Source: an uncultured Candidatus Saccharibacteria bacterium (lineage in GTDB: Bacteria; Patescibacteriota; Minisyncoccia; Minisyncoccales; UBA10102). From it: a DNA stretch of 64,000 bases. Within the stretch, counting starts at the first letter, position 1. Each line of letters begins with the position of its first letter. The stretch covers positions 176 to 64,175 of the forward strand of contig CAYHVI010000002.1 in NCBI GenBank assembly GCA_964359655.1, written 5' to 3'. The translations under genes were made by a program, and so were the position numbers. This document shows, one piece after another, positions 1-64,000 of this stretch. Under the pieces are notes generated by a model, which did not search any database, was not told the origin of the DNA, and saw only the letters and a list, made by a program, of their open reading frames with translations.

Positions 1-989
1 TCAAATTGTTCTGCTTGCTGCTTCATACGCTCTAACTGTTCTCTGGTTAGCTCGGTTTCAAACATCTTATCGAGTTGCGGATTGATTTTAAGCACGAGCG
101 TATGTCGCAAATAGCGCACAAGATTTTTGGTAAATTCCTGGGGGTCCATGCCCTGCTCTAAATTCTTGTTGAGAAAATCAATCGCCTCGCCTGCTTTTTT
201 GTCTGCCAAAAGCTGGACAAACTCGCCCACGAGATTAATATCCACGATGCCAAGCAAATCCTTTACTGTGTCGGCTGCAATTTCCTCTTTTATATCAAGA
301 AGAGAGTGAAAAGTCAAAACTTTGTCAAGTAAGCCCAAAGCGTCGCGCAGAGCACCGCTAGAGTTTAAAGCAATAAGTTGGAGCGCTTCCTTGTCGATTT
401 TCGCGTCTTCTGCTTTTGCGATTTCTTTGAGCTTGCCCATAATTTCAGGCACTGTGAGTTTGCGAAAATCAAAGCGCTGGCATCTCGATGCTATGGTGGA
501 AATCATTTTGTGGGCTTCAGTAGTAGCCAGCACAAATAGGACGTGCGAGGGCGGCTCCTCCAATGTTTTGAGCAAGGCGTTTGCAGCCTCTTTGGTGAGT
601 TGATGCGCCTCGTCAATGATAAATACTTTATATTTGAGTTTCGTGGGCGAGAATGCAATGCCCTCGCGCAATTCGCGCATCTCGTCGATTCCCCTATTGG
701 AGGCAGCGTCAATCTCAATTAAATCAATAGCGCGGCCGTGGTTTATTTCCTCGCACGCGTCGCATTTGTTGCATGGGTCGCCTTCTTTGGTGGATTTGCA
801 GTTTACTGCTTTGGCTAGGAGTCGGGCAAGGCTGGTTTTCCCTGACCCGCGTGGGCCCGCAAACAAATAGGCATGCGAAAGTAAATCCCCTGCCACTGCA
901 TTTTTGAGCGTTTGCACGACATGTTCTTGGCCCGTAACTTCGCTGAAAGACTTGGGACGATATTTTCGATAAAGCACCATGTTTGCCAT
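1..989 (-). CDS. dnaX: DNA polymerase III subunit gamma/tau, N-terminal part; the gene runs off the left edge
   Basis: Own minus-strand translation from ATG at 989: MANMVLYRKYRPKSFSEVTGQEHVVQTLKNAVAGDLLSHAYLFAGPRGSGKTSLARLLAKAVNC...CNKCDACEEI. Walker A is GPRGSGKT and a Cys zinc module is present. No stop occurs before position 1, so it is missing from the ORF track. Confidence 0.9.
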   Translation of the reverse strand, partial: MANMVLYRKYRPKSFSEVTGQEHVVQTLKNAVAGDLLSHAYLFAGPRGSGKTSLARLLAKAVNCKSTKEGDPCNKCDACEEINHGRAIDLIEIDAASNRGIDEMRELREGIAFSPTKLKYKVFIIDEAHQLTKEAANALLKTLEEPPSHVLFVLATTEAHKMISTIASRCQRFDFRKLTVPEIMGKLKEIAKAEDAKIDKEALQLIALNSSGALRDALGLLDKVLTFHSLLDIKEEIAADTVKDLLGIVDINLVGEFVQLLADKKAGEAIDFLNKNLEQGMDPQEFTKNLVRYLRHTLVLKINPQLDKMFETELTREQLERMKQQAEQF

Positions 990-992
990 ATT

Positions 993-1397
993 TTATTTTT
1001 GAAATACAAGGAATTTATATCCTGTGAAGTTCCATGTCATTACCACAAGTGTTCCGCCAATTGCTCCTATATTTGCCCAGACTTGTTGCGACAATCCAAA
1101 CTGCGGCCCCACCACATTTACGAGCAGTGAAGCCGTGCCCACGTTTAAGAACAAACCAACGGTAGCAATCGTAAGGAACTGGAAAAATACTTTTTTGTTT
1201 GAATGAAAAGTCCAATGCTTATTCCAAAAGTAGCTATTTCCCACCGCAACCAAAAAAGAGATTCCTTTGAATACCGTAAACGGCAAACCCGAGGCAATCG
1301 CAGTCAAAAAAATAAGGAGGTTGAGCACTGCCAAATCGCAGAGCGTGTTAGAGATTCCGACTATTACAAATTTAATAATCTGCCTCAAAACCTGCAT
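993..1397 (-). CDS. GtrA-family small membrane protein
   Basis: 134 aa with 4 predicted TM segments. Pattern FVIVGISNTLCDLAVLNLL ... NFTGYKFLVF is typical of GtrA-like proteins. Confidence 0.7.
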   Translation of the reverse strand: MQVLRQIIKFVIVGISNTLCDLAVLNLLIFLTAIASGLPFTVFKGISFLVAVGNSYFWNKHWTFHSNKKVFFQFLTIATVGLFLNVGTASLLVNVVGPQFGLSQQVWANIGAIGGTLVVMTWNFTGYKFLVFQK

Positions 1398-1436
1398 AGA
1401 CTCTATGGTAACATATGTGCTAAGATAAGGCTATCT

Positions 1437-2852
1437 ATGCTGAAGATTTACAGCACGCTTTCCCGAAAGAAAGAGATACTGAAGTCCAGAAAGAGTAAGA
1501 AAATAAACCTTTTTGTATGCGGGGTGACTACCTACGATTTCTCGCATTTGGGTCATGCGAGGACCTATATTGTTTTTGATATGATTGCAAAGTATCTGCG
1601 CCAGAGGAGGTACGATGTTTTCTATTTGCAGAATGTAACTGATGTAGATGACAAAATCATCAAGCGAGCGCGAGAGCAAGGTGAGGATTCAGGAAAGTTG
1701 GCTCGGAGGTTCGAAAAAGAGTATCTGGCAGATATGAAAACACTTGGCGTAAACGCTGTGAGCAAATATGCGAGAGCTACAGATTATATCCCAGAGATCA
1801 TGAACCAAGTGCAGCATTTGCTGGGAAAAGGATATGCTTATGAAATTGAGGGCGACGGGATTTATTTTGACATTTCCAAATTCAAAGAGTATGGGAAACT
1901 TTCTGGGCGTACCAAAGAGCAAGCGCAAGACGCCGTGTCGCGCATTGATGAATCAGTGAATAAGCGCAATAAGGGCGATTTTGCTTTATGGAAACTATCA
2001 AAACCCGGAGAGCCGAAATGGAAAAGCTCGTGGGGTTGGGGCAGGCCCGGATGGCACATTGAGGATACCGCCATTACCGAAAAGTTTTTCGGGCCGCAAT
2101 ACGATATTCACGGCGGCGCGCAGGATTTGATATTTCCTCATCACGAGGCAGAGGTTACGCAGATGGAATCGGTTTCGGGGAAGAAACCATTTGTGAAGTA
2201 TTGGATGCATACCGGGTTTTTGACAGTGAGGGGCGAGAAAATGTCAAAGTCTTTGGGAAATTTTGTAACCATTCGGGATTTTTTGAAAACGTATTCTCCC
2301 CGGCTTTTGCGATTTTTTGTCTTGAAAACTCATTGGCGATCCCCTATTGATTATTCGACGGAATTACTCGAACAATCACAGAGTGAACTTGGTCGTATCG
2401 ATGAGTTTGTTGACCGGCTTCAGGAAAAATCTCAAATCCACCCCTTCATCCGACGGGGTGCCCAGTCGCATGACTGGACAAATTCAAAATTAGCTCTCGA
2501 GAAAGCGATGGACGATGATTTTAACACGCCATTGGCAATTTCCGTGTTATTTGATCTGATCCGCAAAGGAAACACGATGGCAAACGAAGGGAGAATGACA
2601 AAGACAAGCGTAAAAGAAATTCTCGATTTTTTGAACGAAGTAGATGAATTCTTCGGTTTTATTTTTTGGGGCCGCGAAAAACAGCAGATTCCGGAAGATA
2701 TTAAAAAACTCGCAGACCAGCGCGAGCAGTTCAGAAAGAGTGAAAACTGGGAAAAAGCCGATGAGCTGCGCAAGGAACTTCAACGGAAGGGTTGGGCTAT
2801 TGAAGATATTCCCTCTGGCTGGAAATTGAAAAAGCTGGTATACCAAAGGTAA
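1437..2852 (+). CDS. cysS: Cysteinyl-tRNA synthetase
   Basis: HIGH-type motif (FSHLGHARTY) and KMSKS are present. Start moved to the internal ATG (MLKIYSTLSRKKE) because the track ORF N-terminus overlaps the GtrA gene antisense. Confidence 0.93.
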   Translation: MLKIYSTLSRKKEILKSRKSKKINLFVCGVTTYDFSHLGHARTYIVFDMIAKYLRQRRYDVFYLQNVTDVDDKIIKRAREQGEDSGKLARRFEKEYLADMKTLGVNAVSKYARATDYIPEIMNQVQHLLGKGYAYEIEGDGIYFDISKFKEYGKLSGRTKEQAQDAVSRIDESVNKRNKGDFALWKLSKPGEPKWKSSWGWGRPGWHIEDTAITEKFFGPQYDIHGGAQDLIFPHHEAEVTQMESVSGKKPFVKYWMHTGFLTVRGEKMSKSLGNFVTIRDFLKTYSPRLLRFFVLKTHWRSPIDYSTELLEQSQSELGRIDEFVDRLQEKSQIHPFIRRGAQSHDWTNSKLALEKAMDDDFNTPLAISVLFDLIRKGNTMANEGRMTKTSVKEILDFLNEVDEFFGFIFWGREKQQIPEDIKKLADQREQFRKSENWEKADELRKELQRKGWAIEDIPSGWKLKKLVYQR

Positions 2853-2854
2853 CT

Positions 2855-4255
2855 ATGTCAGAAACGAGAGATAAAAAATTTGATAAATTGCCGCCGCAGA
2901 GCATAGAGGCTGAAATGTCGCTTTTGGGAAGTTTAATGTTGGATAAGGAGGCCATTGTGAAAGTGGCAGATTTAATCGAGCCCCGGGATTTTTACAAGGG
3001 AATTCATCAAATTATTTTTGAGGCAATGCTTGACTTGTTTCAAAGAAATGAGCCAGTTGATTTGCTTTCGGTTTCGAGCCGCTTGAAAGACAAGGGAAAA
3101 ATTGAAGAAATCGGAGGCGGCAGCTACTTAACCGAGCTCATCAATACCGTGCCTACTGCCTCGCACGTATTAAGTTATGCCAAAACCGTGCAATCAAAGC
3201 GCATCTTGCGCGATTTAATTTCTACTTCCTACGAAATTGGCGAGATGGGGTATAACGAAACAGAAGATCCAAACGTACTGGTGGACCAGGCTGAACAAAA
3301 AATTTTCTCCATTGCCCAAAAGTCGCTCGCGCATAATTTCATACACATTAAAGAAGAACTCGAAGAGGCTTTTGAAAGGCTCGACCGCTTGTCGAAACAC
3401 GAAAAAGCCACGCGCGGCATTCCCACAGGCTTTGCGGATTTGGACAATTTGCTTTCTGGATTTCAGCGATCTGATTTAATCATTTTGGCAGCTCGACCTT
3501 CTCTGGGGAAATCTGCTTTGGCTTTGGATATTGCGCGCAGAGTAGCAGTGCAAGAGCGAATTCCGGTTGGCATGTTTAGCTTGGAAATGTCAAAAGATCA
3601 GTTAATTGATCGCATGATTGCAGCTCAAGGCAGCGTGGATTCCTGGCGTTTGCGCACGGGAAAACTTTCTTCCCAAGGCGAGGACAATGATTTTGTCCGC
3701 ATTCAAGAAGCGCTCGGCGTATTATCGGAAGCTCCGCTCTATATCGACGATACTGCTTCCCAAACCGTGCTTCGCATGCGAGCTATGGCGCGGCGTTTGC
3801 AGGCAAATCACGGTTTAGGTCTTGTTATTATCGATTATCTGCAGCTGGTTTTGCCGCAGAACAGTCAAACAAGCATTGTGCAGCAAGTTACAGAAATTTC
3901 TCGGCAGCTCAAGGGTTTGGCGCGCGAGCTCAACGTGCCAGTGCTTGCGATTTCACAACTTTCGCGCGCGGTGGAGCAGCGCTTTCCTCCTCGGCCTCGT
4001 CTTTCTGATCTTCGCGAGTCTGGCTCGCTTGAACAAGATGCCGACGTGGTAATGTTTATTTACCGCGAAGACAAATACAAAAAGCAAGAGGCAGATCAGA
4101 ACACAGGGAATGTGGCAGAGATTATTGTGGCAAAACACAGGAATGGCCCGATTGGTTCTGTAAAGCTGTACTTTAACCCCAATATCGTGAGTTTTTCTGA
4201 TCTCGACAAAACCCGGCAATACGAGGAAGGCGCTGAGCTGGTGGTAGATTTTTGA
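2855..4255 (+). CDS. dnaB: Replicative DNA helicase
   Basis: 466 aa. DnaB N-terminal domain (PPQSIEAEMSLLGSLM), Walker A ARPSLGKSA, and a RecA-like C-terminal domain. Confidence 0.95.
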   Translation: MSETRDKKFDKLPPQSIEAEMSLLGSLMLDKEAIVKVADLIEPRDFYKGIHQIIFEAMLDLFQRNEPVDLLSVSSRLKDKGKIEEIGGGSYLTELINTVPTASHVLSYAKTVQSKRILRDLISTSYEIGEMGYNETEDPNVLVDQAEQKIFSIAQKSLAHNFIHIKEELEEAFERLDRLSKHEKATRGIPTGFADLDNLLSGFQRSDLIILAARPSLGKSALALDIARRVAVQERIPVGMFSLEMSKDQLIDRMIAAQGSVDSWRLRTGKLSSQGEDNDFVRIQEALGVLSEAPLYIDDTASQTVLRMRAMARRLQANHGLGLVIIDYLQLVLPQNSQTSIVQQVTEISRQLKGLARELNVPVLAISQLSRAVEQRFPPRPRLSDLRESGSLEQDADVVMFIYREDKYKKQEADQNTGNVAEIIVAKHRNGPIGSVKLYFNPNIVSFSDLDKTRQYEEGAELVVDF

Positions 4256-4260
4256 ATCAT

Positions 4261-4866
4261 ATGTACCCAAAGTCAATCCAAAAGCTGATTGAAATATTTT
4301 CCCATTTTCCTACAGTTGGCCCGCGGGTAGCTAGCCGTTTTGTTTTCTATCTTCTCAAAGCGCAAGATAGCGAGATTGACGATTTCATCAAAGCGCTTCA
4401 CAACCTAAGAAAAGAGATTCGTCCGTGCACGTTTTGTTTCAATCCTTTTGACGTCAGAGACGACGAACAACAAACAGGACTTTGCGCAATTTGTCGCGAT
4501 GCCACGCGAGATATGACTCTTTTGTGTATCGTGGAGAAAGAAAGTGATTTGGAGCAATTGGAGAAAACGAAGCATTATCGCGGCCGTTATTTTCTCTTAG
4601 GCAAGATCAATGATATTTTAAGGAAAGAAGGCTTGCAAAGCATTAAAGCGCAAGAGTTAAAAAGTCGAATGGCAAACGAGATCAAAGAGGTTATTCTTGC
4701 GTTGAATCCTACAACAGAAGGCGAAGCTGGCGTGCTGTATTTGGAGCGCTTGTTGAAACCTTACGGCAAGAAAGTCACCCGCCTCGGCCGCGGTCTTCCC
4801 GTAGGAGGCGAGCTCGAATACGCAGACGACGAAACCATACGAGGCGCCCTCGAGGGCAGACGATAA
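4261..4866 (+). CDS. recR: Recombination protein RecR
   Basis: MYPKSIQKLIEIFSHFPTVGPRVASRFVFYLL, a C4 zinc finger (CTFC...CAIC) and a Toprim region. Confidence 0.92.
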   Translation: MYPKSIQKLIEIFSHFPTVGPRVASRFVFYLLKAQDSEIDDFIKALHNLRKEIRPCTFCFNPFDVRDDEQQTGLCAICRDATRDMTLLCIVEKESDLEQLEKTKHYRGRYFLLGKINDILRKEGLQSIKAQELKSRMANEIKEVILALNPTTEGEAGVLYLERLLKPYGKKVTRLGRGLPVGGELEYADDETIRGALEGRR

Positions 4867-4890
4867 TATGTTTAAAGCCCGGCGTTAAAC

Positions 4891-5448
4891 ATGGAATTAT
4901 TTCTTACTTCCTTATTCTGGTTTTTGGTAGCTGCGGTATTTGCTGTAGTTGAAATTGAGGTTGAAGGAAAGCACGGCTGGGCAGAGAAAACTTCCACTTG
5001 GTTCAGAACAAAGGGATTAGCTGCAAAATTGTATGGATTGGCAATGGGCGTGCCATGGTCACCTGCGAGAGAACTCCTGGTGCTTGCAATGTATTTTGTT
5101 TGGATGCCGACATGGGATTTTCTATGGTTTGTGTTAAACCCTTATTACGGAGTAAAAAAATTTAAAAAACAAAATGTATGGTGGCATAACCGCAGCCATT
5201 GGTTATTCAATATTACACCGCTTGATTATCTTTTTGGTTGGGGTTTATCAGTAATGCTTTCTGGACTTGCTGCTTGGTTGGCGTCTGATGGAGTCTTGTT
5301 GATCAGGCACTCTTACTTTATGATATGGTTTCTTTTCTTTACTGTTGTAACGATTCTTCTAGTGGCTCCGTTATACAAGCGCTGGCACGCAAAAATGCGC
5401 CAGCGCGATGACCGCGATAGTTCTGGCATTTTCCACCAAGAAGGTTAG
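4891..5448 (+). CDS. Hypothetical integral membrane protein
   Basis: 185 aa with several hydrophobic helices and no recognisable motif. Confidence 0.5.
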   Translation: MELFLTSLFWFLVAAVFAVVEIEVEGKHGWAEKTSTWFRTKGLAAKLYGLAMGVPWSPARELLVLAMYFVWMPTWDFLWFVLNPYYGVKKFKKQNVWWHNRSHWLFNITPLDYLFGWGLSVMLSGLAAWLASDGVLLIRHSYFMIWFLFFTVVTILLVAPLYKRWHAKMRQRDDRDSSGIFHQEG

Positions 5449-5453
5449 ACCAA

Positions 5454-5479
5454 GAAAGCTACCCCTAGGGGTAGCTTTC
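5454..5479. terminator. Bidirectional hairpin terminator between convergent genes
   Basis: Perfect palindrome GAAAGCTACCCCTAGGGGTAGCTTTC between the 4891..5448 ORF (+) and rplU (-). Confidence 0.7.
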
Positions 5480-5481
5480 TC

Positions 5482-5799
5482 TTATGTTTCGATAGATGTA
5501 ATTTCTACTTCAGAGTAAGGCTGGCGGTGTCCTTTCTTTACTTGCTCACGCTTTTTCGCCTTATACTTGAATACCACCACTTTTTTGTTTTTTCCCTGCT
5601 TTAAGATTTTGCCTTTTACTTTAGCTCCCTGCACCAATGGCGTGCCAATTTCAATACTTTTATCGTTTTGAAGCAATAGTACCTCTGAAAATTCAACATC
5701 ACTCCCTTCTTCTTGGGCGAGTTTCTCTACTTTAATTTTCTTGCCGGGAGAAACCAAGTATTGCTTTCCCCCTGTTTTAATAATCGCTAATTCTGCCAT
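5482..5799 (-). CDS. rplU: Ribosomal protein L21
   Basis: MAELAIIKTGGKQYLVSPGKKIKVEKL is a typical L21 N-terminus. The internal ATG was chosen as start. Confidence 0.92.
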   Translation of the reverse strand: MAELAIIKTGGKQYLVSPGKKIKVEKLAQEEGSDVEFSEVLLLQNDKSIEIGTPLVQGAKVKGKILKQGKNKKVVVFKYKAKKREQVKKGHRQPYSEVEITSIET

Positions 5800-5833
5800 A
5801 TAAAGTGTAGTATAGGGCAATTTTTGCTCGGGG

Positions 5834-6868
5834 TCAAGACTCTTCTTGCTCTGGTTTTTGGAGTTGGAGAGTTTCTATTTCGCTGGGTTGACCCGTGATT
5901 TTAACAATATCTTTGTCTACTTTGCCGAGTTCTTTATACGCTGTGTTATAGGTATTCACGGTAGTGCCAAGATGGCTGCCGAGTTTTTTCATATAGCCTT
6001 CATAAGAAGCTAAATGCCGCTGAAGATCTTCCACGCGTCTGTGGATTTCTTTTGCAGATTCCTCAATTTGCATTGCCTTGAGTCCCTGGAGGACTGTTTG
6101 TAAATATGCGAGAAAAGAGGTGGGTGAAACAATAATCACTCGATATTTTCCTGCTGCTCTTTGTACAAGGTTTTCCGTATCTTCGCCAAGCGCTCCGATT
6201 TTGTTGATGAGAAGGTCGTAATAAATGGCTTCGTGTGGGATGAACATAAAAGCAAAATCGGTTGTCCCCTGTTCAGGTTGAATGTACTTTGAGGTTTCAA
6301 CAATACGGTTTTTCAGATCGTTCACAAAAGCTTTCTCCAAGCGGTTACGTTCCGTTTGATCTTGCGTTTCAGAGATACGATTATAATTTTCAAGAGAGAA
6401 TTTAGAGTCAATAGGTATGATTTTGTCTTTCACGAATACCACCGCATCCACAATAGTTCCGTCTGGAAATCCATACTGCATTTGGTAGGAGCCCGGCGGC
6501 ATTACGTTTTTGAGAAGCGTTTCCAAATAGTATTCTCCCAACACTCCCCGTTGCTTCGGATTTTTTAAAATGTCCTGGAGATTCTTGAGTTGGTCGGTAA
6601 TATTCATCACCTGCTTTTGTCCTTCGCTTACGCGCGTGAGCTCTTCAGTAATATTCTGAATAAGTTTTGCTGATTCTGAATACTGCTGCTGGAACATTTT
6701 TGCAGAGGTGCCGAGCTTTTCATCGAGCGTATTGCGTAAGTCCTGCAGCTGATTTTGAATCATCAAAATTTCCTGACTCCCACTCCTCTGTTTGGAGTTT
6801 TTAAACCATGTAAAGAAAATTACAATTCCTAAAATCGCAATAAAGATGAGGTATCCTAAGTCTTGCAT
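5834..6868 (-). CDS. rmuC: DNA recombination protein RmuC
   Basis: 344 aa with an N-terminal TM segment, a coiled coil, and an RmuC-type C-terminal region (TDFAFMFIPHEAIYYDLL). Confidence 0.85.
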   Translation of the reverse strand: MQDLGYLIFIAILGIVIFFTWFKNSKQRSGSQEILMIQNQLQDLRNTLDEKLGTSAKMFQQQYSESAKLIQNITEELTRVSEGQKQVMNITDQLKNLQDILKNPKQRGVLGEYYLETLLKNVMPPGSYQMQYGFPDGTIVDAVVFVKDKIIPIDSKFSLENYNRISETQDQTERNRLEKAFVNDLKNRIVETSKYIQPEQGTTDFAFMFIPHEAIYYDLLINKIGALGEDTENLVQRAAGKYRVIIVSPTSFLAYLQTVLQGLKAMQIEESAKEIHRRVEDLQRHLASYEGYMKKLGSHLGTTVNTYNTAYKELGKVDKDIVKITGQPSEIETLQLQKPEQEES

Positions 6869-6869
6869 G

Positions 6870-7856
6870 TTATTGATTCAATGAGTTTGTTCTCACAATA
6901 ATTTCTGCGAAGACAAACGCAATATAGAAGAATAAAAGAAACGCTGCTTCTTTGCGCGTAATTTTGTGTTCTGTGCGGAGAAATATGAGGAAAAAGAAGG
7001 CGGATCCGACAAGGAAAAAACGAGCCAAAGCAAAGGGCGAAAAGTTTTCTATGGATATGGGATGAATGAGAGCCACAATTCCAAGCACGAGTGTTGCCAT
7101 TACGATAACAGAACCCATTAAATCTCCCAAAATGACTCCGCTGTTTCTTTTTTTGGCGGCAGCAATCGTAAAGTAAATTTCTGGCAGAGCAGAGCCAAGT
7201 CCGAGTACGAGAATTCCGACGGTTACCACGGGAATCTCAAACTCTGCCACGAAGAACTGTATGGCGTACACCATTCCTTGCGCCGCTCCCAAAAGAAGCA
7301 TAATTGCCGCAAGTGTTTTGAAGATGCTCTGGACAAAGCGACGAAAGCGTGCCACTGGTTGGACTCCTTGTCGTGACGAGTCTGCATGATTGAACACAGA
7401 GGTGTATTCCTCGCGGTTGGAAAAAAGCCAGACGCTGTATAAGACAAATATGAGCAAAAGCACGAGAGCGTCTCCTCTTCCAAGTTCTTTATCTAAGATG
7501 AGGAGAAGGGGTAGGATTGCAATGAAAATCGTGAAGAGCAAAGACTTTTGGATAAGAGACCCTTCTGCTTTTAATTCTCTGGCAACGAACACGGCAATGG
7601 CTGCCACGAGCGTAAAGTCCACTACGCTGTTACCCACGATATCGCCAAAGGAAAGTTCGGGGATGCCGCTAAAGGCGGCAATAATACCAACAAAGAGGTT
7701 GGGGAAAGAAGCCACCACGGCCATTACAAAAAAGGTAACCACAAATTCTTTCCAACCCAAATACCGCGCAATGTGAGTGATGCTTCCTACGAGCCAGTTT
7801 ACCGACCAAAGTAAAAGAAGTCCGGAAAAGAGAAAAAGCAAAAAGTAAAATTGCAT
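6870..7856 (-). CDS. Na+/Ca2+ (CaCA family) exchanger-type membrane protein
   Basis: Two alpha-repeat signatures (GDIVGNSVVDFTLVAAIA and GDLMGSVIVMATLVLGIV) in a protein of about 10 TM segments. Confidence 0.8.
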   Translation of the reverse strand: MQFYFLLFLFSGLLLLWSVNWLVGSITHIARYLGWKEFVVTFFVMAVVASFPNLFVGIIAAFSGIPELSFGDIVGNSVVDFTLVAAIAVFVARELKAEGSLIQKSLLFTIFIAILPLLLILDKELGRGDALVLLLIFVLYSVWLFSNREEYTSVFNHADSSRQGVQPVARFRRFVQSIFKTLAAIMLLLGAAQGMVYAIQFFVAEFEIPVVTVGILVLGLGSALPEIYFTIAAAKKRNSGVILGDLMGSVIVMATLVLGIVALIHPISIENFSPFALARFFLVGSAFFFLIFLRTEHKITRKEAAFLLFFYIAFVFAEIIVRTNSLNQ

Positions 7857-7868
7857 AGGGATTATGAG

Positions 7869-10487
7869 TTAGTGCTCAAGCTCTTTTTTGCGATCGCGTT
7901 GGATAAAAATCCATTTTCCAAGCTCGATTAAGAATATGTTTATTATTCCAAGAATAGCCAAAACAGTCCAGTCAAAAAGCGAAAGGGGTTCGGTGTGAAA
8001 AAGTTCTTGCAGCAAGGGAGCGTAGATAACTGCGTTTAAAAGAGCCAGGCCGATGAGTACACTTCCCACCAACCAAAGATTTGAAAAAGGGTTGTATTGC
8101 CATATATTCTGGCGAAGGCTTTTGCAGGAAAAAACGTACAGAAGAGAATTAAGTCCCAAGCCAACAAATATAATGGTTTGGATGTGTTCTTTCGTGTAAG
8201 AACTGGTCGAAAAGAGCCACACAAAAAGAGCGAGTAAAAGAAGATCGGTGATAATGCCGATGACAAAAATAATTGTTTTCATTTTGTTCGTGAGCAAAGG
8301 AGCGTTTGGTTTGGGAGGCTTTCTGCGCATTACGTCTTTCTCTGCTTTTTCTAAAGTGAGGGCAATACTTGGCAGAGTGTCTTCCACAAGGTTAATCCAA
8401 AGAATCTGAAGCGCGGTAACAGGCAGAAAAGGAGCTCCTATCAAAAGACTGCTTGAAATAAGAATTGTTTCTGAAAAGGAGCCAGACAACATGTATGTGA
8501 TGACTTTTCTGATATTGTCGAGAATAACTCGTCCTTCACGAATGGCAGCAGGAATAATGGCGAAATTGTCTTTGAGCAGCACAAGATCTGAAATTTCTTT
8601 TGCAATGTCGGTGCCAGAGCCTAATGCCAGTCCAATGTCTGCTTTTTTCAAAGCCGGAGCATCGTTTACGCCATCTCCGGTCATGGCAATCACCGCGCCC
8701 TGCGCCTGCCACGCCTCGATAATCCGAAGTTTATGCTTCGCTTCCACTCTGGCAAAAACAGAAATATGGGGCAGAATTTTGGAAAATTCTTTTTCAGAGA
8801 GAGCATCCAAATGCCGTCCTTCCAGCACATTGTTTGGGTTTGTTGGCAGCCCCACCTCTTTTGCCACTCCTTTGGCCGTGAGGGCGTGGTCACCTGTCAC
8901 GATCACGGTTTTTATGCCCGCCACTTTCGCAGCGGAAATTGCCTCCTTTACGCCTTCCCTGACAGGATCTCTCAAGGCGATAAATCCAAGACACTGAAGT
9001 TCTTTGATCTGGGTTAAAAGAGAAGAAAGATGTTCAGTTTCGATATTTTTCTGAGCCGCGCACACCACCCGTAATCCCCTTTCGGCAAGTTCTGAGAGTT
9101 TGTTGTGCGCTTCTCTTTTTTCGTTTAAAGAAAGAAGAGACAAATGTAAGATTACTTCAGGCGCTCCTGAAATATAGAGTTTAATGCCTTCTGTTGTTTT
9201 GTGAAAACTCGCAATATATTTGGCGCGAGAATCAAAAGGAATGCGCAAGACGAGGGGAAGAATGCGCTCTAATTTTGCTTTTGTAAATCCAGCTTCCATG
9301 CCAGCTCGCGTCAAGGCGCGATCAGTGGGGCGGCCTCTCACGATTTGTTCTTCCAGTACGGCTTCGGGATTTTCAATAAATGCTTCATTCGCAAGCGTTA
9401 AGGCGCAAAGGAGTTGTTCCCGATCAGCCGGCGTGAGAGGGACAATATCCTCCACTTCCATGTTTCCTTCGGTGAGGGTGAGAGTTTTATCGGTGGCGAT
9501 AACCGTAGTGCTTCCGAGGGTTTCGGCGGCCGGTAAGCTGCGTACCAATCCCCCTTCTTTTAAAATCTTCTGCATACCCAAGGCAAGTACAATGGTCATT
9601 GCTATAGGCAAGCCTTCCGGAATGGCAGACACAGCAATGGCAACTCCAAGCTGAAACATTTCAAAGACTCCGGCGCCCGTGAGGGTTCCCTGAACAAAAA
9701 TAAGAAAAGCAAGCGCAACAATAAGGATGCCAATAATCGAAGAGAAACGGGTGAGCTTTTTTTGGTAGGGTGTTTCACCTTCTTTAATATCTTTAATAAG
9801 CGTGCTGATTTTTCCAAGCTCGCAATGAATGCCAGTGCTGCATACAAGAGCTTTTCCTTTTCCGCTTTCCACGACGCTGCCCATATAGACCATATTGTCT
9901 CGATCTGCAAGCGGCGTTGTTTTTTTAAGAACTCCGGTTCTTTTGGAAGCTGCCAGCCACTCTCCTGTCAAGACAGCTTCAGTAACCTCAAGATTCCAGC
10001 AGTCAAACAATCTGGCATCTGCAGGAATTTTGTCTCCGGGATTCAGTAAAATCACGTCGCCTGGCACAAGGTCTGTCTGGAGGATTTCTTTTTTGTGACC
10101 TGAACGGATGACCGTGGCTTTAGGATGTAAAATCTGCTTGAGTTTTGCCAAAGCATTGGCGGCACGATTTTCATGCACATATCCTATTAAGGTATTAATG
10201 AATACAGTGCTAAGTATGACAATGCTGTCGGTATATTCTTGAAAAAAAAGGGCGCCAAAGCCCGCCACTACCAAAATAAAGATAAGGGGGTTTTTGAACT
10301 GTTTGAGAAAGAGAATAAGTTTGGAAGGCGGTTTTTCTTCCGGAAGTTTGTTTGGTCCAAAAAACTCTCGATGGTAAGCAATCGCTTTTTCAGAGAGTCC
10401 GTTTTCGAGATTTGTTCTGAGCAAATTGGCAGTTTCTGTCAGAGTTAAGCTGTGCCAATTCGCTTGGAGAATTTCATGCAAAGACAT
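7869..10487 (-). CDS. P-type cation-transporting ATPase (Ca2+/P2-like)
   Basis: 872 aa with a TGE actuator motif (LTGEW), phosphorylation-site region ATDKTLTLT, hinge MTGDGVNDAPALKKADIG and PEGLP in M4. Confidence 0.88.
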   Translation of the reverse strand: MSLHEILQANWHSLTLTETANLLRTNLENGLSEKAIAYHREFFGPNKLPEEKPPSKLILFLKQFKNPLIFILVVAGFGALFFQEYTDSIVILSTVFINTLIGYVHENRAANALAKLKQILHPKATVIRSGHKKEILQTDLVPGDVILLNPGDKIPADARLFDCWNLEVTEAVLTGEWLAASKRTGVLKKTTPLADRDNMVYMGSVVESGKGKALVCSTGIHCELGKISTLIKDIKEGETPYQKKLTRFSSIIGILIVALAFLIFVQGTLTGAGVFEMFQLGVAIAVSAIPEGLPIAMTIVLALGMQKILKEGGLVRSLPAAETLGSTTVIATDKTLTLTEGNMEVEDIVPLTPADREQLLCALTLANEAFIENPEAVLEEQIVRGRPTDRALTRAGMEAGFTKAKLERILPLVLRIPFDSRAKYIASFHKTTEGIKLYISGAPEVILHLSLLSLNEKREAHNKLSELAERGLRVVCAAQKNIETEHLSSLLTQIKELQCLGFIALRDPVREGVKEAISAAKVAGIKTVIVTGDHALTAKGVAKEVGLPTNPNNVLEGRHLDALSEKEFSKILPHISVFARVEAKHKLRIIEAWQAQGAVIAMTGDGVNDAPALKKADIGLALGSGTDIAKEISDLVLLKDNFAIIPAAIREGRVILDNIRKVITYMLSGSFSETILISSSLLIGAPFLPVTALQILWINLVEDTLPSIALTLEKAEKDVMRRKPPKPNAPLLTNKMKTIIFVIGIITDLLLLALFVWLFSTSSYTKEHIQTIIFVGLGLNSLLYVFSCKSLRQNIWQYNPFSNLWLVGSVLIGLALLNAVIYAPLLQELFHTEPLSLFDWTVLAILGIINIFLIELGKWIFIQRDRKKELEH

Positions 10488-10535
10488 TCTGCCATTATAA
10501 ACCGAATCTCCAAAATAAAAAATCCTCTTTTGCGG

Positions 10536-10610
10536 CGCCCTTATGGGGATTCGAACCCCAGTTACCAGGATGAGAACCTGGCGTCCTGGACCAGGCTAGA
10601 CGATAAGGGC
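10536..10610 (-). tRNA. tRNA-Glu (anticodon CUC)
   Basis: Hand-folded cloverleaf: GCCCTTA/TAAGGGC acceptor, anticodon arm CCAGG-TTCTCAT-CCTGG, T arm TGGGG-TTCGAAT-CCCCA. No encoded CCA. Confidence 0.88.
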
Positions 10611-10705
10611 TCAAAAACAACTGCTTGTTTTGGGGGACGATTTAGGCGAGCCTCCGTGCGAGCCGTTAAAAATCGTCCAGGGCTAGGATATCATATTTTT
10701 CTCTT

Positions 10706-12376
10706 CTATTCAACCTCGTAGTCAGGAGGGATTTGGTAGTAGTCAATAATATACTTGGCAAGGTCGCGGAAGATGGGGACGGCAGAATATTCCGCGGTCT
10801 TGGTGGCGGGATTGTCGAGCTTCACCAAAATGAGAAACTCAGGGTCGAAAGCCGGCGCATAACCAACAAAAGACTGAATGGTTTTATCAGAGTATCCGGA
10901 CTTTGCCACGCCTAAAGCAGACCAGGAAATTTGTGCGGTGCCGGTTTTGCCTGCAACATGATACCCTGGAATTTGTGCGGTTTTCGCGAACCCTGACTGC
11001 ACGACGCTCGTGAGCATTTGGGTAATCTGGGAAGCTGTTCTTTTACTTATGACTTGCGCTTGTTTTTTTTCGCTTTGATTCCCCTCAACAATAAAAGGGT
11101 GAGCCAGCACTCCATTGTTGGCGATTGCAGAAAATGCTTTGAGGAGTTGCAGAGGCGTCATTTCGATCCCTTGGCCAAAGGAGGCAGTGGCAAAGTTTAT
11201 CTCATATCCTTTTTTGAATTCTGCGTTTTGGGAAAATATTTCGCCCGCAAGATCAATATTCGTTGGTTTAAAAATGCCAAATTTTTCTAAATATTCAAGA
11301 AACTTTTGGTGGCCAAGTTTACGCTCCGCAAACACAGCCCCCGTGTTGATGGAATACTCCAAAACTTCAGTCATTGTTCTTTTGCCCCAGACTCTTTGAT
11401 CGTAATTGGTGATTTTTCTTCCGCCAATTTGCGCGCTTCCTTCATCTTGGTACGTGGTCTGTGGGGTTACGGCTTCTTGATCTAAAGCCGATGCCATGGT
11501 TAAAGCTTTAAAAACAGAGCCCGGCTCAAAAATCTTTTGAATTGCAGGATTTTGGAATACTCCAATATCTGTCACCTTGGAATATGAATTGGGGTCGAAC
11601 GTAGGATTGTTGGCAAGAGCGAGGATCTTGCCCGACGAAGGGTCCATGACAATAATAGTGCCCCCCTCAATGCCAAGATTCACTTTTGCTTTTTCCAAGA
11701 GCGATTCTGCAACCTGCTGAATATTGTAGTCCATGGTCAATATGATATTTTGACCGTCCTGGCTGGCAACAGCAAAGGCAGCCAAAAGATAACTTGCGGG
11801 ATTTTTTGCTCCAGTCTTTATTCCTTCTTTCCCTTCGAGCAAACTGTTATAGTGTTCTTCTGCGCCGTATTGGCCATTGCCGTCTTGATTGGTAAAACCG
11901 ACAACATGCGCAGCAAGAGTGGCTTGAGGGTATGAACGCACCTGTTCTTGTCCCACATACACGCCTGCAAGAGCAAACTCTTGAATTTGCTGCACTTGGA
12001 CTTCTGAAATACGTTTTTTTAAAACCTCAAAGAGACTGTTTTCGTTTTGGAGTTTGGAAAGAATTACGTTTGGCTCGAGCTGCAGAATTTTTGCAAGCGC
12101 GAATGCTGTTTCTTCACGATTTTTCACTTCTGCCGGAGAAACAAAAGCAAAAGGAACTTTCTGGTTGGAAGCCAAGATGAAAAAGTTGCCATTTTTGTCC
12201 TGCACAAAGAGGGTGCCTCTTTCCCCTTTTGTAAAAGTGCTTACGTTTTGTTGCCCTTGAGCTAACGCTTTGTAAAAACCCTGGTTTATGATCTGTAAAA
12301 AAACAAGCCGCCCCACAATGATTACGCCAAGTCCAAAAAGCAAGAATAATACAAGATTTGCTCTCCAGTGCCTCAT
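10706..12376 (-). CDS. ftsI: Penicillin-binding protein 2 / FtsI-type peptidoglycan transpeptidase
   Basis: N-terminal TM segment plus SxxK (GSVFK), SxN (YSINTG) and KTG (GKTGTA) motifs. Lies in the dcw context after rsmH/ftsL. Confidence 0.9.
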   Translation of the reverse strand: MRHWRANLVLFLLFGLGVIIVGRLVFLQIINQGFYKALAQGQQNVSTFTKGERGTLFVQDKNGNFFILASNQKVPFAFVSPAEVKNREETAFALAKILQLEPNVILSKLQNENSLFEVLKKRISEVQVQQIQEFALAGVYVGQEQVRSYPQATLAAHVVGFTNQDGNGQYGAEEHYNSLLEGKEGIKTGAKNPASYLLAAFAVASQDGQNIILTMDYNIQQVAESLLEKAKVNLGIEGGTIIVMDPSSGKILALANNPTFDPNSYSKVTDIGVFQNPAIQKIFEPGSVFKALTMASALDQEAVTPQTTYQDEGSAQIGGRKITNYDQRVWGKRTMTEVLEYSINTGAVFAERKLGHQKFLEYLEKFGIFKPTNIDLAGEIFSQNAEFKKGYEINFATASFGQGIEMTPLQLLKAFSAIANNGVLAHPFIVEGNQSEKKQAQVISKRTASQITQMLTSVVQSGFAKTAQIPGYHVAGKTGTAQISWSALGVAKSGYSDKTIQSFVGYAPAFDPEFLILVKLDNPATKTAEYSAVPIFRDLAKYIIDYYQIPPDYEVE

Positions 12377-12657
12377 TGATTTTGGGCGACAAGGCCGCTT
12401 GGGAGCCGCAAATACGTAATAGAGGTTATTTTTTCAAAGTTCCGTAGCCTCGCGAGTTCTTGGAGTTGAAGAACAGGCATTGTTTGATATGCTTTGATTT
12501 GGAGTGCCGTATTTTCGTGTTTGAGTTGAGTGAGTTGTTGCTCTATTTCTGCAATGCGCCAGGCCGATGTGGTAAGAGAATTGAGTTGAAAAATATACAA
12601 AAAGATTAAAAATCCGGGAAGAAGCAATCCTAATGATAATGATATTTTTTTTCTCAT
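12373..12657 (-). CDS. FtsL-like cell division protein (small bitopic coiled-coil protein)
   Basis: 94 aa with an N-terminal TM segment plus coiled coil. Sits between rsmH and ftsI. Confidence 0.6.
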   Translation of the reverse strand: MRKKISLSLGLLLPGFLIFLYIFQLNSLTTSAWRIAEIEQQLTQLKHENTALQIKAYQTMPVLQLQELARLRNFEKITSITYLRLPSGLVAQNQ

Positions 12658-12670
12658 AGTTCACTGTCAT

Positions 12671-13555
12671 TCACTGTTTTATCGCCACGCGCAGTTTGGC
12701 AGATCGCGCTCTTGGGTTTTTTCTTATTTCTGCCACAGACGGGGTTATTGGTTTTTTCGTAATTGGTTTGAGCATGGATGCTTGCTTAAAAAATTCTTTT
12801 ACGATTCGATCTTCCAACGAGTGAAATGAGATGACCGCGATTTTTCCCTGTGGGGCAAGTACATCTGCTGCGTCCCTCAAGCCTTGCTTGAGATTTTCTA
12901 ATTCATTGTTCACTGTCAAGCGCAACGCCTGGAATGTTTTGGTCGCTGGGTGAATTTTCTTGCGGTGATACCATTTGGGCGTGGCTTCTTTCACAATCCG
13001 CACTAACTGGGAAGTTTTTTGCAAATGCTTTTGCGCTCTGCTTTCCACAAGGGCTTGCGCAATCTGTTTTGCAAATTGTTCCTCGCCGTATTCTTTCAGA
13101 ATCTCCTCAAGTTGCGCTTTGCTGCTCCAATTGAGGAGTTTTTCTGCGGTAACAGGATTCTGTGGGCTATAGCGCATATTAAGTGGTCCCTCTCTTTGAA
13201 ACGAAAATCCCCTATTCTGACTTTCAATCTGGTCTGAAGAAAAACCAAGATCAAATAAAATGCCTGCAACCGGTTGGAACCTGTTTCTTTGCACAGCTTC
13301 TTTTAGGTGTGCAAAGTTCTCGTTTTCCAAAAGCACGCGCTGCCCGAGTTTCCGTTTCTTGATTTCTTCTTTTAAGGTCTGAATCGTTTCTGGATCCCAG
13401 TCTAAGGCAAGCACCTTTCCTTTGGGGGCAATGCGGTCTGCTAGAACAAATGTATGGCCTCCACCTCCTGCCGTGCAATCTAAAATATTTTCGTTGGGGT
13501 GTGGATCTAGGTATTCAAGAACTTTTTCAGTCAAGACCGGAGTGTGTATAGACAT
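12671..13555 (-). CDS. rsmH: 16S rRNA (cytosine1402-N4)-methyltransferase
   Basis: MSIHTPVLTEKVLEYL..DCTAGGGGH..FDLGFSS..ISFHSLEDRIVK are classic RsmH/MraW motifs. Confidence 0.95.
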   Translation of the reverse strand: MSIHTPVLTEKVLEYLDPHPNENILDCTAGGGGHTFVLADRIAPKGKVLALDWDPETIQTLKEEIKKRKLGQRVLLENENFAHLKEAVQRNRFQPVAGILFDLGFSSDQIESQNRGFSFQREGPLNMRYSPQNPVTAEKLLNWSSKAQLEEILKEYGEEQFAKQIAQALVESRAQKHLQKTSQLVRIVKEATPKWYHRKKIHPATKTFQALRLTVNNELENLKQGLRDAADVLAPQGKIAVISFHSLEDRIVKEFFKQASMLKPITKKPITPSVAEIRKNPRARSAKLRVAIKQ

Positions 13556-13558
13556 TGA

Positions 13559-13990
13559 TTAAATCCCAAGTTCTTTTAATCGTTCAGCCATATCCCCTAC
13601 CTCTTTTTCGATACGTTTCTTGTATGTTTCCCATTTTTGTTCATCCCAAATTTCAATTCGGTTGTACACGCCCGCAACGACAATCTTTTTTTGCAAAGAG
13701 GCATATTCTTTCAAGTAATCTGGCACCAGAATTCTCCCAAGTTTATCTAAGTCTGCTTCCATTGCGCCGGCTAACATTAACCTGGCAAATCCTCGTGCGT
13801 CAGCCTGCGCTAAAGGCAATTTGCTTAACTTATCTGCCAAAATCTCCCATTCTTGATAAGAATATAAAAAGAGACATTGATCTAATCCTCGGGTAACCAC
13901 TGCTTTTTTCCCAAGTATTTGGCGAAATTTGGCAGGGATTGCAAGCCGCTTTTTTTCATCGATCGAATATGTGAATTCTCCAAGGAACAT
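13559..13990 (-). CDS. mraZ: Transcriptional regulator MraZ
   Basis: MFLGEFTYSIDEKKRLAIPAKFR is the MraZ N-terminus. The internal ATG was chosen because the region 13991-14057 carries the operator repeats. Confidence 0.92.
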   Translation of the reverse strand: MFLGEFTYSIDEKKRLAIPAKFRQILGKKAVVTRGLDQCLFLYSYQEWEILADKLSKLPLAQADARGFARLMLAGAMEADLDKLGRILVPDYLKEYASLQKKIVVAGVYNRIEIWDEQKWETYKKRIEKEVGDMAERLKELGI

Positions 13991-14032
13991 AAGAAGGTAT
14001 AAAGAAGTTTTCCACAGAAATCCCGAGTTTTC

Positions 14033-14057
14033 CCCACATTTATCCACAACCTCCCAC
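14033..14057 (-). promoter_or_regulatory. Putative MraZ operator: three GTGGG/GTGGA repeats with 10-bp phasing
   Basis: Minus strand reads GTGGGaggttGTGGAtaaatGTGGG (plus-strand cccac/tccac at 14033, 14043, 14053). Extra copies lie at 14011 and 14074. Confidence 0.65.
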
Positions 14058-14066
14058 CAATCTCTA

Positions 14067-14095
14067 ACTATATCCCACCCTTAACCCCTCGTCAA
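14067..14095 (-). promoter_or_regulatory. Sigma70-type promoter of the mraZ (dcw) operon
   Basis: TTGACG, 17 nt, TATAGT on the minus strand. Confidence 0.6.
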
Positions 14096-14129
14096 CCACT
14101 TAGTTATCCCCAGCAAATCAAAACAAAAA

Positions 14130-14155
14130 ACAGCCCCTCGACAAAGCTCGAGGCT
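14130..14155. terminator. Hairpin terminator after hsdS (T/A tracts on both sides)
   Basis: CAGCCCCTCGAcaaagcTCGAGGCTG flanked by an A-run and a T-run. Confidence 0.7.
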
Positions 14156-14187
14156 GTTTTTTTTGAACAGTTTTATCTTCTAAGTTC

Positions 14188-15549
14188 CTATTTTGCCTGA
14201 TTTTCTATCATTTCCTCAACTTTTCGCTTCGCGGTTTCTAGTAATTCCTTTGCCTTTTTGCGCGACTCGTGAGATTGCCGCACAAGCTCGGCGATTCTCT
14301 GTTGTTTTTCCCTCGGCAAAATTGGAATCAGAACTTTTTTAATATCTTTATAACTAATGTTTGTTTGAACTCCTCCTGTTCCGATTTGCGCTAACTGGTA
14401 ATCTCCTACGATAGAATTTAGCAGAAACATCAGATAGTTTTCGTCAATTTCTTTTGGTTTAAATCTTAATATCCTTTGGTTAATACTACATCTAGGAATA
14501 TCGCTTGGAATTAGAGCTGACATGCCAATAGTTCCTGACATCGACAAAACAATATCGTCTGGTCTCGCAGTGTCCTTTGGCGATAACAAATAATCTCTTT
14601 CTGATAGATATACCGTGTCGCCCAGATCTAAAGACCCTCTTTTAATGTTATTTATCCTGATCAATGGGATACCGTGTTCTTGATAGTTTTCGCTTTTGAA
14701 CGGAAACCCCGTAGAATAATTTGCTACAAAGTTTTCTAGTGGCTTCGAGTTTTGCGATTTGAGTTTTGAGATTAATTTATCGTATTTCAGCTGAAAGTAT
14801 TCGGCGTCCATTCGATTCGCAGATTGAACATCCGAAAGATTCACAACATTATACAGGTCATCATTCAACTCAAAATCCTTGAGTCCTAATTCCTCCAAAA
14901 GCACCCCCTCCGCTTGAGAATACAATGTTTTTGAGTTTTGAAATTCTCGCCACGATCCATTTGATAATTCTGCTATTTTTTCTTGGGCTGACCGCGGAAG
15001 AATTGCTATTTTGATTTGCTTCAATTCCTCTGCATTAACATTCGCTTGATTAACTGCTCGCCTCGCAAATTTTCGTATTTGCTTTAACCCATACGCCGAA
15101 TTCAGAAAAATATTGAGATAATCAGGTAAAATATCTCCATCTAGTTTTGTCTGCATTCTTATCAAATAGGAAGCAAAAACCGATTCTAAATTTTCCAATT
15201 TATAAATACCCGTTCTGCCAACAAATTCTTCTGAATTCACCCTGTTAAATAGCACATCATTTTTCTTCAGCTGAAACTCTTTGAAAATTGTAGTCGGAAT
15301 ATCTGCGAATCGAACCTCGTCATCAAAAAGAAAACTATGGTTTATGTCATTCATCTTGAAAATCGGATATCCTATTTTTTCGTCATTCATTGCTTGAGAT
15401 ATTCCGTATTGGCACAAACTCAAAGCATCACCTATTGGTTGCCATTTCCTTTTGGAGAAATCAATAAAATACTCTGGCTGATAATACTCTGCATCCAGCC
15501 GTAAAGCTCCCTCAAGTTGCGATTTTTGGATTATTGAATAGGTAATCAT
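14188..15549 (-). CDS. hsdS: Type I restriction-modification specificity subunit
   Basis: MITYSIIQKSQLEGALRLDAEYYQPEYF. There are two target-recognition halves, each followed by a conserved helical region (second half AEYFQLKYDKL). Confidence 0.88.
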   Translation of the reverse strand: MITYSIIQKSQLEGALRLDAEYYQPEYFIDFSKRKWQPIGDALSLCQYGISQAMNDEKIGYPIFKMNDINHSFLFDDEVRFADIPTTIFKEFQLKKNDVLFNRVNSEEFVGRTGIYKLENLESVFASYLIRMQTKLDGDILPDYLNIFLNSAYGLKQIRKFARRAVNQANVNAEELKQIKIAILPRSAQEKIAELSNGSWREFQNSKTLYSQAEGVLLEELGLKDFELNDDLYNVVNLSDVQSANRMDAEYFQLKYDKLISKLKSQNSKPLENFVANYSTGFPFKSENYQEHGIPLIRINNIKRGSLDLGDTVYLSERDYLLSPKDTARPDDIVLSMSGTIGMSALIPSDIPRCSINQRILRFKPKEIDENYLMFLLNSIVGDYQLAQIGTGGVQTNISYKDIKKVLIPILPREKQQRIAELVRQSHESRKKAKELLETAKRKVEEMIENQAK

Positions 15550-15550
15550 T

Positions 15551-16381
15551 TCATGCGGATAGAATACTACTGCCGCTACTGCCCTGCTCACAACTGGGGC
15601 ATAGGTTAGAAGAAAGCACAGAAACCGACGTTATATCCTCCTTGTATCGTTTCCCGCACCTCCCACAAATCCTCTCACCCAGACTTGAAAACATGCCAAC
15701 ACCATTACCAATTCCGAGCGAAATAGTTGAGCCTGGTAAACCCGACACTCTAAGTCCTTCGCCGAATACTTGCGGCTGATCCCCCTTTAATTCTTTTACG
15801 CTTTTTTCTAACTCTTTTATTCGATTTTTTAGACGTTCTTTATCTTTATCTTCTCTAGCTTGAAGCAATTCTCTTTTATTCTTCAGGAGTTCCTCGATAT
15901 AAGATTTTAAAACATCTTGATAAATGCTCACTGTTTCTTTAACTTTTCTTAGTGCTGGCTCAATATCAACCCAATCCTCTACTCCCGATCTAATATTAAA
16001 CTCAAGAGCACTAAGGTGTCTGTCTACCTCTTTTAGACTTTCTATTTTGTTTTGTTGCTTAGATTTCTGAAATTCTCTTATCCATCCACGCAACTTTACA
16101 ATTTGCTGATTAATTGCCTCCAAGTTTCTCAGAGCAGATCTTCCCTTCTTTTCCAATAAAGAGTCTCCTCGTATTCGATCCCAATCATCCTTGATAAAAA
16201 TTCCGGCAATACCAGTAAGTATGGAAGCAAAAATCGCCAAAGAATTTGCCAGAGCCTCATCCTTTACGTTAAAAGAACCATACAAACCGAAAGCGGCAAC
16301 CACTATTGGTAAAATCGATCCCGGAAAAAACACAAGACTAAGAAACTCTTTCCATTTTTGAAAAAATCCTTTTTTATCCAT
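15551..16381 (-). CDS. Unknown protein embedded in the RM operon: 2 TM segments, long coiled coil, C-terminal zinc ribbon
   Basis: Start MDKKGFFQKWKEF overlaps the hsdM stop by 8 nt. The stop lies 1 nt before the hsdS ATG. Coiled coil includes ELLKNKRELLQAREDKDKERLKNRIKELEKSVKELK. C-terminus is CGRCGKRY...CPSCEQ. Confidence 0.6.
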   Translation of the reverse strand: MDKKGFFQKWKEFLSLVFFPGSILPIVVAAFGLYGSFNVKDEALANSLAIFASILTGIAGIFIKDDWDRIRGDSLLEKKGRSALRNLEAINQQIVKLRGWIREFQKSKQQNKIESLKEVDRHLSALEFNIRSGVEDWVDIEPALRKVKETVSIYQDVLKSYIEELLKNKRELLQAREDKDKERLKNRIKELEKSVKELKGDQPQVFGEGLRVSGLPGSTISLGIGNGVGMFSSLGERICGRCGKRYKEDITSVSVLSSNLCPSCEQGSSGSSILSA

Positions 16382-18335
16382 GAAAATTGAAGTTGTGTTC
16401 TTTTGCGAATTTAGTGAAGGCGGCCGCGATTTCGTCCAAGTCGTGGTCGAGGACTTTGCGGCCTTTATCGCTGTGCACATAGTTTCCCTTCGTGTCTTTC
16501 TTGTACACATAATCTCCCGAACTGTCTTTACCCGACTTTTTGGATACTGCCATAAAAATAGGGTAGTCTTTCAAAGGCTTTTCGTTTTTGTTCCATTTTT
16601 GGAGGAATAAGACGCTGGTTTTTGTGCCGGTATGTGGCTTAAATGTATTGCCGTGCAAACCGATTACCGCAAGAATACGAGCTTTATCAAAAAGCCATTC
16701 ACGGATATATTGCATACTCGTATTGTTCAACACGCCTTGCGGCAAAACAATCGCCATTCTTCCGCCGGGGCGAATCATATCGAGCGTGCGCTCAATAAAA
16801 AGAATATGACGCTCTACGTTGTTTCGCAATTTTCCGCCGTCTTTGCGCGCGAGTTCGTACTGGCGCAAAAGCGCATGGTCGGGGTTTTCTCCGGCAAATG
16901 GCGGATTGGTAAGAAGAATATCAAAATTAAGATGGCGATACGTAAGCTGGTTTTCTCTACTTTCGGTCGAATCATTGCTTTCCGTGAGGAGGCGCTTGAG
17001 TTCAACTCGCGCCTCTTCGCTTTCTATTCCCTGCCAATCTCTTGCATCTAAGGAATCACGTTTAAAAATGTGGTGTTTACCGTCTCCCGCGATAAGCATT
17101 AAGGCTTGGGAAATCCGGCGCATATTATCGTCAAAATCAATTCCGAAAAGATATTTTGCGGCATATTCTTTTTTGGCGGAGTCCGTGCGCAAATAGCGCT
17201 CCCACACATGATACATTGCGTGCAATAAAAATCCGCCGGATCCGCAGGCAGGATCAATAATATATTCACTGTCTTTGGGGTTGAGCATTTGAACGCACAT
17301 TTTAACAACATGCCGAGGCGTAAAGTATTGGCCCTTCTTTCCTTTTGATACCTCGCCGATAAGATGCTCAAACGCATTGTCGACAATTTCAAGCTCGCCC
17401 TGCCCGATTTCAAATAACCGAATATTTTCCAGAAATGCCGCGCAAATGCTAAGACGCGCGGGAGAAAGCCGGATTCGGTCTGATGATTCAAATATATCCG
17501 GCCATTCGCTAATGGCGTTGCGGAAAAGCTCATCGTTTATGACTTGATATGTTTTCTCGGGGTCTCGATATTTTCTGAAAAGTACTTCCTCTCCCTCCCT
17601 GCGCTCTCGAGCAATCTTTTCATCGTAGAGCTTTGCGAAAATGATTTTGAAGATTTCCTCAAATACATTGGCGCCAGAGCCCGCGAGCGCAAGTTCCTCC
17701 ATATGCTTTACAATTTCAACAAAGTCGAATCTTGGATTCAATCCTGTCCATGTCCTTTTTACTTCAAACAAATCATCTATTGTCTGATCTTCTTTAGGAA
17801 TATCACTCAAAGAATCTTCAAACTCTTTTGGATATGGCCGGTATAGCACTATCTTTTCTTTTCCGTTGGACCATACACCCATAAGAGAGCCCTCGGCGGA
17901 TAAATAGCTTTTGAGTTGCTCAATTCCTTTTCTCTCGGTAGGGCTTTTTACTTCGATAATGATGTACGGAGTAATCTTGTCTTTTGCGTATACAATGATA
18001 TCTGCGGCTTTGGCGTGAATCTCGCGGCCGAAGTGAACGCTCTTTTCTGTATCAATCCTTTCGAGAGAATATTTATAGTGAGTTTTGAGTTTGTTGAGCC
18101 AAAGCTGGCGGATAATTTCTTCTGGCCTTCCCTGTTGTTTGGTTTCATCGAATACAAAACGTTGTTTGCCCGACTTCAGGTCGCTGATATAAAAGCGGCC
18201 TCGTTCTTCTTCGGTAATTTCGAGAGCCTCGCCAAAATCGATATCCGCGAACTCTTTGAGGCCGTAGTTCATTTCTGGATCGCGAAAAATCTTATCGATG
18301 ACTTCTTTTACCCTATTTGGCTTTTTTGTTGGCAT
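16374..18335 (-). CDS. hsdM: Type I RM N6-adenine DNA methyltransferase subunit with an extra N-terminal PD-(D/E)xK-like (HsdR-N-type) domain
   Basis: 653 aa with an AdoMet motif DPACGSGGFL and a catalytic NPPF (LLTNPPFAGE). The N-terminal ~190 aa read EEIIRQLWLNKL...AADIIVYAKDKITPYIIIEVKSP...QLKSYL. Confidence 0.85.
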   Translation of the reverse strand: MPTKKPNRVKEVIDKIFRDPEMNYGLKEFADIDFGEALEITEEERGRFYISDLKSGKQRFVFDETKQQGRPEEIIRQLWLNKLKTHYKYSLERIDTEKSVHFGREIHAKAADIIVYAKDKITPYIIIEVKSPTERKGIEQLKSYLSAEGSLMGVWSNGKEKIVLYRPYPKEFEDSLSDIPKEDQTIDDLFEVKRTWTGLNPRFDFVEIVKHMEELALAGSGANVFEEIFKIIFAKLYDEKIARERREGEEVLFRKYRDPEKTYQVINDELFRNAISEWPDIFESSDRIRLSPARLSICAAFLENIRLFEIGQGELEIVDNAFEHLIGEVSKGKKGQYFTPRHVVKMCVQMLNPKDSEYIIDPACGSGGFLLHAMYHVWERYLRTDSAKKEYAAKYLFGIDFDDNMRRISQALMLIAGDGKHHIFKRDSLDARDWQGIESEEARVELKRLLTESNDSTESRENQLTYRHLNFDILLTNPPFAGENPDHALLRQYELARKDGGKLRNNVERHILFIERTLDMIRPGGRMAIVLPQGVLNNTSMQYIREWLFDKARILAVIGLHGNTFKPHTGTKTSVLFLQKWNKNEKPLKDYPIFMAVSKKSGKDSSGDYVYKKDTKGNYVHSDKGRKVLDHDLDEIAAAFTKFAKEHNFNFHG

Positions 18336-18360
18336 ACTTGTAGTGAGCGTATCGAACCTA

Positions 18361-19002
18361 CTACTTTATTGTTTTCCAATCGCCGTTTTTGAATACGCAA
18401 AGCACCTTTCCCAATAATCGCATTTCCTCCGTAAACGGGATAACGTTATACGCTGGATTTTCTGGTTTGAGATAAACATACGGCGGAGTGTCGTCTGATA
18501 TAAACCGCTTGATCGTTGCTTCGTCTTGAATCTGCGCGTGCACCACATCCCCCGAAGAAAATTCTTTTCTCTGTTCGATCAACACAACATCTTCACTGTC
18601 TATTCCAGCGTTTATCATTGAGTCCCCAGAGATTTTTAACATATAGACTTGCCCCTTCAACCTTGCTAGTCCCTCTTGGCTTGGCAGTGTTTCCCACTCT
18701 CCTGAAATCTCGATTGCCTCCATAGGAGAACCTGCGCTAGTAATCCCTAGAAACGGAGCAAGACGAGGACTTCCGAGAACCTCGTATGCCAAAGGCATTA
18801 AAACTAACCCCCTTGCCCCCTCATTGCGTCGAATCATGCCTTTGTGCGCAAGCTGCTGAAGATAATCAATCACCGATTGATTAGAAACAACATGTAATGC
18901 CTCTCGCATCTCCTCAAAAGTCGGAGGATAACCAGTCTCCTTGATATAGGTATAAATAACTTTCAGAAGCTCTTTTTGTCTTTGCGTAATAGGCTTCTGC
19001 AT
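18361..19002 (-). CDS. lexA: LexA-like repressor (wHTH plus S24 peptidase)
   Basis: N-terminus QRQKELLKVIYTYIKETGYPPTFEEMREAL. S24 domain with GDSM (Ser) and TIKRF (Lys). Confidence 0.85.
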   Translation of the reverse strand: MQKPITQRQKELLKVIYTYIKETGYPPTFEEMREALHVVSNQSVIDYLQQLAHKGMIRRNEGARGLVLMPLAYEVLGSPRLAPFLGITSAGSPMEAIEISGEWETLPSQEGLARLKGQVYMLKISGDSMINAGIDSEDVVLIEQRKEFSSGDVVHAQIQDEATIKRFISDDTPPYVYLKPENPAYNVIPFTEEMRLLGKVLCVFKNGDWKTIK

Positions 19003-19098
19003 ATGTATATAGTGTACCCGACTATTTCTTCTGGAGTCAACCCAAAGTTTTCCACAATGATGGGTCTGGAGTTTTTTGTACCTTGTTGAGGTTTTCCA

Positions 19099-21660
19099 CT
19101 ACATTTTCTTCACTTCAAAGGTATTGGCATCCACGGTGATGCGGTCGCCACGTTTGATGGCATTGGAGAGAAGCGCGACGGCGAGCGCGTTTTCCACCTT
19201 ATCAGAGAGCACGCGGCGCATGTTGCGCGCGCCAAATTTGGGATCATATCCAAGTTCTGCGATTTTTGCTTTGAGATCTTCGGTAATTTCCAATTCAATT
19301 CCTTTCTCGGTCATCATATTGCTTTGCAGTTTTTTGAGCATAAGCCCCGCAATTTGCAAGAGATGTTCTTGCGTGAGCGGAGCAAACAAAACTACTCCAT
19401 CGAATCGGTTTAAGAATTCTGGCCGATAAATTCCTTCTTGAAACAAAAAGTCGAGCATTTGTTCTTTGAGATGAGCAAAATCCATTTCTTGCTTGATTGC
19501 TTGTAAAATAAGCTGATAGCCCGCGTTGCTGGTGGCAATAATAATGGTGTGGCGAAAATCAGTTTTGCGGCCAAGGCCGTCGGTAATATGGCCTTCGTCT
19601 AACACCTGCAAGAAAAGATTTAAAATATTGGGATGCGCTTTTTCCAGTTCGTCGAGCAAGAGGAGAGAAAAGGGATCTTGTCTGATTGCGGTGGTGAGTA
19701 AACCCTGTTGCGTGGGAGTGCCCAAGAGCCGCTCGATGTCTTTCACGTTTTGGAATTCCGACATATCTAAACGTATCATTCGCGATTCTGATCCAAAATA
19801 AATCGCAGCCAAAGCTTTTGCAGTTTCGGTTTTGCCTACTCCGGTGGGCCCCAAGAAAAGAAAACTTCCCATGGGCCCTGACCTTATGGTCACCTGCGCG
19901 CGGGCGCGACGGAGAGCCCCGGCAATCTCTTTTACTGCCTCTTGTTGATTAACGATGCGTTTGTGAATAAGATTTTCAAGGGAAAGCAATGTTTCCCGTT
20001 CTGTGGTTTCAATGTCACCCACGGGAATTTGAGTGCGTTCGGTAACCACGGCAGCCACGTGTTTGGGTAAGAGCACTTTGTCTGAAGTTTGCGCAAGCCA
20101 ACTCATTGCGTCGTCCAACAAATCTACTGCTTTTTTGGGGAAGGGAACCGCCTGAATGTATTTGTCGGCATACGCCACGATTGTCTGCAAGGCAGGATAA
20201 GAAATGAACTTTTTGTACGTTCCTTCAAAGGCAGGCACGGTTTCCTGCAAAACCTCCAAAGTTTCTGCCTGGGAAAGCTCTGTTACTTCCACCTGTTCAA
20301 AAAGAGAAAGAAGCGAGGGGTTTTGCTCCAAATACCTGTGGAGTCCCGCAAATGTGGTAATCGCAATAAAAGGAAATTGCGGGAGTCTTAAATACGAAGA
20401 AAGAACGCCTGCGATATTCATTCTTCCGGCTGCTTGCCCGGATTCTTCTCCCACAAAATTGTGCACATCGTCGAGAACTAAAATAATATTGCCGGCCGCG
20501 ATAACTTCGCCAAAAATCTCGCTCAAGATTGCCTCTGCTTCTTCCAAAGCTTGAATCGATGCGACAAGATGCGCAAGGTTAAGTTCCACGACGCGCCTAT
20601 AGTTTAAAAAAGGGTTCTGGTTCTCGCCCAGCACGCTTTTGGAAGCCAAGTCTTGAATCAGGCGCCGCCTGCCAGATCCCGGATTGCCTATGAGCAGCAC
20701 ATTGTTTGTTTGCTGCCTAGAGAGGATGCGCTCTATGGCTTCTTTTTCTTTGTGATGCCCGATCGCGCGGGGAAACCGCGCAGCCATAACTTCTTTGGAA
20801 ATATCGTATCCAAACTGATCGAGCGTAATGGTATATCCTGATGCCCAGTCTTTTCCAAGCGCACCGTAACGCCGCAGGTTTTTCTTGAGCCAGAACTTTT
20901 TCTGCTCTGCTGCTTTTGCGTAAAGCTGGTAATGCCATTTGGCAATGTTGGGAATGTCGCGTTCTGGCAAAAAATTTCGTTCAATTAAATATTGCTTGAA
21001 AAAGGCGTCAGAATAGGCAATGGCAGACAGCAAGTCCTTAACCTCTGCTTTTTCGCGCCCTTCTGCTCTTGCCAAATCAATTGCTTTCGTTATGGCTAAC
21101 TGAAAATCTGGCGCAAAAGAAAGTTCTTTTGTTTTCCGAAGGCGAAGTATTTTTGATTTTGATTGTTGTTTTAGGGTTGTTTCCAGTTCTTTTGGGTCAA
21201 GCAGCATGCGGGTAAGCATACTTTCGAAAGAAGGATTTTCTTTGAGAAGAAAGTAGAGAAGAGTTGCAGAGTCCAAAGCGAAAAAGCGTTCGCGCTCTGC
21301 GTATTTGAGTGCGCTGTGGGTTGCTCTAAGCGATTCAAAAGAAAGGAATTCTGCAAGATTTCCCTTTGCGACCAGGGGCATTGTTTTCTTTAAACTTTCG
21401 CCAAACCGTTGAAGCAAAAATAAGGAAGTGCCATAGGCAAACGTGAGAAATACAAAGCCAAGAAGCATTCTGCTTTGCTGAAGAGAGACCACTCCTTGCT
21501 CCGGAATAAAAGTGAGGAGGAAAAGCAAAGCAAAGAGTAGAAAAACCCATCGGGTTGCTCTTTGAATCTTGGTTAAGAGAGCAGTATGAAAATAGCTGTC
21601 AAACCATAGAGCTTGCGCAAGCTGCGAATTCTTAATATCAAAAAAGAAGGAAGATGCCAT
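19099..21660 (-). CDS. Clp/Hsp100-family double AAA+ ATPase with a membrane-anchored N-terminus
   Basis: 853 aa. D2 has Walker A GPTGVGKTE and Walker B LLLDELEKAH. D1 Walker A is degenerate (GNPGSGRR). The N-terminal ~100 aa are hydrophobic. Confidence 0.8.
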   Translation of the reverse strand: MASSFFFDIKNSQLAQALWFDSYFHTALLTKIQRATRWVFLLFALLFLLTFIPEQGVVSLQQSRMLLGFVFLTFAYGTSLFLLQRFGESLKKTMPLVAKGNLAEFLSFESLRATHSALKYAERERFFALDSATLLYFLLKENPSFESMLTRMLLDPKELETTLKQQSKSKILRLRKTKELSFAPDFQLAITKAIDLARAEGREKAEVKDLLSAIAYSDAFFKQYLIERNFLPERDIPNIAKWHYQLYAKAAEQKKFWLKKNLRRYGALGKDWASGYTITLDQFGYDISKEVMAARFPRAIGHHKEKEAIERILSRQQTNNVLLIGNPGSGRRRLIQDLASKSVLGENQNPFLNYRRVVELNLAHLVASIQALEEAEAILSEIFGEVIAAGNIILVLDDVHNFVGEESGQAAGRMNIAGVLSSYLRLPQFPFIAITTFAGLHRYLEQNPSLLSLFEQVEVTELSQAETLEVLQETVPAFEGTYKKFISYPALQTIVAYADKYIQAVPFPKKAVDLLDDAMSWLAQTSDKVLLPKHVAAVVTERTQIPVGDIETTERETLLSLENLIHKRIVNQQEAVKEIAGALRRARAQVTIRSGPMGSFLFLGPTGVGKTETAKALAAIYFGSESRMIRLDMSEFQNVKDIERLLGTPTQQGLLTTAIRQDPFSLLLLDELEKAHPNILNLFLQVLDEGHITDGLGRKTDFRHTIIIATSNAGYQLILQAIKQEMDFAHLKEQMLDFLFQEGIYRPEFLNRFDGVVLFAPLTQEHLLQIAGLMLKKLQSNMMTEKGIELEITEDLKAKIAELGYDPKFGARNMRRVLSDKVENALAVALLSNAIKRGDRITVDANTFEVKKM

Positions 21661-22021
21661 AGAAAAAAGCTGCGATAATAATCGCAGGCAAGACTAACCA
21701 GAACAAGAAAAAAAGGCTTCCCAAGAAAAGAAGCGCAAATTCCATTACGATTCCCGCGGCAATCAGAAAACTTCGCATTACGGCACCCAGTATTCGAGAA
21801 ACGAGATTCGAAGCAAAGGTAAAAAGATATCTTGAGAAATCAAAGCCTCTTCCATAATCCCAGGTAATTCTCCGCCAAGGGGAAAAAAACGTTTGAATCA
21901 AAAGTAAAACAGAAAAATAGTTAAAATTGAACCAAAGGATATTGCCCCATCCTTTCAGGATATCGCGGCTCGCATCAAGATAATGCCACTTCACGTAACG
22001 CAGCAATAAAAGAGATTGCAT
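21638..22021 (-). CDS. Hypothetical membrane protein
   Basis: 127 aa with several TM segments. Its end overlaps the Clp-like gene start. Confidence 0.5.
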   Translation of the reverse strand: MQSLLLLRYVKWHYLDASRDILKGWGNILWFNFNYFSVLLLIQTFFSPWRRITWDYGRGFDFSRYLFTFASNLVSRILGAVMRSFLIAAGIVMEFALLFLGSLFFLFWLVLPAIIIAAFFYGIFLLF

Positions 22022-22033
22022 GAAACCAATATA

Positions 22034-22801
22034 TCACATTACACAATCTGCGCCCAGTTTGGAGAGAAATTGTTCAGAAAGGGTTTTGTCAAAGGCAAAG
22101 ACATCGTTGTCCCATTCATAAGCGGAGACCTCACATTCTGTTTTGTCGAGAAGTGTTTGGGCAAAGGTTTCCACAATTTCTTTTTTGCCGTCTTTGTCCG
22201 CATCTTGAATTTGGAAGGCGTTCCGATGCGCCGCGCTTGCAGCAAGAATAAAAATGGCATCTTGGAGCTGCCCGCTTTCATTTCGTATTTGAACCCATTG
22301 CATAGTTCTCTTGACAAAATCAACGTCGAGAATTCCTTCTGCCCAGCTCGAGGCTCCGCCGTACATTAAAGACATGATGATTTCTTCTTGGCCATCTCCA
22401 TCAATATCGGTTATTTCCTTGACTTCGGGTGCTTCACGAAGCAACTCTTGATACTCAATTTTTCCAATACGTTCGTACTCTTTTTCTTTGTTGACTATGG
22501 TGAGTATCTGAATGGTAGCTGTGTTTTGTCCTGCGGCGCCAATGATTAATTCCGGCCCTCCTTTGCGATCAAGATCAGCTACTTTATACGTTGCGGTTTC
22601 AGAATCGAACCGTGCGTCAAGCGCATTTTTAATAATGTTTTTGACAAGCGTTTCCGAAGGTTCAAAAAACGCAATCTCGTCAGCTTCGAGGGTTTGCGGT
22701 TGGGTCTGTTGTTCGTGCGGAGCTTCTTTTTCGCTGGTCAACACAAAAACCCCCACTCCGATAATCCCCACAATAATAAGAAACAATATAAACCGTTTCA
22801 T
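22034..22801 (-). CDS. Secreted/anchored protein with FG-GAP/VCBS-like Asp-rich repeats
   Basis: N-terminal signal/TM segment plus repeats DLDRKGGPELII, DIDGDGQEEII and DADKDGKKEIV. Confidence 0.55.
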   Translation of the reverse strand: MKRFILFLIIVGIIGVGVFVLTSEKEAPHEQQTQPQTLEADEIAFFEPSETLVKNIIKNALDARFDSETATYKVADLDRKGGPELIIGAAGQNTATIQILTIVNKEKEYERIGKIEYQELLREAPEVKEITDIDGDGQEEIIMSLMYGGASSWAEGILDVDFVKRTMQWVQIRNESGQLQDAIFILAASAAHRNAFQIQDADKDGKKEIVETFAQTLLDKTECEVSAYEWDNDVFAFDKTLSEQFLSKLGADCVM

Positions 22802-22836
22802 AAATCTATTGTATCCTATCGAGAAAAATAAAAAAG

Positions 22837-23014
22837 CCCCGAGCAGACGTTATCTGCAAGGGGTTCGAGTTCGACGAAGGAGTGTTTGTTAGTTAGATCA
22901 TGGCCTGATCGTGTCGCCGTCGCCACCCTTCCTGCTGTCCAGTGCGTTAGCAAAGAAGCCGAGCACAGCCTTCTCGCGCACGTTGGAATATCGATTTCTT
23001 GTGACCTCTTGCTG
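22837..23014 (-). ncRNA. Candidate unclassified small RNA between tRNA-Val and a strong terminator
   Basis: About 180 nt GC-rich non-coding stretch directly 3' of tRNA-Val. It ends in CCCCUUGCAGAuaacgUCUGCucGGGG followed by UUUUUUAUUUUU. Internal hairpins were seen. I could not assign a class. Confidence 0.35.
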
Positions 23015-23088
23015 TGGACGATGGGGGGTTCGAACCTCCGACCTTCGCAATGTGAATGCGACGCTCTAACCAGCTGAGCTAATCGTCC
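23015..23088 (-). tRNA. tRNA-Val (anticodon CAC)
   Basis: GGACGAT acceptor, D arm GCTC-AGCTGGTTA-GAGC, anticodon arm TCGCA-TTCACAT-TGCGA, T loop TTCGAAC. One A-C mismatch in the T stem. Confidence 0.85.
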
Positions 23089-23151
23089 TCAACACTATCA
23101 GATTAGAAAACTTTTCCCTATTTTGCAAGTTCTGGTATAATAAAAAAATCT

Positions 23152-24999
23152 ATGAAGATTTTCGAATTTCAATTTAATCCAAAGGCAAAGAAGGACAGGT
23201 TTTTCCGCGTGTTTTCGTTCGACCCGCCGCAGGAAATGCAACAGAGCGGAAGTATGTATATCGTGGGCGAGCTCCAGAATGCCTTGCCAAACAATTCCAC
23301 GTTTCTCGACCGGTTAGCTTCCCTTCTCTCGCAGGAGTATTATTCCGCAGAAAAACCAGCACAGAATGTTTCCCTAAGATTGAAAAACGCGCTCAAGAAG
23401 GGAAACGCTTTTTTGGCAGAGGAATCCAAAAATGGAAACGTGGATTGGCTTGGAAACCTGCATTTTCTGCTGCTCTTGTTTGTTCCTACTTCTCAAGGAT
23501 ATACGCTTTACTTTACCAAGGTTGGCGCACTGAAGCTTTGGATAGCCAGAGCAGGTTCGCTCGTTGACGCGGGGAAAAGCATTGAGTCTGCAAAGAAAGA
23601 TGAAAGTTCTACAAAAGTATTAGGAAATATGGGCTCTGGAAAAGTGATTTCAGGAGATAAGATTATGGCTCTCACCGCAGAAGCATTTGAATTTTTCTCC
23701 AAGGAAAACTTTTTGCAGACCTTAGCCCAGCTCAAAGAAGAAAAGCAGTTCAAGAGCATATTCAAATTAAAGCAGAAGGAAATGTCTCTCTTTTCGGGAG
23801 TTCTCTTTTTTGCGCTGGTTGAAACTTTGCAGCAGACGCCTGCCTCGCCCGACGGCAAACAAGGCAGGCTCGCCTTGCTACGAGGCAGGCTGGCGATTCC
23901 TCAACTCAAGATACCCCTTTTCCCTGCAAAAATTTCCCTTCCCTCACTTTCTGTGCCCCGAAAAATTCCTCTCCCTAGAATTTCTTTCCCATATGTTTCT
24001 GCGCTCAAAAAGAAGTTGCCGCTTTTGATGATTTCTGAAGCAAAAAAACGTATGGGACTTCTTCTCCTTCTTTGCTTTGTGCTGTTTTTGGGGTTTGCGC
24101 TCTTGGGAGGCGAAAGAAAAAATATGGACGACACTTCTCTACCGGCTGGCGGATTAGAGGAAGAAGAAATTTCAGAGGAATTGCGAGTATTGCATAAAAT
24201 CACGGAAATCGCAGAACCCGAGGTTGTAGTAAAACTCAATCCATCCATTACTGTTGCCAATCTCTCTCATATGATTCAACTGAAAAGCAGATTTTACTTT
24301 TTTGGACCTTCGTCATCAAACATTTTTGTATTCGACAGCGCAGCAAATACTTCAGAGATTTTTGATGCGGGGAAAAATCTTAAACTCGGCGTACGTTTTG
24401 AAGATTCTATTTTATTCTTCGCAGAACCAAACACGATTTTGTCAATTGACGGGCAGAATACAATAATCCAGCATACCTTGGAATCTTTTGCAGCAGAAGA
24501 AAAAATTGCAGATTTAGAGCAGTTCGCAGGCAATTTCTATTTTTTAGACTCACGAAATGGAGAGATTTTTAAATCCTCTCAGCCCTCTTTAAGAACGGCG
24601 AAATTCGAACGTTGGTTAGATCCTCTTTCTCCCAAAAAACCCATCGATGTTCAATCAATGAGCATTGATGGGAATATTTGGATTCTTACCACAGAAAACG
24701 AGATTCAACGATATTTTAGAGGAAGGTATCAAGAAAGCCTTAACCTTTCGATTTTCCCCGAGTTTCAAAACGCAACCCTGATTAAAACTACTTCGCAGCT
24801 TCCTTACCTTTATGTCCTGGAACCCCAGGAGCAACGCCTCGTGATTCTTAGCAAATCGGGCGAAGTTCTTAGGCAGTATCGAAGTCAAGCATTCGGGCAA
24901 GTTCGCGACTTTGCGGTTTCGCCAAACGGCCAAACAATCTATTTGTTTGACGGGGCAAAAGTCTATCAAATTTCACCGGTTAAGCTCAAATCTACTTGA
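23152..24999 (+). CDS. Hypothetical large protein with a central TM segment
   Basis: 615 aa with a TM segment [20 protein letters not shown]. No motif recognised. Confidence 0.5.
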
Positions 25000-25417
25000 G
25001 TTGGACAGTAGCTCCTGCGGTCTCAAGTTTTTTCTTGAGGTCGTCTGCTTCTTCTTTGCTTGCTCCCTCTTTGACAACTTGAGCGCTTAAAGCAGCGGCG
25101 TCAACAAGATCTTTTGCGTCTTTGAGGCCTTTTCCAGTTGCGTCTCTTACTACTTTGATTACTTCAATTTTCTTGTCTCCCACCCCTGCGAGCACAACGG
25201 TAAAGGAGGTTTTTTCTTCCTCGCCCGCCGAAGCTTCAGCGGAGGCGGGAGCTGCGGCCACCGCAACTGGGGCCTGCGCAGATACTCCGAACTTGTCTTC
25301 GAGAAGATGTACCAATTCAGAAAGCTCGAGCACCGAAAGTTTTTCTATGGATTCTACCAAAGACTTAAATTTCTCTGGCACCTCTACTTCTTTTTTGTCT
25401 TTTGTTTCTTCTGTCAT
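24992..25417 (-). CDS. rplL: Ribosomal protein L7/L12
   Basis: [30 protein letters not shown], an Ala-rich hinge and a C-terminal domain. Start taken at MTEET. Confidence 0.93.
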
Positions 25418-25449
25418 ATTTTTATGGTTAACATGTAACAATTTAGCAA

Positions 25450-25965
25450 TTACGTTTTGGCTTTTTGAGCCAAAACGTAGATCAGACCTTTGATGTTGCC
25501 TTGCAATACAATCGCGAAGTCAGATAAAGGAGCTGTCATAGTATAAAGAAGTTTTGCTAAAAGCTCTTCTCTGCTTGGCAAATTGGCAAGCGTCACTATG
25601 CTGGCTGCGTTTTGCAATTCTCTTTCAAAGTATCCGCCTAGGATTTTCAGTTTCTCGTTTGCCTTGGCAAAAGTATTCGCGGTTTTTATGGGAATCATGG
25701 GGTCTTCAAACGCAAAAATAGTTCCAATCTGTCCTTCCATATTTTTGAAGTCAACTTCAATTCCCTTTTCTTTCATCGCTTTAGAAAACAAAGTTTTTTT
25801 GGAAATCATGAGTTCAGAACCCGTTTCTTTGAGTTGCTTTCGCAGGGTTATCATATCCCCTACTTTCAATCCCTTGTAATCCACAAACACCATTGCGCTT
25901 TGCTTCTCAAGGTTTTCCGCTAACTGATTCAGTATTTCTTTTTTTTGCTGTTTTGTTTTTGGCAT
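25450..25965 (-). CDS. rplJ: Ribosomal protein L10
   Basis: 171 aa, [35 protein letters not shown], located upstream of rplL. Confidence 0.93.
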
Positions 25966-25968
25966 ATC

Positions 25969-26000
25969 TACGAATTACGAATCTGTACGAATATACGAAT
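25969..26000 (-). repeat. Array of 4 ATTCGTA heptamers ending 3 nt before the rplJ start codon
   Basis: Minus strand reads gtATTCGTAtATTCGTAcagATTCGTAATTCGTAgatATG. Confidence 0.8.
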
Positions 26001-26261
26001 ACAAAATAAAAAGCTGTGGTATTTCCACAGATCAACAAAACGAAAACACATTTTCGTTTCATCCTAAATAGGGTTTATGATCTCTATCAAGATCACCTAT
26101 TGTCTGTGGATGGAAGAAAGCTACGGGATAGTTTGGATTGATAGATATATCATAATCGACCCGACATGATATTTCTACCGTACACCCAAGTGTAGGGTGA
26201 CTATCCCATAGCAGGCTCGAGGGGGATGTGGCCCTCCTAAAAAGGGGAAACAACTATCTTA

Positions 26262-26290
26262 GTTATAGGCTAGGCAGGTTTTCTTGTCAA
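26262..26290 (-). promoter_or_regulatory. Sigma70-type promoter of rplJL, followed by a ~290-nt leader
   Basis: TTGACA, 17 nt, TATAAC on the minus strand. The long structured leader may be an L10-type autoregulatory leader, but this is not verified. Confidence 0.55.
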
Positions 26291-26293
26291 TAG

Positions 26294-33021: not shown

Positions 33022-33183
33022 TTACGCTGCCTTCCTCTTTCGGAGGGCTTTACATTTGAATAATCTTTCGAGTTGATGGAGTCGTCTCTCGCAGGGACCG
33101 CAGGGTTTTCTGTATTTTCTTGGGCATCCCATCAATTTCTGTCCAAGATTGATTATCTCTATTTCTTGAATCGCAAACATCAT
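33022..33183 (-). CDS. Basic Cys-containing mini-protein (53 aa), below the ORF-track cutoff
   Basis: SD AAGGAGAGGGGG precedes the ATG. Translation: MMFAIQEIEIINLGQKLMGCPRKYRKPCGPCERRLHQLERLFKCKALRKRKAA. Terminator 32984-33011 follows. Confidence 0.5.
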   Translation of the reverse strand: MMFAIQEIEIINLGQKLMGCPRKYRKPCGPCERRLHQLERLFKCKALRKRKAA

Positions 33184-33229
33184 TGCCCCCTCTCCTTATC
33201 CGATTTATTGAACGAACCAAAACAAAAAT

Positions 33230-33244
33230 CCAGCCCGCGGCTGG
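33230..33244 (-). terminator. Leader hairpin plus U-tract inside the 5' leader of the 53-aa ORF
   Basis: CCAGCCgcgGGCTGG followed by ATTTTTGTTTTGG on the minus strand. Confidence 0.5.
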
Positions 33245-33277
33245 AGTGCTATTGCGAAATGCCTTATCGTATTTCTC

Positions 33278-33364
33278 TTATGCAAAAGTCGCAACAAAAA
33301 TCTCACAGCCGGAAGGGCCTTGGAGACATGCACAGCCACAGCATGAAGAAATAATATAAGACAT
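33278..33364 (-). CDS. Leaderless Cys-rich mini-ORF (28 aa), candidate leader peptide
   Basis: ATG lies 7 nt after TATACT (promoter TTGACA 33394-33399, 16-nt spacer). Translation: MSYIISSCCGCACLQGPSGCEIFVATFA. Confidence 0.45.
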   Translation of the reverse strand: MSYIISSCCGCACLQGPSGCEIFVATFA

Positions 33365-33402
33365 TACGATCAGTATACTCGTTCAGAATTGCTTGTCAAC
33401 CC

Positions 33403-33457
33403 CAGAAAAAAATTGGGTGGAACTTCTTTGATTCTTTGAATCATTGAGGTTCCACCC
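33403..33457 (-). terminator. Rho-independent terminator of the DAHP synthase gene
   Basis: GGGTGGAACC...GTTCCACCC followed by AATTTTTTT on the minus strand. Confidence 0.75.
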
Positions 33458-33466
33458 TTACGGAAG

Positions 33467-34486
33467 TTACGCTTTGCGGTTTATCACAGCCCTGATTGGC
33501 CTAACCTGATCCATCATATTCGCGAAGTTCTCGAAGGTCAGCGACTGCGCGCCGTCGCACTTGGCGACGTCAGGGTTGGGATGCACCTCGACGATGAGGC
33601 CGTCGGCCCCCACTGCCGTCCCAGCCATTGCCAGCGGCGTCACCAGATACCACTTGCCGGTGCCGTGGCTGGGGTCAACGACGACGGGCAGATGGCTCAG
33701 CTTGTGGATTACCGGGATGGCGTTGAGGTCCAGGGTGTTGCGGGTGTAGGTCTCGAAGGTGCGGATGCCCCGCTCGGTCAGGATGACCTGATGGTTCCCC
33801 TCCTTCATCACGTACTCGGCGGCCAGGAGCCAGTCCTCGTAGGTGGCCGCGAAGCCCCGCTTCACCATCACGGGCTTGTCGGTCTTGCCCACCTCGTCCA
33901 GCAGGGGGAAGTTCTGCATGTTGCGAGCGCCGACCTGGAGCACGTCGGCGTAGCGATAGACCATCTCCACGTCGTTGGGCGACATGACCTCGGTGATGAT
34001 GGGCAGGCCGGTCTCCTGGCGGGCCTCGGCCAGTATCTTCAGCCCGTCCTCGCCCATGCCTCGGAAGCTGTAGGGGGATGTCCGAGGCTTGTAGGCCCCG
34101 CCGCGCAGCACCTGAGCGCCGGCCGCCTTGACCGCCCTGGCCGTCGTCAGCACCTGCTCCTCGTTTTCTACGGCGCAGGGGCCGGCGAACACTGCAAAGT
34201 GGCCCCCGCCGATCTTCACGCCATTGTCGCTTATGGTAACGATGGTATCCTCGGCGGAGAACTCGCGGCTAGCCAGCTTGTAGGGCTTGGATACGCGGAA
34301 CACCTCGCTCACGCCGCGCATCAGTTGAAGCTCATCCTGAAGCTCTGGGTACACCTGCCCCAGGACGGCCACGACCCTGCGCTCCACGCCGACGTTGAGC
34401 TGTCCCCGAAGTCCTTTCTCGGTTAAATGCCTTTGAACCCGTTCAATGTCTCCATTGCTCGCTCCTCTACCCATTACGACGATCAT
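33467..34486 (-). CDS. 3-deoxy-7-phosphoheptulonate (DAHP) synthase, type I-beta with N-terminal ferredoxin/ACT-like regulatory domain
   Basis: 339 aa from the ATG after AGGAGG. Translation MIVVMGRG...[10 protein letters not shown]...GPCAVE...[19 protein letters not shown]...VDPSH is co-linear with the Thermotoga-type enzyme. The gene is visibly GC-rich. Confidence 0.92.
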
Positions 34487-34585
34487 TCTCTTCCTCCTAA
34501 GTGCCACACTTCACTATCTGTAAAGCGCTAGAGATTATAAGTTTTTCTCTAGCGATGATTTTCAGAGACTAAAGACCATCGCTAA

Positions 34586-34623
34586 AGCTAAACGAAAACT
34601 CCGGCCGCTGTCGGCCGGAGTTT
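34586..34623 (-). terminator. Attenuator terminator in the DAHP synthase leader
   Basis: AAACTCCGGCCGacagCGGCCGGAGTTT followed by TCGTTT. Its left arm and loop (GCCGACAGCG) are complementary to CGCTGTCGGC inside the leader ORF (34674-34683). Confidence 0.7.
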
Positions 34624-34646
34624 AGTATCTTTAGAAAACTATGAGC

Positions 34647-34727
34647 TTATGCTCGTTTGGATACCAAAATCTTGCCGACAGCGTCGGTAAAGAAATAAAA
34701 GTATCCAAAGAATTGCTTCAAACCCAT
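34647..34727 (-). CDS. Phe/Tyr-rich leader peptide (26 aa)
   Basis: Own translation: MGLKQFFGYFYFFTDAVGKILVSKRA. Five Phe and two Tyr fall within 8 residues. The ATG lies 9 nt after the -10 box. Confidence 0.6.
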   Translation of the reverse strand: MGLKQFFGYFYFFTDAVGKILVSKRA

Positions 34728-34736
34728 ATTATGTAC

Positions 34737-34764
34737 AGTATACGCGATCAAGAGATGCTGTCAA
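34737..34764 (-). promoter_or_regulatory. Sigma70-type promoter of the DAHP synthase unit
   Basis: TTGACA, 16 nt, TATACT on the minus strand. Confidence 0.65.
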
Positions 34765-34858
34765 GACCAGAAGTGCTCGCACGGCAGAGATAGTTTCTCT
34801 TGCGAGAAACAGGAGAGAGTCTCGTACCGTGAGAGCGCTTCTAGTCCCGATGAAGAAA

Positions 34859-34887
34859 TTGACACCAGTCCTACACATTTCTATAAT
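34859..34887 (+). promoter_or_regulatory. Perfect-consensus divergent promoter
   Basis: TTGACA, 17 nt, TATAAT on the plus strand. The ATG at 34897 lies 9 nt after the -10 box. Confidence 0.65.
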
Positions 34888-34896
34888 GGAAGCATT

Positions 34897-35076
34897 ATGT
34901 GGATAATCAAGTGTGACATATGCAAGCGGCAAATTAAAGACGATTCCATAAAAGTGGGGCTTGGATTCTCGAAACGATTAGAGTTATGTCAAAAATGTGG
35001 GGCTCCGATTCTGCAATTTCTTAAAAAGAGCAAAGTTATAGAAGCTAAAGAGGAATCAAAACTCTATGGCATATGA
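34897..35076 (+). CDS. Zinc-ribbon mini-protein (59 aa), just below the ORF-track cutoff
   Basis: Own translation: MWIIKCDICKRQIKDDSIKVGLGFSKRLELCQKCGAPILQFLKKSKVIEAKEESKLYGI. Overlaps the next ORF by 11 nt. Confidence 0.5.
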   Translation: MWIIKCDICKRQIKDDSIKVGLGFSKRLELCQKCGAPILQFLKKSKVIEAKEESKLYGI

Positions 35077-35395
35077 TATCAAACAAATCATTGAGGAAAC
35101 CGCAAAGAAAACTGGGGAAGAAGTAAAACATCACATGGATGTGGTTGCTGAAGATTTGAAGGGGCAAATTCAGCAAGTTGCTGAAGGTGTTGTCGTTGCG
35201 AATGATCGGCTGGATCGTTTGGCAGAACTTCCTGATAAGGTTGATGCAATAAGAGATGATGTGGAGGTAATAAAGATTACTCTCGGGACCATTAAGAATG
35301 ATCTCAAGCAGAAGGTTGATCGCGATGAATTCGTTACTCTCGAAAAACGTGTAAGCATGCTCGAAGTAAGACTCAATCGCAGCACGCCCGCCTAA
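35066..35395 (+). CDS. Hypothetical coiled-coil protein, 109 aa
   Basis: Heptad-rich acidic sequence, translationally coupled to the 59-aa ORF. Confidence 0.5.
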   Translation: MAYDIKQIIEETAKKTGEEVKHHMDVVAEDLKGQIQQVAEGVVVANDRLDRLAELPDKVDAIRDDVEVIKITLGTIKNDLKQKVDRDEFVTLEKRVSMLEVRLNRSTPA

Positions 35396-35557
35396 TTTTT
35401 GAATTTTTCAAAGAACACTTCGACTCAATTCGTTCGCTTACTATAAACTCTCTCGAATCTCGTAAATCTACAACTCTGTTTGTTCTAAACTTGCGAGATT
35501 TTTGGAGCCTGGATGAAAATCTTGACTTCTGTTTCGATTAAGATAGGATATTCTTAT

Positions 35558-35851
35558 ATGGTAAAGAAAGTTCAAGCTAAGATTTTAAATTATCGGGTAA
35601 TCATTGAAAAGGAATATTATCCAGATGGCACTCCGGTATATACTGCTTTTGTTCCAACACTGGGAGTTGCTGATTATGGTCCAACCATTGATAAAGTGTT
35701 AAAGAGCTTGAAAGACGGTATTGAACTTGCAATTGAATGTCTCGTTGAAGAAAGAAAAGAAGTGCCCGTCGACAAAGTAGAGGAAACAATGGTTGTCCAT
35801 ACCCAGGTTTTGGCTCCAAAAAGCGCAAGGCTCGTATCTGCTTTAAAGTAA
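35558..35851 (+). CDS. hicB: HicB-like antitoxin (UPF0150 fold)
   Basis: MVKKVQAKILNYRVIIEKEYYPDGTPVYTAFVPTLGVADYGPTIDKVLKSLKDGIELAIE. Promoter is TTGACT, 16 nt, TAGGAT, with the ATG 8 nt after the -10 box. Confidence 0.7.
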   Translation: MVKKVQAKILNYRVIIEKEYYPDGTPVYTAFVPTLGVADYGPTIDKVLKSLKDGIELAIECLVEERKEVPVDKVEETMVVHTQVLAPKSARLVSALK

Positions 35852-35858
35852 AGCGTTA

Positions 35859-36080
35859 ATGAAATTTCCCTCGGACATTAAGCCAAAAGATGTCGTAAGA
35901 ACTTTGGAAAAGTTTGGTTTCCAAAGATATAAGAGCAAGGGTAGTCATCTTTATTTTCGACATCCGGACGGCAGGTGGACTCAAGTTGCAGTTCATCCAA
36001 AACCTATTCCCATGGGAACACTAAGGAAAATTCTTAATCAAGCGGAAATTGCACCTGAAGACTTCTTAAAACGCCTTTAG
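35859..36080 (+). CDS. hicA: HicA-family mRNA interferase toxin
   Basis: KPKDVVRTLEKFGFQRYKSKGSHLYFRHPDGRWTQVAVHPKPIPMGTLRKILNQAEI is a typical HicA/YcfA sequence. Confidence 0.8.
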   Translation: MKFPSDIKPKDVVRTLEKFGFQRYKSKGSHLYFRHPDGRWTQVAVHPKPIPMGTLRKILNQAEIAPEDFLKRL

Positions 36081-36089
36081 CTAACTTTT

Positions 36090-36335
36090 CTTTTTTCTCC
36101 TTCCGGACAATCAAGCCTCCCTTCACTTCGTTCAGGGTAAACTCTTAATCCCTGTTGCTGGAAGAACTCATTCGGCCAAAGAAATTTTATTTGAAGGTAC
36201 TTTGTTTTTCCTTTCACAGTGCACAACTTTCTGTTATGCACTCTGGTAGGATGGGCAAGGTTTGTTTGTAGGGAGTACTTTCGGTACTGTTCAAACCTCT
36301 CTTGCCCTAAAGGATATTCGGTTTTCCGGAGAGGC
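36090..36335 (-). repeat. Structured-leader family, copy A (diverged, no downstream ORF)
   Basis: Shares TTCTCCTTCCGGACAATCAAGCC, a CTCATTCGGCCAAAGAAATT-type segment, and a long outer stem GGGCAAG...CTTGCCC with copies B and C. Confidence 0.5.
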
Positions 36336-36709
36336 TAGTCTACAAAGGCCTCTACCGGCTCCTTTACCACGCCGTCCGTAGACGACGCGGTGTATACCTG
36401 TAGGTCCTCGTCCTCCTCGACGAGGTCACCTGCGGGTTCCTCCACTTCCTCGAAGTGGAAGTGGATGTTGACGACCGTGGTGGGGACGGGGATCGCGGGC
36501 CTATTGATCCAGGCCAGCACCACGGGGACCACTAGCGCCCCGAAGACGATGGCGGCCACTAGGCCTAGTCCCACTACCACCGTCCCGAGGGTGGCGATGG
36601 GCAGGACATCTTGCATGAGATCGGGGCTTAATCCCCGACTCATGAGCCCTATGAACACCGCGGCCATAGCGGCCGCAACAAAGATGATTAGTTTTCCTCG
36701 TGTGGACAT
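36335..36709 (-). CDS. Hypothetical GC-rich membrane protein with an acidic C-terminal tail, 124 aa
   Basis: SD GGAGGTGGA precedes the ATG. Translation starts MSTRGKLIIFVAAAMAAVFIGL..., with 2-3 TM segments and a tail EEVEEPAGDLVEEDEDLQ. Confidence 0.6.
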   Translation of the reverse strand: MSTRGKLIIFVAAAMAAVFIGLMSRGLSPDLMQDVLPIATLGTVVVGLGLVAAIVFGALVVPVVLAWINRPAIPVPTTVVNIHFHFEEVEEPAGDLVEEDEDLQVYTASSTDGVVKEPVEAFVD

Positions 36710-36721
36710 TTTGTCCACCTC

Positions 36722-36915
36722 CTGTCAAATTCCCTTCGGGATTTCTCCTTCCGGGTAGTCAAGCTCTTACAATTTTCGAGACTCTTTTGCCTGATTGCCC
36801 GAAAGGAATTTATTTCAATGTACTTTCCAACATTTCAGCCCTGCAAGAAGTCGAAGGGCTCAAGTATTGGGGCGAGTCGAGAATCATACATGATTTTCTC
36901 AACTCGCCCTCGCCA
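36722..36915 (-). repeat. Structured-leader family, copy B (5' leader of the 124-aa ORF)
   Basis: Minus-strand hairpins GGGCGAGUUG...CGACUCGCCC, GAGCCCU...AGGGCU and CCUUUCGGGCAAUCAG...CUUGACUACCCGGAAGG. Confidence 0.55.
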
Positions 36916-37191
36916 TCCTGCCGCGCTGGGTCAGGGCCTTGCTATTTCTCCCACACACGGTGTGTGGGTCTCATAGCAGCGAGCTGAACACTAATTCTCT
37001 TTGGATCTCTGTAATGAATCAATAAACTTGAAGATCAGATTAACTAATGTTCACTTCGTTGCTATGAATGTTTTGAAAAGAACTGTTTTAAACTCCCTGC
37101 CCCGTACTAATTTTGTTTTGCAAAATTTAGTACTGGGGTCTCGAATCTCGTAAATCGAGAACTTTTTTGTTCCAGACTTAAGATATTCTTG

Positions 37192-37234
37192 GAGCCTGGG
37201 GAAGGTAGCGCTTTCGCACTCCTTCCCCAGGCTC
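37192..37234 (-). terminator. 14-bp hairpin after the 110-aa ORF (no clear U-tract)
   Basis: GAGCCTGGGGAAGG...CCTTCCCCAGGCTC. Confidence 0.5.
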
Positions 37235-37239
37235 GCTTG

Positions 37240-37572
37240 TTAGGCGGAGGGTTCCGTCGTTGTTGCCTTTGCAGCGACTTCCTCCGTGGTGATGGTGATC
37301 TGCTCGCGGGCGTTCTCAAGCGCTCCCATGAGGGAAAGCAACCTGGCCGTCTCCACAGAAGCCATCTTGACCTCCACGATTTTAGGAGCGATTATATTTA
37401 TCTCTGCATCTTTCAATTGCGCGACGCAGAGAGTGATCGCTGTCAAATCTCGCGGGCTGAAGTTTTGCCTTTGTGTGGTGATCTGACCGGCACCGATATC
37501 CTTAAAACTCACCTTATATAGCCTTACTGTTGTACTGTTCTCTTCTTTTTGAAGGTCAACGATGAACTGCAT
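37240..37572 (-). CDS. Hypothetical 110-aa protein
   Basis: SD AGGAGG, 5 nt, ATG. Translation starts MQFIVDLQKEENSTTVRLYKVSFKDIGAGQITTQRQNF... Preferred over the antisense plus-strand ORF 37189..37521. Confidence 0.55.
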   Translation of the reverse strand: MQFIVDLQKEENSTTVRLYKVSFKDIGAGQITTQRQNFSPRDLTAITLCVAQLKDAEINIIAPKIVEVKMASVETARLLSLMGALENAREQITITTEEVAAKATTTEPSA

Positions 37573-37599
37573 TTTTTCCTCCTGGCGTCTTTGCGCCTA

Positions 37600-37800
37600 T
37601 AAAATGCCGGGCTAGGATTTCTCCTTCCGGACAATCAAACCTCCGCATAAGTCGAAGGACTGATTGCCCGAAAGGAATACTTGTCCTGAGCGTAGTCGAA
37701 GGATTTCAATGTACTTTCCAATATTTCAGCCCTGAACGAAGTCGAAGGGCTCAAGTATTGGGGCGAGTCGGTGATCCTAAGGATCTTCGCAACTCGTCCA
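37600..37800 (-). repeat. Structured-leader family, copy C (5' leader of the 110-aa ORF)
   Basis: Same three-hairpin layout as copy B. The distal part of hairpin 1 has a different sequence but still pairs (GAUCCUaAGGAUC versus AAUCAUguAUGAUU). Confidence 0.55.
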
Positions 37801-38127
37801 CGCTGGGGTTACTACATAGTAACCTCCTTTCTTCTCCTCGATTTCCTATAAGGAACCTAGAATACCAACATTATCCTGGATTCCTTCTTCAAGCTCACAA
37901 TGCGTGTTGCATTTTTTGCGTTCTTGAAGAAAGAATCCTTCACCCCTTATTTCATCTGCTTTATTATCTGTACCATGGTATTCTTAATGAAGTAGAATTG
38001 ATAACGTACTTTTCTCGATGCAATCTCTGAAATTCATGTCTTACTTTGAACTTCAGTGATTGGAGATCTCGGGTTGGCGTTGGCGCTCTGTTTTTAGATT
38101 TTGTTTTTGCCTTCCCGAGATCTCCTG

Positions 38128-38301
38128 CTACCGGCCTAGCGATGCCTTGAGCTTCGCTAAGCTCGGATCGCCGATGTCTATAATGTGCCCACACTGGGCA
38201 CATTCCCGGAACTCGCCGTAAATATCTCTGTTTTTTACCATGTCCCCTCGGCACCGGGGACATGCCTTGAAATTAACTTGGATGGAAGCCAGATGGAACA
38301 T
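38128..38301 (-). CDS. Zinc-ribbon mini-protein (57 aa), below the ORF-track cutoff
   Basis: SD GAGGAGG, 4 nt, ATG. Translation: MFHLASIQVNFKACPRCRGDMVKNRDIYGEFRECAQCGHIIDIGDPSLAKLKASLGR. Confidence 0.55.
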   Translation of the reverse strand: MFHLASIQVNFKACPRCRGDMVKNRDIYGEFRECAQCGHIIDIGDPSLAKLKASLGR

Positions 38302-38500
38302 GAGTCCTCCTCATTTTTTATTGAGCGCCCCGATGACCCTTACCCGTCATCGGGATGCTCACGGAGGTTTCTAGGTTCTTCTGTCCCTACGCCTTAGTCT
38401 ACATTTCATCTCTTGATCTTTTGTCTTTTAATCTAGACTTAGGTTTAGGGATGAGGGGTACGCGCAGATTTCTCCGTCGCGTCCCCTCGCCCTTTGGTCT

Positions 38501-38815
38501 TTACTTCCGTAAGACCTGTTCCTTCAATTCTGGATTGACGCTAACGTGCAGCCGCACGTCAGGTGGTCCAGAGTCCCCGAGTCTGGGGACAGAGGTGGAC
38601 TTTGTCACGTGTCCGAGAACCTGCCCCAACCTTGAAACCGTACAGAGAACTTCACCTGTTATGATTGCGTTCTGTACTATCATCGGCTCCACTGTTGACC
38701 ATGGAACCCTGAAGTCGGTTTCGGTTGTTGGGTGAATGGTTACACCCACTTTTCCCGCATCTTCGCGGAATGCTGCTTGAATCCCCTCAGGGAGACTATC
38801 GAAATAGAACGACAT
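38501..38815 (-). CDS. Hypothetical 104-aa protein
   Basis: SD AAGGAGGAAACG precedes the ATG. Translation starts MSFYFDSLPEGIQAAFREDAGKVGVTIHPTTETDF... Promoter TTGACA, 17 nt, TATACT at 39028-39056, with a ~205-nt leader. Confidence 0.55.
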   Translation of the reverse strand: MSFYFDSLPEGIQAAFREDAGKVGVTIHPTTETDFRVPWSTVEPMIVQNAIITGEVLCTVSRLGQVLGHVTKSTSVPRLGDSGPPDVRLHVSVNPELKEQVLRK

Positions 38816-39165
38816 CGTTTCCTCCTTCTTAAATATGCTTTCCCTTCTAATGACTTTGCTTGTCGTCAGAAGGCAGAGCACACTCATCTATAAGCACAAC
38901 AGCCCTCTTTGGGAGAGCTGTGTGGTTTAACGTACTTCTGTCTTAAATATAGATAGGCAAGTTTAGCTTTATTTTGGCCTCTCCCTGACCAATAAGCTTG
39001 TATATTCAATTTTCACTTTACTCTCATAGTATAGCATACTTCTAAAAAAATGTCAAGGGTTTTGTGGAGGGAACAAAAAACGCCCTATTTTGGCGGTTCT
39101 TATGTGGTTTGGTGTAGATTGATGGGGAGAGGAGAAGCGGTTCGCTCACTTCTCCTCTCCCTCTG

Positions 39166-39357
39166 TTAGACGACGCGGGTGATCTGCCCGGTTACCAGAT
39201 CTAAGGCGTATTGAGGAACCTTGTATCCCGGAGGAAGCTTGCCGCCAAAGCGGTAATTGGTCATGGCTCGAAGGACTCTGTCGGCCTGCGACGACAAGCC
39301 GAATCCTAGAAATCCACCTCTCGCTCGGTATCTCTTAGATGCAATGTCTCCGCGCAT
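39166..39357 (-). CDS. Hypothetical 63-aa protein
   Basis: SD GTGGAGA precedes the ATG. Translation: MRGDIASKRYRARGGFLGFGLSSQADRVLRAMTNYRFGGKLPPGYKVPQYALDLVTGQITRVV. Promoter TTGACA, 17 nt, TATCAT at 39456-39484. Terminator hairpin at 39125-39161. Confidence 0.5.
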   Translation of the reverse strand: MRGDIASKRYRARGGFLGFGLSSQADRVLRAMTNYRFGGKLPPGYKVPQYALDLVTGQITRVV

Positions 39358-39494
39358 TTTTTTCTCCACTTAAAATTTTGGATTACATTGGGGGGTATTT
39401 AAAAACTCTCAAGGTGCTGCTCCTTTCTGCTTCCTGTGAAAGCTTAAATTTTTAAATGATAGCATCGCATAAAAGTCGTGTCAATAGCTGTAGA

Positions 39495-39522
39495 GAAAGA
39501 CCCCTTTCATGGAGGGTCTTTC
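39495..39522 (-). terminator. Hairpin terminator immediately after rpsP (right border of the island)
   Basis: GAAAGACCCTCCATGAAAGGGGTCTTTC on the minus strand. Confidence 0.65.
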
Positions 39523-39525
39523 TTA

Positions 39526-39894
39526 TTACATTTTTGGGGGTTCTGCGGGGGTTGGGGAAGCTGTGGAAGCTGGTTGTGGCGTTTGTTGCGCCGGCGGTGT
39601 AGGGGTTTCTGTTTTATCCGCTTTCTTTGGTTTCTTGTGTTTATGTATTTTTGAACCCGTCACAATTCCATCTGTAATCAGCATATTATGTACTGTCGGA
39701 GATGGTTTAGCTCCAACAGACATCCAGTATTTTACCCTATCCCCTTTCAAGTTTCGTTGTTTGCTAAGAGGATTGTATATTCCCACTTCCTCGACAAAAC
39801 GGCCTCTGGTAGAAGAGTTTCTTTTGTCTGCGACTACAATCTTAAAAAAAGGTTGATTTCGTCTGCCGACTCTGAATAATCGTATCGTTAGCAT
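39526..39894 (-). CDS. rpsP: Ribosomal protein S16 with a C-terminal extension
   Basis: MLTIRLFRVGRRNQPFFKIVVADKRNSSTRGRFVEEVGIYNPL. Confidence 0.93.
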   Translation of the reverse strand: MLTIRLFRVGRRNQPFFKIVVADKRNSSTRGRFVEEVGIYNPLSKQRNLKGDRVKYWMSVGAKPSPTVHNMLITDGIVTGSKIHKHKKPKKADKTETPTPPAQQTPQPASTASPTPAEPPKM

Positions 39895-39909
39895 TGCTTT
39901 ATTTAATAT

Positions 39910-39975
39910 CCTACGAATTACGAATTTTTGCGAATTTACGAATTCGTATATTCGTACTTATTCGTTATTCGTAGG
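39910..39975. repeat. 66-bp imperfect palindrome built from ~8 TACGAAT/ATTCGTA heptamers between rnc and rpsP
   Basis: CCTACGAATTACGAATttttGCGAATtTACGAATTCGTAtATTCGTActtATTCGTTATTCGTAGG. Confidence 0.8.
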
Positions 39976-39981
39976 GGTGAT

Positions 39982-40674
39982 TTACTTCCAGCCCTTTTCT
40001 GCAAGCGCGTTTTTCGCGGCTGCTTCCTCTGCTTCTTGTTTGGAAGAACCCTCTCCTTCTGCCACAAGTTCTTTATCTAAATATATTCCTATGCGGAAGT
40101 TTTTGGCATGGTCTGGCCCCCATTCTTTCAATACTGTGTACGTGGGAGTAATGCCCATTTTCTCTTGTGCAATTTCCTGGAAACGAGATTTGGCGTCCAA
40201 AAACAATTCTGCCCTTAATACTTCTGCAAGTTTGGAGAGTATATGCTTTGTAATAAATTTCGCGGCATTTTTCAAGCCCTTGTCAAGATATAAGGCGCCG
40301 ATAAAAGCTTCCACGGTATTTGCCAAAATATAGTCTCGCGCTTTACCCTCTTCTTTTGCCTCGCCGTGAGAAAGCATTAAATACTCGTTGAAGCCCAAAT
40401 CGTGGCCAATTAAAGAAAGCATTTTGGTATTTACAAGAGCTGCGCGCCAGGCAGTAAGCTCGCCCTCGGGTTTTTCAGGATGCTCTGTGTATAAATGTTC
40501 TGTAACAACCAACTCGAGCACTGCATCTCCCAGAAATTCGAGGCGTTCATTCTGCGGGAGATGAAAGTCCCGGTTTTCGTTGAGATACGAGCGATGAACA
40601 AACGCTTGCTGGAGTAATTCTTTGTCTTTGAAGGGAAGTTTGAGTTTTGATTCGAGTTGAGAAAAATCAATCAT
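39982..40674 (-). CDS. rnc: Ribonuclease III
   Basis: Signature [16 protein letters not shown] plus a C-terminal dsRBD. Confidence 0.95.
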
Positions 40675-41110
40675 TGGTTTGTTGCGTTGCTTCTAATTCA
40701 CGGAATACGGTGCCGAGCACGCCATTGACGAATTTACCAGACGACTCGCCGCTGAAGTTTTTGGCAAGTTCAATTGCTTCGTTGATTGCCACTTTCGGAG
40801 GCACCTCTTCTTTATTTCCATAGATAAGCTCGTAAAGACCTAAGCGTAAAACATTCCGGTCAACAACGGTAATTTGATCTAAAGGCCATTCAGGCGCTGC
40901 TTTTTCGATAATGGCGTTGAGCTGCTGGAGATTTTCACCAACGCCCGAAGCTAACCGCCTGACAAAATCTTTATTGCCTTCTTCAAGGCCTGGACCGAAT
41001 TCTGTGATATTGCGCTCGACAATTTGTGATAAATCAGATTTTCTACTATAAAAATCCCATTCGTAGAGAGACTGCATTGCTATGGAACGTGCGAGGTGCC
41101 GGCTGGCCAT
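40667..41110 (-). CDS. nusB: Transcription antitermination factor NusB
   Basis: 147 aa. [20 protein letters not shown]... is a typical NusB sequence. Confidence 0.9.
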
Positions 41111-41189
41111 GTTTTAATGTTGGACTGTTAGATTGCTTGATTGTTGGAGTGTATCATTCTGACATTCGAACATTCCAACATTCAGACAG

Positions 41190-41477
41190 TTATTTCTTCG
41201 ACATTTCTTCAGGATTCAATTCTTTCGATTCACTGGAACCTACCCCTTCTTGTGCTGCCAATTCTTTCTGTTTTTGCTTACGCTCTTTTTTGGTGAGTTT
41301 TGCGAGTACGTCAACTACTTCCCTACCCCGGTACGTACCGCAGTTTTCGCAAAGCGTATGCGGCAAAACCGGCTTGCCACACTTTTTGCAGGCTATCAGT
41401 CTGGGGGTTTTAAGGAAAATGTGCATTCTCCTTTGCCCTTGTCTGGATTTGGAACGATGCCATTTGGGAACGGCCAT
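41190..41477 (-). CDS. rpmF: Ribosomal protein L32 with a C-terminal extension
   Basis: MAVPKWHRSKSRQGQRRMH...CKKCGKPVLPHTLCENCGTY. Confidence 0.92.
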   Translation of the reverse strand: MAVPKWHRSKSRQGQRRMHIFLKTPRLIACKKCGKPVLPHTLCENCGTYRGREVVDVLAKLTKKERKQKQKELAAQEGVGSSESKELNPEEMSKK

Positions 41478-41481
41478 GTTT

Positions 41482-42087
41482 TTACTTTATCAGAAGACTT
41501 GTATATTTGCAAGGGGCGAAGGAGAGGCGGTGGATGGGGCAAGGGCCATATTTTTCGAGCATTTCGAAATGCAAAGGGGTGCCGTATCCCTTATGACGAT
41601 CAAAGCCGTACAGGGGATATTTTTTGTGGTAACGGAGCATAAGCCTATCTCGTGTGACTTTGGCAATAATAGAAGCTGCCATGCAGGAAAATATTGTGGT
41701 ATCTGCTTTTATGATTGCCTTTTGCGGAGCAGAAATATCAATCGTGGACATACCATCAACAATCACAAGATTTGGGTTCAATCCCCTTTTCTCGAGTTTA
41801 CCATTGAGCTGAAGAAAGGCTTTGCGCATCGCAAGCCGCGTTGCCTGGAAGATATTTATCTTGTCGATGAGTTTTTCTGAAACCTTGCCTATCCCCCACT
41901 CTGTTTGGGGGTGAGTGGTGAGAATTTGATATAAATCTTCTCGCCATTGAGGTGTAAGTTTTTTGGAATCAAAATCCCCTACTGCGCGAAACTTTGGCTT
42001 CCCTATTATGCAAAATGCTGCTGCCACAACTGGCCCCGCAAGAGGCCCTCTCCCTGCCTCATCAATTCCAACTATTATTTTTTGCAT
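41482..42087 (-). CDS. rnhB: Ribonuclease HII
   Basis: IVGIDEAGRGPLAGPVVAAA N-terminal catalytic motif. Confidence 0.93.
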   Translation of the reverse strand: MQKIIVGIDEAGRGPLAGPVVAAAFCIIGKPKFRAVGDFDSKKLTPQWREDLYQILTTHPQTEWGIGKVSEKLIDKINIFQATRLAMRKAFLQLNGKLEKRGLNPNLVIVDGMSTIDISAPQKAIIKADTTIFSCMAASIIAKVTRDRLMLRYHKKYPLYGFDRHKGYGTPLHFEMLEKYGPCPIHRLSFAPCKYTSLLIK

Positions 42088-42121
42088 TGAGATATTGTAT
42101 CAAAAGCGTTAGAATCAAGTA

Positions 42122-45100
42122 ATGCCTGTGAAATTCACTCACTTACATGTCCACTCGCATTATTCTCTGCTTGACGGTCTTTCAAAAATAGACCAGCTTT
42201 TAGACAGGGTGAGAGAGCTTGGCATGGATTCGATTGCTTTGACTGATCATGGAAATATTTACGGCGCGGTTGAATTCTACAAAAAAGCCAAAGCACAAGG
42301 AATAAAGCCAATTATTGGGGCTGAAATATATCTCGCGCTTGAGGATATGCACCAGGAGCGTCCTGGGATTGACGACAAAAACTATCACCTTATTGTGTTG
42401 GCAAAAAATGAGCAAGGTTACAAAAATCTTATTAAGATTCTTACTGCAGCGCATCTGGAAGGATTCTACTATAAACCAAGGGTAGACGAGGCGTTTTTGC
42501 GGCAGCATGCAGAAGGGCTCATCGCGCTTTCTGCGTGTCTTGCAGGAAAAATTCCGCAGTTGATTTTAGCCAAGAAAATGAGTGAAGCAGAGAAAACCGC
42601 TTTGCGCTACGAAGAAATTTTTGGCAAAGGGAATTTTTATTTGGAGCTTCAGCGCCACCCCAATATTCCAGAGCAAGCAACAGCAAACAAAGAGCTTATC
42701 GCAATATCCCAGCACACCAGAATTCCTCTTGTTGCCACTGCTGATTCCCATTATTTACAGCCCGAAGATGCCGAAGCACAGGATATTTTAATGCTCATTA
42801 ACACAAATTCCAAACACGATGATCCAGAACGTCTTTCTATGAAGGGAGAGGATTTCTCTTTCAAAAGCGCAGAAGAAATGATAGAACTCTTTAAAGACAT
42901 TCCGGAAGCTTTGGAAAACACGCAGAAAATAGCGGAAACCTGTGCCGTGGAGATCGAACTTGGGAAAAACCTTCTGCCCTCATTTCCTTTGCCAGAAGGG
43001 AAAACGGCCGACGGGTATCTTTTCGAACTTTGCCATAAAGGCTTGAAGGAAAAGGAGCAATATAAAGATTCTAAAGAAGCGCAGGATCGCTTGGAATACG
43101 AGCTTGACGTAATTCGCCAAACTGGTTTTGCCGCCTATTTTTTGATCGTGCATGATTTTGTGAACTGGGCAAAACAAAACCGCATTGTGGTGGGGCCGGG
43201 CCGCGGCTCTGCGGCAGGATCCCTTGCGGCGTACTTGCTCAAAATTACGAACGTGGATCCTATTCGCTACAAACTTTTGTTTGAGCGATTTTTAAATCCA
43301 GAGCGCGTGTCTCTCCCTGATATTGATTTGGATTTTGCGGACACAAGGCGCGATGAGGTCATTGAATATGTTGCCCAAAAATATGGAAGAGATCGCGTGG
43401 CGCAAATTATCACTTTTGGAACGATGGCGGCAAGAGCTGTTTTGCGCGACGTGGGCCGCGCGCTTGGATACGAATATGGATACTGCGACCGAGCGGCGAA
43501 ATTGATTCCTTTTGGCCACTCGCTCCAAGAAGCTTTAGAAAAAGTGGACGAGTTCCAAGAACTTTACAAAACCGATGAGAAGGCAAGGCGCTTGATTGAT
43601 CTTGCAAAAAAACTCGAGGGCGTGGCGCGACACGCGTCCACGCACGCTTGCGGAGTGGTGATTGCCGACGAACCCTTGGATACGCTCGTTCCGTTGCAGC
43701 ATCCTACCCAAAGCGACTCTGCGATTGTTACGCAATATGAAATGCATAGCATAGAAGACATCGGGCTTTTGAAAATGGATTTTCTCGGTTTAAAGAACTT
43801 GAGCATTATTGAAGAAACCCTCAAGCGCATTTACGCAATTCGAGGCAAAAATATTGATATTGATAAAATTTTACTTGACGATCCGAAAGTGTATAAACTT
43901 TTACAGGAAGGCGACAGCACTGGCGTATTTCAGTTGGAAAGCGGAGGAATGCGAAGATATTTGAAAGAATTAGGGCCCACCGAGTTTGAAGACATTATCG
44001 CAATGGTCGCTCTGTATCGGCCGGGGCCCATGGAACTTATTCCAGAGTATATTGCGAGAAAGGCAGGCAAAAAAGAAATTGTGTATTTGCATCCAAAGCT
44101 AGAGCCGATTTTGCACAACACGCAGGGAATTTGCATTTACCAAGAGCAGTTAATGCAAATCGCGCGGGATTTGGCTGGTTTTACCATGGGAGAAGCAGAC
44201 GTTCTTCGCAAAGCAGTGGGTAAAAAAATTGAAAGCTTACTCCTGGAACAAAAAGAAAAAATGGTTTCGGGCATGGTAAACAATGGCATTCATATAAGAG
44301 TCGCAAACCAGTTGTGGGATTGGGTTTTGCCGTTTGCGCACTATGGATTCAATCGCTCTCATAGCGCTTGCTATGCCACAATCGCTTATCAAACCGCGTG
44401 GTTGAAAGCAAACTATCCCTTGGAGTTTATGTCTGCTCTGTTAACTTCTGAAAGAAGTGATATCGAGCGCACTGCTTTCTTGATCGAAGAGACAAGAAAA
44501 ATGGGCATTGAAGTGCTTCCGCCGGATCTCAATGAAAGCTTTGCCTATTTTTCTGCCGTACCCGACAAAAACCAGATTCGTTTCGGCCTCCTGGCTATTA
44601 AAAATGTGGGCGAAGGGATTGTGGCTTCGATTATCAAGGAGCGTAAAACAAGTGGTTCTTATCAGTCCATACAAGATTTTGTGGCGCGCGTGGCAACCAA
44701 AGATTTGAATAAAAAATCAATGGAAAGTTTAATTAAGGCTGGCGTGTTTGACCGGTTTGGAGAAAGAAATCAGCTCTTGAAAAATATGGAAAAACTCTTG
44801 ACCATTGCCAGGGAAAATCAAAAAGCAAAAGCCAATGGCCAGAAAGGATTATTTGATAACCAACCTGAAGGCAGTAATAATCATTCTTCGCTGGTCTTGG
44901 AGCGAGCAGAACCAGCGAAAGAATCAGAACTCTTGGTATGGGAGAAAGAGTTGCTTGGATTGTATGTAACCTCCCATCCGCTTTACGGAATCAAAAATAT
45001 TTTGGAGAGCAGAGCGCTCGCAATTCGCTCGTTGGGAGAGGCAATGGAGGAAATTCAGAATACGCGATTTCGTTTTCAGTTTTCGCGCCAGCGGGAACGT

Positions 45101-45346
45101 TTGCGCATTGGCGGCATTATTTCTTCAATAAAAAAAATTATTACAAAAACTGGTAAACCCATGCTCTTTATGGGTTTGGAAGATTTAACCGACCGCATAG
45201 AGGTGGTCGTGTTTCCTTCGGTAATCGAGCGCTATCCCGCCGCCCTGCAGGAAAATAAAATTGTTTTTATAACCGGCCGCCTTGACCACAGAGACGGCGA
45301 AAAAAAATTCCTCGCCGAAGAGATCGAAGAGATTATCACCACATAA
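42122..45346 (+). CDS. dnaE: DNA polymerase III alpha subunit
   Basis: 1074 aa. PHP domain (FTHLHVHSHYSLLDG), palm/fingers, and OB-fold C-terminus. Confidence 0.96.
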   Translation: MPVKFTHLHVHSHYSLLDGLSKIDQLLDRVRELGMDSIALTDHGNIYGAVEFYKKAKAQGIKPIIGAEIYLALEDMHQERPGIDDKNYHLIVLAKNEQGYKNLIKILTAAHLEGFYYKPRVDEAFLRQHAEGLIALSACLAGKIPQLILAKKMSEAEKTALRYEEIFGKGNFYLELQRHPNIPEQATANKELIAISQHTRIPLVATADSHYLQPEDAEAQDILMLINTNSKHDDPERLSMKGEDFSFKSAEEMIELFKDIPEALENTQKIAETCAVEIELGKNLLPSFPLPEGKTADGYLFELCHKGLKEKEQYKDSKEAQDRLEYELDVIRQTGFAAYFLIVHDFVNWAKQNRIVVGPGRGSAAGSLAAYLLKITNVDPIRYKLLFERFLNPERVSLPDIDLDFADTRRDEVIEYVAQKYGRDRVAQIITFGTMAARAVLRDVGRALGYEYGYCDRAAKLIPFGHSLQEALEKVDEFQELYKTDEKARRLIDLAKKLEGVARHASTHACGVVIADEPLDTLVPLQHPTQSDSAIVTQYEMHSIEDIGLLKMDFLGLKNLSIIEETLKRIYAIRGKNIDIDKILLDDPKVYKLLQEGDSTGVFQLESGGMRRYLKELGPTEFEDIIAMVALYRPGPMELIPEYIARKAGKKEIVYLHPKLEPILHNTQGICIYQEQLMQIARDLAGFTMGEADVLRKAVGKKIESLLLEQKEKMVSGMVNNGIHIRVANQLWDWVLPFAHYGFNRSHSACYATIAYQTAWLKANYPLEFMSALLTSERSDIERTAFLIEETRKMGIEVLPPDLNESFAYFSAVPDKNQIRFGLLAIKNVGEGIVASIIKERKTSGSYQSIQDFVARVATKDLNKKSMESLIKAGVFDRFGERNQLLKNMEKLLTIARENQKAKANGQKGLFDNQPEGSNNHSSLVLERAEPAKESELLVWEKELLGLYVTSHPLYGIKNILESRALAIRSLGEAMEEIQNTRFRFQFSRQRERLRIGGIISSIKKIITKTGKPMLFMGLEDLTDRIEVVVFPSVIERYPAALQENKIVFITGRLDHRDGEKKFLAEEIEEIITT

Positions 45347-45354
45347 AACAAAGA

Positions 45355-45528
45355 GCGAGACTGTGAAGTCTCGCCGTTGGACACATCGAGCAAGCTCGTT
45401 GTGTCCTAAATGCGGTATTGGAAGGTTTCTCCGAGAGAAACCTTTGCAACCGCTTTGATGCGAAAGAACGGGGATAGAGACTGTGGTCCTCCTGGACTTA
45501 TGATATGCCAGGGCTTCAATCTCTTCTT
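45355..45528 (-). ncRNA. Candidate small RNA: consensus promoter to bidirectional terminator, no convincing ORF
   Basis: Promoter TTGACA (45558-45563), 17 nt, TATAAT (45535-45540). Three hairpins (GGAAGGTTTCTC/GAGAAACCTT, GGACACA/TGTGTCC, GCGAGAC/GTCTCGC followed by TCTTTGTTTT). Only a TTG-initiated 37-codon frame is present. Confidence 0.4.
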
Positions 45529-45640
45529 GCAGCCATTATAGTATCTCGCAAAAATCTTGTCAATACCCCAACTTAAGCTCAAATAAGGCAGAGATGAGCT
45601 TATTCCGCCTTAAAAATCAAAGAGCGCTCTTCCATTAAGG

Positions 45641-45952
45641 TTAAGCGCTCTTTATGTGAACCACAAGGGTCCTTATCGGTTCGCCCCTTATACAGGCGGC
45701 GAATGTGCGATGGGAACCATCCAGCATTATCTTATGGCCTGGAATGGACCCCACCACTATTGTGGGGATATCTCCGGCAAGGAACTTTCTTACTCTTTGG
45801 ATATCCCCAGGTTGAGGGTCAGGATATACTTCCTCAACCTTACGGCCGAGAAACTCTGGGCGAGCAGAGTGATTCTCAATCTCCAGAAAATCTTCGGGAG
45901 ATAAGAATGTTACTCTGCTATCGTTCTCGGCGACTCGATCCACGCCTCCCAT
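45641..45952 (-). CDS. ParB-like nuclease (ParBc/sulfiredoxin-fold) domain protein
   Basis: ...IPTIVVGSIPGHKIMLDGSHRTFAACIRGEPIRTLVV resembles the DGxHR ParB-like core. The start is uncertain (45952 ATG or 46015 GTG). It overlaps the upstream ORF. Confidence 0.5.
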   Translation of the reverse strand: MGGVDRVAENDSRVTFLSPEDFLEIENHSARPEFLGRKVEEVYPDPQPGDIQRVRKFLAGDIPTIVVGSIPGHKIMLDGSHRTFAACIRGEPIRTLVVHIKSA

Positions 45953-46068
45953 GAAATAGGAGGCGCGCCGTACGTGGGAACGACATGGTCCCTGTATGTC
46001 CCATGCGCGTTCCACAACACCTGGGGGTCAACCCCCAGACGTTGAGCTAGGATCTCGTCCTTGTCCAT
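45910..46068 (-). CDS. Hypothetical 52-aa ORF overlapping the ParB-like ORF in another frame
   Basis: SD AGGAGG, 7 nt, ATG. Translation: MDKDEILAQRLGVDPQVLWNAHGTYRDHVVPTYGAPPISWEAWIESPRTIAE. Confidence 0.45.
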   Translation of the reverse strand: MDKDEILAQRLGVDPQVLWNAHGTYRDHVVPTYGAPPISWEAWIESPRTIAE

Positions 46069-46095
46069 AAGGCTACCTCCTTTCATGTTGAGCTC

Positions 46096-46141
46096 ATTAT
46101 AGCATATAGATATTGACATGTCAATGGCAATATGCTATAAT
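46096..46141. promoter_or_regulatory. Back-to-back perfect-consensus divergent promoters sharing a palindromic -35 (TTGACATGTCAA)
   Basis: Plus strand: TTGACA (46113-18), 17 nt, TATAAT (46136-41). Minus strand: TTGACA (46119-24), 17 nt, TATAAT (46096-46101). Confidence 0.7.
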
Positions 46142-46147
46142 GCAGCC

Positions 46148-46345
46148 AGGAAAAAGGCAATTTAAAGCCTTAAAACTCCTTAAGATCGGCTTCATGCCAT
46201 GTTCTTTTCAATAGCTCTTTCTTCGCATCAGGCGGTGCAAATGCTCTTGATCTTCTAAGAGCATTCCAATTACCGCATAAGGGTAGCCCTCAAAAGCTGT
46301 CTTACCCAACCCCTGCATGTCAAGTGATATCGCAGGGTTTCTCAT
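46148..46345 (+). ncRNA. Candidate ~200-nt small RNA from the plus-strand consensus promoter to a rho-independent terminator
   Basis: No plus-strand ORF longer than 7 codons. Hairpins AATGCTCTT/AAGAGCATT and CCCTGC...GCAGGG, the latter followed by TTTCTCATTTTT. Confidence 0.4.
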
Positions 46346-46393
46346 TTTTAGTTGGCACTTGACGGAAGCCTACGGCGTTTGCTACAATAGTAA

Positions 46394-46615
46394 ATGAAAT
46401 GGGGAGAGTTTGTTGCCGAATTATCGCATCCACAGATTAAGGCAATTTCAGAGATTTCGAGGGATATCGGGCAAGTTTGCTTGGCGTCAGTCGTGATTCC
46501 CTTTTTGGTCCCGCAATTCAGTCCCGATCGAGTAGCAGCGATTATTGTTGGTTTGAGTATTGCCTTTGGTGCATGGATTATGAGCATTCATTTAGTAAAG
46601 AATATCTATGACTAG
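46394..46615 (+). CDS. Hypothetical small membrane protein, 73 aa (leaderless)
   Basis: Promoter TTGACG, 18 nt, TACAAT, with the ATG 5 nt after the -10 box. Two TM segments. Confidence 0.5.
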   Translation: MKWGEFVAELSHPQIKAISEISRDIGQVCLASVVIPFLVPQFSPDRVAAIIVGLSIAFGAWIMSIHLVKNIYD

Positions 46616-46803
46616 TTTTATGTTATTTTATGTGGCGATGGGGGTTGTGCTTTTGGCATTTGCCATACTGACACATTCTATCGTAACCACGCGAAATAGG
46701 GACAAAGAAGGCCACCAAAAAAACGGTTAATTTTTGACTATAGAGACTTCCTAGCTGACCTCCCCTTCCTTAGGGGAGGTCTTGTTTTCAAGTTCCTTTA
46801 TTT

Positions 46804-48666
46804 ATGCTAAACTCTACAAATATGCAGAAAGATGCGGAAACCAAAGGTACTGACAGCGGAAGTATCGAGAATATACGGCCCTTCGACAAAGCTCAGGGTC
46901 AAAACATAGATTTGGAAAAGATAAGACATTCGTTTGCCCATGTGTTGGCGGCGGCCGTGAAAAAACTCTATCCCAAGGTGGAACTGGGAATTGGACCCGT
47001 CATTGAAAACGGGTTTTATTATGATTTTGGAAAACTCAAAATTACCAACGAGGATTTGCCAAAAATCGAGAAGGAAATGCGGCAGATTGCCATGGGTAAT
47101 CACGCGTTTAGAAAGGAACTTTGGCCAACCTCAAGGGCTACTACGTACTACAAAAAAGAAAAACAACCCTATAAACTCGAGCTGATTCGAGACTTACTAA
47201 AAACTGGAAAAGTTGGCATAGTCTATACCGGCGATGTGTTTTTGGATTTGTGTCGTGGCGGACATGTAAAGAATACAAAGGAACTCTCCCTGGATGCCTT
47301 TGCCTTAACCTCGGTTGCAGGCGCCTACTGGAGAGGATCCGAAAAAAATCCCATGCTTACTCGTATCTACGGGGTAGCATTCTCTACAAAGAAAGAACTC
47401 GATCAGCATCTATGGCGTGAAGCCGAGGCAAAAAAGAGAGATCATCGAATTTTGGGAGAACGACTCAAGCTTTTTACCTTTGCAAATGAAGTAGGCCCTG
47501 GGCTTCCCTTGTGGCTGCCGAATGGCACCATTATTCGCGAGGAAATCGAGAGGCGAGCAAAACAGGTAGAGCGCGAGTGGGGATATCAGCGCGTCACAAC
47601 TCCGCATATCGCAAAGGAAGATTTGTATAAAATTTCGGGCCACATCCCCTACTATGCAGACAGTATGTATCCTCCCATGAAGTTGGACGATGGAAATTAT
47701 TATTTGAAAGCGATGAACTGCCCGCATACCCACATGATTTATAAAGCAGAACCTCGGAGTTATCGTGATTTGCCAATTCGTTTTGCCGAATTTGGAACTG
47801 TGTATCGCTATGAGCGTTCTGGCACATTGGCCGGATTGCTTCGCGTGCGGGGATTTACTCAAAACGACGCCCATATTTACTGCACCGAAGACCAGGCAGA
47901 AGAAGAATTTTTGCAGGTAATGAAGCTGCATGAATTTTGGTACAGAGATGTATTTGGCATCAAAGATTTCTACATGCGACTTTCTCTTCCGGCAAAAGAC
48001 AAAGAGAAATATGCCGTCTCTCCTGCAGGATGGGCAAAATCCGTGGCTATTATAAGACGCGCTATGAAAAGGTCGGGACTTCCCTTTCAGGAAGTTAAAG
48101 GGGAGGCTGCATTTTATGGCCCAAAAGTAGATTTTCAAATCAAAAGCGCGATTGGACGCGAAGAATCGGCTTCAACAAACCAACTCGATTTTCTTGCCAC
48201 GAAAAGATTTAATTTGGTGTACAAAGACAAGGATGGAAAAGATAAACCTGTGTACGTAATTCACCGGGCTCCTTTGGGTTCCGAAGAGCGCTTCATCGCT
48301 TTTTTGATTGAACACTACGCGGGCGCATTTCCCTTTTGGTTAGCTCCCGAGCAAATTTGGATTTTGCCCGTATCTGACAAATTCGCTGCATACGCAAAGG
48401 AAGTACAAAAGAAGATGCTCAAAACAAATGAAGATTTACGTATCCGTGTAAACGATGCAAACGAAACGTTGGGCAAACGAATTCGGGAGGGTGAAACTAT
48501 GAAAATCCCCTATCTTCTTGTAGTAGGAGAAAAAGAGATGCAAGCAGGTGAAGTCAGCGTGAGAGAACGAGCGCGAGGCGACACAGGGAGTGTTGCGTTT
48601 CAAGCATTTATACAAAAGCTTACAAATATCTATGATCATTTCCCAAGGAGTACAAAAACTTATTGA
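46804..48666 (+). CDS. thrS: Threonyl-tRNA synthetase (no TGS domain); N-terminal start uncertain
   Basis: HSFAHVLAAAV...GFYYDF editing-type domain, class II catalytic core and anticodon-binding domain. The first ~35 codons contain a REP-like hairpin, so TTG at 46912 is an alternative start. Confidence 0.9.
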   Translation: MLNSTNMQKDAETKGTDSGSIENIRPFDKAQGQNIDLEKIRHSFAHVLAAAVKKLYPKVELGIGPVIENGFYYDFGKLKITNEDLPKIEKEMRQIAMGNHAFRKELWPTSRATTYYKKEKQPYKLELIRDLLKTGKVGIVYTGDVFLDLCRGGHVKNTKELSLDAFALTSVAGAYWRGSEKNPMLTRIYGVAFSTKKELDQHLWREAEAKKRDHRILGERLKLFTFANEVGPGLPLWLPNGTIIREEIERRAKQVEREWGYQRVTTPHIAKEDLYKISGHIPYYADSMYPPMKLDDGNYYLKAMNCPHTHMIYKAEPRSYRDLPIRFAEFGTVYRYERSGTLAGLLRVRGFTQNDAHIYCTEDQAEEEFLQVMKLHEFWYRDVFGIKDFYMRLSLPAKDKEKYAVSPAGWAKSVAIIRRAMKRSGLPFQEVKGEAAFYGPKVDFQIKSAIGREESASTNQLDFLATKRFNLVYKDKDGKDKPVYVIHRAPLGSEERFIAFLIEHYAGAFPFWLAPEQIWILPVSDKFAAYAKEVQKKMLKTNEDLRIRVNDANETLGKRIREGETMKIPYLLVVGEKEMQAGEVSVRERARGDTGSVAFQAFIQKLTNIYDHFPRSTKTY

Positions 48667-50233
48667 GGAATATAAACTCTGGCAGAAAGAAACTGAAGTT
48701 CGTGAAGAAGAAGAGGTAATCTCTGTTGACGAGGTGGTGGCTAGGGTAGCTTCCTTTTACGAAAAAATTAGAGAGATCGTGGACTGGCGTGAAGAGCATT
48801 TGCTTCGTAAAACCGCAATTGAGCGCATTTTGAAGCGCCGACTTACCGTATATAAGGTTAACGAGGATTTTGCCGAGAACTTTCTTTCAGAGCTTGTGCG
48901 TGGAGGGCATTTTCCGAACAACCGAATTTCGTTTAAACAAGTTGACGAGATTCAAGCCATCATTGAAAAGTATGTGTTTATTACCACGCATGTTCGAAAT
49001 GGACGAAATCAGAGTAAGAGAGATTCAGCAGAATGGATTCTCGCGATAGCCGCGGTGGAAATCGAGGAAGCGCTTTCTCTGCCTCGACGAGAACGCGCGC
49101 TCATTGAATCAATGACAGAGGATTTGGAAGCGCGCGTTCAATTGATTGCTCGAAAAAATGAACGAGGCGTGCTGCTTGCCGAATCGGAAAAGAAACTTCA
49201 GATTTATGTGGCAGTGCAAAAAGCGTTGTTCAAGCTCGATAACTCCACCATTACTTATCATATCTTGGAAAAATTTTACTCTGACTGGAAAACGCCTTCA
49301 CGAGAGACTCTTGCCTATGTTGCAGAGTATCTTGATACCCTGCGCGAGAATATTCAAAAAATTCTTTCTCATCTTCATGGAGAACGATTCTATCAACTCG
49401 CGGAAAAGTATGACACGCCTTATCTTATTTTAAACGACATACTCACGGAAGACAGCGACCGATTCGGAGAACTCGTAACCAATCCTGCTGCCCTGGAAGG
49501 CGCGATCCAACATGCGTACAACAAGCGCCATGCGAAATTGCGAAGCCGTATTGGGAGGGCTGCTCTTTACAGTGTCTTGTCGGTATTTCTCACAAAAGTG
49601 CTGGTTGCAATTATCCTTGAGATTCCCGTGGAGCGATATATGGGAACAGATCCCAACCAGCTTGCACTTGTTTTGAACGTTGCCATTCCTTCTCTTTTAA
49701 TGCTCCTTTTGGTTGGCACAGTACAAACAAGTTCGCAACGTAATTTTGAGCGAGTAATGGTGGAGGTTATGAAAATTATTCAGGTGCGTGATCGCCGGGA
49801 GGTATATAAAATCTTTCCACCGCGCAAAAGAAGCGGTCTTGGAGCAAGTATTGTCTATGTATTTTATCTTTTAAGTTTTATCATTTCTTTCGGCGTATTG
49901 GTATGGGTGTTGCAGAAACTCCAGTTTCCGTTTTTCTCTATTTTTATCTTCCTGATGTTTATTTCACTCGTGCTCTTTGCCGGGACGCGCATTCGTGCTC
50001 GTGCGCGCGAATTAATGATAGAGCCTGCGCGTGAGGGATTTCTGTACAATCTATTTGATATTTTTTCTTTGCCGATGATTCAGGTCGGAAGATGGCTTTC
50101 GGGTAAACTTGTGCGGTACAACGTTCTTACTCTTGTGCTGAATTTTCTCATTGAAGTGCCGTTTCAAATGTTTGTGGAGTTTTTGGAACAATGGCGAGGT
50201 TTCTTGCGCGAAAAGAAAGAAGAAATCCACTGA
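48632..50233 (+). CDS. Hypothetical protein with C-terminal multi-TM region
   Basis: 533 aa from MIISQGVQKLIEEYKLW. Soluble helical N-terminal half and 5-6 TM segments in the C-terminal half. Confidence 0.5.
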   Translation: MIISQGVQKLIEEYKLWQKETEVREEEEVISVDEVVARVASFYEKIREIVDWREEHLLRKTAIERILKRRLTVYKVNEDFAENFLSELVRGGHFPNNRISFKQVDEIQAIIEKYVFITTHVRNGRNQSKRDSAEWILAIAAVEIEEALSLPRRERALIESMTEDLEARVQLIARKNERGVLLAESEKKLQIYVAVQKALFKLDNSTITYHILEKFYSDWKTPSRETLAYVAEYLDTLRENIQKILSHLHGERFYQLAEKYDTPYLILNDILTEDSDRFGELVTNPAALEGAIQHAYNKRHAKLRSRIGRAALYSVLSVFLTKVLVAIILEIPVERYMGTDPNQLALVLNVAIPSLLMLLLVGTVQTSSQRNFERVMVEVMKIIQVRDRREVYKIFPPRKRSGLGASIVYVFYLLSFIISFGVLVWVLQKLQFPFFSIFIFLMFISLVLFAGTRIRARARELMIEPAREGFLYNLFDIFSLPMIQVGRWLSGKLVRYNVLTLVLNFLIEVPFQMFVEFLEQWRGFLREKKEEIH

Positions 50234-51105
50234 TCGTTATCGTCGGTCCCACCGCTTCAGGAAAAAGCGATCTTGCCGTGAAGCTGGCAAGAAAGTTTCA
50301 TGGAGAGATTATCTCGGCTGATTCACGGCAAGTGTACAAAGGACTCGATATAGGATCAGGAAAAATCACAAGAAAAGAAATGATGAGTATCCCCCATCAT
50401 CTTTTAGATGTGACATCTCCACGACATCGTTTTACTGTAGCTCAATACCAAAGATTAGCACTCAAAGCAATTCATCAGATCCATCGTAAGGGGAAACTGC
50501 CCATTCTTGTGGGCGGAAGTCCGTTTTATATTTATTCCGTTGTCTATGGGATTGCGATACCCGAAGTAAAACCGGATTTTGAGCTTCGAAAAAGATTAGA
50601 AAAATTGTCAGTCGACAATTTATACAAAAAATTAAAACAACTCGATCCTGAAAGAGCTAAAACTATTGAAGCTAAAAATCCAAGGCGTCTTATTCGCGCG
50701 TTAGAAATTGTAATCAAAACAAACAAACCAGTTCCCCCATTAAAAAAACAACCACTTCCCCATTCTATTTTGATGCTTGGGATTAAGCGATCTCCCGAAG
50801 AGTTAAAAAAACCAATTCGAAAAAGATTACTTGATAGATTAGACCACGGTATGATTAATGAAGTAAGAAGTTTGAAAAAATCTGGATTGTCTTGGAAACG
50901 ATTAGAGAGCTTTGGACTGGAGTATCGCTTTGTCGCACAATATTTGCAGGGAAAAATTTCAAGAAGCGAAATGCTAAATCAAATTCAAAAATCAAGCGAA
51001 GATTTCGCTCGCCGCCAAATGACGTGGTTTAAAAAAGATTCCAGAATCCATTGGGTAAAAGATCAAAAAGAAGCCAAAGGGTTAGTAACAAGTTTTTTAA
51101 AATAA
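50191..51105 (+). CDS. miaA: tRNA dimethylallyltransferase
   Basis: P-loop IVIVGPTASGKSDLAVKLA, DSRQVYKGLDIGSGK. Confidence 0.93.
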   Translation: MARFLARKERRNPLIVIVGPTASGKSDLAVKLARKFHGEIISADSRQVYKGLDIGSGKITRKEMMSIPHHLLDVTSPRHRFTVAQYQRLALKAIHQIHRKGKLPILVGGSPFYIYSVVYGIAIPEVKPDFELRKRLEKLSVDNLYKKLKQLDPERAKTIEAKNPRRLIRALEIVIKTNKPVPPLKKQPLPHSILMLGIKRSPEELKKPIRKRLLDRLDHGMINEVRSLKKSGLSWKRLESFGLEYRFVAQYLQGKISRSEMLNQIQKSSEDFARRQMTWFKKDSRIHWVKDQKEAKGLVTSFLK

Positions 51106-51146
51106 AATAGGGAGCAGCGTAACGCTGCTCCCCTGTATTTCTGGGG

Positions 51147-51470
51147 TTATGCTGCTCCTCTGTGTACTCCCTTTGGAAAGACAGAGTTCTCATCAATGCT
51201 AAGAAATTCTGTTCCAGTCCAAAGCCACGGAAGATTGAAAGCTCGATAGATGACGTCCAGAACGGCCCTGTATTTCCGGATGATTCTTGAATAAGAAGCC
51301 TCCTGAAACTGAAATCGAACAGTATCACCGTCGATTTCAGGTTGGTCGTTCAAGGGAACCCGATGGGCGAAAGAGAGTGAAGCTATATACTCTTCCCACA
51401 TTTTGGTTGGGAGTATAACGGTAAGCGTGAAGCGAGCTCCGTCACTCCCCTTTACGATTTGTATATGCAT
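51147..51470 (-). CDS. Hypothetical 107-aa protein in a small insertion
   Basis: Strong SD GAAAGGAGGAAGGAAGGA. Promoter TTGACA, 17 nt, TAGGAT (51498-51526) lies inside the last codons of gatB. Shared terminator GGGAGCAGCGtaaCGCTGCTCCC at 51111-51133. Confidence 0.5.
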   Translation of the reverse strand: MHIQIVKGSDGARFTLTVILPTKMWEEYIASLSFAHRVPLNDQPEIDGDTVRFQFQEASYSRIIRKYRAVLDVIYRAFNLPWLWTGTEFLSIDENSVFPKGVHRGAA

Positions 51471-51487
51471 TCCTTCCTTCCTCCTTT

Positions 51488-52978
51488 CTAGCCCCCTATC
51501 CTATCCCCTTTTTGTTTCGCTGTCAATAGTCGAGCTAAAACCTGCTTTGCGAGGTCAGGGCGGGTAGTGCCGCGAGTTTGAGCCATTATTTGGCCGATGA
51601 GGAATTGAAGAGATTGTTGTTTACCCCTTTTGTAGTCTTCCACTGCCTTGGGATTCTTTTCGATTATTTCTTTTGCAATGCGCTCGATTTCAGCTGTATC
51701 TGAAACCTGTGTTAACCCCTCTGATCCTAAAAGTTGATGAGGGTCTGCACCACCTTCAAACATTTTCTTTAACAACGCTTTTGCAACAGGCGAGGATACT
51801 TTGCTCTCGGCAATTAAGTTGATGAGGTCGGCAAATTTTTCTGCTGTAATCCTAAAATTCTTATTCTCCACTGACATTCCTTGCAATAATCCTTGTAAGT
51901 CTGAAACAATATAGTTTGTCGCAAGCTTAACTCGCTTTGCAAGTTCTTCTTCAGATAAGCGGGAACCAAGCTCACTTACAACCTGTTCAAAATACTCCCC
52001 GAGATCCCTGTCTTTTGTGAGTAAGTTTGCTTCTGTTTCGCCAAGATTGTATTCTTTTTGGAGCCGAAGTTTTTTTGTTTGGGGAAGTTCAGGAACTTCG
52101 AGTCGTAATTTCTCTATAAATGCTGGAGTAAAAGTAAGGGGTGGGATATCGGGTTCGGGGAAATAACGATAATCGTGAGCCGATTCTTTTTCGCGTTGGG
52201 AAAATGTTTCCTGTTTGGTTTCGTTCCATCCACGCGTCTCCTGCGATACTTCTTTGCCCGCATCCAATACTTGCGTTTGTCTTTTTATCTCAAACGCGAT
52301 TGCGTTTTGGACCGAGCGAAATGAATTGAGGTTTTTTACTTCAACTTTTGTACCCAATTTTTCTGTTCTTTCAGGACGAATAGAAATGTTTGCTTCCACA
52401 CGCATTTGACCCTTTTCCATATCAGCGTCAGAAACGCCAAGGTAGCGCAAAATAAGTTGGAGTTCCTGCGCAAACGCACTCGCTTCTTTTCCGCTTTGAA
52501 TATCAGGCTCGGTAACCAATTCCATTAACGGCACGCCAGCGCGATTAAAATCCACTAACGAATAATCAGCACCTTCCTTGGCGGCGAGATGTTGGGAGCG
52601 TCCGGTATCCTCTTCTAAATGAATCCTGCGAATTCGAACTTCCTTATCCCCCACTTTTAACACGCCATTTTCACAAAGAGGAAGATCATATTGCGATATT
52701 TGATACCCCTTGGGAAGATCTGGATAAAAATAGTTTTTGCGGTCGAACTTGGAATATTGAGCAATAGTGCAGTTTAGGGCAAGTCCGGTTTTCACTACCA
52801 TAGTAATTGCAGCTTCATTGGGTACGGGTAAAGTACCGGGATGCCCTATGCAAATGGGACAGATATTCACATTCGGCTTCCTTTCTAAAGGATCATTTTT
52901 GCAAGAGCAAAACATTTTGCTCTGCGTTTTTAATTCCGCGTGTATTTCTAAGCCAACTGTGGGAATGTAATTTGCCAT
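51488..52978 (-). CDS. gatB: Asp/Glu-tRNA(Asn/Gln) amidotransferase subunit B
   Basis: 496 aa. [26 protein letters not shown]... Confidence 0.95.
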
Positions 52979-53562
52979 ATGTTGTTTGCTACTTTTTCAA
53001 TCGGTTGTTCGCCATCAACCACATGCATATTTTGAAATTTGCTGGGCAACGTTTCGTATACGCGCCACACTCTTTGCAGTTTTTGTTCTTCCTCAAAGAG
53101 AGTTACAGGCTCTCCGCGTTTTCCGATGCGTTCCATACACACCGCAGGCGATACATTGAGCAAAAAGGTGATATCGGGGAGCAAAAATTCATTGTTGAGT
53201 TCAATAAGATCCTCAAGGTTACAACCTGCCGCGGTTCCAAATGCAAAACTCGAAAATGCATAACGGTCGCACACAACCCATATACCCTTTTGCAGTGCCG
53301 GAATAATAGTCTTTTCAAGATGTTCCTTGCGATCCTTTGCAAATAACCGCTGAAGTTCCTCGGGACCAAGAAGCTCTTTTTTATCTAACACATTTCGAAT
53401 GTGTTTGCCAGCTTCGGATTCTCCAGTGGGTTCTTTCGTGAGAATTACTTCTTTGTGATTCTCTTTGAGGGTTCCGGTGAGTAAGTTTGCCTGTGTTGTT
53501 TGCCCTGAAGCATCCAAGCCCTCAAAAACAATAAATTTCCCGGGATATGTATTTTTTTTCAT
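52948..53562 (-). CDS. tmk: Thymidylate kinase
   Basis: [16 protein letters not shown]-loop. ATGA overlap with the upstream dcd-like gene. Confidence 0.9.
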
Positions 53563-54119
53563 ACCTGGGTTTCTCTGTGGTTTGTGGTGACGCGACCACC
53601 CTGCCATTGGCCGCGATACAAATTCCCCTCTCCTTTCACTTCAAAAAACATAATATGCACTACACGCGCTCCCATTTCCAAACGAAATTCTTTCTGTCCG
53701 AAATTACAGATTCCCATATTCAGCTCTCCTTTATATCCGGGAGGTACTTGTCCTCCAAAAACAAATACGCCAGATCGAAAAAGTGTGGAACGAGGCGTCA
53801 TGACGGCCAAAAGGTTTTCTGGCATGTTCACGCTTTCCATAGTTTTTAAAACATAGTAGATGTTTGGTTTCAGCAACACCTCGGTTGTTTTGCCTGTCTC
53901 ACCACCAGGCAGACCTTTCTCGTATTTGGTGAGAAGAGTCATATCGGGAGTTTCTCGTTCTGTCACGCCAAGAAATCCTTGACCCGAAATTTCATATAAC
54001 TCCCCTATTCTCAAATCAAATCCAGCTCCTTCGGGATTTGTAAGCTCTCGCTCTGAAAGATTTTCAACAAGTTTTTTTTCCCTCACTAACTGCTGAAGTT
54101 CTTTGATTCCCAAAACCAT
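53559..54119 (-). CDS. dCTP deaminase / dUTPase-superfamily protein (paralog 1)
   Basis: GAGFDLRIGE...PRSTLFRSGV...PGYKGELN motifs of the dCTP deaminase fold. Confidence 0.75.
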   Translation of the reverse strand: MVLGIKELQQLVREKKLVENLSERELTNPEGAGFDLRIGELYEISGQGFLGVTERETPDMTLLTKYEKGLPGGETGKTTEVLLKPNIYYVLKTMESVNMPENLLAVMTPRSTLFRSGVFVFGGQVPPGYKGELNMGICNFGQKEFRLEMGARVVHIMFFEVKGEGNLYRGQWQGGRVTTNHRETQV

Positions 54120-54123
54120 ATTT

Positions 54124-54621
54124 TTATTTGATTACGTTATATTCAAGCAATATGCTTTGTTCGTTTAGTTTTTGTGTAGATTCGAGTTCAAGTTTAACGT
54201 TAAGCTCTTTGTTGAACAAATGGATTCCAGAACCGAATAGAATTGGTTCGACCGTAAGATAAAGTTTATCTACTGCGCCGGCTTCCATAAACAGCGTATA
54301 AATAGTGGCGCCACCGCAGATCGCAATTTCGCTATATCCCTTGTTTTCTAAATCCTTGAGCAGTTCTTGTGGAGGTTTTTGGGTAATTTCCACCCCCTCC
54401 CGTTGCTCTTGATTTGGTGGCGCGTAAACAACATTGTGGCGCCCTAGGAGGGGTTTTCCAATAGTTTTATATGTATTCAAACCCATTATCACTACCCCTG
54501 CTTGCTTGGTCTTTTGAGTGAAAAACTGCTTGTCTTCTTTGCTGGTCCAATCTGCCAAATGGTTTGAATTTCGCGCAATGAATCCATCCGCCGTTATCGC
54601 CGCTATGAGAAATGTTTTCAT
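54124..54621 (-). CDS. Dihydrofolate reductase-like protein (RibD C-terminal domain type)
   Basis: MKTFLIAAITADGFIAR...VVIMGLNTYKTIG...ICGGATIY. Internal ATG chosen as start. Divergent from thyA with a 16-bp gap. Confidence 0.75.
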   Translation of the reverse strand: MKTFLIAAITADGFIARNSNHLADWTSKEDKQFFTQKTKQAGVVIMGLNTYKTIGKPLLGRHNVVYAPPNQEQREGVEITQKPPQELLKDLENKGYSEIAICGGATIYTLFMEAGAVDKLYLTVEPILFGSGIHLFNKELNVKLELESTQKLNEQSILLEYNVIK

Positions 54622-54637
54622 ATGATATAATAACATA

Positions 54638-55606
54638 ATGCATCCTGAATACCAATACCTCAATTTGCTTCGGGAAGTCCTAGATAAAGGCATTAAAAAA
54701 GTGGACCGCGGTACAGACATTGTTTTATACAGCCTGTTTGGTGCCCAAACGCGGTACGATTTGGCGCAGGGATTTCCACTCTTAACGACCAAAAAAGTGT
54801 ATTGGAAAGGAGTGCTGCACGAACTCTATTGGTTTCTGTCGGGAAGCTCGAATATCAAGTATCTTGTAGATAACAATGTCCATATTTGGGATGACTATCC
54901 GTATAAAATATACAGCAAAAAGACGCAGGAGAAATTGGTGCCCGAGTTGAGTAAAGAAGAATTTTTTGCAAAAATTGTCCAAGATGCGGAGTTTGCAAAA
55001 GTGCATGGTGAGCTTCCACGTATCTACGGAGAATTGTGGCGAAGATGGCCCACTCGCACGCCCGGAAGAACTGTTGACCAGCTCAAATGGGCAATCCAGG
55101 AATTGAAGGACGATCCCGACGCCAAAAACTTAATCGTGAATTCGTGGAATCCAGAATATCTCTATACCATGGCAACGCATGACGATGCGAGCCGCTTTCC
55201 CATTTGCCATAATATGTACCAGATTTCACAGAGAGATGGCAAGCTTTCCCTGCAACTTTACCAACGTTCCGCAGACCTCTTTTTAGGGGTGCCGTTTAAT
55301 ATTGCAAGCTACGCGTTGCTCACCATAATTCTTGCCCAAGTTACAGGATATAAACCCGGAGAATTTATTCATACGTTTGGTGATTTTCATATATACGAAA
55401 ATCACATTGAGCAGGTAAGAGAACAATTAACCCGGACGCCCCGCCCATTCCCGCATGTAACTATCGATCCTGTAGTAAAAAGAGTCGAAGATTTTCGCGC
55501 AGATCTTGTGACGCTTGAAGGATATGACCCTTATCCTGCTATTCAAGCAGAACTTACTGTTGCCGGCGGTTTGTACGATCCTGCCACCGGCAAAATGTCA
55601 GGATAA
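54638..55606 (+). CDS. thyA: Thymidylate synthase
   Basis: 322 aa. MHPEYQYLNLLREVLDKG...FGAQTRYDL...PICH... Confidence 0.95.
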   Translation: MHPEYQYLNLLREVLDKGIKKVDRGTDIVLYSLFGAQTRYDLAQGFPLLTTKKVYWKGVLHELYWFLSGSSNIKYLVDNNVHIWDDYPYKIYSKKTQEKLVPELSKEEFFAKIVQDAEFAKVHGELPRIYGELWRRWPTRTPGRTVDQLKWAIQELKDDPDAKNLIVNSWNPEYLYTMATHDDASRFPICHNMYQISQRDGKLSLQLYQRSADLFLGVPFNIASYALLTIILAQVTGYKPGEFIHTFGDFHIYENHIEQVREQLTRTPRPFPHVTIDPVVKRVEDFRADLVTLEGYDPYPAIQAELTVAGGLYDPATGKMSG

Positions 55607-55688
55607 AAACACAGTACGCTGTAAGGGCGATCGCTGTTACAGCGTACCTTACATACGCTATAAAACTTTGATAAATGTATTGGTAAGA

Positions 55689-56252
55689 ATGTTTCTAAAA
55701 GAAAAAATAAAAAGCTATCTGCAGGGGCTTCAATCCTATTCAAACATTCGACTTATCCTGGAGATAACTTTTGTTTCAAATTTACTAAGATTTCTTGCGG
55801 TCTTTGCTTTTACGATTATTTATATCTTTTTAGGCCCTGAAAGATTTATTTACAGTATAGGTGACTCTTCGGGGCCGATAAAAGACCTGTTTACTGACAC
55901 AGGAAATATAGAAAACACTATTGCTTATTTCGTTATACTTACTATTCTCGTTCCTATCACTGAAACGATTCTGGGGCAATTTCTTCCGATAAAAATCGGT
56001 TCACTCTTCACGAAAAATTCTTTCTTTCTGGTAAGTTTATCAACTATTGCGTTTGTATTACTGCATATAGGGACAGCTCCATCTCAAGTTGCTATGGCAT
56101 TGTTTATGGGACCTATTTTAGGAATAGTGTACTTACTCAAAAACAAAGTCTCTTCCGTATGGACAACTATAGGCGTAGTGTTTGCTATCCATGCATTAAC
56201 GAATCTGTTGGCAGTTATCACTGTATGGTGGTTTTTATTTTTGCAGCGATAG
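55689..56252 (+). CDS. CPBP-family (CAAX/Abi) intramembrane protease-like protein
   Basis: Multi-TM protein with motif 2 FVLLH and motif 3 HALTN. Motif 1 is degenerate (ITETILGQ). Confidence 0.55.
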   Translation: MFLKEKIKSYLQGLQSYSNIRLILEITFVSNLLRFLAVFAFTIIYIFLGPERFIYSIGDSSGPIKDLFTDTGNIENTIAYFVILTILVPITETILGQFLPIKIGSLFTKNSFFLVSLSTIAFVLLHIGTAPSQVAMALFMGPILGIVYLLKNKVSSVWTTIGVVFAIHALTNLLAVITVWWFLFLQR

Positions 56253-56492
56253 AGATTTTGCTTCGCGGTAAGCATCAATTGCGAACGCTATAACTATCAG
56301 AATAATTGTCAAGATATACAAGGGGTCTGTTGATACTTTTTGTGCCAGAGGACTAGTAAATGTCCAAATATATCCAAGTACAGTTGAAATTAGCAGGAGC
56401 GTCCCAAAAAGCATTCTTTTTCGTAAATAGAGATAAGCTGATCCAGTAAGGAATATATTAAGAACTACAGCGATCCAAGGGTTCTTGTTCAT
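56235..56492 (-). CDS. Hypothetical small membrane protein
   Basis: 85 aa with 3 TM segments. Confidence 0.45.
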   Translation of the reverse strand: MNKNPWIAVVLNIFLTGSAYLYLRKRMLFGTLLLISTVLGYIWTFTSPLAQKVSTDPLYILTIILIVIAFAIDAYREAKSLSLQK

Positions 56493-56581
56493 ATTTCATA
56501 AACGAATTGTGATAAGCGACCTTTATAACTACTCACGCAAGAATCGTATATCTTATTTCTATGGCTCTGCAGGATCTATTC

Positions 56582-57163
56582 TTAGTTTGTTTGAAATTCC
56601 TGGCTGATTTTGCTGGCGTGCGGAGTTTCAGATTGTTTTGAGTATTTGCGCTTTGTGCTCGAACTATAAGACTCCCGAGCAGGGCTTGAGAGCGTTTCAA
56701 AGGTGAGCGCACAAACACGCATACCCTCGTAAAGGATGATGGGCATTGGACCTAAGTTGCCGAGTTCCATTACTGCTCGACCTGACCAGCCGGGATCAAA
56801 CCTTGCTGCGGTGGAATGCACAACTAAACCTAAACGGCCAAGCGAGCTTCGACCGTCGAGCCTGGCCATTAAATCATTAGGCAGTTCAAATTCTTCCTTA
56901 GTTAAAGCTAAAGCAAAGTCACGGGGCTGCAAAATAAAAGGTTCTCCTTCCCCCACCACGATTTCTTCCATTAAGGCTTCCATATCAATCTTTCTTTTTA
57001 AATCCAGATAAGGATAAGGCGAGGGTTTAAACACCTTCATCGTGTTTCCCATATGCAGGTCGAGCGAGCAGGGACCCAGTTGTTTTTCAAAATCCGGCGC
57101 AGGGGAAATGCGCACTCTTCCTTGGCCAATTGCTTTTTGGATGTCTTGATCTGATAGTATCAT
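56582..57163 (-). CDS. dcd: dCTP deaminase (paralog 2)
   Basis: MILSDQDIQKAI...CSLDLHMG...DGRSSLGRLGLVVH...DPGWSG. Confidence 0.88.
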   Translation of the reverse strand: MILSDQDIQKAIGQGRVRISPAPDFEKQLGPCSLDLHMGNTMKVFKPSPYPYLDLKRKIDMEALMEEIVVGEGEPFILQPRDFALALTKEEFELPNDLMARLDGRSSLGRLGLVVHSTAARFDPGWSGRAVMELGNLGPMPIILYEGMRVCALTFETLSSPARESYSSSTKRKYSKQSETPHASKISQEFQTN

Positions 57164-57165
57164 AT

Positions 57166-64000: not shown

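Follow-up and report, generated by a model that had tools for sequence, protein, structure and literature searches.

Gene organisation of the locus

Four genes lie close together on the minus strand of the 64-kb stretch of DNA that was analysed (hereafter the window): lexA, 'hsdM', a third gene and hsdS (Table 1). The open reading frame listing and a reading of the sequence agree with the tight packing described in the initial annotation, with a 25-nt gap between lexA and 'hsdM', an 8-nt overlap between 'hsdM' and gene 3, and a 1-nt gap between gene 3 and hsdS. The S gene is adjacent to, and translationally coupled with, the preceding genes of the operon. We refer below to the 'hsdM' product as the RM subunit and to gene 3 as the cargo gene.

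Table 1. Positions of genes, domains and control elements in the window
Feature	Position	Strand	Details
lexA	19002..18361	-	213 aa; winged-helix DNA-binding domain and S24 self-cleaving domain
RM subunit ('hsdM')	18335..16374	-	653 aa; nuclease-methyltransferase fusion
PD-(D/E)xK endonuclease domain	17796..18125	-	N-terminal part of RM subunit
RM catalytic residues	E97 18047-18045; D112 18002-18000; E128 17954-17952; K130 17948-17946	-	From BsaXI alignment
Gamma-class N6-adenine methyltransferase domain	16398..17387	-	Motif I DPACGSGGF; motif IV NPPF, aa 477-480
Cargo gene (gene 3)	16381..15551	-	276 aa; ATG at 16381
hsdS (S, specificity subunit)	15549..14188	-	453 aa; two target-recognition domains
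Operon promoter, sigma-70-type	19011..19040	-	-35 TTGACT 19040-19035; -10 TACACT 19016-19011
Putative LexA operator	19015..19034	-	CCAGAAGAAATAGTCGGG(TA), in promoter spacer between -35 and -10
DnaA-box-like 9-mer	19048..19056	.	TTTTCCACA on + strand; about 8 nt upstream of -35
Intrinsic terminator, operon end	14126..14153	-	Hairpin CCTCGAGCTTTGTCGAGG and T-run, just past hsdS
mraZ promoter	14095-14067	-	Promoter-like site

On the minus strand between positions 13900 and 19300, the only promoter-like sites are those of lexA and mraZ, with none between lexA and the RM gene, and the only convincing terminator is the hairpin and T-run beyond hsdS. With a single promoter upstream and a single terminator downstream of the set, lexA falls within the same transcription unit as the RM genes, as the initial annotation had suspected. 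The arrangement is far beyond chance: 37 distinct loci, spread over many CPR lineages and with unrelated flanks, show the same order of genes. No integrase or tRNA was found at the borders of the window cassette, and the Rfam matches in the window are tRNAs only. A serine recombinase adjoining locus L001 was found again only at L047 and L115, so that this recombinase is no general feature. No relatives of the RM subunit were found on viral contigs, and there is thus no evidence for a phage-borne cassette.

LexA, its putative operator and the linkage to restriction genes

The first gene product scores 144 bits against the LexA model TIGR00498 (cutoff 111) and matches the Pfam families LexA_DNA_bind (PF01726) and Peptidase_S24 (PF00717). 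The Ala90-Gly91 cleavage site, Ser128 (in the motif GDSM) and Lys165 are all present and conserved in about 120 homologues, with S128 and K165 kept in at least 95% of them. Because the Ala-Gly site and the Ser/Lys dyad are retained, self-cleavage of this LexA is to be expected. The window itself contains no recA.

A TTGACA / TATAAT promoter frame is common to 33 aligned upstream regions, and the lexA ATG lies within about 9 nt of the -10 element, which makes a leaderless or nearly leaderless mRNA probable. The putative operator in the promoter spacer belongs to a family with the consensus CC[CA]GA[CA]-N6-GTCGGG, which is a perfect palindrome in several loci. Scanning the 64 kb with a position weight matrix (PWM) for this operator gave one strong match, with a score of 30.2, the next best being 11.6. 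All lexA-bearing loci scanned have a match upstream of lexA, among them four lexA loci from outside the set on which the PWM was trained. When the exact palindrome was sought in metagenomes, 58 of 120 matches sat 11-37 nt upstream of a lexA gene. Apart from lexA promoters, the scans gave chance hairpins in unrelated high-GC organisms, with 18 copies of one murB-like site among them. The DnaA-box-like 9-mer of the window also has counterparts elsewhere: a TTATCCACA-like box (at most one mismatch), 20-29 nt upstream of the operator, is present in 57 of 78 unique lexA promoters, compared with 2.9% of control windows.

The PWM located no second operator, either in the window or across about 600 kb of flanking sequence from related CPR loci (46 loci), and the operator is absent from uvrA and uvrB where these adjoin one cassette. 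It may be, therefore, that LexA acts solely as an autoregulator at its own locus. We infer that LexA would bind the putative operator and that the operon would be SOS-inducible. The SOS-like control raised in the initial annotation is plausible.

The linkage itself extends well beyond the window. Each of the 36 related loci for which a check was possible has lexA directly upstream of the RM gene, behind the conserved promoter and palindromic operator, and the gap between the two genes is -4 to 25 nt in all measured loci but two. Sampling lexA genes independently of RM gave the same picture, since all 32 with enough downstream sequence immediately precede a restriction system. At least six types of system are represented behind these 32 genes, and LexA proteins that are 84-93% identical may precede different types. 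The modules found behind lexA include Type IIB enzymes, several Type II M+R pairs, another nuclease-MTase+S pair and a DpnI-like methyl-dependent enzyme. The lexA linkage is thus conserved across Patescibacteria, and the RM modules are interchangeable.

Such interchangeability would also arise if the site behind a chromosomal lexA were an insertion hotspot for RM systems, with no meaningful regulation by LexA and with co-orientation that is incidental. The different RM types behind closely similar LexA proteins do imply frequent module replacement there, the flanks of the lexA-RM loci are not syntenic, and LexA binding and induction of the RM modules are predictions from sequence features. However, the inserted modules are always co-oriented with lexA, starting -28 to +157 nt from its stop codon, and the Type IIB cassettes, mostly at -4 to 25 nt, leave no room for a promoter; the window has no promoter-like site there. 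In the independent sample, what follows lexA is a restriction system in 32 of 32 cases and in none a gene of another class, which points to selection on the linkage itself. We consider the passive hotspot unlikely. Our literature search found no paper linking LexA to RM systems in CPR; a study of the SOS network of Patescibacteria by Sanchez-Osuna, Barbe and Erill (Environ Microbiol, 2017) may have reported this operator or the linkage before.

The probable restriction-modification enzyme and its cargo slot

The RM subunit matches the Pfam families HSDR_N_2 (aa 71-180, E=1e-20) and N6_Mtase (aa 317-646, E=3e-37), with no Pfam match to the HsdM_N domain. Its best relative in the PDB is RM.BsaXI, with E=3.8e-33 for the single sequence and 5.7e-40 for the family profile. 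The runner-up, at 1e-21, is a non-BsaXI adenine MTase that is not labelled Type I, and named Type I HsdM chains match with E of about 1e-17 or weaker. The similarity to RM.BsaXI runs from end to end; for the N-terminal domain alone it is significant with the profile (i-E 0.0026), in an alignment that is short and low-scoring (11-19 bits). Residues E97, D112, E128 and K130 align to E73, D90, E105 and K107 of BsaXI, which mutagenesis has shown to be essential for cleavage (PMC11997821). This tetrad is unchanged in 120 of 120 family members, among which the protein outside the tetrad averages about 62-88% identity, and MTase motifs I and IV are likewise invariant in the 120 relatives. An AlphaFold2 model from a 26-sequence alignment was too poor for a fold search (mean pLDDT 54), and the likeness in fold to BsaXI therefore rests on sequence and profile evidence. 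The best PADLOC model for the subunit is 'MTase_I' (548 bits, full-length match), and the source annotations of the family are 'N-6 DNA methylase' or 'type I M protein' only. By these comparisons, 'hsdM' encodes a PD-(D/E)xK nuclease domain fused to a gamma-class N6-adenine methylase, and is not a plain Type I methylase gene.

The S subunit matches Pfam Methylase_S in two stretches, corresponding to two target-recognition domains (TRDs), and many PADLOC Specificity_I models, with E down to 3e-50. Its best PDB match is EcoKI S (E=1e-20), with S.BsaXI marginal (E=0.009). It is 32-73% identical to the S subunits of other cassettes, a range expected where TRDs are swappable.

As the initial annotation had noted, the 64 kb contain no hsdR, and no HsdR or SF2 helicase gene was found there. 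Twelve open reading frames of at least 496 aa lie outside the operon. Ten are housekeeping genes (DnaE, a P-type ATPase, PheT, GyrB, ThrS, CysS, DnaB, GatB, a ClpB-like AAA+ protein and, in the mraZ cluster, a putative penicillin-binding protein of 556 aa), and the other two, of 615 and 547 aa and with no Pfam match, are too short to be an HsdR. Gene tables and large-ORF lists for 37 related loci, covering up to 8-10 kb of flank per side where the contig allowed, also contained no HsdR. A Klebsiella plasmid carries the same RM+S pair without hsdR, and Picosynechococcus PCC 7002 has an RMS-fused form of 1179 aa. Between them, the Klebsiella pair and the Picosynechococcus fusion match the two Type IIB layouts that are known.

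Several Type IIB features thus come together: nuclease and N6-adenine MTase in one polypeptide, PD-(D/E)xK residues, a two-TRD S subunit and no translocase in the window. For a Type I assignment, by contrast, there is no HsdR in the 64 kb or in related loci, and the closest relatives are proteins other than HsdM. The window RM and S most likely form a BcgI/BsaXI-like (RM)2S enzyme, which is a known kind. The suggestion in the initial annotation that an extra domain of 'HsdM' supplies restriction is borne out to the extent that the predicted fused nuclease domain conserves the BsaXI catalytic residues. Its description of the system as non-canonical does not stand, since a nuclease-methylase fusion with an HsdS-like subunit is what defines two-subunit Type IIB enzymes (BcgI, BsaXI). 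To judge from its relatives, the enzyme would be an ordinary, hitherto uncharacterised member of that class.

Comparison with BsaXI (PDB 8w0p; PMC11997821) shows a shared order of N-terminal PD-(D/E)xK nuclease, helical connector and gamma-class N6-A methylase, with a separate two-TRD S. The window RM differs in its length (653 aa, against 916 aa for BsaXI), in an N-terminal extension of about 65 aa and in lacking the C-terminal 'paddle', a region likewise missing from shorter (<800 aa) BsaXI relatives (PMC11997821). The S subunits are only marginally alike, and no lexA linkage of BsaXI is known. BcgI, the archetypal two-subunit Type IIB enzyme, is an A2B complex whose A subunit has nuclease and methylase sites and whose B subunit is HsdS-like; it needs two sites and cleaves eight bonds (PMC3592470, PMC3592466). 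The window enzyme resembles it, by description and not by sequence comparison, in that its HsdS-like subunit would read a bipartite site and in having no ATPase. The BcgI A subunit, at about 637 aa, is near the window RM in size. Type I enzymes such as EcoKI and EcoR124I share the two-TRD S, the NPPF methylase and the expected bipartite target; the window system differs from them in lacking an HsdR motor and HsdM_N and in having its nuclease fused to the methylase.

The initial annotation had also considered a solitary methyltransferase. Here the sole activity of M and S would be to methylate a bipartite motif, serving either protection or epigenetic regulation, and the nuclease-like domain would be an inactive, DNA-binding or oligomerisation module. 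The window has no separate restriction gene, the family is annotated at source solely as a methylase or M protein, and Type I M2S1 complexes are active methylases on their own. Against this, the tetrad that is essential in BsaXI is invariant in 120 of 120 members while the rest of the protein varies, the architecture is that of a characterised restriction enzyme, the hypervariability of the S TRDs is typical of RM systems in an arms race, and the slot between RM and S holds defence-type cargo. A methyltransferase without restriction is therefore disfavoured, and we regard it as improbable.

The cargo protein of the window has two N-terminal transmembrane helices, a helical or coiled-coil body and a C-terminal CxxC...CxxC zinc ribbon. 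It has no Pfam family. Its own family has only 37 members, with the invariant motifs LEKKGRSALRNL and EDWVDI. Foldseek comparison of its model (pLDDT 76) with the PDB gave nothing at E<1, the matches being generic helical bundles and BAR-like. Homologues occupy the same slot in L007 and L049, and at L047 a homologue separates hsdM from hsdS in a canonical, HsdR-containing Type I system. Accessory genes embedded between hsd genes do occur, an example being prrC in EcoprrI. Among 36 loci, the RM-S slot is empty in four, and the proteins found there in the rest fall into 32 unrelated clusters; elsewhere the cargo matches mad3, Old, the AriA and GajA ATPase-nucleases, NYN and DUF3800. The slot is thus hypervariable, often with defence-like cargo. 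Given this occupancy, the proposal in the initial annotation that the embedded protein supplies restriction fails, and the RM core appears not to need the cargo gene of the window.

The cargo just described would also fit a defence system of several components, MADS-like or otherwise, in which M and S only mark self and the actual effector is the membrane/zinc-ribbon protein or another occupant of the slot; its two transmembrane helices are a trait that many abortive-infection effectors share. The nearest named NCBIfam models are indeed those of MADS (Maestri et al. 2024), and some sister cassettes have a mad3/OLD-like ATPase in the slot. Membership of MADS was nevertheless rejected on the scores, which are far under the cutoffs (MAD2, 299 bits for RM against 720; MAD5, 147 bits for S against 400). 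The operon also contains no other mad genes, being two core genes plus a regulator. The empty slots and unrelated clusters mean that no cargo is a fixed partner, and the family to which the cargo of the window belongs is also represented in a canonical Type I operon that includes HsdR. We give this alternative very little weight.

Barely credible, finally, is a canonical Type I system with hsdR elsewhere in a genome of which only 64 kb are in view: split Type I loci are known, and the 'MTase_I' label and the closeness of S to EcoKI S would suit it, but none of the 37 related loci has HsdR within the flanks covered, the E-value of RM against a Type IIB RM is at least 18 orders of magnitude below those against the next solved adenine methylase or any solved HsdM, it lacks HsdM_N and has an intact nuclease of its own, and homologous RM+S pairs on small plasmids do without hsdR.

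Proposed control of restriction by LexA

We think it likely, then, that the window holds a single, LexA-autorepressed operon which codes for a two-subunit Type IIB RM enzyme of the BcgI/BsaXI kind and one accessory cargo gene. Two RM subunits of 653 aa and one two-TRD S subunit would probably assemble as (RM)2S, with S reading a bipartite site. At hemimethylated or host sites both half-sites would be methylated, and the fused nuclease domains would cleave unmodified foreign DNA close to the site, presumably on both sides of it if the enzyme behaves like BcgI and BsaXI. No ATP-driven HsdR motor would take part. Transcription would start from the sigma-70 promoter with the palindromic operator in its spacer, and LexA, as the first product, would keep the whole operon at a low set-point. 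RecA-ssDNA filaments, formed upon DNA damage or at processed ends of restricted or foreign DNA, would then induce LexA to cleave itself, and the RM and cargo genes would be expressed in a burst.

Type II RM systems with C proteins offer a parallel. In these, a small dimeric repressor is encoded first in the operon and autoregulates the shared promoter, so that expression is low and buffered. By analogy, the window operon may be compared with them in having its regulator gene first and a shared promoter. The regulator differs in that it is a true LexA whose RecA-responsive self-cleavage module is intact, and not an XRE-type protein; a LexA in place of a C protein would add a DNA-damage input that C proteins do not have. 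Cassettes headed by lexA, such as lexA-dinF and the lexA-linked imuA-imuB-dnaE2, are reportedly autoregulated and dispersed as units, according to work from the Erill and Barbe laboratories. The window operon resembles such SOS operons in that lexA would be autoregulated and is co-transcribed or linked with downstream cargo genes, and differs in that these genes serve restriction-modification and not repair or mutagenesis.

More tentatively, and with rather less confidence than an even chance would warrant, we suggest that LexA has been repurposed in Patescibacteria as a master controller of restriction, with lexA and its promoter, which bears the operator and is flanked by the DnaA-like box, as a conserved dock for swapped RM modules and cargo. 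Restriction would be held low by LexA autoregulation and raised when RecA senses damaged or processed foreign DNA. On this view the regulon of LexA in the reduced genomes of Patescibacteria might comprise hardly anything beyond this operon. RM systems are usually regarded as constitutive or controlled by C proteins, and the known effect of SOS on Type I restriction is to alleviate it, not to drive it. The unusual aspect is the regulatory context, the enzyme class itself being already known.

A point to note for annotation is that thousands of proteins from CPR bacteria now carrying the label 'type I M protein' or 'N-6 DNA methylase' probably represent complete restriction enzymes. The variable RM-S slot is a natural place to mine for new defence genes, and the lexA promoter and operator provide a defined element for CPR genetics. 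The locus is also a testable case of positive feedback, from restriction-made DNA ends to the expression of restriction genes. Patescibacteria largely lack CRISPR and depend on the uptake of foreign DNA. If the proposal is true, a superphylum-wide SOS repressor at the head of restriction operons would tie DNA-damage sensing directly to innate immunity.

Operon layout and the restriction-modification subunit

The arrangement of four minus-strand genes described in the initial annotation was reproduced in full, including the coordinates, the 25-nt gap, the 8-nt overlap and the 1-nt gap. The DNA comes from a Patescibacteria (CPR) MAG. Between 13900 and 19300, promoter-like sites on the minus strand were present solely 5′ of lexA and of mraZ, the next gene. 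The earlier claim that HsdR is absent also holds within the 64-kb window, as none of the 12 ORFs of at least 496 aa outside the operon encodes one. Ten of the 12 are housekeeping genes, encoding DnaE, a P-type ATPase, PheT, GyrB, ThrS, CysS, DnaB, GatB, a ClpB-like AAA+ protein and, by reading, a 556-aa candidate penicillin-binding protein in the mraZ cluster; two large ORFs had no Pfam match at E ≤ 0.001.

Features of the lexA-RM operon and its surroundings in the window
Feature	Position	Strand	Length	Remarks
DnaA-box-like 9-mer	19048-19056			TTATCCACA; directly 5′ of the -35
lexA promoter-like site	19040-19011	minus		
Putative LexA operator	19015-19034			PWM score 30.2
lexA	19002..18361	minus	213 aa	followed by 25-nt gap
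'hsdM' (RM)	18335..16374	minus	653 aa	
RM N-terminal extension	18138-18335		~65 aa	aa 1-66
Cargo gene	16381..15551	minus	276 aa	ATG at 16381; 8-nt overlap with hsdM stop
hsdS	15549..14188	minus	453 aa	1-nt gap after cargo gene
Terminator	14153-14126	minus		hairpin and T-run, 3′ of hsdS
9-mers 5′ of mraZ	14008-14016, 14040-14048	minus		GTGGATAAATGTGGGG...GTGGAAAAC
Large ORF	23152-24999		615 aa	
Large ORF	48590-50233		547 aa	

The N-terminus of the protein labelled hsdM, here RM, matches HSDR_N_2 in Pfam (aa 71-180, E=1e-20), which has a PD-(D/E)xK nuclease fold, and aa 317-646 form an N6_Mtase domain. The top match among all PDB sequences is the RM subunit of the Type IIB enzyme BsaXI, with an E-value of 3.8e-33 for the single sequence and 5.7e-40 for the family profile; the runner-up solved chain, at 1e-21, is an adenine methyltransferase without a Type I label, and the named Type I HsdM chains score ~1e-17. 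With the family profile, the nuclease domain alone aligns to the BsaXI N-terminus (i-E 0.0026) in an unchanged register. Mutagenesis has shown E73, D90, E105 and K107 of BsaXI to be essential for cleavage, and they are kept across Type IIB enzymes (cryo-EM study, PMC11997821). Their alignment counterparts in RM, E97, D112, E128 and K130, are invariant in 120/120 family members, as are methyltransferase motifs I (CGSGGF) and IV (NPPF). The S protein has two TRDs. Two-subunit Type IIB enzymes such as BcgI and BsaXI combine both active sites in the RM subunit, leave recognition of a bipartite site to S and have no ATPase (PMC3592470, PMC3592466). The fused nuclease and methylase, the conserved catalytic residues and the two-TRD S protein therefore amount to all the sequence-level hallmarks of this class, and on these grounds the window enzyme is most likely an additional member of it. 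Within the class, RM groups with the shorter BsaXI relatives that do not have the C-terminal 'paddle'.

PADLOC's top model for RM carries the label 'MTase_I'. An interpretation as a Type I system that lacks HsdR was nevertheless rejected, the closest solved relative being the BsaXI RM subunit, the nuclease being fused, and HsdR being absent from the flanks of the related cassette loci. The solitary methyltransferase proposed initially is disfavoured by the invariance of the four nuclease residues.

The predicted structure of RM (pLDDT 54) was too poor for use. Its best-modelled part (pLDDT 72-89) is an extension ahead of the nuclease domain, which is well conserved in CPR and missing from homologues in Klebsiella and PCC 7002, whose alignments begin at aa 68. 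The Klebsiella homologue, 42% identical, belongs to an RM and S pair without hsdR on an IncF plasmid, and the second is a fused RMS relative of 1179 aa on plasmid pAQ6 of Picosynechococcus sp. PCC 7002 (L172, NC_010480.1); together they mirror both known Type IIB layouts. The PCC 7002 protein, with RM followed by an S-like C-terminus, is annotated just as 'N-6 DNA methylase'; it is likely to be a single-chain Type IIB enzyme that has gone unrecognised in a model cyanobacterium. Its gene has a RelE/ParE toxin gene and a strawberry-notch helicase-like gene as neighbours.

A conserved cassette with a variable slot

Homologues of RM number in the thousands, at 73-81% identity, and are spread over many CPR phyla. 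Complete genomes with the cassette include CP011210.1 (Beckwithbacteria) and CP179891.1 (Nealsonbacteria). We compared 37 distinct cassette loci with unrelated flanks. lexA lies immediately 5′ of RM in all 36 loci having upstream sequence, with a gap of -4 to 25 nt except in two loci, and hsdS is present in all 36 having downstream sequence. RM is far more conserved across these loci than LexA (46-67% identity) or S (32-73%).

The interval between the RM and S genes ranges from 0 to 1.9 kb and is empty in 4/36 loci. Occupied slots hold one to three co-oriented genes, whose 45 proteins fall into 32 sequence clusters. Those recognised by Pfam and PADLOC include OLD/AriA/GajA/mad3-like ATPase-TOPRIM proteins, DUF3800 (PDC-M04A), NYN nucleases, RnlA-DBD proteins, a Clp protease, a trypsin-like protease, DUF4145 and DUF6602, so that the cargo set is, by its predicted domains, defence-flavoured. 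This bears on the initial suggestion that restriction comes from the extra HsdM domain and/or the embedded protein: the first part is supported, that domain being PD-(D/E)xK and BsaXI-like, and the second is not, the slot being variable and sometimes empty.

The window cargo belongs to a family of 37 proteins with two N-terminal TM helices, a helical body containing the invariant LEKKGRSALRNL and EDWVDI, and a C-terminal CxxC...CxxC zinc ribbon; its model (pLDDT 76) had no structural neighbour. Homologues occupy the same RM-S slot in two other loci (L007 and L049), and in a third (L047) one separates hsdM from hsdS in a canonical Type I operon with HsdR. The window cargo therefore travels in M-S slots as an accessory passenger and is not the restriction subunit. 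That it acts at the membrane as an abortive-infection effector is only a guess.

The L047 operon (4290-11953) runs MerR-HsdM_N-N6_Mtase, cargo homologue, HsdS, a 340-aa unknown gene and HsdR. A MerR-type HTH is fused to its M subunit, at the position taken in the CPR cassettes by a stand-alone lexA. A serine recombinase 5′ of this operon is 84% identical to the one adjoining cassette L001. In the window, GC over hsdS and the cargo gene (14000-16000) is 0.38, against ~0.44 in lexA, RM and the window average, in keeping with a recent exchange of the S and cargo modules.

LexA, its putative operator and the reach of its regulon

The window LexA exceeds the TIGR00498 equivalog cutoff and retains the Ala90-Gly91 cleavage site, Ser128 and Lys165. 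A common pattern runs through the upstream regions of 33 cassettes: TTGACA, CC[CA]GA[CA]-N6-GTCGGG, TATAAT, in which a putative palindromic operator occupies the promoter spacer. In most loci the lexA ATG lies 6-8 nt 3′ of the -10 (window 19002-19016 and aligned loci), a distance short enough to suggest that the lexA-RM mRNA is leaderless. A weight matrix (PWM) built from the 33 operator sites found a single strong site in the 64 kb, the second best scoring 11.6. Such a site was present 5′ of lexA in all lexA-bearing loci scanned, including four outside the training set, and no comparable site occurred elsewhere in ~600 kb of flanks. The exact perfect palindrome ACCCGACYAWWTRGTCGGGT was found in 120 metagenome contig stretches, in 58 of them 11-37 nt 5′ of a lexA homologue; the remaining matches were mostly chance hairpins in unrelated high-GC organisms. 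LexA would thus be expected to autorepress the operon through the putative operator, and RecA-stimulated self-cleavage of LexA would derepress it. No recA was found in the window.

Of 78 unique Patescibacteria lexA promoters (L001-L170), 57 have the 9-mer TTATCCACA, with at most one mismatch, 20-29 nt 5′ of the operator; in random windows drawn from these loci its frequency is 2.9%. The 9-mer may provide a second regulatory input, e.g. DnaA or replication status. The same 9-mer family occurs twice 5′ of mraZ, where the copies may be MraZ boxes instead of DnaA boxes; the likely start of mraZ itself is the internal Met of MFLGEF (~13990) rather than the GTG at 14047.

In one locus (L013), uvrB and uvrA (4779-6902, 13833-16547) flank a lexA-RM cassette, and neither has a LexA operator (PWM score <5), which hints that canonical SOS genes lie outside the control of the cassette LexA. 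In another (L025), a gene for a 1316-aa UvrD/AddA-like helicase (3296-7353) is divergent from the lexA promoter and shares with lexA a 110-nt intergenic region containing the operator; in that genome LexA may control the helicase gene as well.

Restriction modules behind lexA

The window's Type IIB family follows lexA in 8 of the 28 operator-found lexA loci with at least 2.5 kb of downstream sequence. The other 20 have different restriction systems, starting -28 to +157 nt after lexA: an N6_N4 methylase with a putative REase in 11 loci (e.g. with DUF6996/6997 or SfiI/BglI-like proteins), a different 611-628-aa N6_Mtase protein with an S protein in four (by eye a nuclease-like N-terminal motif, in Pfam the methylase domain alone), an Eco57I-type methylase with a Tsp45I REase in three, and, in one locus each, a D12 methylase with a HARE-HTH protein and a DpnI-family methyl-dependent enzyme. 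Of four lexA genes picked purely by LexA similarity, three head Type IIB cassettes and one an N6_N4 module. Taken together, each of the 32 lexA genes chosen without regard to the RM gene heads a restriction operon.

Three LexA pairs of 84-93% identity precede differing RM types (L162 and L032, L138 and L118, L042 and L003), and RM modules have therefore been exchanged behind a constant lexA and promoter. The region downstream of lexA could be merely an insertion hotspot for such modules; this explanation is weakened by their invariable co-orientation with lexA, by the tight lexA-RM junctions and by the fact that a non-RM occupant was never seen.

Sanchez-Osuna, Barbe and Erill (2017; Environ Microbiol 19:3465) reportedly defined a Patescibacteria LexA motif and a small regulon. 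That study left aside, the literature search found no paper connecting LexA with RM systems in CPR; a prior description of the linkage is a possibility. What is noteworthy, as judged from sequence comparison, is a lexA-RM operon, apparently found across the superphylum, in which RM modules are swappable and a slot for putative defence cargo is hypervariable.

Follow-up and report, generated by a model that had tools for sequence, protein, structure and literature searches.

Type IIB restriction-modification enzymes of the 'RM + S' class, of which BcgI and BsaXI carry the defining layout, are the closest described relatives of the gene considered here. In BsaXI (PDB 8w0p/8w2p/8w2q) a PD-(D/E)xK nuclease domain, a helical connector and a gamma-class N6-adenine methyltransferase are joined in one RM chain, which is accompanied by a separate HsdS-like S subunit and has no motor. 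Alanine mutants of BsaXI at E73, D90, E105 and K107 each abolish cleavage, the C-terminal 'paddle' of the enzyme also contributes to cleavage, and the RM + S group of Type IIB enzymes has an EcoKI-like methyltransferase with a lone C-terminal helix on RM (PMC11997821). The stoichiometry of BcgI is 2RM:1S (PMC3874165).

Here we describe a gene from a 64-kb stretch of DNA (the window, which means the whole stretch that was analysed) whose product is likely to serve as RM subunit in a restriction-modification enzyme that follows the BcgI/BsaXI design, with two components and no motor. As that design is already known, the fusion of nuclease to methyltransferase is no novelty; what is unusual is the conservation of the gene in CPR bacteria and its placement in a lexA operon. 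The gene and its parts are as follows.

16374..18335, minus strand: RM subunit gene, 653 aa, elsewhere annotated 'HsdM' or 'N-6 DNA methylase'
17796..18125, minus strand: PD-(D/E)xK nuclease domain (Pfam PF13588 HSDR_N_2, aa 71-180)
18045-18047, 18000-18002, 17952-17954 and 17946-17948, minus strand: predicted catalytic codons for E97, D112, E128 and K130, respectively
17904-17918, minus strand: near-invariant Q140xxxY144 motif
16398..17387, minus strand: N6-adenine DNA methyltransferase domain (PF02384 N6_Mtase, aa 317-646, E 3e-37)
17229-17255, minus strand: methyltransferase motif I, DPACGSGGF (aa 361-369), invariant in the family alignment
16896-16907, minus strand: methyltransferase motif IV, NPPF (aa 477-480), C-terminal to motif I and invariant in the family alignment
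16398-16439, minus strand: C-terminal helix of RM (aa 633-646) in the AF2 model

The protein thus listed runs from an N-terminal nuclease through a helical connector and a gamma-class N6-adenine methyltransferase to a lone C-terminal helix. A preliminary description of this DNA had noted a methylase some 150 aa longer than a typical HsdM, and the 653-aa open reading frame bears this out: HsdM chains in the PDB measure 445-544 aa (one measures 638), and the surplus in RM is an N-terminal module of residues 1 to ~185. The same description had read this module as an HsdR-N-type, PD-(D/E)xK-like domain and proposed a Pfam search; that search matched HSDR_N_2, followed by N6_Mtase in the same chain. 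The HSDR_N_2 match extends over the full model (positions 1-110 of 110) with an E-value of 1e-20 and 74.3 bits at a gathering cut-off of 25, which is far above chance level. The peptide that had been given for residues ~60-170 at 17825-18158 is correct, the quoted part being aa 72-145, and the start requires a shift of one base (17826..18158).

The two-domain architecture is a property of the family. Among 7,629 homologues at E <= 1e-10 the best 120 all combine HSDR_N_2 with N6_Mtase, and so do all ten of the long N-domain relatives that were scanned, two of which also carry a fused Methylase_S. In the PDB, RM.BsaXI is the best match to RM by sequence (118 bits, with the N-terminal domain included), and a profile of the N-domain family matched only the N-terminus of BsaXI (E 4.3e-7), with the same residues aligned. 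BsaXI is likewise the best match by fold. A Foldseek search with the AF2 model of full-length RM (pLDDT 85.2) placed three BsaXI chains at the top, over ~670 columns and with E-values of 5e-27 to 3e-23, and ranked the Type I HsdM structures below them. The AF2 model of the N-domain (pLDDT 90.1) has an alpha-beta-beta-beta-alpha-beta core, made up of helix 71-85, strands 94-102, 105-116 (with D112) and 123-129 (with E128), helix 138-148 (with Q140 and Y144) and strand 152-156. Its Foldseek matches, namely BsaXI (the best), the restriction-endonuclease-like 3ijm, Cas4, an HsdR fragment, BpuSI and DrdV, are all PD-(D/E)xK proteins. Note that BpuSI and DrdV belong, with MmeI and with AloI, CjeI, PpiI and TstI, to the single-chain Type IIB/IIG enzymes, in which an N-terminal PD-(D/E)xK domain is also followed by a gamma-class methyltransferase; unlike in these enzymes, the specificity function at our locus resides in a separate polypeptide.

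The D...E-x-K pattern that had been picked out by eye is real (D112; E128-V-K130), and it is completed by E97 upstream and by Q140xxxY144 downstream. Sequence alignment places E97, D112, E128 and K130 of RM on E73, D90, E105 and K107 of BsaXI, the residues needed there for cleavage. This tetrad is intact in 121 of 121 close homologues and in 121 of 129 distant cluster representatives (<=50% identity), and residues E73, R76, Q140, L141 and Y144 of RM are also near-invariant in the family. Mean identity is 78% in the nuclease domain and 80% in the methyltransferase domain, so that the two are equally conserved. Overall, more than 250 sequences show next to no variation in the E-D-ExK and QxxxY residues, which argues for catalysis by the N-domain. 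The suggestion that the fused domain could supply cleavage is therefore supported by the conserved predicted catalytic residues, the fold match and the lack of a linked hsdR, and neither of the two outcomes named beforehand as refuting it (no significant match to PD-(D/E)xK folds, or catalytic residues that vary among homologues) was observed; for the other function that had been suggested, DNA-end recognition, we found nothing in support.

Pfam searches of the ten largest other open reading frames (496-1074 aa) of the 64-kb window revealed no hsdR; eight of these are housekeeping genes and two have no Pfam match. We also searched 19 large open reading frames that flank RM homologues at 80 related loci and recovered one independent Type ISP enzyme and one HsdR (at locus L082), the latter from a complete type I system of its own. 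With the L082 HsdR as query, phmmer detected nothing further. As first described, no hsdR turned up in the window; nor, the independent L082 system aside, did one turn up linked to RM among the frames tested at the 80 related loci. These observations bear on the idea that RM acts as a normal M subunit of Type I, served by an HsdR encoded elsewhere, with an N-domain that is non-catalytic or auxiliary (docking, DNA binding or DNA-end recognition). The Type I core (HsdM2-HsdS1; EcoKI, StySJI and EcoR124I) does resemble our locus in its methyltransferase fold and motifs, in an S subunit with two target-recognition domains and in the adjacency of M and S. Moreover, the methyltransferase core of RM is similar to the HsdM proteins of EcoKI and StySJI, homologues of RM are named 'type I restriction enzyme M protein' in their source records, the best PADLOC model for RM is 'Type I methyltransferase' (548 bits), and, the genome view being 64 kb, an hsdR may lie elsewhere. 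However, Type I HsdM is without a nuclease domain and HsdR is required for ATP-driven translocation and cleavage, whereas in RM the nuclease is fused to M, its E-D-ExK and QxxxY residues hardly vary, and Pfam detects no HsdM_N domain at E <= 0.1. Nor did any of the ten N-domain relatives scanned sit on a helicase chain, and some members of the family (P0181, P0233, L066 and L074) are single-chain RM-S fusions, with S at the C-terminus. At the 80 loci RM is mostly followed by S, and two of these loci have the single-chain fusion. We regard the Type I explanation as very improbable indeed.

If RM and S form an enzyme of the BcgI/BsaXI design, its stoichiometry, cleavage geometry and nuclease activity can be inferred by analogy with BcgI and BsaXI. 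The C-terminal helix of RM, which would bundle with the conserved regions of S, would hold two RM chains on a single S subunit, and the two target-recognition domains of S would read a bipartite site. On host DNA the methyltransferase domains would use AdoMet to methylate one adenine in each half-site. On unmodified DNA the N-terminal PD-(D/E)xK domains (E97, D112, E128 and K130), tethered by the connector, would cleave at a constant distance from the site, with no ATP-driven translocation. Cleavage would probably occur to either side of the site and would probably take more than one complex of the enzyme.

Some features count against this reading. Identity to BsaXI is only ~23%, and the RM chain of BsaXI (916 aa, compared with 653 aa here) has a 'knob' and the C-terminal 'paddle', both of which are missing from our protein, which ends in a single helix. 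The curated models also differ from it, as the best PADLOC model carries a Type I name and the top NCBIfam match is the MADS model MAD2, below its cut-off. The BcgI-type enzymes (BcgI, BaeI, BveI, Hso63250II and HpyUM), which we compared by description only, agree with our locus in having RM and S as a gene pair, in subunit logic and in the R-H-M layout, and the RM subunit of BcgI, at ~637 aa, is close in length to the 653 aa of RM. No characterised BcgI-type enzyme is reported to lie in a lexA operon or to contain an inserted accessory gene.

The placement of RM within its transcription unit is set by the following features.

19011..19040, minus strand: lexA promoter (-35 TTGACT, 18-nt spacer, -10 TACACT) found by promoter scan
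19014..19035, minus strand: operator-like palindrome in the spacer of the lexA promoter, window copy TCCAGAAGAAATAGTCGGGTAC
18361..19002, minus strand: gene for a lexA-like repressor (213 aa), first in the operon
15551..16381, minus strand: variable accessory gene X (276 aa, counted from the ATG at 16381)
14188..15549, minus strand: S subunit gene (453 aa, counted from the ATG at 15549), whose product has two target-recognition domains
14136..14153, minus strand: terminator-like hairpin and T-run directly past the S stop codon, at which the lexA-RM-X-S unit ends

The four genes lexA, RM, X and S form one promoter-to-terminator unit, and an operon of lexA, RM, a variable gene and S recurs across CPR lineages. 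S matches Pfam Methylase_S in two stretches (E 7e-18) and PADLOC Specificity_I (E 3e-50), and its identity between cassettes is only 39-51%, compared with 76-78% for RM. The start of gene X was chosen by alignment with a 48%-identical homologue from another locus (L003). Its product contains two hydrophobic segments and a long coiled coil and is Zn-ribbon-like at the C-terminus (CxxC...CxxC); searches of Pfam, NCBIfam and PADLOC gave weak coiled-coil matches and no convincing family. The slot between RM and S is hypervariable, being occupied by AAA_15/21, DUF3800, trypsin, ORF6N, YhcG, RhuM, DUF6119 or nothing; the window and most CPR cassettes have an intervening gene there, and in many loci S directly follows RM. 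Because the intervening gene is variable or absent, the conserved core consists of RM and S. Insertion of unrelated accessory or defence genes between R-M subunit genes is familiar from the restriction-linked open reading frames of Type I loci (PrrC in EcoprrI and the rlo genes of Campylobacter); unlike these, gene X matches no described family in Pfam, NCBIfam or PADLOC.

An inserted gene also raises the question of the methylation-associated defence system (MADS), in which a bipartite site is recognised and other genes lie between M and S. RM and S might be the effector and modification module of a larger, MADS-like multi-gene system, in which the fused nuclease acts only with accessory proteins, here gene X. 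The NCBIfam model MAD2 matches RM with 299 bits over aa 66-624, the full-length architecture, MAD5, the S subunit of MADS, matches our S with 147 bits, and the PADLOC models mad2 and mad5 matched as well. In MADS, mad2-4 and mad6-8 are all needed for defence, and cells survive deletion of mad5 only if mad2 or mad3 is deleted as well. In one proteobacterial branch of the family RM is followed by DndD-like and DndE/HerA-like ATPases. The scores, however, lie far under the curated cut-offs (299 against 720 for MAD2, 147 against 400 for MAD5), the four-gene operon contains no kinase, no ATPase and none of the six other mad genes, with the terminator right behind S, and the middle gene varies or is missing, which leaves RM and S as the core. 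Membership in MADS was rejected on the curated cut-offs and the missing mad genes, and we consider dependence on a larger system of this kind unlikely. (Note that RM and S may not always be sufficient, because the MADS fusion needs six more genes and the proteobacterial branch comes with ATPases.)

The lexA-like gene lies upstream of RM with a gap of 25 nt. Its product contains a LexA winged-helix DNA-binding domain (PF01726, E 7e-17) and an S24 peptidase domain (PF00717, E 4e-24), and the A-G cleavage site, the GDSM serine and the lysine K165 are present. Of 77 related lexA loci, 67 have the RM family immediately downstream of lexA, mostly with gaps of 1-27 nt, and most of the other ten have different R-M genes in that place, among them TdeIII and HNH/AlwI-like restriction enzymes. 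Because of these two observations the link between lexA and R-M looks general. The notion of LexA as a regulator private to RM-family cassettes is weakened, as ~13% of the related lexA genes are without the RM family and mostly have other R-M genes instead. A 2017 comparative-genomics paper on the SOS network of Patescibacteria may already contain part of this link. In our literature search we found no paper that joins CPR, R-M and LexA, and the papers citing the 2017 study give no details.

RM is also strongly conserved. Between the window and a related locus (L001) its identity is 78%, above the 66% of DnaE, and RM retains 71-82% amino-acid identity with saturated synonymous sites. This saturation led us to reject recent horizontal spread as the cause of the 73-82% identity across CPR lineages. 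Conservation above DnaE together with a position in the lexA operon is atypical for a plain defence enzyme, and could be taken to mean that RM serves not in defence but in a housekeeping or SOS role, as a LexA-controlled methylase-nuclease for DNA repair, for processing of taken-up DNA or for epigenetic control in CPR cells. Co-operonic placement with lexA in 67 of 77 loci, the saturated synonymous sites and the excess over DnaE all fit such a role. The strong divergence of S (39-58% identity), on the other hand, is as expected of diversifying restriction specificities, and the slot between RM and S gathers classic defence-associated genes. Furthermore, at loci without the RM family lexA precedes different R-M systems that are unmistakable as such, and this suggests that the coupled function is restriction. 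A role outside defence is, in our view, very unlikely.

Returning to restriction by RM and S, the labels 'N-6 DNA methylase' and 'type I M protein' on the gene and its 7,629 homologues suggest an orphan methylase with a missing hsdR; once the fused, intact nuclease is recognised, the predicted locus becomes a complete and probably active restriction system. Few CPR bacteria are known to carry CRISPR, and a highly conserved Type IIB-like enzyme may thus be among their main barriers to foreign DNA. The RM family suggests that the RM + S design is much more widely spread, and its many natural S variants on a near-constant RM chassis could help to find or engineer enzymes that cleave to either side of their recognition site.

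The linkage to lexA, if regulatory, would be an unusual form of restriction control. We tentatively raise the possibility, which we hold to be somewhat doubtful, that restriction in this CPR lineage is wired to the SOS repressor by co-transcription with lexA from the palindrome promoter, that it would rise upon LexA cleavage (e.g. in response to DNA damage or phage attack), and that RM is ancient and under selection like that on core genes rather than a sporadic, fast-evolving defence gene. The palindrome has the family consensus ACCCGAC-N6-GTCGGGT and stands out as a conserved block in an alignment of 16 lexA upstream regions. When ~1.3 Mb of loci plus the window were scanned with a position weight matrix, sites were found at lexA promoters only, and across the window and 86 loci there were no extra copies beyond these promoters that would define a regulon. 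A half-site with one mismatch that lies in the RM coding sequence (16529-16539) is no more than would be expected by chance. At the other end of the unit, the promoter of mraZ comes after the terminator-like hairpin.

The gene for the 653-aa protein that the preliminary description called HsdM, here termed RM, is the second of four minus-strand genes (lexA, RM, X and S), where X is a variable gene and S encodes a specificity subunit. The features of this operon are as follows.

19040..19011, minus strand: sigma-70-like promoter upstream of lexA (promoter scan)
18361..19002, minus strand: lexA-like gene, LexA_DNA_bind and Peptidase_S24 domains (Pfam)
16374..18335, minus strand: RM gene (ORF, 653 aa)
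15551..16381, minus strand: gene X, 276 aa; its product has two hydrophobic stretches, a coiled coil and, at the C-terminus, CxxC...CxxC
14188..15549, minus strand: S gene, 453 aa, with two target-recognition domains (Pfam, PADLOC)
14153..14136, minus strand: terminator-like hairpin and T-run after the S stop codon

The mraZ promoter comes next after this hairpin. Note that the mechanical ORF for X (319 aa) overlaps the 3' end of RM by 137 nt (16374..16510, minus strand); alignment with homologues points to the ATG at 16381 as its true start, giving an 8-nt overlap with the RM stop. Similarly, the GTG at 15591 is probably not the start of the S gene, which more likely lies at 15549.

Residues 60-170 of RM (window 17826..18158) had been read as a PD-(D/E)xK-like domain, and a Pfam search bore this out. 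A complete HSDR_N_2 match (PF13588, model positions 1-110 of 110) covers residues 71-180 (E 1e-20; 74 bits, where the cut-off is 25), and an N6_Mtase domain lies C-terminal of it at residues 317-646 (E 3e-37). Because the HSDR_N_2 match is far beyond chance, the N-terminal nuclease-like domain is real; the peptide originally picked out was found at residues 72-145. In AlphaFold models (pLDDT 85.2 for full-length RM and 90.1 for the N-terminal domain alone) the domain is predicted to run helix (71-85), three strands (94-102, 105-116 and 123-129), helix (138-148) and strand (152-156), which is the order of a classical PD-(D/E)xK core.

The best PDB sequence match of RM is the Type IIB enzyme BsaXI (8w0p, 118 bits). 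When the N-terminal domains were aligned with HMMER and the numbering was checked, the candidate catalytic residues E97, D112, E128 and K130 of RM aligned with E73, D90, E105 and K107 of BsaXI, and alanine substitutions at these four BsaXI positions abolish cleavage according to the BsaXI cryo-EM paper (PMC11997821). A profile made from 76 relatives of the N-terminal domain alone returned the BsaXI N-terminus as the only significant PDB sequence (E 4.3e-7), with the same residues aligned. This tetrad is kept in 121 of 121 close homologues and in 121 of 129 distant representatives from clusters at <=50% identity; E73, R76, Q140, L141 and Y144 of RM are likewise near-invariant, and the last three resemble the QxxxY motif found in HsdR and in nucleases of the RecB family. 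Among 120 close homologues the predicted nuclease domain and the methyltransferase are conserved to the same degree, with mean identities of 78% and 80%. Both a PD-(D/E)xK fold match and conserved catalytic residues, on which the earlier proposal had been staked beforehand, were found, and the suggestion that the domain could supply cleavage is supported by the intactness and conservation of those residues.

The conservation of the catalytic residues argues against the idea that RM is an ordinary HsdM with a non-catalytic N-terminal domain and an HsdR encoded at a distance. Moreover, no linked HsdR turned up anywhere we looked, and we consider this reading highly improbable. As had been noted, hsdR is missing from the 64-kb window: it was not found among the ten largest other ORFs checked with Pfam, eight of which encode DnaE, a P-type ATPase, a ClpB-like ATPase, PheT, GyrB, ThrRS, CysRS and GatB and two of which had no Pfam match. 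Among 19 large ORFs flanking RM relatives elsewhere, the only HsdR (at locus L082) is part of a separate, complete Type I system. (At locus L059 the opposite strand encodes an unrelated Type ISP enzyme.)

When the full-length RM model was compared with the PDB using Foldseek, the top three matches were BsaXI chains (E 5e-27 to 3e-23, ~670 aligned columns), and all Type I HsdM structures ranked below them. The N-terminal domain model matched BsaXI, a restriction-endonuclease-like protein (3ijm), Cas4, an HsdR fragment and the Type IIG enzymes BpuSI and DrdV. A search with residues 1-215 against 1.84 billion cluster representatives gave 555 matches; all ten of the long relatives scanned carry HSDR_N_2 and N6_Mtase, two of them with a C-terminally fused Methylase_S, and none of the ten is a helicase-type HsdR. 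The RM model terminates in a single predicted helix (residues 633-646), which may correspond to the one described for the 'RM + S' Type IIB group, where an EcoKI-like methyltransferase carries a lone helix at its C-terminus and this helix forms a bundle with S (PMC11997821). Unlike BsaXI, RM is without the knob and paddle. The window cassette (the lexA-RM-variable gene-S unit) departs from the literature description of BcgI on three points: S is full-size, an accessory gene is inserted, and lexA leads the unit.

With this domain composition, intact catalytic residues, a partner S and no motor in the window, RM and S probably constitute a motor-less BcgI/BsaXI-type (Type IIB) restriction-modification enzyme. 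If it works as BcgI and BsaXI do, one S would hold a pair of RM chains and read a bipartite site, each half of which would have one adenine modified by the methyltransferase domains. Where DNA is unmodified, the nucleases tethered at the N-termini would cut at fixed distances without ATP, probably flanking the site on both sides. A multi-gene system like the methylation-associated defence system (MADS) might be considered instead, since its methylase and S components, MAD2 and MAD5, are the best NCBIfam matches; however, their scores fall far short of the cut-offs and no other mad gene is present, making this alternative unlikely. The nuclease-methylase fusion is the defining feature of Type IIB RM + S enzymes, known since BcgI, and HSDR_N_2 plus N6_Mtase is a very common architecture. 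The usual annotation of the RM gene hides the nuclease; PADLOC has a full-length model for the family (548 bits) labelled 'Type I methyltransferase'.

At E <= 1e-10 RM has 7,629 homologues; the best 120 all measure ~650 aa, are 73-81% identical, have the same two domains and span many CPR/Patescibacteria lineages. In species-representative genomes 596 relatives were found, from CPR, Nitrospira, Elusimicrobia, Proteobacteria, Cyanobacteria, Firmicutes, Bacteroidota and Campylobacter; at the best 80 of these loci S usually follows RM, sometimes with one to three genes inserted, and two of the 80 encode single-chain RM-S fusions. Identity between cassettes is 58-68% for LexA, 76-82% for RM and 39-58% for S; in a comparison of the window with L001, L003, L005, L008 and L010, RM identity across CPR lineages ranges over 71-82%. 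Synonymous sites in RM are saturated (third-position identity 0.22-0.37 at conserved four-fold-type codons), which rules out recent transfer as the source of the RM similarity and argues that it reflects long-term purifying selection. Between the window and L001, RM is 78% identical, DnaE 66% and LexA 67%; on this sequence comparison RM is more conserved than DnaE or LexA, which is unusual for a restriction gene.

The lexA setting stands out more than the fusion does. CPR genomes with completely different flanking genes repeatedly show the order lexA-RM-(variable)-S. In the window (14136..19040, minus strand) and at loci L001-L014, L017, L019, L020, L022 and L087-L166, lexA was seen to be co-operonic with R-M genes. 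A metagenome search with the window LexA found 80 loci, 77 with downstream sequence, and in 67 of the 77 a gene of the RM family lies downstream of lexA in the same orientation, mostly after a gap of 1-27 nt. Eight of the other ten were inspected and have different R-M genes at the same position: another nuclease-like N6_Mtase with a short S, an N6_N4 methyltransferase with a TdeIII restriction enzyme, two methyltransferases with an HNH/AlwI-like endonuclease, or Eco57I-type methyltransferases. A repair or housekeeping role tied to SOS is a further reading, which we regard as quite improbable. A 2017 paper reportedly treats the Patescibacteria SOS network, and we do not claim the lexA/R-M link as new.

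Upstream alignment of 15 loci and the window showed the lexA promoter to be conserved and revealed a palindrome common to the lexA promoters, consensus ACCCGAC-N6-GTCGGGT, which fills the -35/-10 spacer (window 19011..19040, minus strand), is degenerate in its left arm in the window and is likely a LexA operator. Searches of the window and of 86 loci (~1.3 Mb) gave no further copy outside the lexA promoters. In most loci the lexA -35 hexamer is also preceded, at a distance of ~10-15 nt, by a DnaA-box-like element with the sequence TTATCCACAG or a close variant of it (position shared in L001, L008, L009, L011-L013, L017 and L022); in the window it is inverted (TGTGGAAAA, ~19050..19062, minus strand).

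An unrelated second methylase of ~628 aa follows lexA at L119 (917..2803), L120, L121 and L139. It has an N-terminal PD-ExK-like pattern (PEF...IIVVECK) before N6_Mtase and may be an independent nuclease-methylase fusion. The gene after it encodes a 318-aa S subunit in which Methylase_S matches twice.

In a proteobacterial branch (L026-L029, L032, L033 and L037), RM is ~930 aa long and 47% identical, and variable inserts follow RM and S (in L027, DarT and a macro-domain gene). In L027, L028, L033 and L037 the inserts are followed by an ORF of ~211 aa and then ORFs of 663-671 and 508 aa; at L037 (7995..17580), the only locus scanned, these gave a weak Mrr_N-like match, DndD (above the NCBIfam cut-off) and a DndE/HerA-like ATPase. 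Because this branch has DndD- and DndE/HerA-like ATPases, some RM branches may belong to larger systems, and the ~930-aa branch may represent a larger, uncharacterised methylation-linked system. The window operon has no DndD or DndE/HerA-like ATPase genes.

The slot between RM and S is hypervariable (L001-L024 and others). X of the window matches no known family and has homologues, 48% identical, in L003 and L017. Other cassettes hold AAA_15/AAA_21 ATPases, DUF3800, Trypsin_2, Trypco2 (in another cassette), an RnlA-like gene, ORF6N, YhcG/DUF1016, RhuM or DUF6119 in this slot.

Follow-up and report, generated by a model that had tools for sequence, protein, structure and literature searches.

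A putative cysteine-responsive, leaderless transcription attenuator upstream of a small orphan ORF in a Patescibacteria attenuator array

Leader-peptide attenuation is a textbook mechanism, known from the trp, phe, his, leu, thr and ilv leaders of Escherichia coli. Attenuators of Corynebacterium glutamicum include the trp, ilvB, leuA and aroF leaders, and a leader peptide can be made in this organism without a ribosome-binding site (PMC4046766). For cysteine, cases with a complete terminator and antiterminator are rare, and one predicted class was found: uORFC-8-2, located upstream of cysS in Rhodobacterales, is predicted to be a ribosome-mediated attenuator and carries Cys codons in tandem (PMC8632094). 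The polycysteine sORFs of mycobacteria have cysteine or sulfur metabolism genes as targets, and in the characterized example a stalled ribosome frees the ribosome-binding site from sequestration (Canestrari et al. 2020, 10.1101/834739). For the Cys leader peptides of Actinobacteria, no terminators were found (PMC1262725). In our literature searches, neither a report on leader-peptide attenuators in Patescibacteria/CPR nor a description of TrpR-linked attenuator arrays in Patescibacteria was found.

Here, a 64,000-nucleotide stretch of Patescibacteria DNA (the window) was analyzed, which harbors on its minus strand a short transcription unit with a leader ORF rich in Cys codons (the Cys unit). 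This unit is probably a transcription attenuator of the ribosome-mediated type that responds to cysteine, and it most likely switches on a small protein of 53 aa when charged cysteine tRNA runs short. On the best reading, it combines a known mechanism with an unusual host and an unusual target. Like the classical attenuators, it contains a short ORF with a run of one amino acid, mutually exclusive hairpins 1:2, 2:3 and 3:4 and an intrinsic terminator before the gene, and aroF of C. glutamicum is preceded by an F-Y-F leader similar to that of a neighboring module in the window (PMC4046766). It differs from the classical systems in the sensed amino acid, the Patescibacteria (CPR) host, the tandem array and the lack of an Rfam match (no window sequence other than tRNAs attains a gathering score, and no match with an E-value of 5 or below was obtained for 33200-33400). 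Moreover, the ORF under control is an orphan of 53 aa and not a biosynthetic enzyme.

With the mycobacterial sORFs, the Cys unit has a leaderless first cistron, consecutive Cys codons and stalling as the proposed signal in common. However, it carries a complete intrinsic terminator and antiterminator, its target does not belong to cysteine or sulfur metabolism, and both elements lack any sequence relationship. The analogy to mycobacteria drawn in the initial annotation holds for the leaderless sORF with consecutive Cys codons but probably not for the mechanism, as the mycobacterial precedent relies on RBS sequestering (10.1101/834739) and the dominant element of the Cys unit is a full intrinsic terminator. 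For this reason, we regard the Cys unit as an attenuator of the trp type and not as a relative of the mycobacterial element. In uORFC-8-2, as in the Cys unit, the stem of an intrinsic terminator and a U run come after a uORF with Cys codons (PMC8632094). Yet uORFC-8-2 is tied to cysteinyl-tRNA synthetase, is not leaderless and has two tandem Cys codons, whereas the Cys unit has four Cys codons in six and cysS, located 30 kb away (1203-2852, plus strand), is not its target.

The Cys unit starts with a sigma-70-type promoter (33372..33399, minus strand) consisting of TTGACA (33399-33394), a 16-nt spacer and TATACT (33377-33372). This promoter is near-consensus with matches at 11 of 12 positions, and its hexamers and spacing equal those of the sister modules described below. 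The -10 element is separated by 7 nt (GATCGTA) from the ATG (33364) of the 28-codon leader ORF MSYIISSCCGCACLQGPSGCEIFVATFA (33278..33364, minus strand), before which a Shine-Dalgarno site is absent in the sequence. An in-frame TGA (33385-33383) lies upstream of this ORF, and its stop codon is located at 33280-33278. Judged from the promoter spacing, transcription would start at or 1 nt before the AUG. All elements of the leaderless poly-Cys mini-ORF which the initial annotation had placed 7 nt after TATACT are present on the minus strand, including its five Cys codons, four of them within six codons. C8, C9, C11 and C13 (33343-33326) form the putative regulatory run TGC TGT GGC TGT GCA TGT (33326..33343, minus strand, codons 8-13), which opens with the tandem pair TGC TGT at codons 8-9, and C20 (33307-33305) falls inside the region that is designated region 2 below. 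A tandem GCTGTG GCTGTG can be read directly from the sequence of the run.

Cysteine is the rarest residue in the window genes and accounts for 0.46% of the 12,597 residues encoded by 27 genes, so that five Cys in 28 residues of the leader represent a ~39-fold excess (binomial P of at least five Cys ~2e-7). At least four Cys within six codons occur in one of the 1009 window ORFs of at least 20 aa, the Cys leader itself. With respect to similar poly-Cys sORFs, which the initial annotation had suggested to look for, no second one was therefore found among these ORFs, although six-frame translation of the window revealed five distinct sites with Cys-dense hexapeptides, i.e. four in addition to the leader, versus ~0.9 expected in shuffles. 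Because such sites exist elsewhere, the Cys run by itself is not decisive. The excess over chance lies in the combination of this run with a consensus promoter, an ATG without a leader and, 32 nt past the stop codon, a terminator; the joint chance is roughly estimated at near 1e-5 or below. The four other Cys-dense sites, together with the simple duplication of GCTGTG in the run, would be in line with an ORF that arose by chance within a small RNA or 5' region that is not translated, so that the Cys codons would be meaningless. Against this stand the joint coincidence, the rarity of the predicted switch among shuffled sequences (see below) and the position of the unit in an array whose other members hold the top Phe/Tyr and Ile runs of the window, and we consider a chance ORF the least probable of all explanations. 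The codon-usage score of the leader ORF is negative (-10.6), which is the expectation for an ORF that is regulatory and does not serve to make a protein product.

The terminator-like hairpin reported initially is present by sequence as well. The intrinsic terminator (33216..33246, minus strand) lies 32 nt past the leader stop codon and consists of the stem UCCAGCC/GGCUGGA (33245-33239 paired with 33235-33229; 7 bp, five of them G-C), the 3-nt loop GCG and the U-tract at 33228-33216 (UUUUUGUUUUGG, 33228-33217; also UUUUUGUUUU) with 9 U in 11 nt. Its hairpin energy is -10.7 to -11.5 kcal/mol. With 7 bp the stem is short, which is a point against the attenuator reading. Alternatively, control might be exerted on translation, with stalling exposing the Shine-Dalgarno region of the 53-aa ORF and the hairpin being mainly structural, since the precedent in mycobacteria is translational (10.1101/834739). 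In a fold of 33370-33185 the U-tract indeed pairs weakly with the purine-rich Shine-Dalgarno region, but this pairing is expected from base composition alone. In addition, the G+C stem and the following U-tract constitute a full intrinsic-terminator signature, which all sister modules likewise carry. Translational control is therefore very improbable.

In the ribosome-free RNA, region 1 (GUCUCCAAGGCC, 33316..33327, minus strand, codons 13-17) pairs with region 2 (CCGGCUGUGAGAU, 33300..33312, minus strand, codons 18-22), the putative antiterminator strand. This 1:2 hairpin has an energy of -10.8 kcal/mol, and the complete leader hairpin belongs to an MFE structure of -47 kcal/mol, in which region 2 is sequestered by region 1 and by a long 5' stem formed by the start-codon region and the post-stop region. 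Region 2 resembles the right arm of the terminator plus one extra U. It can alternatively pair with region 3 (CUCCAGCCG, 33246-33238), the left side of the terminator, CGGCUG(U)GAG (33311-33302) forming 9 bp with one bulge. The antiterminator is complemented by an inner helix of 9 bp (33249..33298, minus strand) between UUGUUGCGA (33298-33290) and UCGCAAUAG (33257-33249), which surrounds the leader stop codon. The CGGCUG/CAGCCG pairing initially put forward was thus retrieved, while its length of 6 bp had to be revised to 9 bp with a bulge plus the 9-bp inner helix. The antiterminator duplex reaches -15 to -16 kcal/mol compared to shuffle means of -9.6 to -11.3 kcal/mol, and for -15.9 versus -11.3 kcal/mol the significance is modest (p = 0.035). 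It is stronger than the terminator hairpin (-10.7 kcal/mol), and the RNA located 3' of a stalled ribosome, including the inner helix, folds at -24.9 kcal/mol. RNA folding, which had been named as a check on the unit, hence yielded competing terminator and antiterminator folds.

The effect of ribosome position was calculated in a folding model that treats equilibrium folding only. For the ribosome-free Cys leader, the probability of the terminator was 0.98. With the A site at codons 1-12 it did not exceed 0.26, and it increased to 0.35 at C13 and 0.84 at L14, reaching 0.98 at codon 15 and staying there up to the stop, demonstrating that within the model the last codons permissive for read-through are exactly those of the Cys run. 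Of 200 shuffled versions of the 3' leader, only one switched in this manner. The Phe/Tyr module before the DAHP synthase gene switches likewise. The Ile sister module adopts the antiterminator fold already in ribosome-free RNA, and the Leu/Val module shows no switching in this simple model, and because of these deviations equilibrium folding has to be seen as an imperfect guide.

We infer that the sORF is translated and that read-through is Cys-dependent. With polymerase starting at or directly before the AUG, the ribosome would load straight onto the 5' end of the leaderless transcript. If Cys-tRNA(Cys) is plentiful, it would cross codons 8-13 and move on towards the stop codon, with region 2 (33312-33300) being enclosed by the ribosome or back in its pairing with region 1, so that the hairpin at 33245-33229 and the U-tract could form and the transcript would end after ~150 nt. 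If charged tRNA(Cys) is scarce, a ribosome stalled in the Cys run would cover region 1 and open the 5' leader stem. During the stall, region 2 and the inner helix would capture the left arm of the terminator and thereby prevent termination, and polymerase could continue into the SD-led 53-aa ORF up to a second, strong terminator that would close the unit. We know of no demonstration of leaderless translation or transcription-translation coupling in Patescibacteria, and this was counted against the attenuator reading. All computational tests able to refute a Cys-responsive attenuator were passed. The proposal of such an attenuator in the initial annotation is therefore supported by the terminator, the antiterminator in comparison to shuffles, the ribosome-position switch and an architecture that agrees with the sister modules and with related modules of other Patescibacteria, some of which stand before cognate biosynthetic genes.

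Together with other probable leaderless attenuators of differing amino-acid specificity, the Cys unit forms an array adjoining a TrpR-like gene, its look-alikes being a Phe/Tyr module before DAHP synthase, an Ile module and a Leu/Val module. The module at 34596..34764 (minus strand) combines a TTGACA-16-TATACT promoter, the leaderless leader MGLKQFFGYFYFFTDAVGKILVSKRA (34727-34647) and a terminator at about 34621-34598, and sits upstream of the DAHP synthase gene (34486-33467), a recent foreign ORF with 63% GC. The module at 31899..32095 (minus strand), with the leader MSLRNLIIIIITILMPQKLGVIFLHK (32036-31956) and the terminator CCUCCCAGCUGGGAGG, is located upstream of a 73-aa ORF (31817-31596). 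A further module at 31008..31195 (minus strand), with the leaderless leader MQTILNLTEQVLVLMLILVQPLWLGDLRYAYVR (31160-31059) and a terminator at about 31035-31012, precedes a 55-aa ORF (30901-30734).

Similar attenuator arrays adjoining TrpR-like genes, which carry a GTACTAGTAC operator, were detected in Patescibacteria relatives (loci L090-L174), and the geometry of the Cys unit matches that of 28 other modules. In these arrays, the distance from the -10 element to the ATG is 7-12 nt for modules with clear promoters, leaders comprise 20-37 aa, the hairpin follows the stop codon after 19-44 nt and the antiterminator segment usually starts 3-5 codons past the run. The respective values of the Cys unit are 7 nt, 28 aa and 32 nt, with a segment starting at codon 18 and a run ending at codon 13. 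Leaders of the relatives are of the W, F, F/Y, L, I and ILV types, and cognate pairs include F/Y before DAHP synthase, WWW before anthranilate synthase I (trpE), FFFFF before prephenate dehydratase (pheA) and a Leu leader before a LeuA allosteric domain. In the ILV class, a compensatory change was observed (GGCUGGGAG with CUCCCAGCC in L118, GGUUGGGAG with CUCCCAACC in L123), which backs the antiterminator, the covariation being seen only in this sister class. Although these arrays have the geometry and the TrpR-like neighbor in common with the Cys unit, no Cys leader or orthologue of the Cys unit was found in the 87 TrpR-linked Patescibacteria loci, and a scan of these loci for Cys-dense sORFs returned only off-frame or random matches. 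One candidate, MGRKHSSFCAYLCISSSH, was rejected as it represents the wrong frame of a WW leader. Scanning genome contigs for DAHP synthase yielded only distant Dehalococcoidia and other loci, which had no leaders, and contigs with identical or 90%-identical proteins belonged to the same population or to unrelated GC-rich organisms. The Cys unit is 100% identical in several assemblies that were obtained independently from this population. A population variant (L084) shows 10 differences to the window over 6.4 kb, all outside the Cys unit, and is uninformative in this respect.

Downstream of the terminator, the Shine-Dalgarno region AAGGAGAGGGGG (33186..33197, minus strand) precedes the 53-aa ORF MMFAIQEIEIINLGQKLMGCPRKYRKPCGPCERRLHQLERLFKCKALRKRKAA (33022..33183, minus strand), which starts 33 nt past the U-tract. 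The distance between the terminator and this Shine-Dalgarno region is too short to accommodate a promoter, and the ORF is the only candidate for a regulated product and would thus be the functional output of the Cys unit. The Cys-containing, basic 53-aa protein of the initial annotation was recovered at 33183-33022, with 4 Cys (7.5%) and 14 Lys/Arg. A product with 7.5% Cys that is induced by Cys shortage is counter-intuitive, which was counted against the attenuator reading. The unit contains no cysteine-metabolism gene, and the sole link of the ORF to cysteine is its Cys content. No Pfam match was obtained for the ORF, no homologue was found among 5.8 billion clustered proteins in a word-indexed search or among 1.84 billion representatives in an exhaustive HMMER search, and tblastn gave no match in the 87 related loci. 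AlphaFold2 predicted two helices, a weak result with a pLDDT of 57. A remnant of a foreign gene was rejected, since the GC content of 0.426 is at the native level (0.438 for the window). With z = +1.27, the degree of structure in the read-through RNA is unremarkable, as would fit an mRNA, and a structured RNA in this segment was therefore rejected. The transcription unit ends at the second terminator (32972..33013, minus strand; 12-13 bp stem and T-run, -16.1 kcal/mol), which precedes the TrpR-like gene's own promoter (32959), the gene itself being located 100 nt downstream of the unit.

These properties of the 53-aa ORF raise the question whether the Cys unit is a relic or drifting module, i.e. 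an attenuator of the array whose gene was lost, with a non-functional remnant or chance ORF in its place. The leader of such a module may still terminate and antiterminate without a useful output. In favor of a relic, the ORF is an orphan that gene callers missed in three assemblies, and its codon score is ambiguous and lower than in all true-frame controls. Furthermore, many leaders of the relatives stand before short ORFs unlike one another and others before intact trpE, pheA or DAHP synthase genes, which fits gene loss with retention of the leaders, and the Cys type was found in this window but in none of the 87 loci scanned. However, the unit retains an intact promoter, ATG, Cys run, switch geometry, strong Shine-Dalgarno site and closing terminator. 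Among the three frames, that of the ORF scores best, exceeding 97% of off-frame controls in codon score, and the sequence is identical in the independent assemblies of the population. Taken together, we regard a relic as unlikely and a functional attenuator as the preferred reading.

The leader ORF might also itself encode the product, e.g. a Cys-rich RiPP precursor or a metal-binding or membrane peptide, with the downstream ORF being unrelated. The leader ORF is equipped with a strong promoter and a terminator of its own, is hydrophobic and Cys-rich as are some precursors of modified peptides, and in a relative (L090) a YcaO-ThiF-nitroreductase cluster lies near the TrpR-like gene. On the other hand, YcaO, lanthipeptide and radical-SAM enzymes are absent among the annotated genes of the window, and the RiPP reading was rejected as the Pfam-annotated window genes lack modification enzymes. 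The Cys run is N-proximal and does not follow a leader/core layout, the negative codon-usage score does not point to a peptide gene, the architecture is identical to that of the Phe/Tyr, Ile and Leu/Val leaders, and a separate promoter for the 53-aa ORF is lacking. As the ribosome-position switch would also be unexpected for a plain peptide gene, a peptide product is improbable, if slightly less so than control on translation.

Patescibacteria/CPR are usually described as lacking amino-acid biosynthesis. The host of the Cys unit is an ultra-small groundwater bacterium. If the Cys unit works as modeled, these organisms would monitor tRNA charging for several amino acids via a compact array, and part of this sensing would be wired to small proteins of unknown function and not to biosynthetic enzymes. 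The unit would thereby provide a testable entry to how ultra-small symbionts perceive the nutrient supply of their hosts, and the array offers short, self-contained switches responsive to amino acids. More speculatively, the Cys unit could be part of a multi-channel starvation sensor of an amino-acid-dependent episymbiont, in which a row of attenuators no longer serves biosynthesis and each gates a tiny protein which evolves fast and often is basic or contains CxxC. We consider this reading, with the channels being Phe/Tyr, Cys, Ile and Leu/Val here and Trp, Phe, Leu and Ile in the relatives, rather unlikely. In that case, the gated proteins would be regulators or effectors, acting e.g. in growth arrest or host interaction at low levels of charged tRNA, and the array would be a landing site that puts foreign ORFs such as the 63%-GC DAHP synthase under native amino-acid control.

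A descent of the Cys unit from the Phe-type leaders was rejected, as an alignment matched only at the promoter and terminator ends. An aromatic YYFF run occurs in another frame of the Cys leader, which has no start codon. The Phe-type leaders and the Cys unit have CCAGCC...GGCUGG terminators in common.

The cysteine (Cys) unit is located on the minus strand, and its near-consensus promoter (-35 TTGACA, 33399-33394; 16 nt spacer; -10 TATACT, 33377-33372) lies just past the terminator of the DAHP synthase gene. As read from the sequence, a 28-codon leader ORF (MSYIISSCCGCACLQGPSGCEIFVATFA) starts without a Shine-Dalgarno (SD) sequence at an ATG (33364) 7 nt past the -10 element and ends with the stop codon 33280-33278; 32 nt further on, the hairpin UCCAGCC-GCG-GGCUGGA (33245-33229) is followed by UUUUUGUUUUGG. 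Downstream, an SD stretch (AAGGAGAGGGGG, 33197-33186) precedes a 53-codon ORF (33183-33022), after which a second terminator, stronger than the first, was found (33013-32982). The TrpR-like gene that follows (32920-32609) has a separate promoter at 32959. A sequence check of promoter, ATG, ORF, hairpin and SD showed that the initial annotation had described the mini-ORF, the hairpin and the 53-aa ORF accurately. Our preferred reading, which we hold to be probable, is that of a functional Cys-responsive transcription attenuator.

Cys makes up 0.46% of the 12,597 residues encoded by the 27 confidently coding genes of the window, and the five Cys among the 28 residues of the leader ORF correspond to a ~39-fold excess over these genes. 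When ORFs of 20 aa or more were collected from all six frames of the window (1009 in total), none but the leader ORF contained four Cys within six codons. Since Cys-dense hexapeptide windows occur at four other places of the six-frame translation, the Cys run is not decisive by itself. The decisive point is the coincidence of the Cys ORF with a promoter upstream and a terminator downstream: it starts next to one of only ~7 near-perfect promoters in the 64 kb and stops ahead of one of ~29 terminator-like sites. In the same scan, the most extreme Phe/Tyr run and the most extreme Ile run of the window were located in identically built units on the same strand, 1.3 kb upstream and 1.3 kb downstream of the Cys unit, respectively. 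Chance, which the other Cys-dense windows would allow, a peptide gene and translational control are each given only a small share of our confidence.

Folding revealed an antiterminator in which CGGCUG(U)GAG (33311-33302, codons 18-21) pairs with CUCCAGCCG (33246-33238), the left arm of the terminator with its flanks. This confirmed the pairing proposed in the initial annotation, but not its size of 6 bp, as the duplex comprises 9 bp with one bulge and a 9-bp inner helix (33298-33290 with 33257-33249) stacks on it. The duplex reached -15 to -16 kcal/mol, compared to -9.6 to -11.3 kcal/mol in composition-matched shuffles of the upstream RNA (p ~0.03); the terminator hairpin has -10.7 kcal/mol. 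In the RNA folded without a ribosome, an upstream segment (GUCUCCAAGGCC, 33327-33316), which overlaps the final Cys codon of the run, holds the antiterminator strand; a long stem, in which the start-codon region pairs with the RNA after the stop codon, contributes to this. Once this strand is held, the terminator forms.

The leader ribosome was modelled by equilibrium folding with all RNA as far as 13 nt beyond the A-site codon made unavailable. The probability of the terminator was 0.98 without ribosome, ≤0.26 with the A site at codons 1-12, 0.35 at C13, 0.84 at L14 and 0.98 from codon 15 to the stop codon. Thus, the Cys run coincides exactly with the final codons where pausing of the ribosome would still favour read-through. 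When the leader was shuffled from codon 14 to the terminator, such a switch arose in 1 of 200 shuffles. The Phe/Tyr unit before the DAHP synthase gene switched likewise (permissive codons 4-11, run codons 6-13); in the equilibrium model the antiterminator of the Ile unit was preferred already in the absence of a ribosome, and no switch was seen for the Leu/Val unit in the ribosome-position model. For the Cys unit, this equilibrium model is to be taken as supportive and not as proof.

Many relatives of the TrpR-like protein were found under the labels Yanofskybacteria, Paceibacterota, Parcubacteria and Peregrinibacteria, and 87 loci around TrpR-like genes were scanned for short ORFs with a single-amino-acid run that stop just before a terminator. 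About two dozen of these loci have such units, frequently with several following each other. WWW (e.g. MATERDKNGNTMIWWWVLQA), FFFFF, Leu (LLGLLLNLLLGK) and Ile (QIIIIEII) leaders were found, together with F/Y leaders like that of the window (e.g. NFFFGFYFF with the terminator CCCGGCCGACAGCGGCCGGG) and ILV leaders with a terminator (CCUCCCAGCCAGGGAGG) similar to that of the window. In units with clear promoters, 7-12 nt separate the -10 element from the ATG. Antiterminator duplexes exceeded shuffles at p ≤ 0.05 in most of 29 units, the Cys unit being typical, and a compensatory C-G to U-A change was detected in the antiterminator of one pair of loci (L118/L123). The WWW unit of locus L090 displays the textbook 1:2, 2:3, 3:4 layout (UGGGUUUUGC, GCAAAGCCCA, UGGGCUUUGC). 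In some loci the leaders are followed by cognate genes, namely F/Y by DAHP synthase, WWW by anthranilate synthase component I, FFFFF by prephenate dehydratase and Leu by a stand-alone LeuA allosteric domain. Judging by these arrays and cognate genes, the lineage evidently uses leaderless leader-peptide attenuators, the geometry of which the Cys unit shares. No Cys-type unit was found in the 87 related loci, and all other copies of the region belong to the same population with 100% identity in the Cys unit, so that the comparison gives no support specific to this unit. The contigs carrying window proteins are from Hainich (Hain_H51) groundwater samples.

On many Patescibacteria metagenome contigs (L095-L174), chiefly L101, L105, L108/L109, L118, L123 and L131, TrpR-like genes are followed downstream by arrays of 2-4 leaderless leader-peptide attenuators (W, F, F/Y, L, I, ILV). 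The outputs of some are trpE, pheA, DAHP synthase or a stand-alone LeuA allosteric domain; those of others are short orphan ORFs, with a GC content often 5-15 points over the contig average.

The 53-aa ORF is the sole possible output of the Cys unit. It has no Pfam family, no homologue in either of two large protein searches and no match in the 87 related loci, and was left uncalled by gene callers on three assemblies. Its codon-usage score is below every true-frame control; among its own three frames it ranks first, and it outscores 97% of off-frame controls. AlphaFold2 gave a two-helix model of low confidence. The SD of the ORF is strong, its GC content native and its RNA unstructured. We consider it unlikely that the Cys unit is a structurally intact but functionally orphaned relic, and a functional attenuator is preferred. 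The ORF encodes four Cys among 53 residues, and many leaders of the relatives also precede short, dissimilar ORFs, often CxxC-bearing; short ORFs behind leaders are either real fast-evolving small proteins or remnants after gene loss.

Mechanistically, the Cys unit would correspond to classical transcription attenuation of the trp, phe or ilv type. Corynebacterium glutamicum is known to have leaderless leader peptides, and in this species an F-Y-F leader precedes aroF (PMC4046766). For Actinobacteria, Cys leader peptides lacking terminators were predicted (PMC1262725); in Mycobacterium smegmatis, they were shown to act by unmasking a ribosome-binding site (10.1101/834739). In Rhodobacterales, a uORF with Cys codons and an intrinsic terminator was predicted ahead of cysS (PMC8632094). 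The Cys unit differs from all these systems by sequence, target and Rfam model; whereas the Rhodobacterales uORF is directly upstream of cysS, the window cysS is 30 kb from the Cys unit. A Cys-responsive attenuator, as originally proposed, was supported by our tests, but the analogy to mycobacteria did not hold, as the device is more like a terminator-based classical attenuator than the translational one of mycobacteria. Full-text literature searches yielded no report of leader-peptide attenuators in Patescibacteria/CPR, and the papers searched contained no description of leader-attenuator arrays beside TrpR-like genes. The interest of the Cys unit lies in its host lineage, the array and its non-biosynthetic target.

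The DAHP synthase ORF (340 codons, 34486-33467, minus strand) lies behind a leaderless Phe/Tyr leader (MGLKQFFGYFYFFTDAVGKILVSKRA) and a terminator; it has 62.8% GC compared to 43.8% for the window. It shows 88.7% DNA identity to a gene from a 62%-GC contig whose gene neighbourhood is unrelated (L085/L086), and homology extends from 1 nt before the start codon (34487) to a point 13 nt short of the stop codon (33480). These features look like a recent capture, exact to the ORF, by which a foreign gene came under a native attenuator. In locus L105, a homologous leader is located ahead of a different DAHP synthase type.

The TrpR-like gene is leaderless, and a palindrome (CGTACTAGTACG, 32911-32936) spans its -10/+1. 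A second copy (ATATCGTACTAGTACAATG, 32558-32583) is found before a leaderless 34-aa ORF (32567-32463) that runs into the start of a 107-aa ORF (32463-32140) with a homologue in L123 (E 5e-13). In relatives (loci L088, L090, L093, L094) a WWW leader peptide and a terminator come after the second operator, so that repressor and attenuator are combined, an arrangement known from the trp operon of E. coli; Trp codons are absent from the window's copy. In L090 the TrpR-like gene directly follows a cluster (1-5300) with YcaO, ThiF-like, nitroreductase-like and methyltransferase genes and several 46-66-aa ORFs, likely an azoline-type RiPP locus in a Paceibacterota genome; no comparable cluster was found in the window.

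The attenuator units sit in a ~9.4-kb insert (30100-39500) of small genes that splits the usually contiguous rpsP (39894-39526) and KH-protein/trmD genes (30068-29008). It contains the attenuator array, hicB/hicA (35513-36080), an Lrp/AsnC ligand-binding domain that stands alone (31488-31261) and a number of orphan ORFs, of which one has 60% GC (36718-36335); nearly all of the small genes come with a consensus promoter and a terminator of their own. Three direct-repeat families were identified in the insert: a 27-nt repeat (36094-36120, 36742-36768, 37618-37644; on the minus strand (C/T)TTGA(T/C)T..CCGGAAGGAGAAA) just ahead of three ORF starts, a 77-nt repeat (36812-36888, 37703-37779; 91% identity) and a ~60-nt repeat (35451-35512, 37139-37199; 82-87% identity), which suggests duplicated gene-upstream cassettes. 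A fifth unit (30360-30583, minus strand; TTGACA-17-TATACT, ATG 8 nt past the -10 element) has a 39-aa ORF (MEIGYSQIRLMSHDTPVAFAQKMAMFGIGRSLCKGFYKI) without an amino-acid run, then a hairpin without a good U-tract and a 43-aa CxxC...CxxC ORF; the array units do not all resemble amino-acid sensors. Just past the 55-aa ORF of the Leu/Val unit, ARAGORN called a tRNA-Ile (GAT; 30648-30724, minus strand), which stayed below the gathering score of the Rfam tRNA model (best match tRNA-Sec, 23.7 bits) and may be a degenerate or unusual tRNA or an integration-site remnant. Upstream of rplJ (25965-25450), before the L10-L7/L12 genes, a terminator-like hairpin was located (~26030-26160, minus strand) that had no Rfam match at gathering score. 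A segment upstream of it pairs with its left arm (-12.9 compared to -7.8 kcal/mol in shuffles, p ~0.003), and the hairpin may be an L10-leader-type autoregulatory element.

Follow-up and report, generated by a model that had tools for sequence, protein, structure and literature searches.

On the minus strand of the window, as the whole 64-kb (64,000-nt) stretch of DNA analyzed is called here, a consensus promoter, a short open reading frame (ORF) rich in Phe and Tyr codons, an intrinsic terminator, and a gene for DAHP synthase (DAHPS) follow one another; all features of the locus described below lie on this strand. The contig was obtained from 0.1-um-filtered groundwater of the Hainich site, and its DnaE is on deposit under the name "Patescibacteria group bacterium." The consensus promoter scan placed a -35 hexamer, TTGACA, at 34759..34764 and a -10 hexamer, TATACT, at 34737..34742, with a 16-nt spacer between them and a score of 11/12. 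Nine nucleotides after the -10 hexamer, and with no Shine-Dalgarno (SD) sequence, the 26-codon leader ORF MGLKQFFGYFYFFTDAVGKILVSKRA begins at the ATG at 34727 and ends with a stop codon at 34649-34647 (34647..34727, including the stop). Leader codons 6 to 13 (F6 F7 G8 Y9 F10 Y11 F12 F13, 34689..34712) encode FFGYFYFF, that is, 5 Phe and 2 Tyr in 8 codons. Nowhere else in the 64 kb, in any of the six frames, do 8 consecutive codons include 7 or more for Phe or Tyr, and dinucleotide-shuffled 64-kb windows contained a mean of 0.07 such runs. The sequence-only reading had described a TTGACA-16-TATACT promoter followed after 9 nt by a mini-ORF with this codon cluster, and each of these elements was recovered on the minus strand where that reading had placed it. 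The terminator hairpin begins 23 nt past the leader stop, and DAHPS starts 160 nt past the same stop, behind a 100-nt spacer that ends with the SD sequence AGGAGG (34493..34498). The promoter, leader, terminator, and spacer have a GC content of 39 to 42%, which is the host composition.

The leader transcript is probably leaderless or nearly so. Two other genes of the window have the same layout without an SD sequence: the bL21 gene has TTGACC-17-TATACT, 9 nt, and an ATG, with a Pfam match that starts at residue 5 of the protein, and the gene for a TrpR-like protein has TTGACA-18-TATCGT, 9 nt, and an ATG. Because these genes share the arrangement of -10 hexamer, 9 nt, and ATG, leaderless initiation appears to be normal in this genome. 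Between the terminator and DAHPS, a perfect TATAAT lies at 34539-34534; it has no recognizable -35 hexamer and was not picked up by the consensus promoter scan. This element could drive attenuator-independent transcription of DAHPS, which counts against the explanation favored below.

Three mutually exclusive structures were predicted for the leader RNA: an anti-antiterminator, an antiterminator, and a terminator. The intrinsic terminator (34587..34623) has a GC-rich stem of 12 bp (34623-34612/34607-34596), formed by the arms AAACUCCGGCCG and CGGCCGGAGUUU around the loop ACAG at 34623-34596 and followed by UCGUUU; if the last three U residues of the stem are included, the U-tract becomes the run UUUUCGUUU. 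At -22.3 kcal/mol, it was the top match in the terminator scan, and the 12-bp stem and U-tract bear out the terminator that had been proposed at 34586-34623. The anti-antiterminator is a hairpin of about 90 nt around the whole leader ORF (34640..34728; about -29 kcal/mol), whose base lies immediately upstream of the AUG on one side and nine bases beyond the stop codon on the other. In its core, UUUGGAUAC (34709-34701) is paired with GUAUCCAAA (34664-34656), and its inner CCGAC/GUCGG hairpin buries CGCUGUCGGC. A further stem bracketing the Phe/Tyr codons had also been proposed; the stem exists, but it contains these codons rather than bracketing them, UUUGGAUAC being codons 7 to 9 themselves.

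The 5' strand of the antiterminator consists of CGCUGUCGGC (34683-34674) together with CCG (34687-34685), spanning 34674..34687. A second, nested helix has the 5' strand UUUGGUAUC (34660..34668), which pairs with 34629-34621 over 9 bp. The bases 34660-34668 belong to the 3' arm of the anti-antiterminator when the terminator state forms, and the GUAUC of the nested helix pairs with the Phe/Tyr codons in that other state. The 3' strands of the antiterminator (34629-34621, 34619-34618, 34615-34606, and 34603-34601, within 34601..34629) together occupy the terminator from the start of its left arm through the loop and halfway along the right arm. Over 10 nt, CGCUGUCGGC is perfectly complementary to GCCGACAGCG (34615-34606). 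The sequence-only reading had noticed this match. It is indeed perfect, but it takes in only the final 4 nt of the left arm, continues through the loop, and stops 2 nt into the right arm; the left arm as a whole is not covered. A 10-nt complement between the leader and the 5' half of the terminator arose in 4 of 5,000 dinucleotide shuffles (P about 8e-4). The composite antiterminator (34683-34674:34615-34606, 34687-34685:34603-34601, and 34668-34660:34629-34621) had a predicted energy of -41 kcal/mol, and the ribosome-free leader RNA folded as the long hairpin plus the terminator at -54.6 kcal/mol. Secondary-structure prediction had been suggested as a check when the locus was first read; for a slightly longer RNA, 34732-34580 (153 nt), it returned the same hairpin and terminator, with a z of -7.55 relative to shuffles.

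In the footprint scan, a ribosome footprint of 28 to 31 nt was masked codon by codon, the RNA was refolded, and the minimum-energy structure was read. With the A site at codons 5 to 11 (4 to 10 with the longer footprint), all 12 terminator pairs were lost and all 10 antiterminator pairs were gained, and the terminator formed when the ribosome was absent, at the stop codon, or at any other position. The fold-flipping positions thus coincide with F6 F7 G8 Y9 F10 Y11. Phe codons 12 and 13 fall outside the switching window of this simple footprint model, which counts against reading the locus as an attenuator. Among 300 shuffled leaders (dinucleotide shuffles joined to the same terminator), none switched at any ribosome position. 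The attenuation of the pheL/pheM type that had been proposed for this locus is supported in silico by the three exclusive folds and by a switch confined to codons 5 to 11. Equilibrium folding ignores kinetics, and in a transcript ending at 34606 the antiterminator was already the minimum-energy fold without a ribosome, so that the outcome would depend on the long hairpin forming first.

The gene downstream (33467..34486, ATG at 34486) encodes a type I-beta DAHPS of 339 amino acids, which is full length, has an N-terminal ferredoxin-like domain, and matched PF18152 and PF00793. Its profile scores (NF006421, 487 bits versus a cutoff of 335; TIGR01361, 399 versus 268) confirmed the earlier assignment of this gene as DAHP synthase. 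The coding sequence has a GC content of 62.8% and a GC3 of 83.5%, against a GC3 of 39 to 47% (about 43%) in host genes. An ungapped alignment with a gene of contig L083, which has a GC content of 61%, showed 88.7% nucleotide identity, and this similarity is limited to 34487..33480, the span of the coding sequence. The relatives of the protein comprised copies of 100% identity and then proteins of Dehalococcoidia/Chloroflexota at no more than 78%, with none between; the members at least 90% identical (P0121/L083 and P0122/L085) stand in high-GC, unrelated contexts. As judged from its sequence, the DAHPS coding region is of foreign origin. Three independent assemblies span both DAHPS junctions, and a chimeric assembly is therefore excluded. 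HIP1, counted as a test of cyanobacterial origin, was not enriched. No aromatic leader ORF was found at any of the 30 loci whose DAHPS is most similar (55 to 77% identity; Dehalococcoidia and others). A leader is likewise absent in the nearest DAHPS relatives, which are from Dehalococcoidia (60 to 78% identity), and in the closest of them that were inspected the gene follows a chorismate-mutase-like ORF, an assignment made by inspection only. A further observation is that an apparently complete attenuator of host composition stands before a recently imported gene.

Other copies of the leader occurred only on contigs about 99.8 to 100% identical, from the same groundwater site, in which the leader is free of substitutions; L081 shows 10 differences from the 64-kb stretch, all of them outside the leader. 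The comparison of proteins and loci returned no related genome with this leader-DAHPS locus. Small regulators related to amino acids are encoded nearby, namely, the TrpR-like protein mentioned above and an Lrp/AsnC ligand-binding domain that stands alone. For the TrpR-like protein, the closest homologs belong to Yanofskybacteria and Paceibacterota, and these homologs in the Candidate Phyla Radiation (CPR), at 60 to 68% identity, have no DAHPS nearby. A TrpR-type palindrome, TCGTACTAGTACGA, lies at 32920-32933 and a copy with one mismatch at 32567-32580, both at other promoters; these two TrpR-type operators are about 1.8 kb downstream of the leader promoter, and none was found near 34737-34764 with up to three mismatches allowed. 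The rest of the 64 kb is occupied by housekeeping genes, encoding CysRS, DnaB, PBP, ClpB-like, DnaE, ThrRS, GatB, PheST, GyrB, and others. Patescibacteria usually lack aromatic-pathway genes, and no other such gene was found within the 64 kb, which makes the physiological sense of Phe/Tyr control less certain. The 119-nt region upstream of pheS contained only a promoter and no leader; an origin of the attenuator by copying of a pheM-type leader from the pheST genes of this genome was thereby ruled out.

Directly after DAHPS lies a candidate second attenuator (33215..33399), in which a TTGACA-16-TATACT promoter is followed after 7 nt by an ATG at 33364, the ORF MSYIISSCCGCACLQGPSGCEIFVATFA, and a terminator of only 7 bp (33245-33229) with a U-tract. 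In the footprint scan, this second cassette switched when the footprint was on codons 2 to 12 and so covered the Ser/Cys codons. However, 60 of 178 shuffles switched as well, runs of at least 4 Cys in 6 codons occurred five times in the 64 kb and are thus not unique to this cassette, and ORF53 (33183-33022), downstream of it, had no homolog among 1.8 billion representatives; for these reasons, the cassette is kept only as a candidate for a Cys-codon attenuator. A third cassette (31195-31012), with a promoter, a Leu/Val/Ile-rich ORF, and a terminator, was rejected as an attenuator because its terminator forms at every ribosome position; it never switches and so provides a negative control for the footprint scan. 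The DAHPS leader unit and the second cassette aligned with a score above that of shuffles (P about 0.001), and the clearly different third cassette did likewise, so that this test of paralogy detects shared layout only.

The presence of comparable leaders elsewhere was surveyed at 80 DAHPS loci of GTDB genomes by searching for short ORFs rich in aromatic codons with a strong intrinsic terminator behind them. Such leaders with terminators were found in four Desulfobacterota (L033, L056, L061, and L065), in one member of the Anaerolineales (L046), and in a second CPR genome, of the Gribaldobacteria (L076, MSKQTNFQFFYFYTF...). The Desulfobacterota leaders included ...SYTYWYYWYYFYFW.. in L065 and ...CYYFYYWY.. 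in L056. ORFs with at least 7 of 8 codons aromatic occurred only upstream and in the sense orientation, at 3 of 74 loci, and there were 0 in the three antisense/downstream control regions. In addition, when metagenomes were scanned with a DNA pattern encoding FFGYFYFF, 120 stretches matched. The match fell within a short ORF in 43, and in 7 of these 43, a DAHPS homolog starts 94 to 153 nt downstream. Exact protein look-up assigned the FFGYFYFF-DAHPS stretches to Cloacibacillus (Synergistota) and Flintibacter/Pseudoflavonifractor (Bacillota). A match to the DNA pattern in L166, from the same groundwater sample, was discarded because it arose by chance, in a different frame of a longer sequence.

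The leaders with FFGYFYFF were MKQFAAYQFFFGYFYFFSNQS in Cloacibacillus, MMKQFAAYFFGYFYFFGF... in Flintibacter/Pseudoflavonifractor, and ...NFFFGYFYFFSFRK in L092. Outside the codon run, sequence can still be aligned among the Cloacibacillus, Flintibacter, and L092 leaders but not between them and the leader RNA of the present locus, and the shared FFGYFYFF is therefore best read as convergence, although an old homology is conceivable. One speculative reason for such convergence would be that the Gly codon supplies a GG for pairing within a U-rich run. The foreign DAHPS leaders resemble the present one in the type I-beta family of the gene, in their upstream position, and in the intrinsic terminator that comes next; unlike it, most of them have an SD sequence and Trp codons. 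An Rfam search of the 64-kb window and nine foreign DAHPS leaders yielded only tRNAs and no leader match. When the footprint scan was applied to the foreign leaders, there was mostly no equilibrium switch because their terminators are very strong; with automatic terminator detection unreliable there, this outcome carries no weight as evidence. Taken together, the aromatic leaders before type I-beta DAHPS genes of Synergistota, Bacillota, Desulfobacterota, Chloroflexota, and CPR suggest that "aro leaders" form a widespread class that awaits curation.

The combination of a Phe/Tyr leader with DAHP synthase is already known, and the mechanism proposed here is of the classical trpL/pheL type. In Corynebacterium glutamicum, the leader aroR, with Phe-Tyr-Phe, lies upstream of the DAHP synthase gene aroF (Mentz et al. 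2013, PMC4046766), and stalled ribosomes increase read-through into aroF when Phe is limiting, according to Neshat et al. (2014) as cited in PMC11802643. A leader peptide made without a ribosome-binding site is likewise on record for Corynebacterium ilvB (Morbach 2000, as cited in PMC4046766), and attenuators before operons with DAHPS as first gene were predicted in Thermus and Vibrio in 2005 (PMC1173090, Table 7). The aroR-aroF pair resembles the present locus in that a short Phe/Tyr leader ORF lies immediately upstream of DAHP synthase; it differs in that it belongs to Actinomycetota rather than Patescibacteria and has 3 regulatory codons, against 7 here. The C. glutamicum AroF belongs to type I-alpha, like E. 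coli enzymes; the present enzyme is of type I-beta with a ferredoxin-like domain. In view of the distance between the phyla and the different DAHPS subclass, homology of the leader to aroR, with which it was compared by description only, is unlikely. The sequence-only reading had called the pairing of such a leader with this enzyme unusual; this stands relative to E. coli, where control of DAHP synthase is of the repressor type (TyrR/TrpR), but not in view of the aroR-aroF precedent and of analogous leaders in at least five other phyla.

Promoter, clustered end-product codons, terminator, exclusive antiterminator, and codon-specific switch, which are features of the trpL/pheL/hisL class, were all found in silico at this locus. 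With E. coli pheL-pheA, pheM-pheST, and trpL, the locus shares the logic of anti-antiterminator, antiterminator, and terminator and the placement of tandem end-product codons in the first stem. Unlike in pheL and pheM, the leader ORF is leaderless and has no SD sequence, the strand that pairs with the terminator lies inside the first hairpin and not in its 3' arm, a second nested helix is used, and the regulated gene encodes the first enzyme of the common pathway and is preceded by both Phe and Tyr codons; unlike E. coli pheST, the pheST genes here have no leader. In contrast to TrpR/TyrR repressor control of E. coli aroH, aroF, and aroG, no operator overlaps the DAHPS promoter. No Rfam leader family was detected at gathering scores in the 64-kb window, and nothing relevant appeared at E values up to 5 in 32500-35000; the leader is thus not a member of a curated leader family.

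These findings make it likely that the locus is a leaderless ribosome-mediated attenuator that senses charged tRNA-Phe and tRNA-Tyr and controls DAHP synthase. The sequence elements, the three alternative folds, their in silico dependence on the position of the ribosome, and the identity of the gene were observed directly; the start site, translation of the leader, termination, and a response to Phe and Tyr in vivo are what we infer from them, as follows. Transcription would begin at the AUG at 34727 or a few bases before it, and, as there is no SD sequence, the ribosome would load on the 5'-terminal AUG. With ample Phe and Tyr, it would pass codons 6 to 13, reach the stop codon, and depart. 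The 90-nt hairpin would then close from the AUG to beyond the stop, locking away CGCUGUCGGC, so that the 12-bp terminator could form and RNA polymerase would halt at about 34590, short of DAHPS. A shortage of Phe-tRNA or Tyr-tRNA would instead stall the ribosome at the Phe/Tyr codons, where it would cover the 5' arm of the hairpin. This stall would free GUAUC(C) for GAUAC at 34628-34624 and CGCUGUCGGC for the GCCGACAGCG of the terminator. The resulting antiterminator would use up the left arm of the terminator and allow the polymerase to enter DAHPS. In Thermotoga-type DAHPS, the ferredoxin-like domain mediates feedback inhibition by Tyr and Phe; since the present enzyme has this domain, control would act at two levels.

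The same elements might instead make up an independent small gene that has a promoter and a terminator to itself and encodes a small RNA or a hydrophobic/aromatic micro-protein of 26 amino acids, while DAHPS is transcribed separately, for example, from the TATAAT at 34539-34534. The unit is indeed a complete cassette from promoter to terminator, this region of the genome is rich in similar short cassettes with a consensus promoter and a terminator, and the TATAAT is present in the spacer. We nevertheless regard an independent gene as unlikely. It would leave unexplained the 10-nt complement of the terminator inside the ORF, with its low frequency in shuffles, the switch of the fold exactly at the Phe/Tyr codons, and a codon bias that matches the pathway of the next gene. 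Furthermore, the TATAAT of the spacer has no usable -35 hexamer and escaped the promoter scan, and the third cassette at 31195-31012 shows how a unit that does not switch behaves. A switch that is real but set by an RNA-binding protein, an uncharged tRNA, or a metabolite, with the ORF being incidental, would fit the existence of alternative structures independent of translation, and both the TrpR-like protein and the stand-alone Lrp/AsnC ligand-binding domain are encoded nearby. This explanation is very unlikely: no Rfam family, including T-box and riboswitches, was matched even at E values up to 5, the TrpR-type operators are elsewhere, the ORF starts where a leaderless start is expected, and the only Phe/Tyr run in the 64 kb lies just where a ribosome footprint makes the fold switch.

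That the arrangement arose by chance, in AT-rich intergenic DNA beside an ordinary terminator, has in its favor that T-rich sequence readily gives Phe and Tyr codons and that consensus promoters are overrepresented in the region (30 observed versus 16.5 expected). It is extremely unlikely in light of the joint improbability of the shuffle results (a mean of 0.07 runs, P about 8e-4 for the complement, 0 of 300 switches, and z = -7.55), and the function of the downstream gene matches the leader codons.

As an attenuator with a textbook mechanism, the element leaves the knowledge of attenuation unchanged, and its value is that of a clean, statistically well-supported example in Patescibacteria, for which no cis-regulatory RNA of this kind is known. 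Within the paper library that was searched, no paper mentioned both the Candidate Phyla Radiation and transcription attenuation. What sets the locus apart is that the host belongs to Patescibacteria, that the design is leaderless, that a foreign DAHPS coding sequence stands behind a leader of host composition, and that a weaker Cys-codon unit follows downstream. With a high-GC3 coding sequence placed behind regulatory DNA that has the composition of the host, the locus also prompts one to ask how imported genes come under host regulation, and the survey of aromatic leaders across phyla may prove more useful than the single locus. A bolder reading, which we put forward only tentatively, is that this is the first recognizable ribosome-mediated attenuator in the CPR, by which an ultra-small, presumably host-dependent cell monitors the charging of its own Phe- and Tyr-tRNAs, with an enzyme recently acquired from a high-GC, Chloroflexota-like donor placed under a leaderless attenuator of native composition. 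If this were true, then, together with the Gribaldobacteria leader and the Cys-codon unit, leaderless leader-peptide attenuation would be a regular feature of the CPR, and some CPR bacteria would keep and regulate the entry into the shikimate pathway, contrary to the picture of complete amino acid auxotrophy.

The DAHP synthase (DAHPS) coding sequence (33467-34486) is a recent horizontal acquisition. Its GC3 is 83.5%, compared with 39-47% in host genes, and its 88.7% nucleotide identity to a high-GC contig is limited to the coding sequence; the flanks have host composition.

A second cassette built in the same way as the DAHPS leader was found on the minus strand at 33215-33399, where a TTGACA-16-TATACT promoter is followed by 7 nt, an ATG, an ORF (MSYIISSCCGCACLQGPSGCEIFVATFA), and, 3' of that ORF, a terminator consisting of a 7-bp stem and a U-tract. 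This cassette lies upstream of a 53-aa Cys-containing orphan ORF (33183-33022) with a strong Shine-Dalgarno sequence. In the footprint scan, in which the RNA was refolded with a ribosome footprint masked codon by codon, the cassette switched to an antiterminator, but shuffled sequences frequently switched as well. The neighboring cassette at 31012-31195 was considered as a branched-chain leader attenuator and rejected; it comprises a leaderless 33-codon Leu/Val/Ile-rich ORF (..QVLVLMLILVQ..) with its own terminator, followed downstream by a 55-aa acidic ORF and a tRNA-Ile gene. Its terminator formed at every simulated ribosome position, and the cassette is therefore without attenuator logic. 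The terminators at 31907-31930 and 31012-31035 share a near-identical core, GACCTCCCAGCTGGGAGGT, representing a repeated terminator module.

A perfect palindrome, TCGTACTAGTACGA, similar to the core of the Escherichia coli trp operator, was located at 32920-32933. Its overlap with both the -10 region and the start codon of a leaderless TrpR-like gene (32920..32609) suggests autoregulation of this gene. A copy with one mismatch (32567-32580) is placed in the same way ahead of a 34-codon ORF, and a Trp-rich 107-aa ORF (32463..32140) comes after that ORF. No copy of the palindrome was present at the DAHPS leader promoter. The pheST operon of the same genome (upstream region at positions 2882-3000 of contig L212; window position 63969 onward) has a plain promoter, with neither a pheM-like leader nor a terminator upstream of pheS in that interval.

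The section of the window between 29700 and 42000 has a low coding density and contains 30 consensus sigma-70-type promoters (16.5 expected) and 28 terminators (14.7 expected); these elements are mostly on the minus strand and surround very small ORFs. Also encoded there are a stand-alone Lrp/AsnC ligand-binding domain protein (31488..31261), a probable HicA/HicB pair (35513-36080; Pfam match for HicA only), and zinc-ribbon-like mini-proteins. Many genes in the window, including that for ribosomal protein bL21, have a consensus promoter whose -10 box is separated from the ATG by approximately 7 to 9 nt without a Shine-Dalgarno sequence (for example, at 5799-5837, 32920-32959, 34859-34897, and 46066-46124). 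Judging from this layout, leaderless mRNAs appear to be common in this Patescibacteria genome.

In other genomes, DAHPS is preceded by members of a conserved family of leader RNAs and peptides, MKQFAAY(Q)FF(F)GYFYFF..., each with a strong terminator behind it (L114, 5171-5344; L112, 9193-9365; L190, 3189-3360; and L092, 5717-5892). The hosts are Cloacibacillus (Synergistota), Flintibacter/Pseudoflavonifractor (Bacillota), and the metagenome contig L092 (record prefix Ga0123355), and the family is absent from Rfam. The occurrence of this family in different phyla points to joint movement of the leader and the DAHPS gene. A second CPR genome, Candidatus Gribaldobacteria (L076, 1077-4092), carries, in order, LeuA (2-isopropylmalate synthase), a Phe/Tyr leader ORF (MSKQTNFQFFYFYTF..), and DAHPS, with a long terminator hairpin overlapping the 3' part of the leader ORF before DAHPS. 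LeuA and DAHPS are first-step biosynthetic enzymes, here encoded by a member of a lineage that is regarded as auxotrophic.

Follow-up and report, generated by a model that had tools for sequence, protein, structure and literature searches.

Hairpin-rich spacers preceding small orphan genes form an apparently undescribed family in a group of ultra-small groundwater Patescibacteria

Introduction

Repeated hairpins standing between neighboring genes are known from several systems. The RNase III hairpins of phage T7 early mRNA and the intercistronic expression elements of plastids are repeated elements with internal loops that lie between cistrons of one long transcript, and their cleavage leaves stabilising hairpins and translatable monocistronic RNAs. 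In integron arrays and CALINs, the repeats are attC sites (e.g., the VCRs of Vibrio); a complete integron requires IntI beside the array, which a CALIN does not. In T4-type phages, short conserved stem-loop motifs termed PeSL flank small unrelated ORFs in hyperplastic regions; each combines a terminator stem-loop with an early promoter, and they are points of homologous exchange (PMC2839356, PMC4122927).

Here we describe hairpin-rich spacers of certain ultra-small groundwater Patescibacteria, where they precede small orphan genes and apparently constitute an undescribed family. The spacers, which we refer to as modules, belong to a fast-changing gene array that adjoins the ribosomal gene rpsP. 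Our analysis follows up an initial annotation of a 64-kb stretch of DNA (the window), which had reported three paralogous structured leaders (copies A, B and C) with strand-specific G-U pairing and compensatory changes, and had read them as a cis-regulatory RNA family or a promoter/leader-carrying repeat.

Position and head of the array

Relatives of the locus were collected via RpsP homologues, and our comparisons cover about seven lineages. Related modules occur in six lineages besides that of the window, counting L016 (where P2, one of the hairpins defined below, gives a weak score), and one module-bearing relative is a named Candidatus Wildermuthbacteria genome. The array sits between rpsP and khpA in every lineage except L016, which is a short contig containing neither gene. 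The closest relatives by RpsP (L054, L055 and L058) lack the array and give no covariance-model match. A tmRNA beside the array in relatives was considered and rejected (weak Rfam match only, none found by ARAGORN).

The array head consists of one near-consensus promoter and an attenuator-like leader (Table 1), the latter present in the window and in the lineages of five relatives; behind them follows a variable series of small ORFs without known relatives, most of them preceded by a module. From 39028 to 34764, the minus strand has no other near-consensus promoter of the sigma-70 type, and the counterpart of this one, CTTGACATTTTT..TATGCTATA(A/C)T, lies directly downstream of rpsP in L065, L066, L067, L069 and L070. 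Each relative has one near-consensus promoter per array, and none was found inside the arrays when the window and the relatives were scanned; promoters of non-consensus type may be present within modules. The leader hairpin and its U-rich tail are kept in six loci, with both sides changed at 7 of the 11 pairs, and we regard the leader as a separate regulatory candidate. No canonical terminator was found on the minus strand of the scanned stretch 35300-38600; hairpin-plus-U-tract terminators are in use elsewhere in this genome.

Because the only near-consensus promoters stand at the array head, B and C are most likely intercistronic; for the array, the most likely arrangement is a single transcription unit that runs from the one strong promoter through the attenuator-like leader. 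The view of the copies as leaders of separate transcripts is thus not supported (the array's near-consensus promoter lies at 39056-39028, minus strand), and the alternative of a promoter/leader-carrying repeat was close in spirit. The modules contain no near-consensus promoter.

Copies within the window

Table 1. Features of the array and its surroundings, by descending coordinate (coordinates refer to the window).
Feature	Position	Strand	Parts and remarks	Basis
Array promoter	39028..39056	-	TTGACA-17-TATACT	Promoter scan
Attenuator-like leader	38888..38987	-	Segment 1, CAGGGAGAGGCC; segment 2, CAGCTCTCCC; segment 3, AGGGCTG; then U-rich tail TTGTGCTT	Sequence and conservation across loci
First cassette ORF	38501..38815	-	104 aa, no family match	ORF list and protein searches
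Fourth full module	38302..38500	-	P1 (GGGCGAGGGGACGCG...); P2 38385-38449; long hairpin 38322-38361	Fold; inverted repeat; family model 43.7 bits, E=7e-10, at 38362-38451
57-aa cassette ORF	38128..38301	-	Zinc-ribbon protein	Weak zinc-ribbon matches only
Possible empty module	37813..38125	-	Hairpin 38062-38125; weak P2-like hairpin 37996-38065; 16-bp hairpin 37878-37938	Inverted repeats; model 11.6 bits, E=0.8, weak
Copy C	37573..37800	-	P1 37762-37799; P2 37718-37761; linker 37703-37717; extra mini-hairpin 37677-37702; P3 37622-37676; P4 37584-37597; SD 37578-37583	Fold; family model 53.3 bits
ORF110	37240..37572	-	110 aa, ORFan	Protein-cluster search
Hairpin behind ORF110	37192-37234	-		Inverted repeat
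Reversed copy of hicB promoter/5'UTR segment	37139-37199	-		Direct/inverted repeat scan
Copy B	36710..36915	-	P1 36870-36908; P2 36827-36870; linker 36809-36826; P3 36746-36807 with 3-nt internal loop; P4 36731-36741; SD 36716-36723	Fold; family model 51.2 bits
ORF124	36335..36709	-	124 aa, membrane protein, ORFan	Protein search
Copy A	36090..36335	-	Decayed module without ORF; P1 36253-36307; P2-like hairpin 36209-36251; linker; broken P3 with intact 3' arm 36094-36120; inverted mini-hairpin 36120-36139	Family model 15.8 bits, E=0.054
hicB-hicA toxin-antitoxin pair	35513..36080	+		HicA_toxin E=1.9e-17

All three copies reported in the initial annotation (A 36090-36335, B 36722-36915, C 37600-37800) were found in place. 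Judged by their sequences, B and C are clear homologues: a 77-nt stretch is 91% identical between them and a 19-nt block is 100% identical. Both end, as described, in GGAGG and the ATG of the 124-aa and 110-aa ORFs, respectively, and copy A, also as described, has no gene and abuts the hicA stop codon. The three paralogues are secure for B and C (51-53 bits), less so for A, whose score is weak (Table 1) and which has little in common with them besides a 27-nt 3' block, the AAAGTACCTTCAAAT block and hairpins at analogous positions; five mismatches in the 5' arm of its long P3 helix break the pairing. Of the blocks said to be shared by all copies, the 21-nt block TTTCTCCTTCCGGACAATCAA is indeed present in A, B and C (exact in A and C, with three mismatches in B; three occurrences in 64 kb, none in shuffles), and two others are confined to B and C.

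A covariance-model search recovered a fourth good copy, which had not been noticed earlier; its 3' end reads GAGGAGG, followed by the ATG of the 57-aa ORF. The possible empty module ends in AAGGAGG and then AUG-UAG (37812-37817), and the stretch it occupies is partly kept in L016. L016 likewise keeps both the hairpin trailing ORF110, changed on both arms, and the reversed hicB segment. The 320-nt spacer 36916-37240 shows no module features. Throughout the 64-kb window, family-model matches are restricted to the array and always fall on the sense strand.

A 20-nt mini-hairpin, CCCUUCGACUUCGCUCAGGG, resembles a small palindromic unit and occurs in either orientation; within the window it has a single copy outside the array, at 28858-28877.

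Module architecture and covariation

Counting the window and the relatives together, 18 units have the same layout. A GC-rich hairpin (P1) begins 1-39 nt past the preceding stop codon, without the U-tract seen in the genome's own terminators. It is followed by P2, a hairpin of roughly 20-25 bp in which a 15-bp base is conserved, internal mismatches are fixed and the tip varies, and by an unstructured A-rich linker, GGAAAGUAMAUUNAAAA. Optional long hairpins (P3, missing from most units, and P4) come next, and then a strong Shine-Dalgarno sequence and ATG. In the folds, the hairpins are serial and mutually independent, form no multi-helix junction and leave the A-rich linker as the conserved unpaired portion. 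Repeat scans found no terminal inverted repeats or flanking direct repeats of the kind that would mark the units as MITEs. The length of P2, with its internal loops, would be compatible with an RNase III site, and the window encodes an RNase III at 39982-40674. The P3 5' arm UCCUUUC has two conceivable pairing partners, the SD-like 3' arm and the true SD.

The P2 helix is under selection. Across 16 units, 82.5% of the cells of its base are paired and 11 of the 15 pairs carry changes in both partners; covariation scores 0.413, compared with 0.213 in shuffles (0 of 500 reach 0.413) and at most 0.167 in slid controls, where the controls leave the relatedness among paralogues in and the helix arms were picked from energy folds. 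Repeating the analysis with 23 distinct rows aligned by the model gave the same result. When the Wildermuthbacteria copies were left out of its training set, a covariance model recovered five sense-strand copies in that genome's array (22.7-35 bits, E 6e-8 to 2e-4) and, at that threshold, nothing further in the rest of the 19-kb locus; some ORFs of that array have no detectable module.

The long helix P3 also appears to be selected. The P3 helices of C and of the first unit of L069 are homologous, with two pairs double-changed (C-G to U-A, A-U to U-A); where they differ in length, by 2 bp, the difference is matched on both arms. L016 carries C's counterpart from another well, and the P3 arms of the two are identical at 32 of 32 positions, with flanks about 75% identical. 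As for the compensatory change that the initial annotation saw among its three copies, the distal parts of P1 are replaced palindromes rather than point covariation, and the long helix of B, C and the L016 element, with a 5' arm identical in all three, shows no covariation. Real covariation emerges only with the addition of more distant relatives.

Full pairing on the minus strand only, with mismatches becoming G-U, describes the long helix CCUUUCGGGCAAUCA/UGAUUGUCCGGAAGG (two G-U pairs in C), but not the other stems: on the minus strand, P2 of B and C has a C.A and a G.G mismatch, and P1 of C has an A.C mismatch. Family-wide the argument fails, as the P2 helix contains 16 G.U versus 18 A.C mismatches and thus has no strand bias. 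Whole-element folding energies are -91.8 (minus) versus -90.2 (plus) kcal/mol for C and -74.0 versus -64.1 kcal/mol for B, and the sense fold is the better one in 15 of 23 units, by a mean of 6.5 kcal/mol (p=0.06). P1 has a purine-first polarity in 16 of 17 units; we rejected it as a strand marker, since it is identical on both strands, so that selection might act on the helices as DNA hairpins just as well.

The modules match no Rfam family. Rfam 15 covariance models returned only tRNAs in the window at the gathering threshold and, at E up to 10 in 35800-38400, just chance miRNA-like hairpin matches; a scan of the relatives gave no family match for the modules either, in agreement with the initial annotation, which did not recognise a known riboswitch. 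Exact-pattern scans with the 21-nt block gave 8 matches on genome contigs, 8 on metagenome contigs and none on viral contigs, all by chance except L016; the 32 matches of a second block on viral contigs were all chance, and blastn against a phage collection found nothing. What stands of the cis-regulatory reading is a family that is structured, gene-proximal and sense-oriented and that is kept across lineages, unlike the downstream ORFs.

Cassette ORFs and their turnover

Look-ups of window proteins returned matches only from the same Hainich H51 population, and no protein record was found for the 57-aa ORF. A search of 5.8 billion protein clusters with ORF110, and a protein search with ORF124, returned only the queries themselves, so the genes could not be used to trace the leaders. 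Codon positions 1/2/3 have a GC content of 0.50/0.40/0.59 in ORF110 and 0.69/0.38/0.74 in ORF124, whose overall GC is 60%. Array ORFs of the window have 50-60% GC versus about 43% in core genes, and in this resemble relatives of higher GC, in which the array ORFs show the native GC. Transcription of the hicB-hicA pair runs towards the array, and the pair stops right beside copy A; a plus-strand promoter at 34859-34887 matches 12 of 12 consensus positions. The L073 array carries AbiEii. A type I toxin mRNA leader was considered, since L016 has a 64-aa hydrophobic ORF, and dropped in view of the soluble cassette proteins, ORF110 and several more.

No protein homology was found between arrays of different lineages, and exchange is visible even between close relatives. 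L070 and L069 are 99.6% identical downstream, yet the first cassette is swapped and identity resumes at the P2 5' arm; the breakpoints fall within the attenuator loop and where P1 borders P2. In the comparison of C with L016, breaks coincide with the ATG and the stop codon and also occur around P1-P2. This variation from case to case fits homologous rather than site-specific exchange.

Discussion

We give about an even chance to the explanation that A, B and C are intercistronic modules that serve processing, stability and ribosome loading and double as homology arms for cassette exchange. The comparisons above establish the family, its architecture and position, selection on the P2 helix and the turnover of the ORFs; transcription as one unit, cleavage, stabilisation and recombination via the modules are what we infer. 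A hypervariable array of small ORFan cassettes is inserted between rpsP and khpA in a Patescibacteria clade. In its polycistronic transcript, an RNase III-type double-strand-specific nuclease would act on the long P2 and P3 helices, P1 would stay on the upstream cistron as a protective 3' hairpin, and the linker and SD would load ribosomes onto the downstream cistron. Each foreign or new ORF could thereby be independently expressed and insulated. At the DNA level, the same conserved modules may supply homology for the exchange, loss and duplication of cassettes.

Among the alternatives, an integron-like system accounts for much of the layout, in which a single strong promoter precedes same-strand ORFan cassettes that have none of their own, separated by hairpins whose base is conserved and whose tip varies. 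Also in its favor are the toxin-antitoxin genes (hicBA in the window, AbiEii in L073), the cassette difference between two strains (L069 and L070), the foreign GC of the window cassettes and P2 pairing without strand bias. The hairpins would then be attC-like sites for site-specific insertion and excision of cassettes behind a common promoter, with the recombinase encoded elsewhere. We consider this unlikely. No complementary RYYYAAC/GTTRRRY pair 30-140 nt apart exists in 36000-39100 or in the whole window; no integrase was found in the island, whose largest ORF (346 aa) is a DAHP synthase, no recombinase among the 10 scanned window ORFs of integrase size (294-467 aa) and none recorded in the gene tables of the relatives; and the exchange junctions (L069/L070; C/L016) fall at no fixed hairpin position. 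The position of P1 after each stop codon and the swapped ORFs flanked by modules could instead point to composite terminator/promoter units resembling PeSL, in which one transcript ends at P1 and the next begins, making B and C true 5' leaders; a weak TTCAAA-17-GAGATT match upstream of C is even kept between the window and L016. This is less probable still: the genome and its relatives use near-consensus TTGACA/TATAAT promoters, of which no module has one, P1 lacks the terminator U-tract, and no fixed -35/-10 spacing could span P2, given how its length varies.

A riboswitch-like leader sensing a ligand or factor would be structured, conserved, upstream of ORFs and free to lack an Rfam match, as the modules are, and the two possible partners of the P3 5' arm might suggest a switch. 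Such a sensor is nevertheless very improbable, because the downstream ORFans are unrelated, with no coherent function or pathway, and the most conserved parts are helices, the A-rich linker and the ribosome-binding site; moreover, P3 is absent in most units, the folds show neither a conserved junction of several stems nor an invariant unpaired core beyond a plain A-rich tract, and most cistrons of a single operon have the module in front of them. Least credible is that the copies are neutral, decaying duplicates of one intergenic region, a possibility the initial annotation had raised against itself. Copy A is clearly decaying, but the family is conserved with covariation across about seven lineages whose neighboring ORFs share nothing, and the C/L016 P3 arms are perfectly conserved between diverged flanks; this reading is largely refuted.

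A broader and more tentative proposal, which we think possible but rather doubtful, is that the rpsP-khpA locus is a previously unrecognised cassette platform: behind a fixed strong promoter and attenuator would stand promoterless ORFan cassettes, each wrapped in hairpin modules that make captured ORFs expressible and mediate exchange between lineages. Patescibacteria have tiny genomes with little space for accessory genes; if the proposal is true, a fixed site swapping unrelated small genes behind one promoter would be a compact route of gene innovation and exchange, and swapped-in genes would come already equipped with a conserved structured expression module. The module itself is an apparently new structured-element family with measurable covariation and a candidate natural intercistronic expression element, and its covariance model is usable as a search handle for arrays and their ORFan cargo in metagenomes.

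Comparison with known systems

The modules share features with several described systems and coincide with none of these. Unlike riboswitches and other cis-regulatory leaders in Rfam, they have no family match, no coherent downstream function and no apparent core resembling a ligand pocket, while being likewise structured, RNA-like elements upstream of a Shine-Dalgarno sequence. They are not dispersed as REP/BIME, BOX, ERIC and Correia repeats are, lying within the array only as far as the 64 kb go, in sense orientation only and one per ORF for most ORFs; in common with those repeats, which can affect mRNA stability, they are modular, hairpin-forming and intergenic. PeSL differ in being phage elements, whereas the modules are on a bacterial chromosome, are longer (100-300 nt) and have stem-loops but no promoter consensus; the likeness lies in the replacement of unrelated ORFs flanked by modules between close relatives (L070/L069; C/L016). 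With the T7 and plastid elements there is no sequence similarity, and cleavage of the modules is what we infer, but the repeated intercistronic hairpins are similar. In integron arrays and CALINs we find the same single upstream promoter, promoterless same-strand and mostly ORFan cassettes, imperfect inter-ORF hairpin repeats with conserved base and variable tip, embedded toxin-antitoxin genes and cassette content differing between strains. The modules depart from these in lacking R''/R' core sites and a detectable IntI, in spacers that hold at least two hairpins and a ribosome-binding region, and in junctions that are not fixed relative to the hairpins. A cassette platform at this locus, if true, would do without an integrase or attC sites and yet be functionally integron-like.

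Three repeat copies and the family they belong to

The repeats described in the initial annotation as structured leaders (A, B and C) belong to an undescribed family of modules, most likely intercistronic, that populates a hypervariable array of small ORFan cassettes at a conserved chromosomal site. The finding is real and reaches further than the initial annotation. All three copies are present where originally placed. In a repeat comparison of the window, B and C are 91% identical over 77 nt and fully identical over a 19-nt block; the 21-nt conserved block TTTCTCCTTCCGGACAATCAA has three occurrences in the 64 kb and none in shuffled sequence, and two more conserved blocks are confined to B and C. 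As reported, GGAGG and ATG on the minus strand lead into a 124-aa membrane ORF (ORF124) 3' of B and a 110-aa ORF (ORF110) 3' of C, and A adjoins the hicA stop codon. A is a weak member, in which five mismatches in the 5' arm break the long helix. The predicted folds of the three copies are more stable than those of shuffled sequence (z = -5.6, -4.4 and -4.0). The claim of strand-specific pairing holds in part. The minus strand folds better than the plus strand for B (-74.0 vs -64.1 kcal/mol), and the two strands of C are nearly equal (-91.8 vs -90.2 kcal/mol). Rfam has no family for the copies, whether its gathering thresholds are applied or E is relaxed to 10. A fourth good module precedes a 57-aa zinc-ribbon ORF, and a further segment is possibly an empty module. 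A start-stop mini-ORF (AUG-UAG), 6 bases after a strong AAGGAGG, lies in an apparent module from which the ORF has been lost.

Exact-pattern scans of genome, metagenome and viral collections returned chance matches and one true relative, a 1-kb contig (L016) from another Hainich groundwater well, which retains the upstream region, hairpin P3, small hairpin P4, SD, post-ORF hairpin and following segment, and differs from C in its ORF (64 aa, hydrophobic) and first hairpins. The window itself derives from a Patescibacteria MAG of Hainich well H51 (GCA_038063155.1). With RpsP homologues as anchors, we fetched the same locus from relatives (L065, L066, L067, L068-L072, and L073-L076 from Candidatus Wildermuthbacteria GCA_001824915.1). 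Each of their arrays consists of small ORFs on one strand, numbering from 2 to about 12 and mostly preceded by a module of the same kind. Array ORFs have no Pfam, PHROGs or PADLOC family, and arrays of different lineages share no protein homology. For ORF110 and for ORF124, a search of 5.8 billion protein clusters returns the protein itself and no other; both have a coding-type GC pattern and GC above that of the host genome.

Module architecture and covariation

Each module opens with P1, a GC-rich hairpin starting 1-39 nt past the previous stop codon and adjoining the long hairpin P2, whose 5' arm is (C)CACACUUGAG, CCAAUACUUGAG or CUACCCCUCAG, whose 3' arm is CUGAAGCGUGGG, UUCAAGUGUG or UUGAGGGGUAG, and whose tip spans 12-43 nt. 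The A-rich linker GGAAAGUAMAUUNAAAA follows, then optional extra long hairpins, SD and ATG; in simple units P2 ends 32-42 nt before the ATG. In B, C and L016 the 3' arm of P3 resembles an SD (CCGGAAGGAGAAA) and aligns with the working SD of simple units (GAAAGGAGAAGG-ATG), so P3 looks like a hairpin grown between linker and old SD. A 20-nt mini-hairpin, CCCUUCGACUUCGCUCAGGG, recurs in either orientation at the tips of P2 and P3 and between tRNA-Tyr and tRNA-Thr; it is flipped in A, L065 unit 1 and L069 unit 2.

For arms picked from energy folds in related units, the 15-bp base of P2 is paired in 82.5% of cells across 16 units, with two-sided changes at 11 of 15 pairs and a covariation score of 0.413, against 0.213 in shuffles (0/500 reach it) and at most 0.167 in slid controls; 23 distinct rows, in an alignment fitted to the model, give 82.6% pairing, 48 double-sided cells and 0.414 vs 0.222. 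A covariance model of the family (R1), trained only on sequences from outside Wildermuthbacteria, detects five copies on the sense strand of the Wildermuthbacteria array (22.7-35 bits) and nothing comparable in the other 9 kb of the locus. Within the window it matches C, B and the zinc-ribbon module at 44-53 bits, A weakly (15.8 bits) and nothing else; relatives lacking the array give no match. One weak module-like match (16.6 bits, E=0.03) lies outside the array in L073. P3 shows no covariation among B, C and L016, its 5' arm being invariant; P3 of C has a homologue in L069 unit 1, a helix with two-sided changes at two pairs and a 2-bp length change matched on both arms.

Module orientation relative to the genes is fixed by the P1-P2-linker-SD-ORF order and the A-rich linker. 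The helices themselves do not discriminate between RNA and DNA. Mismatches in P2 number 16 G.U vs 18 A.C; the purine-first polarity of P1 (16/17 units) reads identically on both strands; and the sense fold is more stable than the antisense fold in 15/23 units (by 6.5 kcal/mol on average, p = 0.06).

Features in the window and related loci
Feature	Position (strand)	Context
Copy B	36722-36915	
Copy C	37600-37800	
Island	30070-39525	
Array promoter	39056-39028 (minus)	
Attenuator-like leader	38888-38987 (minus); L065 1055-1135; L066 2885-2960; L067 1550-1650; L069 2360-2440	directly 3' of array promoter
Possible empty module	38125-37813	
Mini-ORF	37812-37829 (minus)	
Mini-hairpin	28858-28877 (minus); 36120-36139; 36839-36858; 37645-37665; 37684-37703; 37730-37749	
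Weak module-like match	L073 2151-2219	3' of 126-aa ORF between thrS and dnaE
tmRNA 3'-end-like match	L066 2661-2736; L064 about 5540-5590	between rpsP and array promoter
hicBA	35513-36080	
AbiEii	L073 9390-10236	Wildermuthbacteria
hicB promoter/5'UTR segment	35451-35512	
Reversed duplicate of hicB segment	37139-37199	directly after ORF110 hairpin
Same reversed arrangement	L016 222-310	beside truncated hicA-like ORF
DAHP synthase gene	33467-34507 (minus)	
Trp-repressor-like gene	32609-32920 (minus)	near DAHP synthase gene
Terminator hairpin	31014-31035; 31908-31928	
TACGAAT-rich palindrome	39910-39975	between rnc and rpsP
Related palindrome copies	25968-26000; 28721-28753	upstream of two other gene groups
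65-nt direct repeat	58422-58486; 58930-58994	

Transcription of the array

The copies lie within a 9.4-kb island inserted between rpsP and khpA-trmD; two relatives have 0.6-1 kb between these genes. Promoters in this genome are of the near-consensus sigma-70 type, and its real terminators carry U-tracts. Since the minus strand has one such promoter at the array head, no further one from there to 34764, and no canonical terminator in the scanned stretch 35300-38600, ORF104, the zinc-ribbon ORF, ORF110 and ORF124 most likely form one operon. In that case B and C would lie between cistrons, and A would be the decayed array end, meeting the converging hicBA operon. The same promoter sequence stands immediately 3' of rpsP in the L065, L066, L067 and L068-L072 loci, and the promoter scan found no second consensus promoter before khpA in any of them.

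After the promoter, the window, L065, L066, L067, L069 and L070 conserve an attenuator-like hairpin with a U-rich tail. Its segments GGAGAGAGC / GCUCUCUCC / GGAGAGAGC, the last followed by the tail, make alternative hairpins possible; across the six loci 7 of 11 pairs have two-sided changes, and Rfam gives no match. Two relatives carry a weak match (19 bits) to a tmRNA 3' end, where ARAGORN finds no tmRNA.

The rpsP-khpA island also holds a Trp-repressor-like gene and a DAHP synthase gene that looks like a recent foreign acquisition (63% GC and GC3 0.83, vs about 43% GC for the genome). One terminator hairpin, GACCTCCCAGCTGGGAGGTC, occurs twice; regulatory parts are reused in the island too. 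Toxin-antitoxin or abortive-infection genes (hicBA, AbiEii) occur at or in arrays, and similarity of the reversed hicB-segment duplicate stops exactly at the hicB start codon. Elsewhere, a TACGAAT-rich palindrome is a candidate shared operator or element of promoter regions, and each copy of a 65-nt direct repeat (97% identity) has a TTGACATTTA promoter on the minus strand.

Cassette turnover and probable module function

The L070 and L069 arrays are 99.6% identical downstream and differ in their first cassettes. Identity is lost in the attenuator loop and regained at the P2 5' arm, so P1 travelled with the upstream ORF. The C/L016 pair has other breakpoints, located at the ATG, the stop codon and the region around P1-P2. 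The variability of the breakpoints, the lack of attC cores in the window and the lack of an integrase among the ORFs scanned point to homologous exchange by way of the modules; an integron-like DNA mechanism is nevertheless a serious rival. In GC the window cassette ORFs match higher-GC relatives, in which the cassettes are compositionally native; this suggests cassette flow between lineages.

A riboswitch, as a reading of the hairpins, is unlikely. The modules most likely act in cis on the polycistronic RNA, in processing, end protection and ribosome loading: the long helices would be processing sites, the hairpins would protect RNA ends, and linker and SD would load ribosomes, and the same modules would provide homology arms in cassette shuffling. 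Their closest analogues are integron/CALIN arrays, the T4 PeSLs (PMC2839356, PMC4122927) and T7 RNase III sites. The modules belong to none of these.
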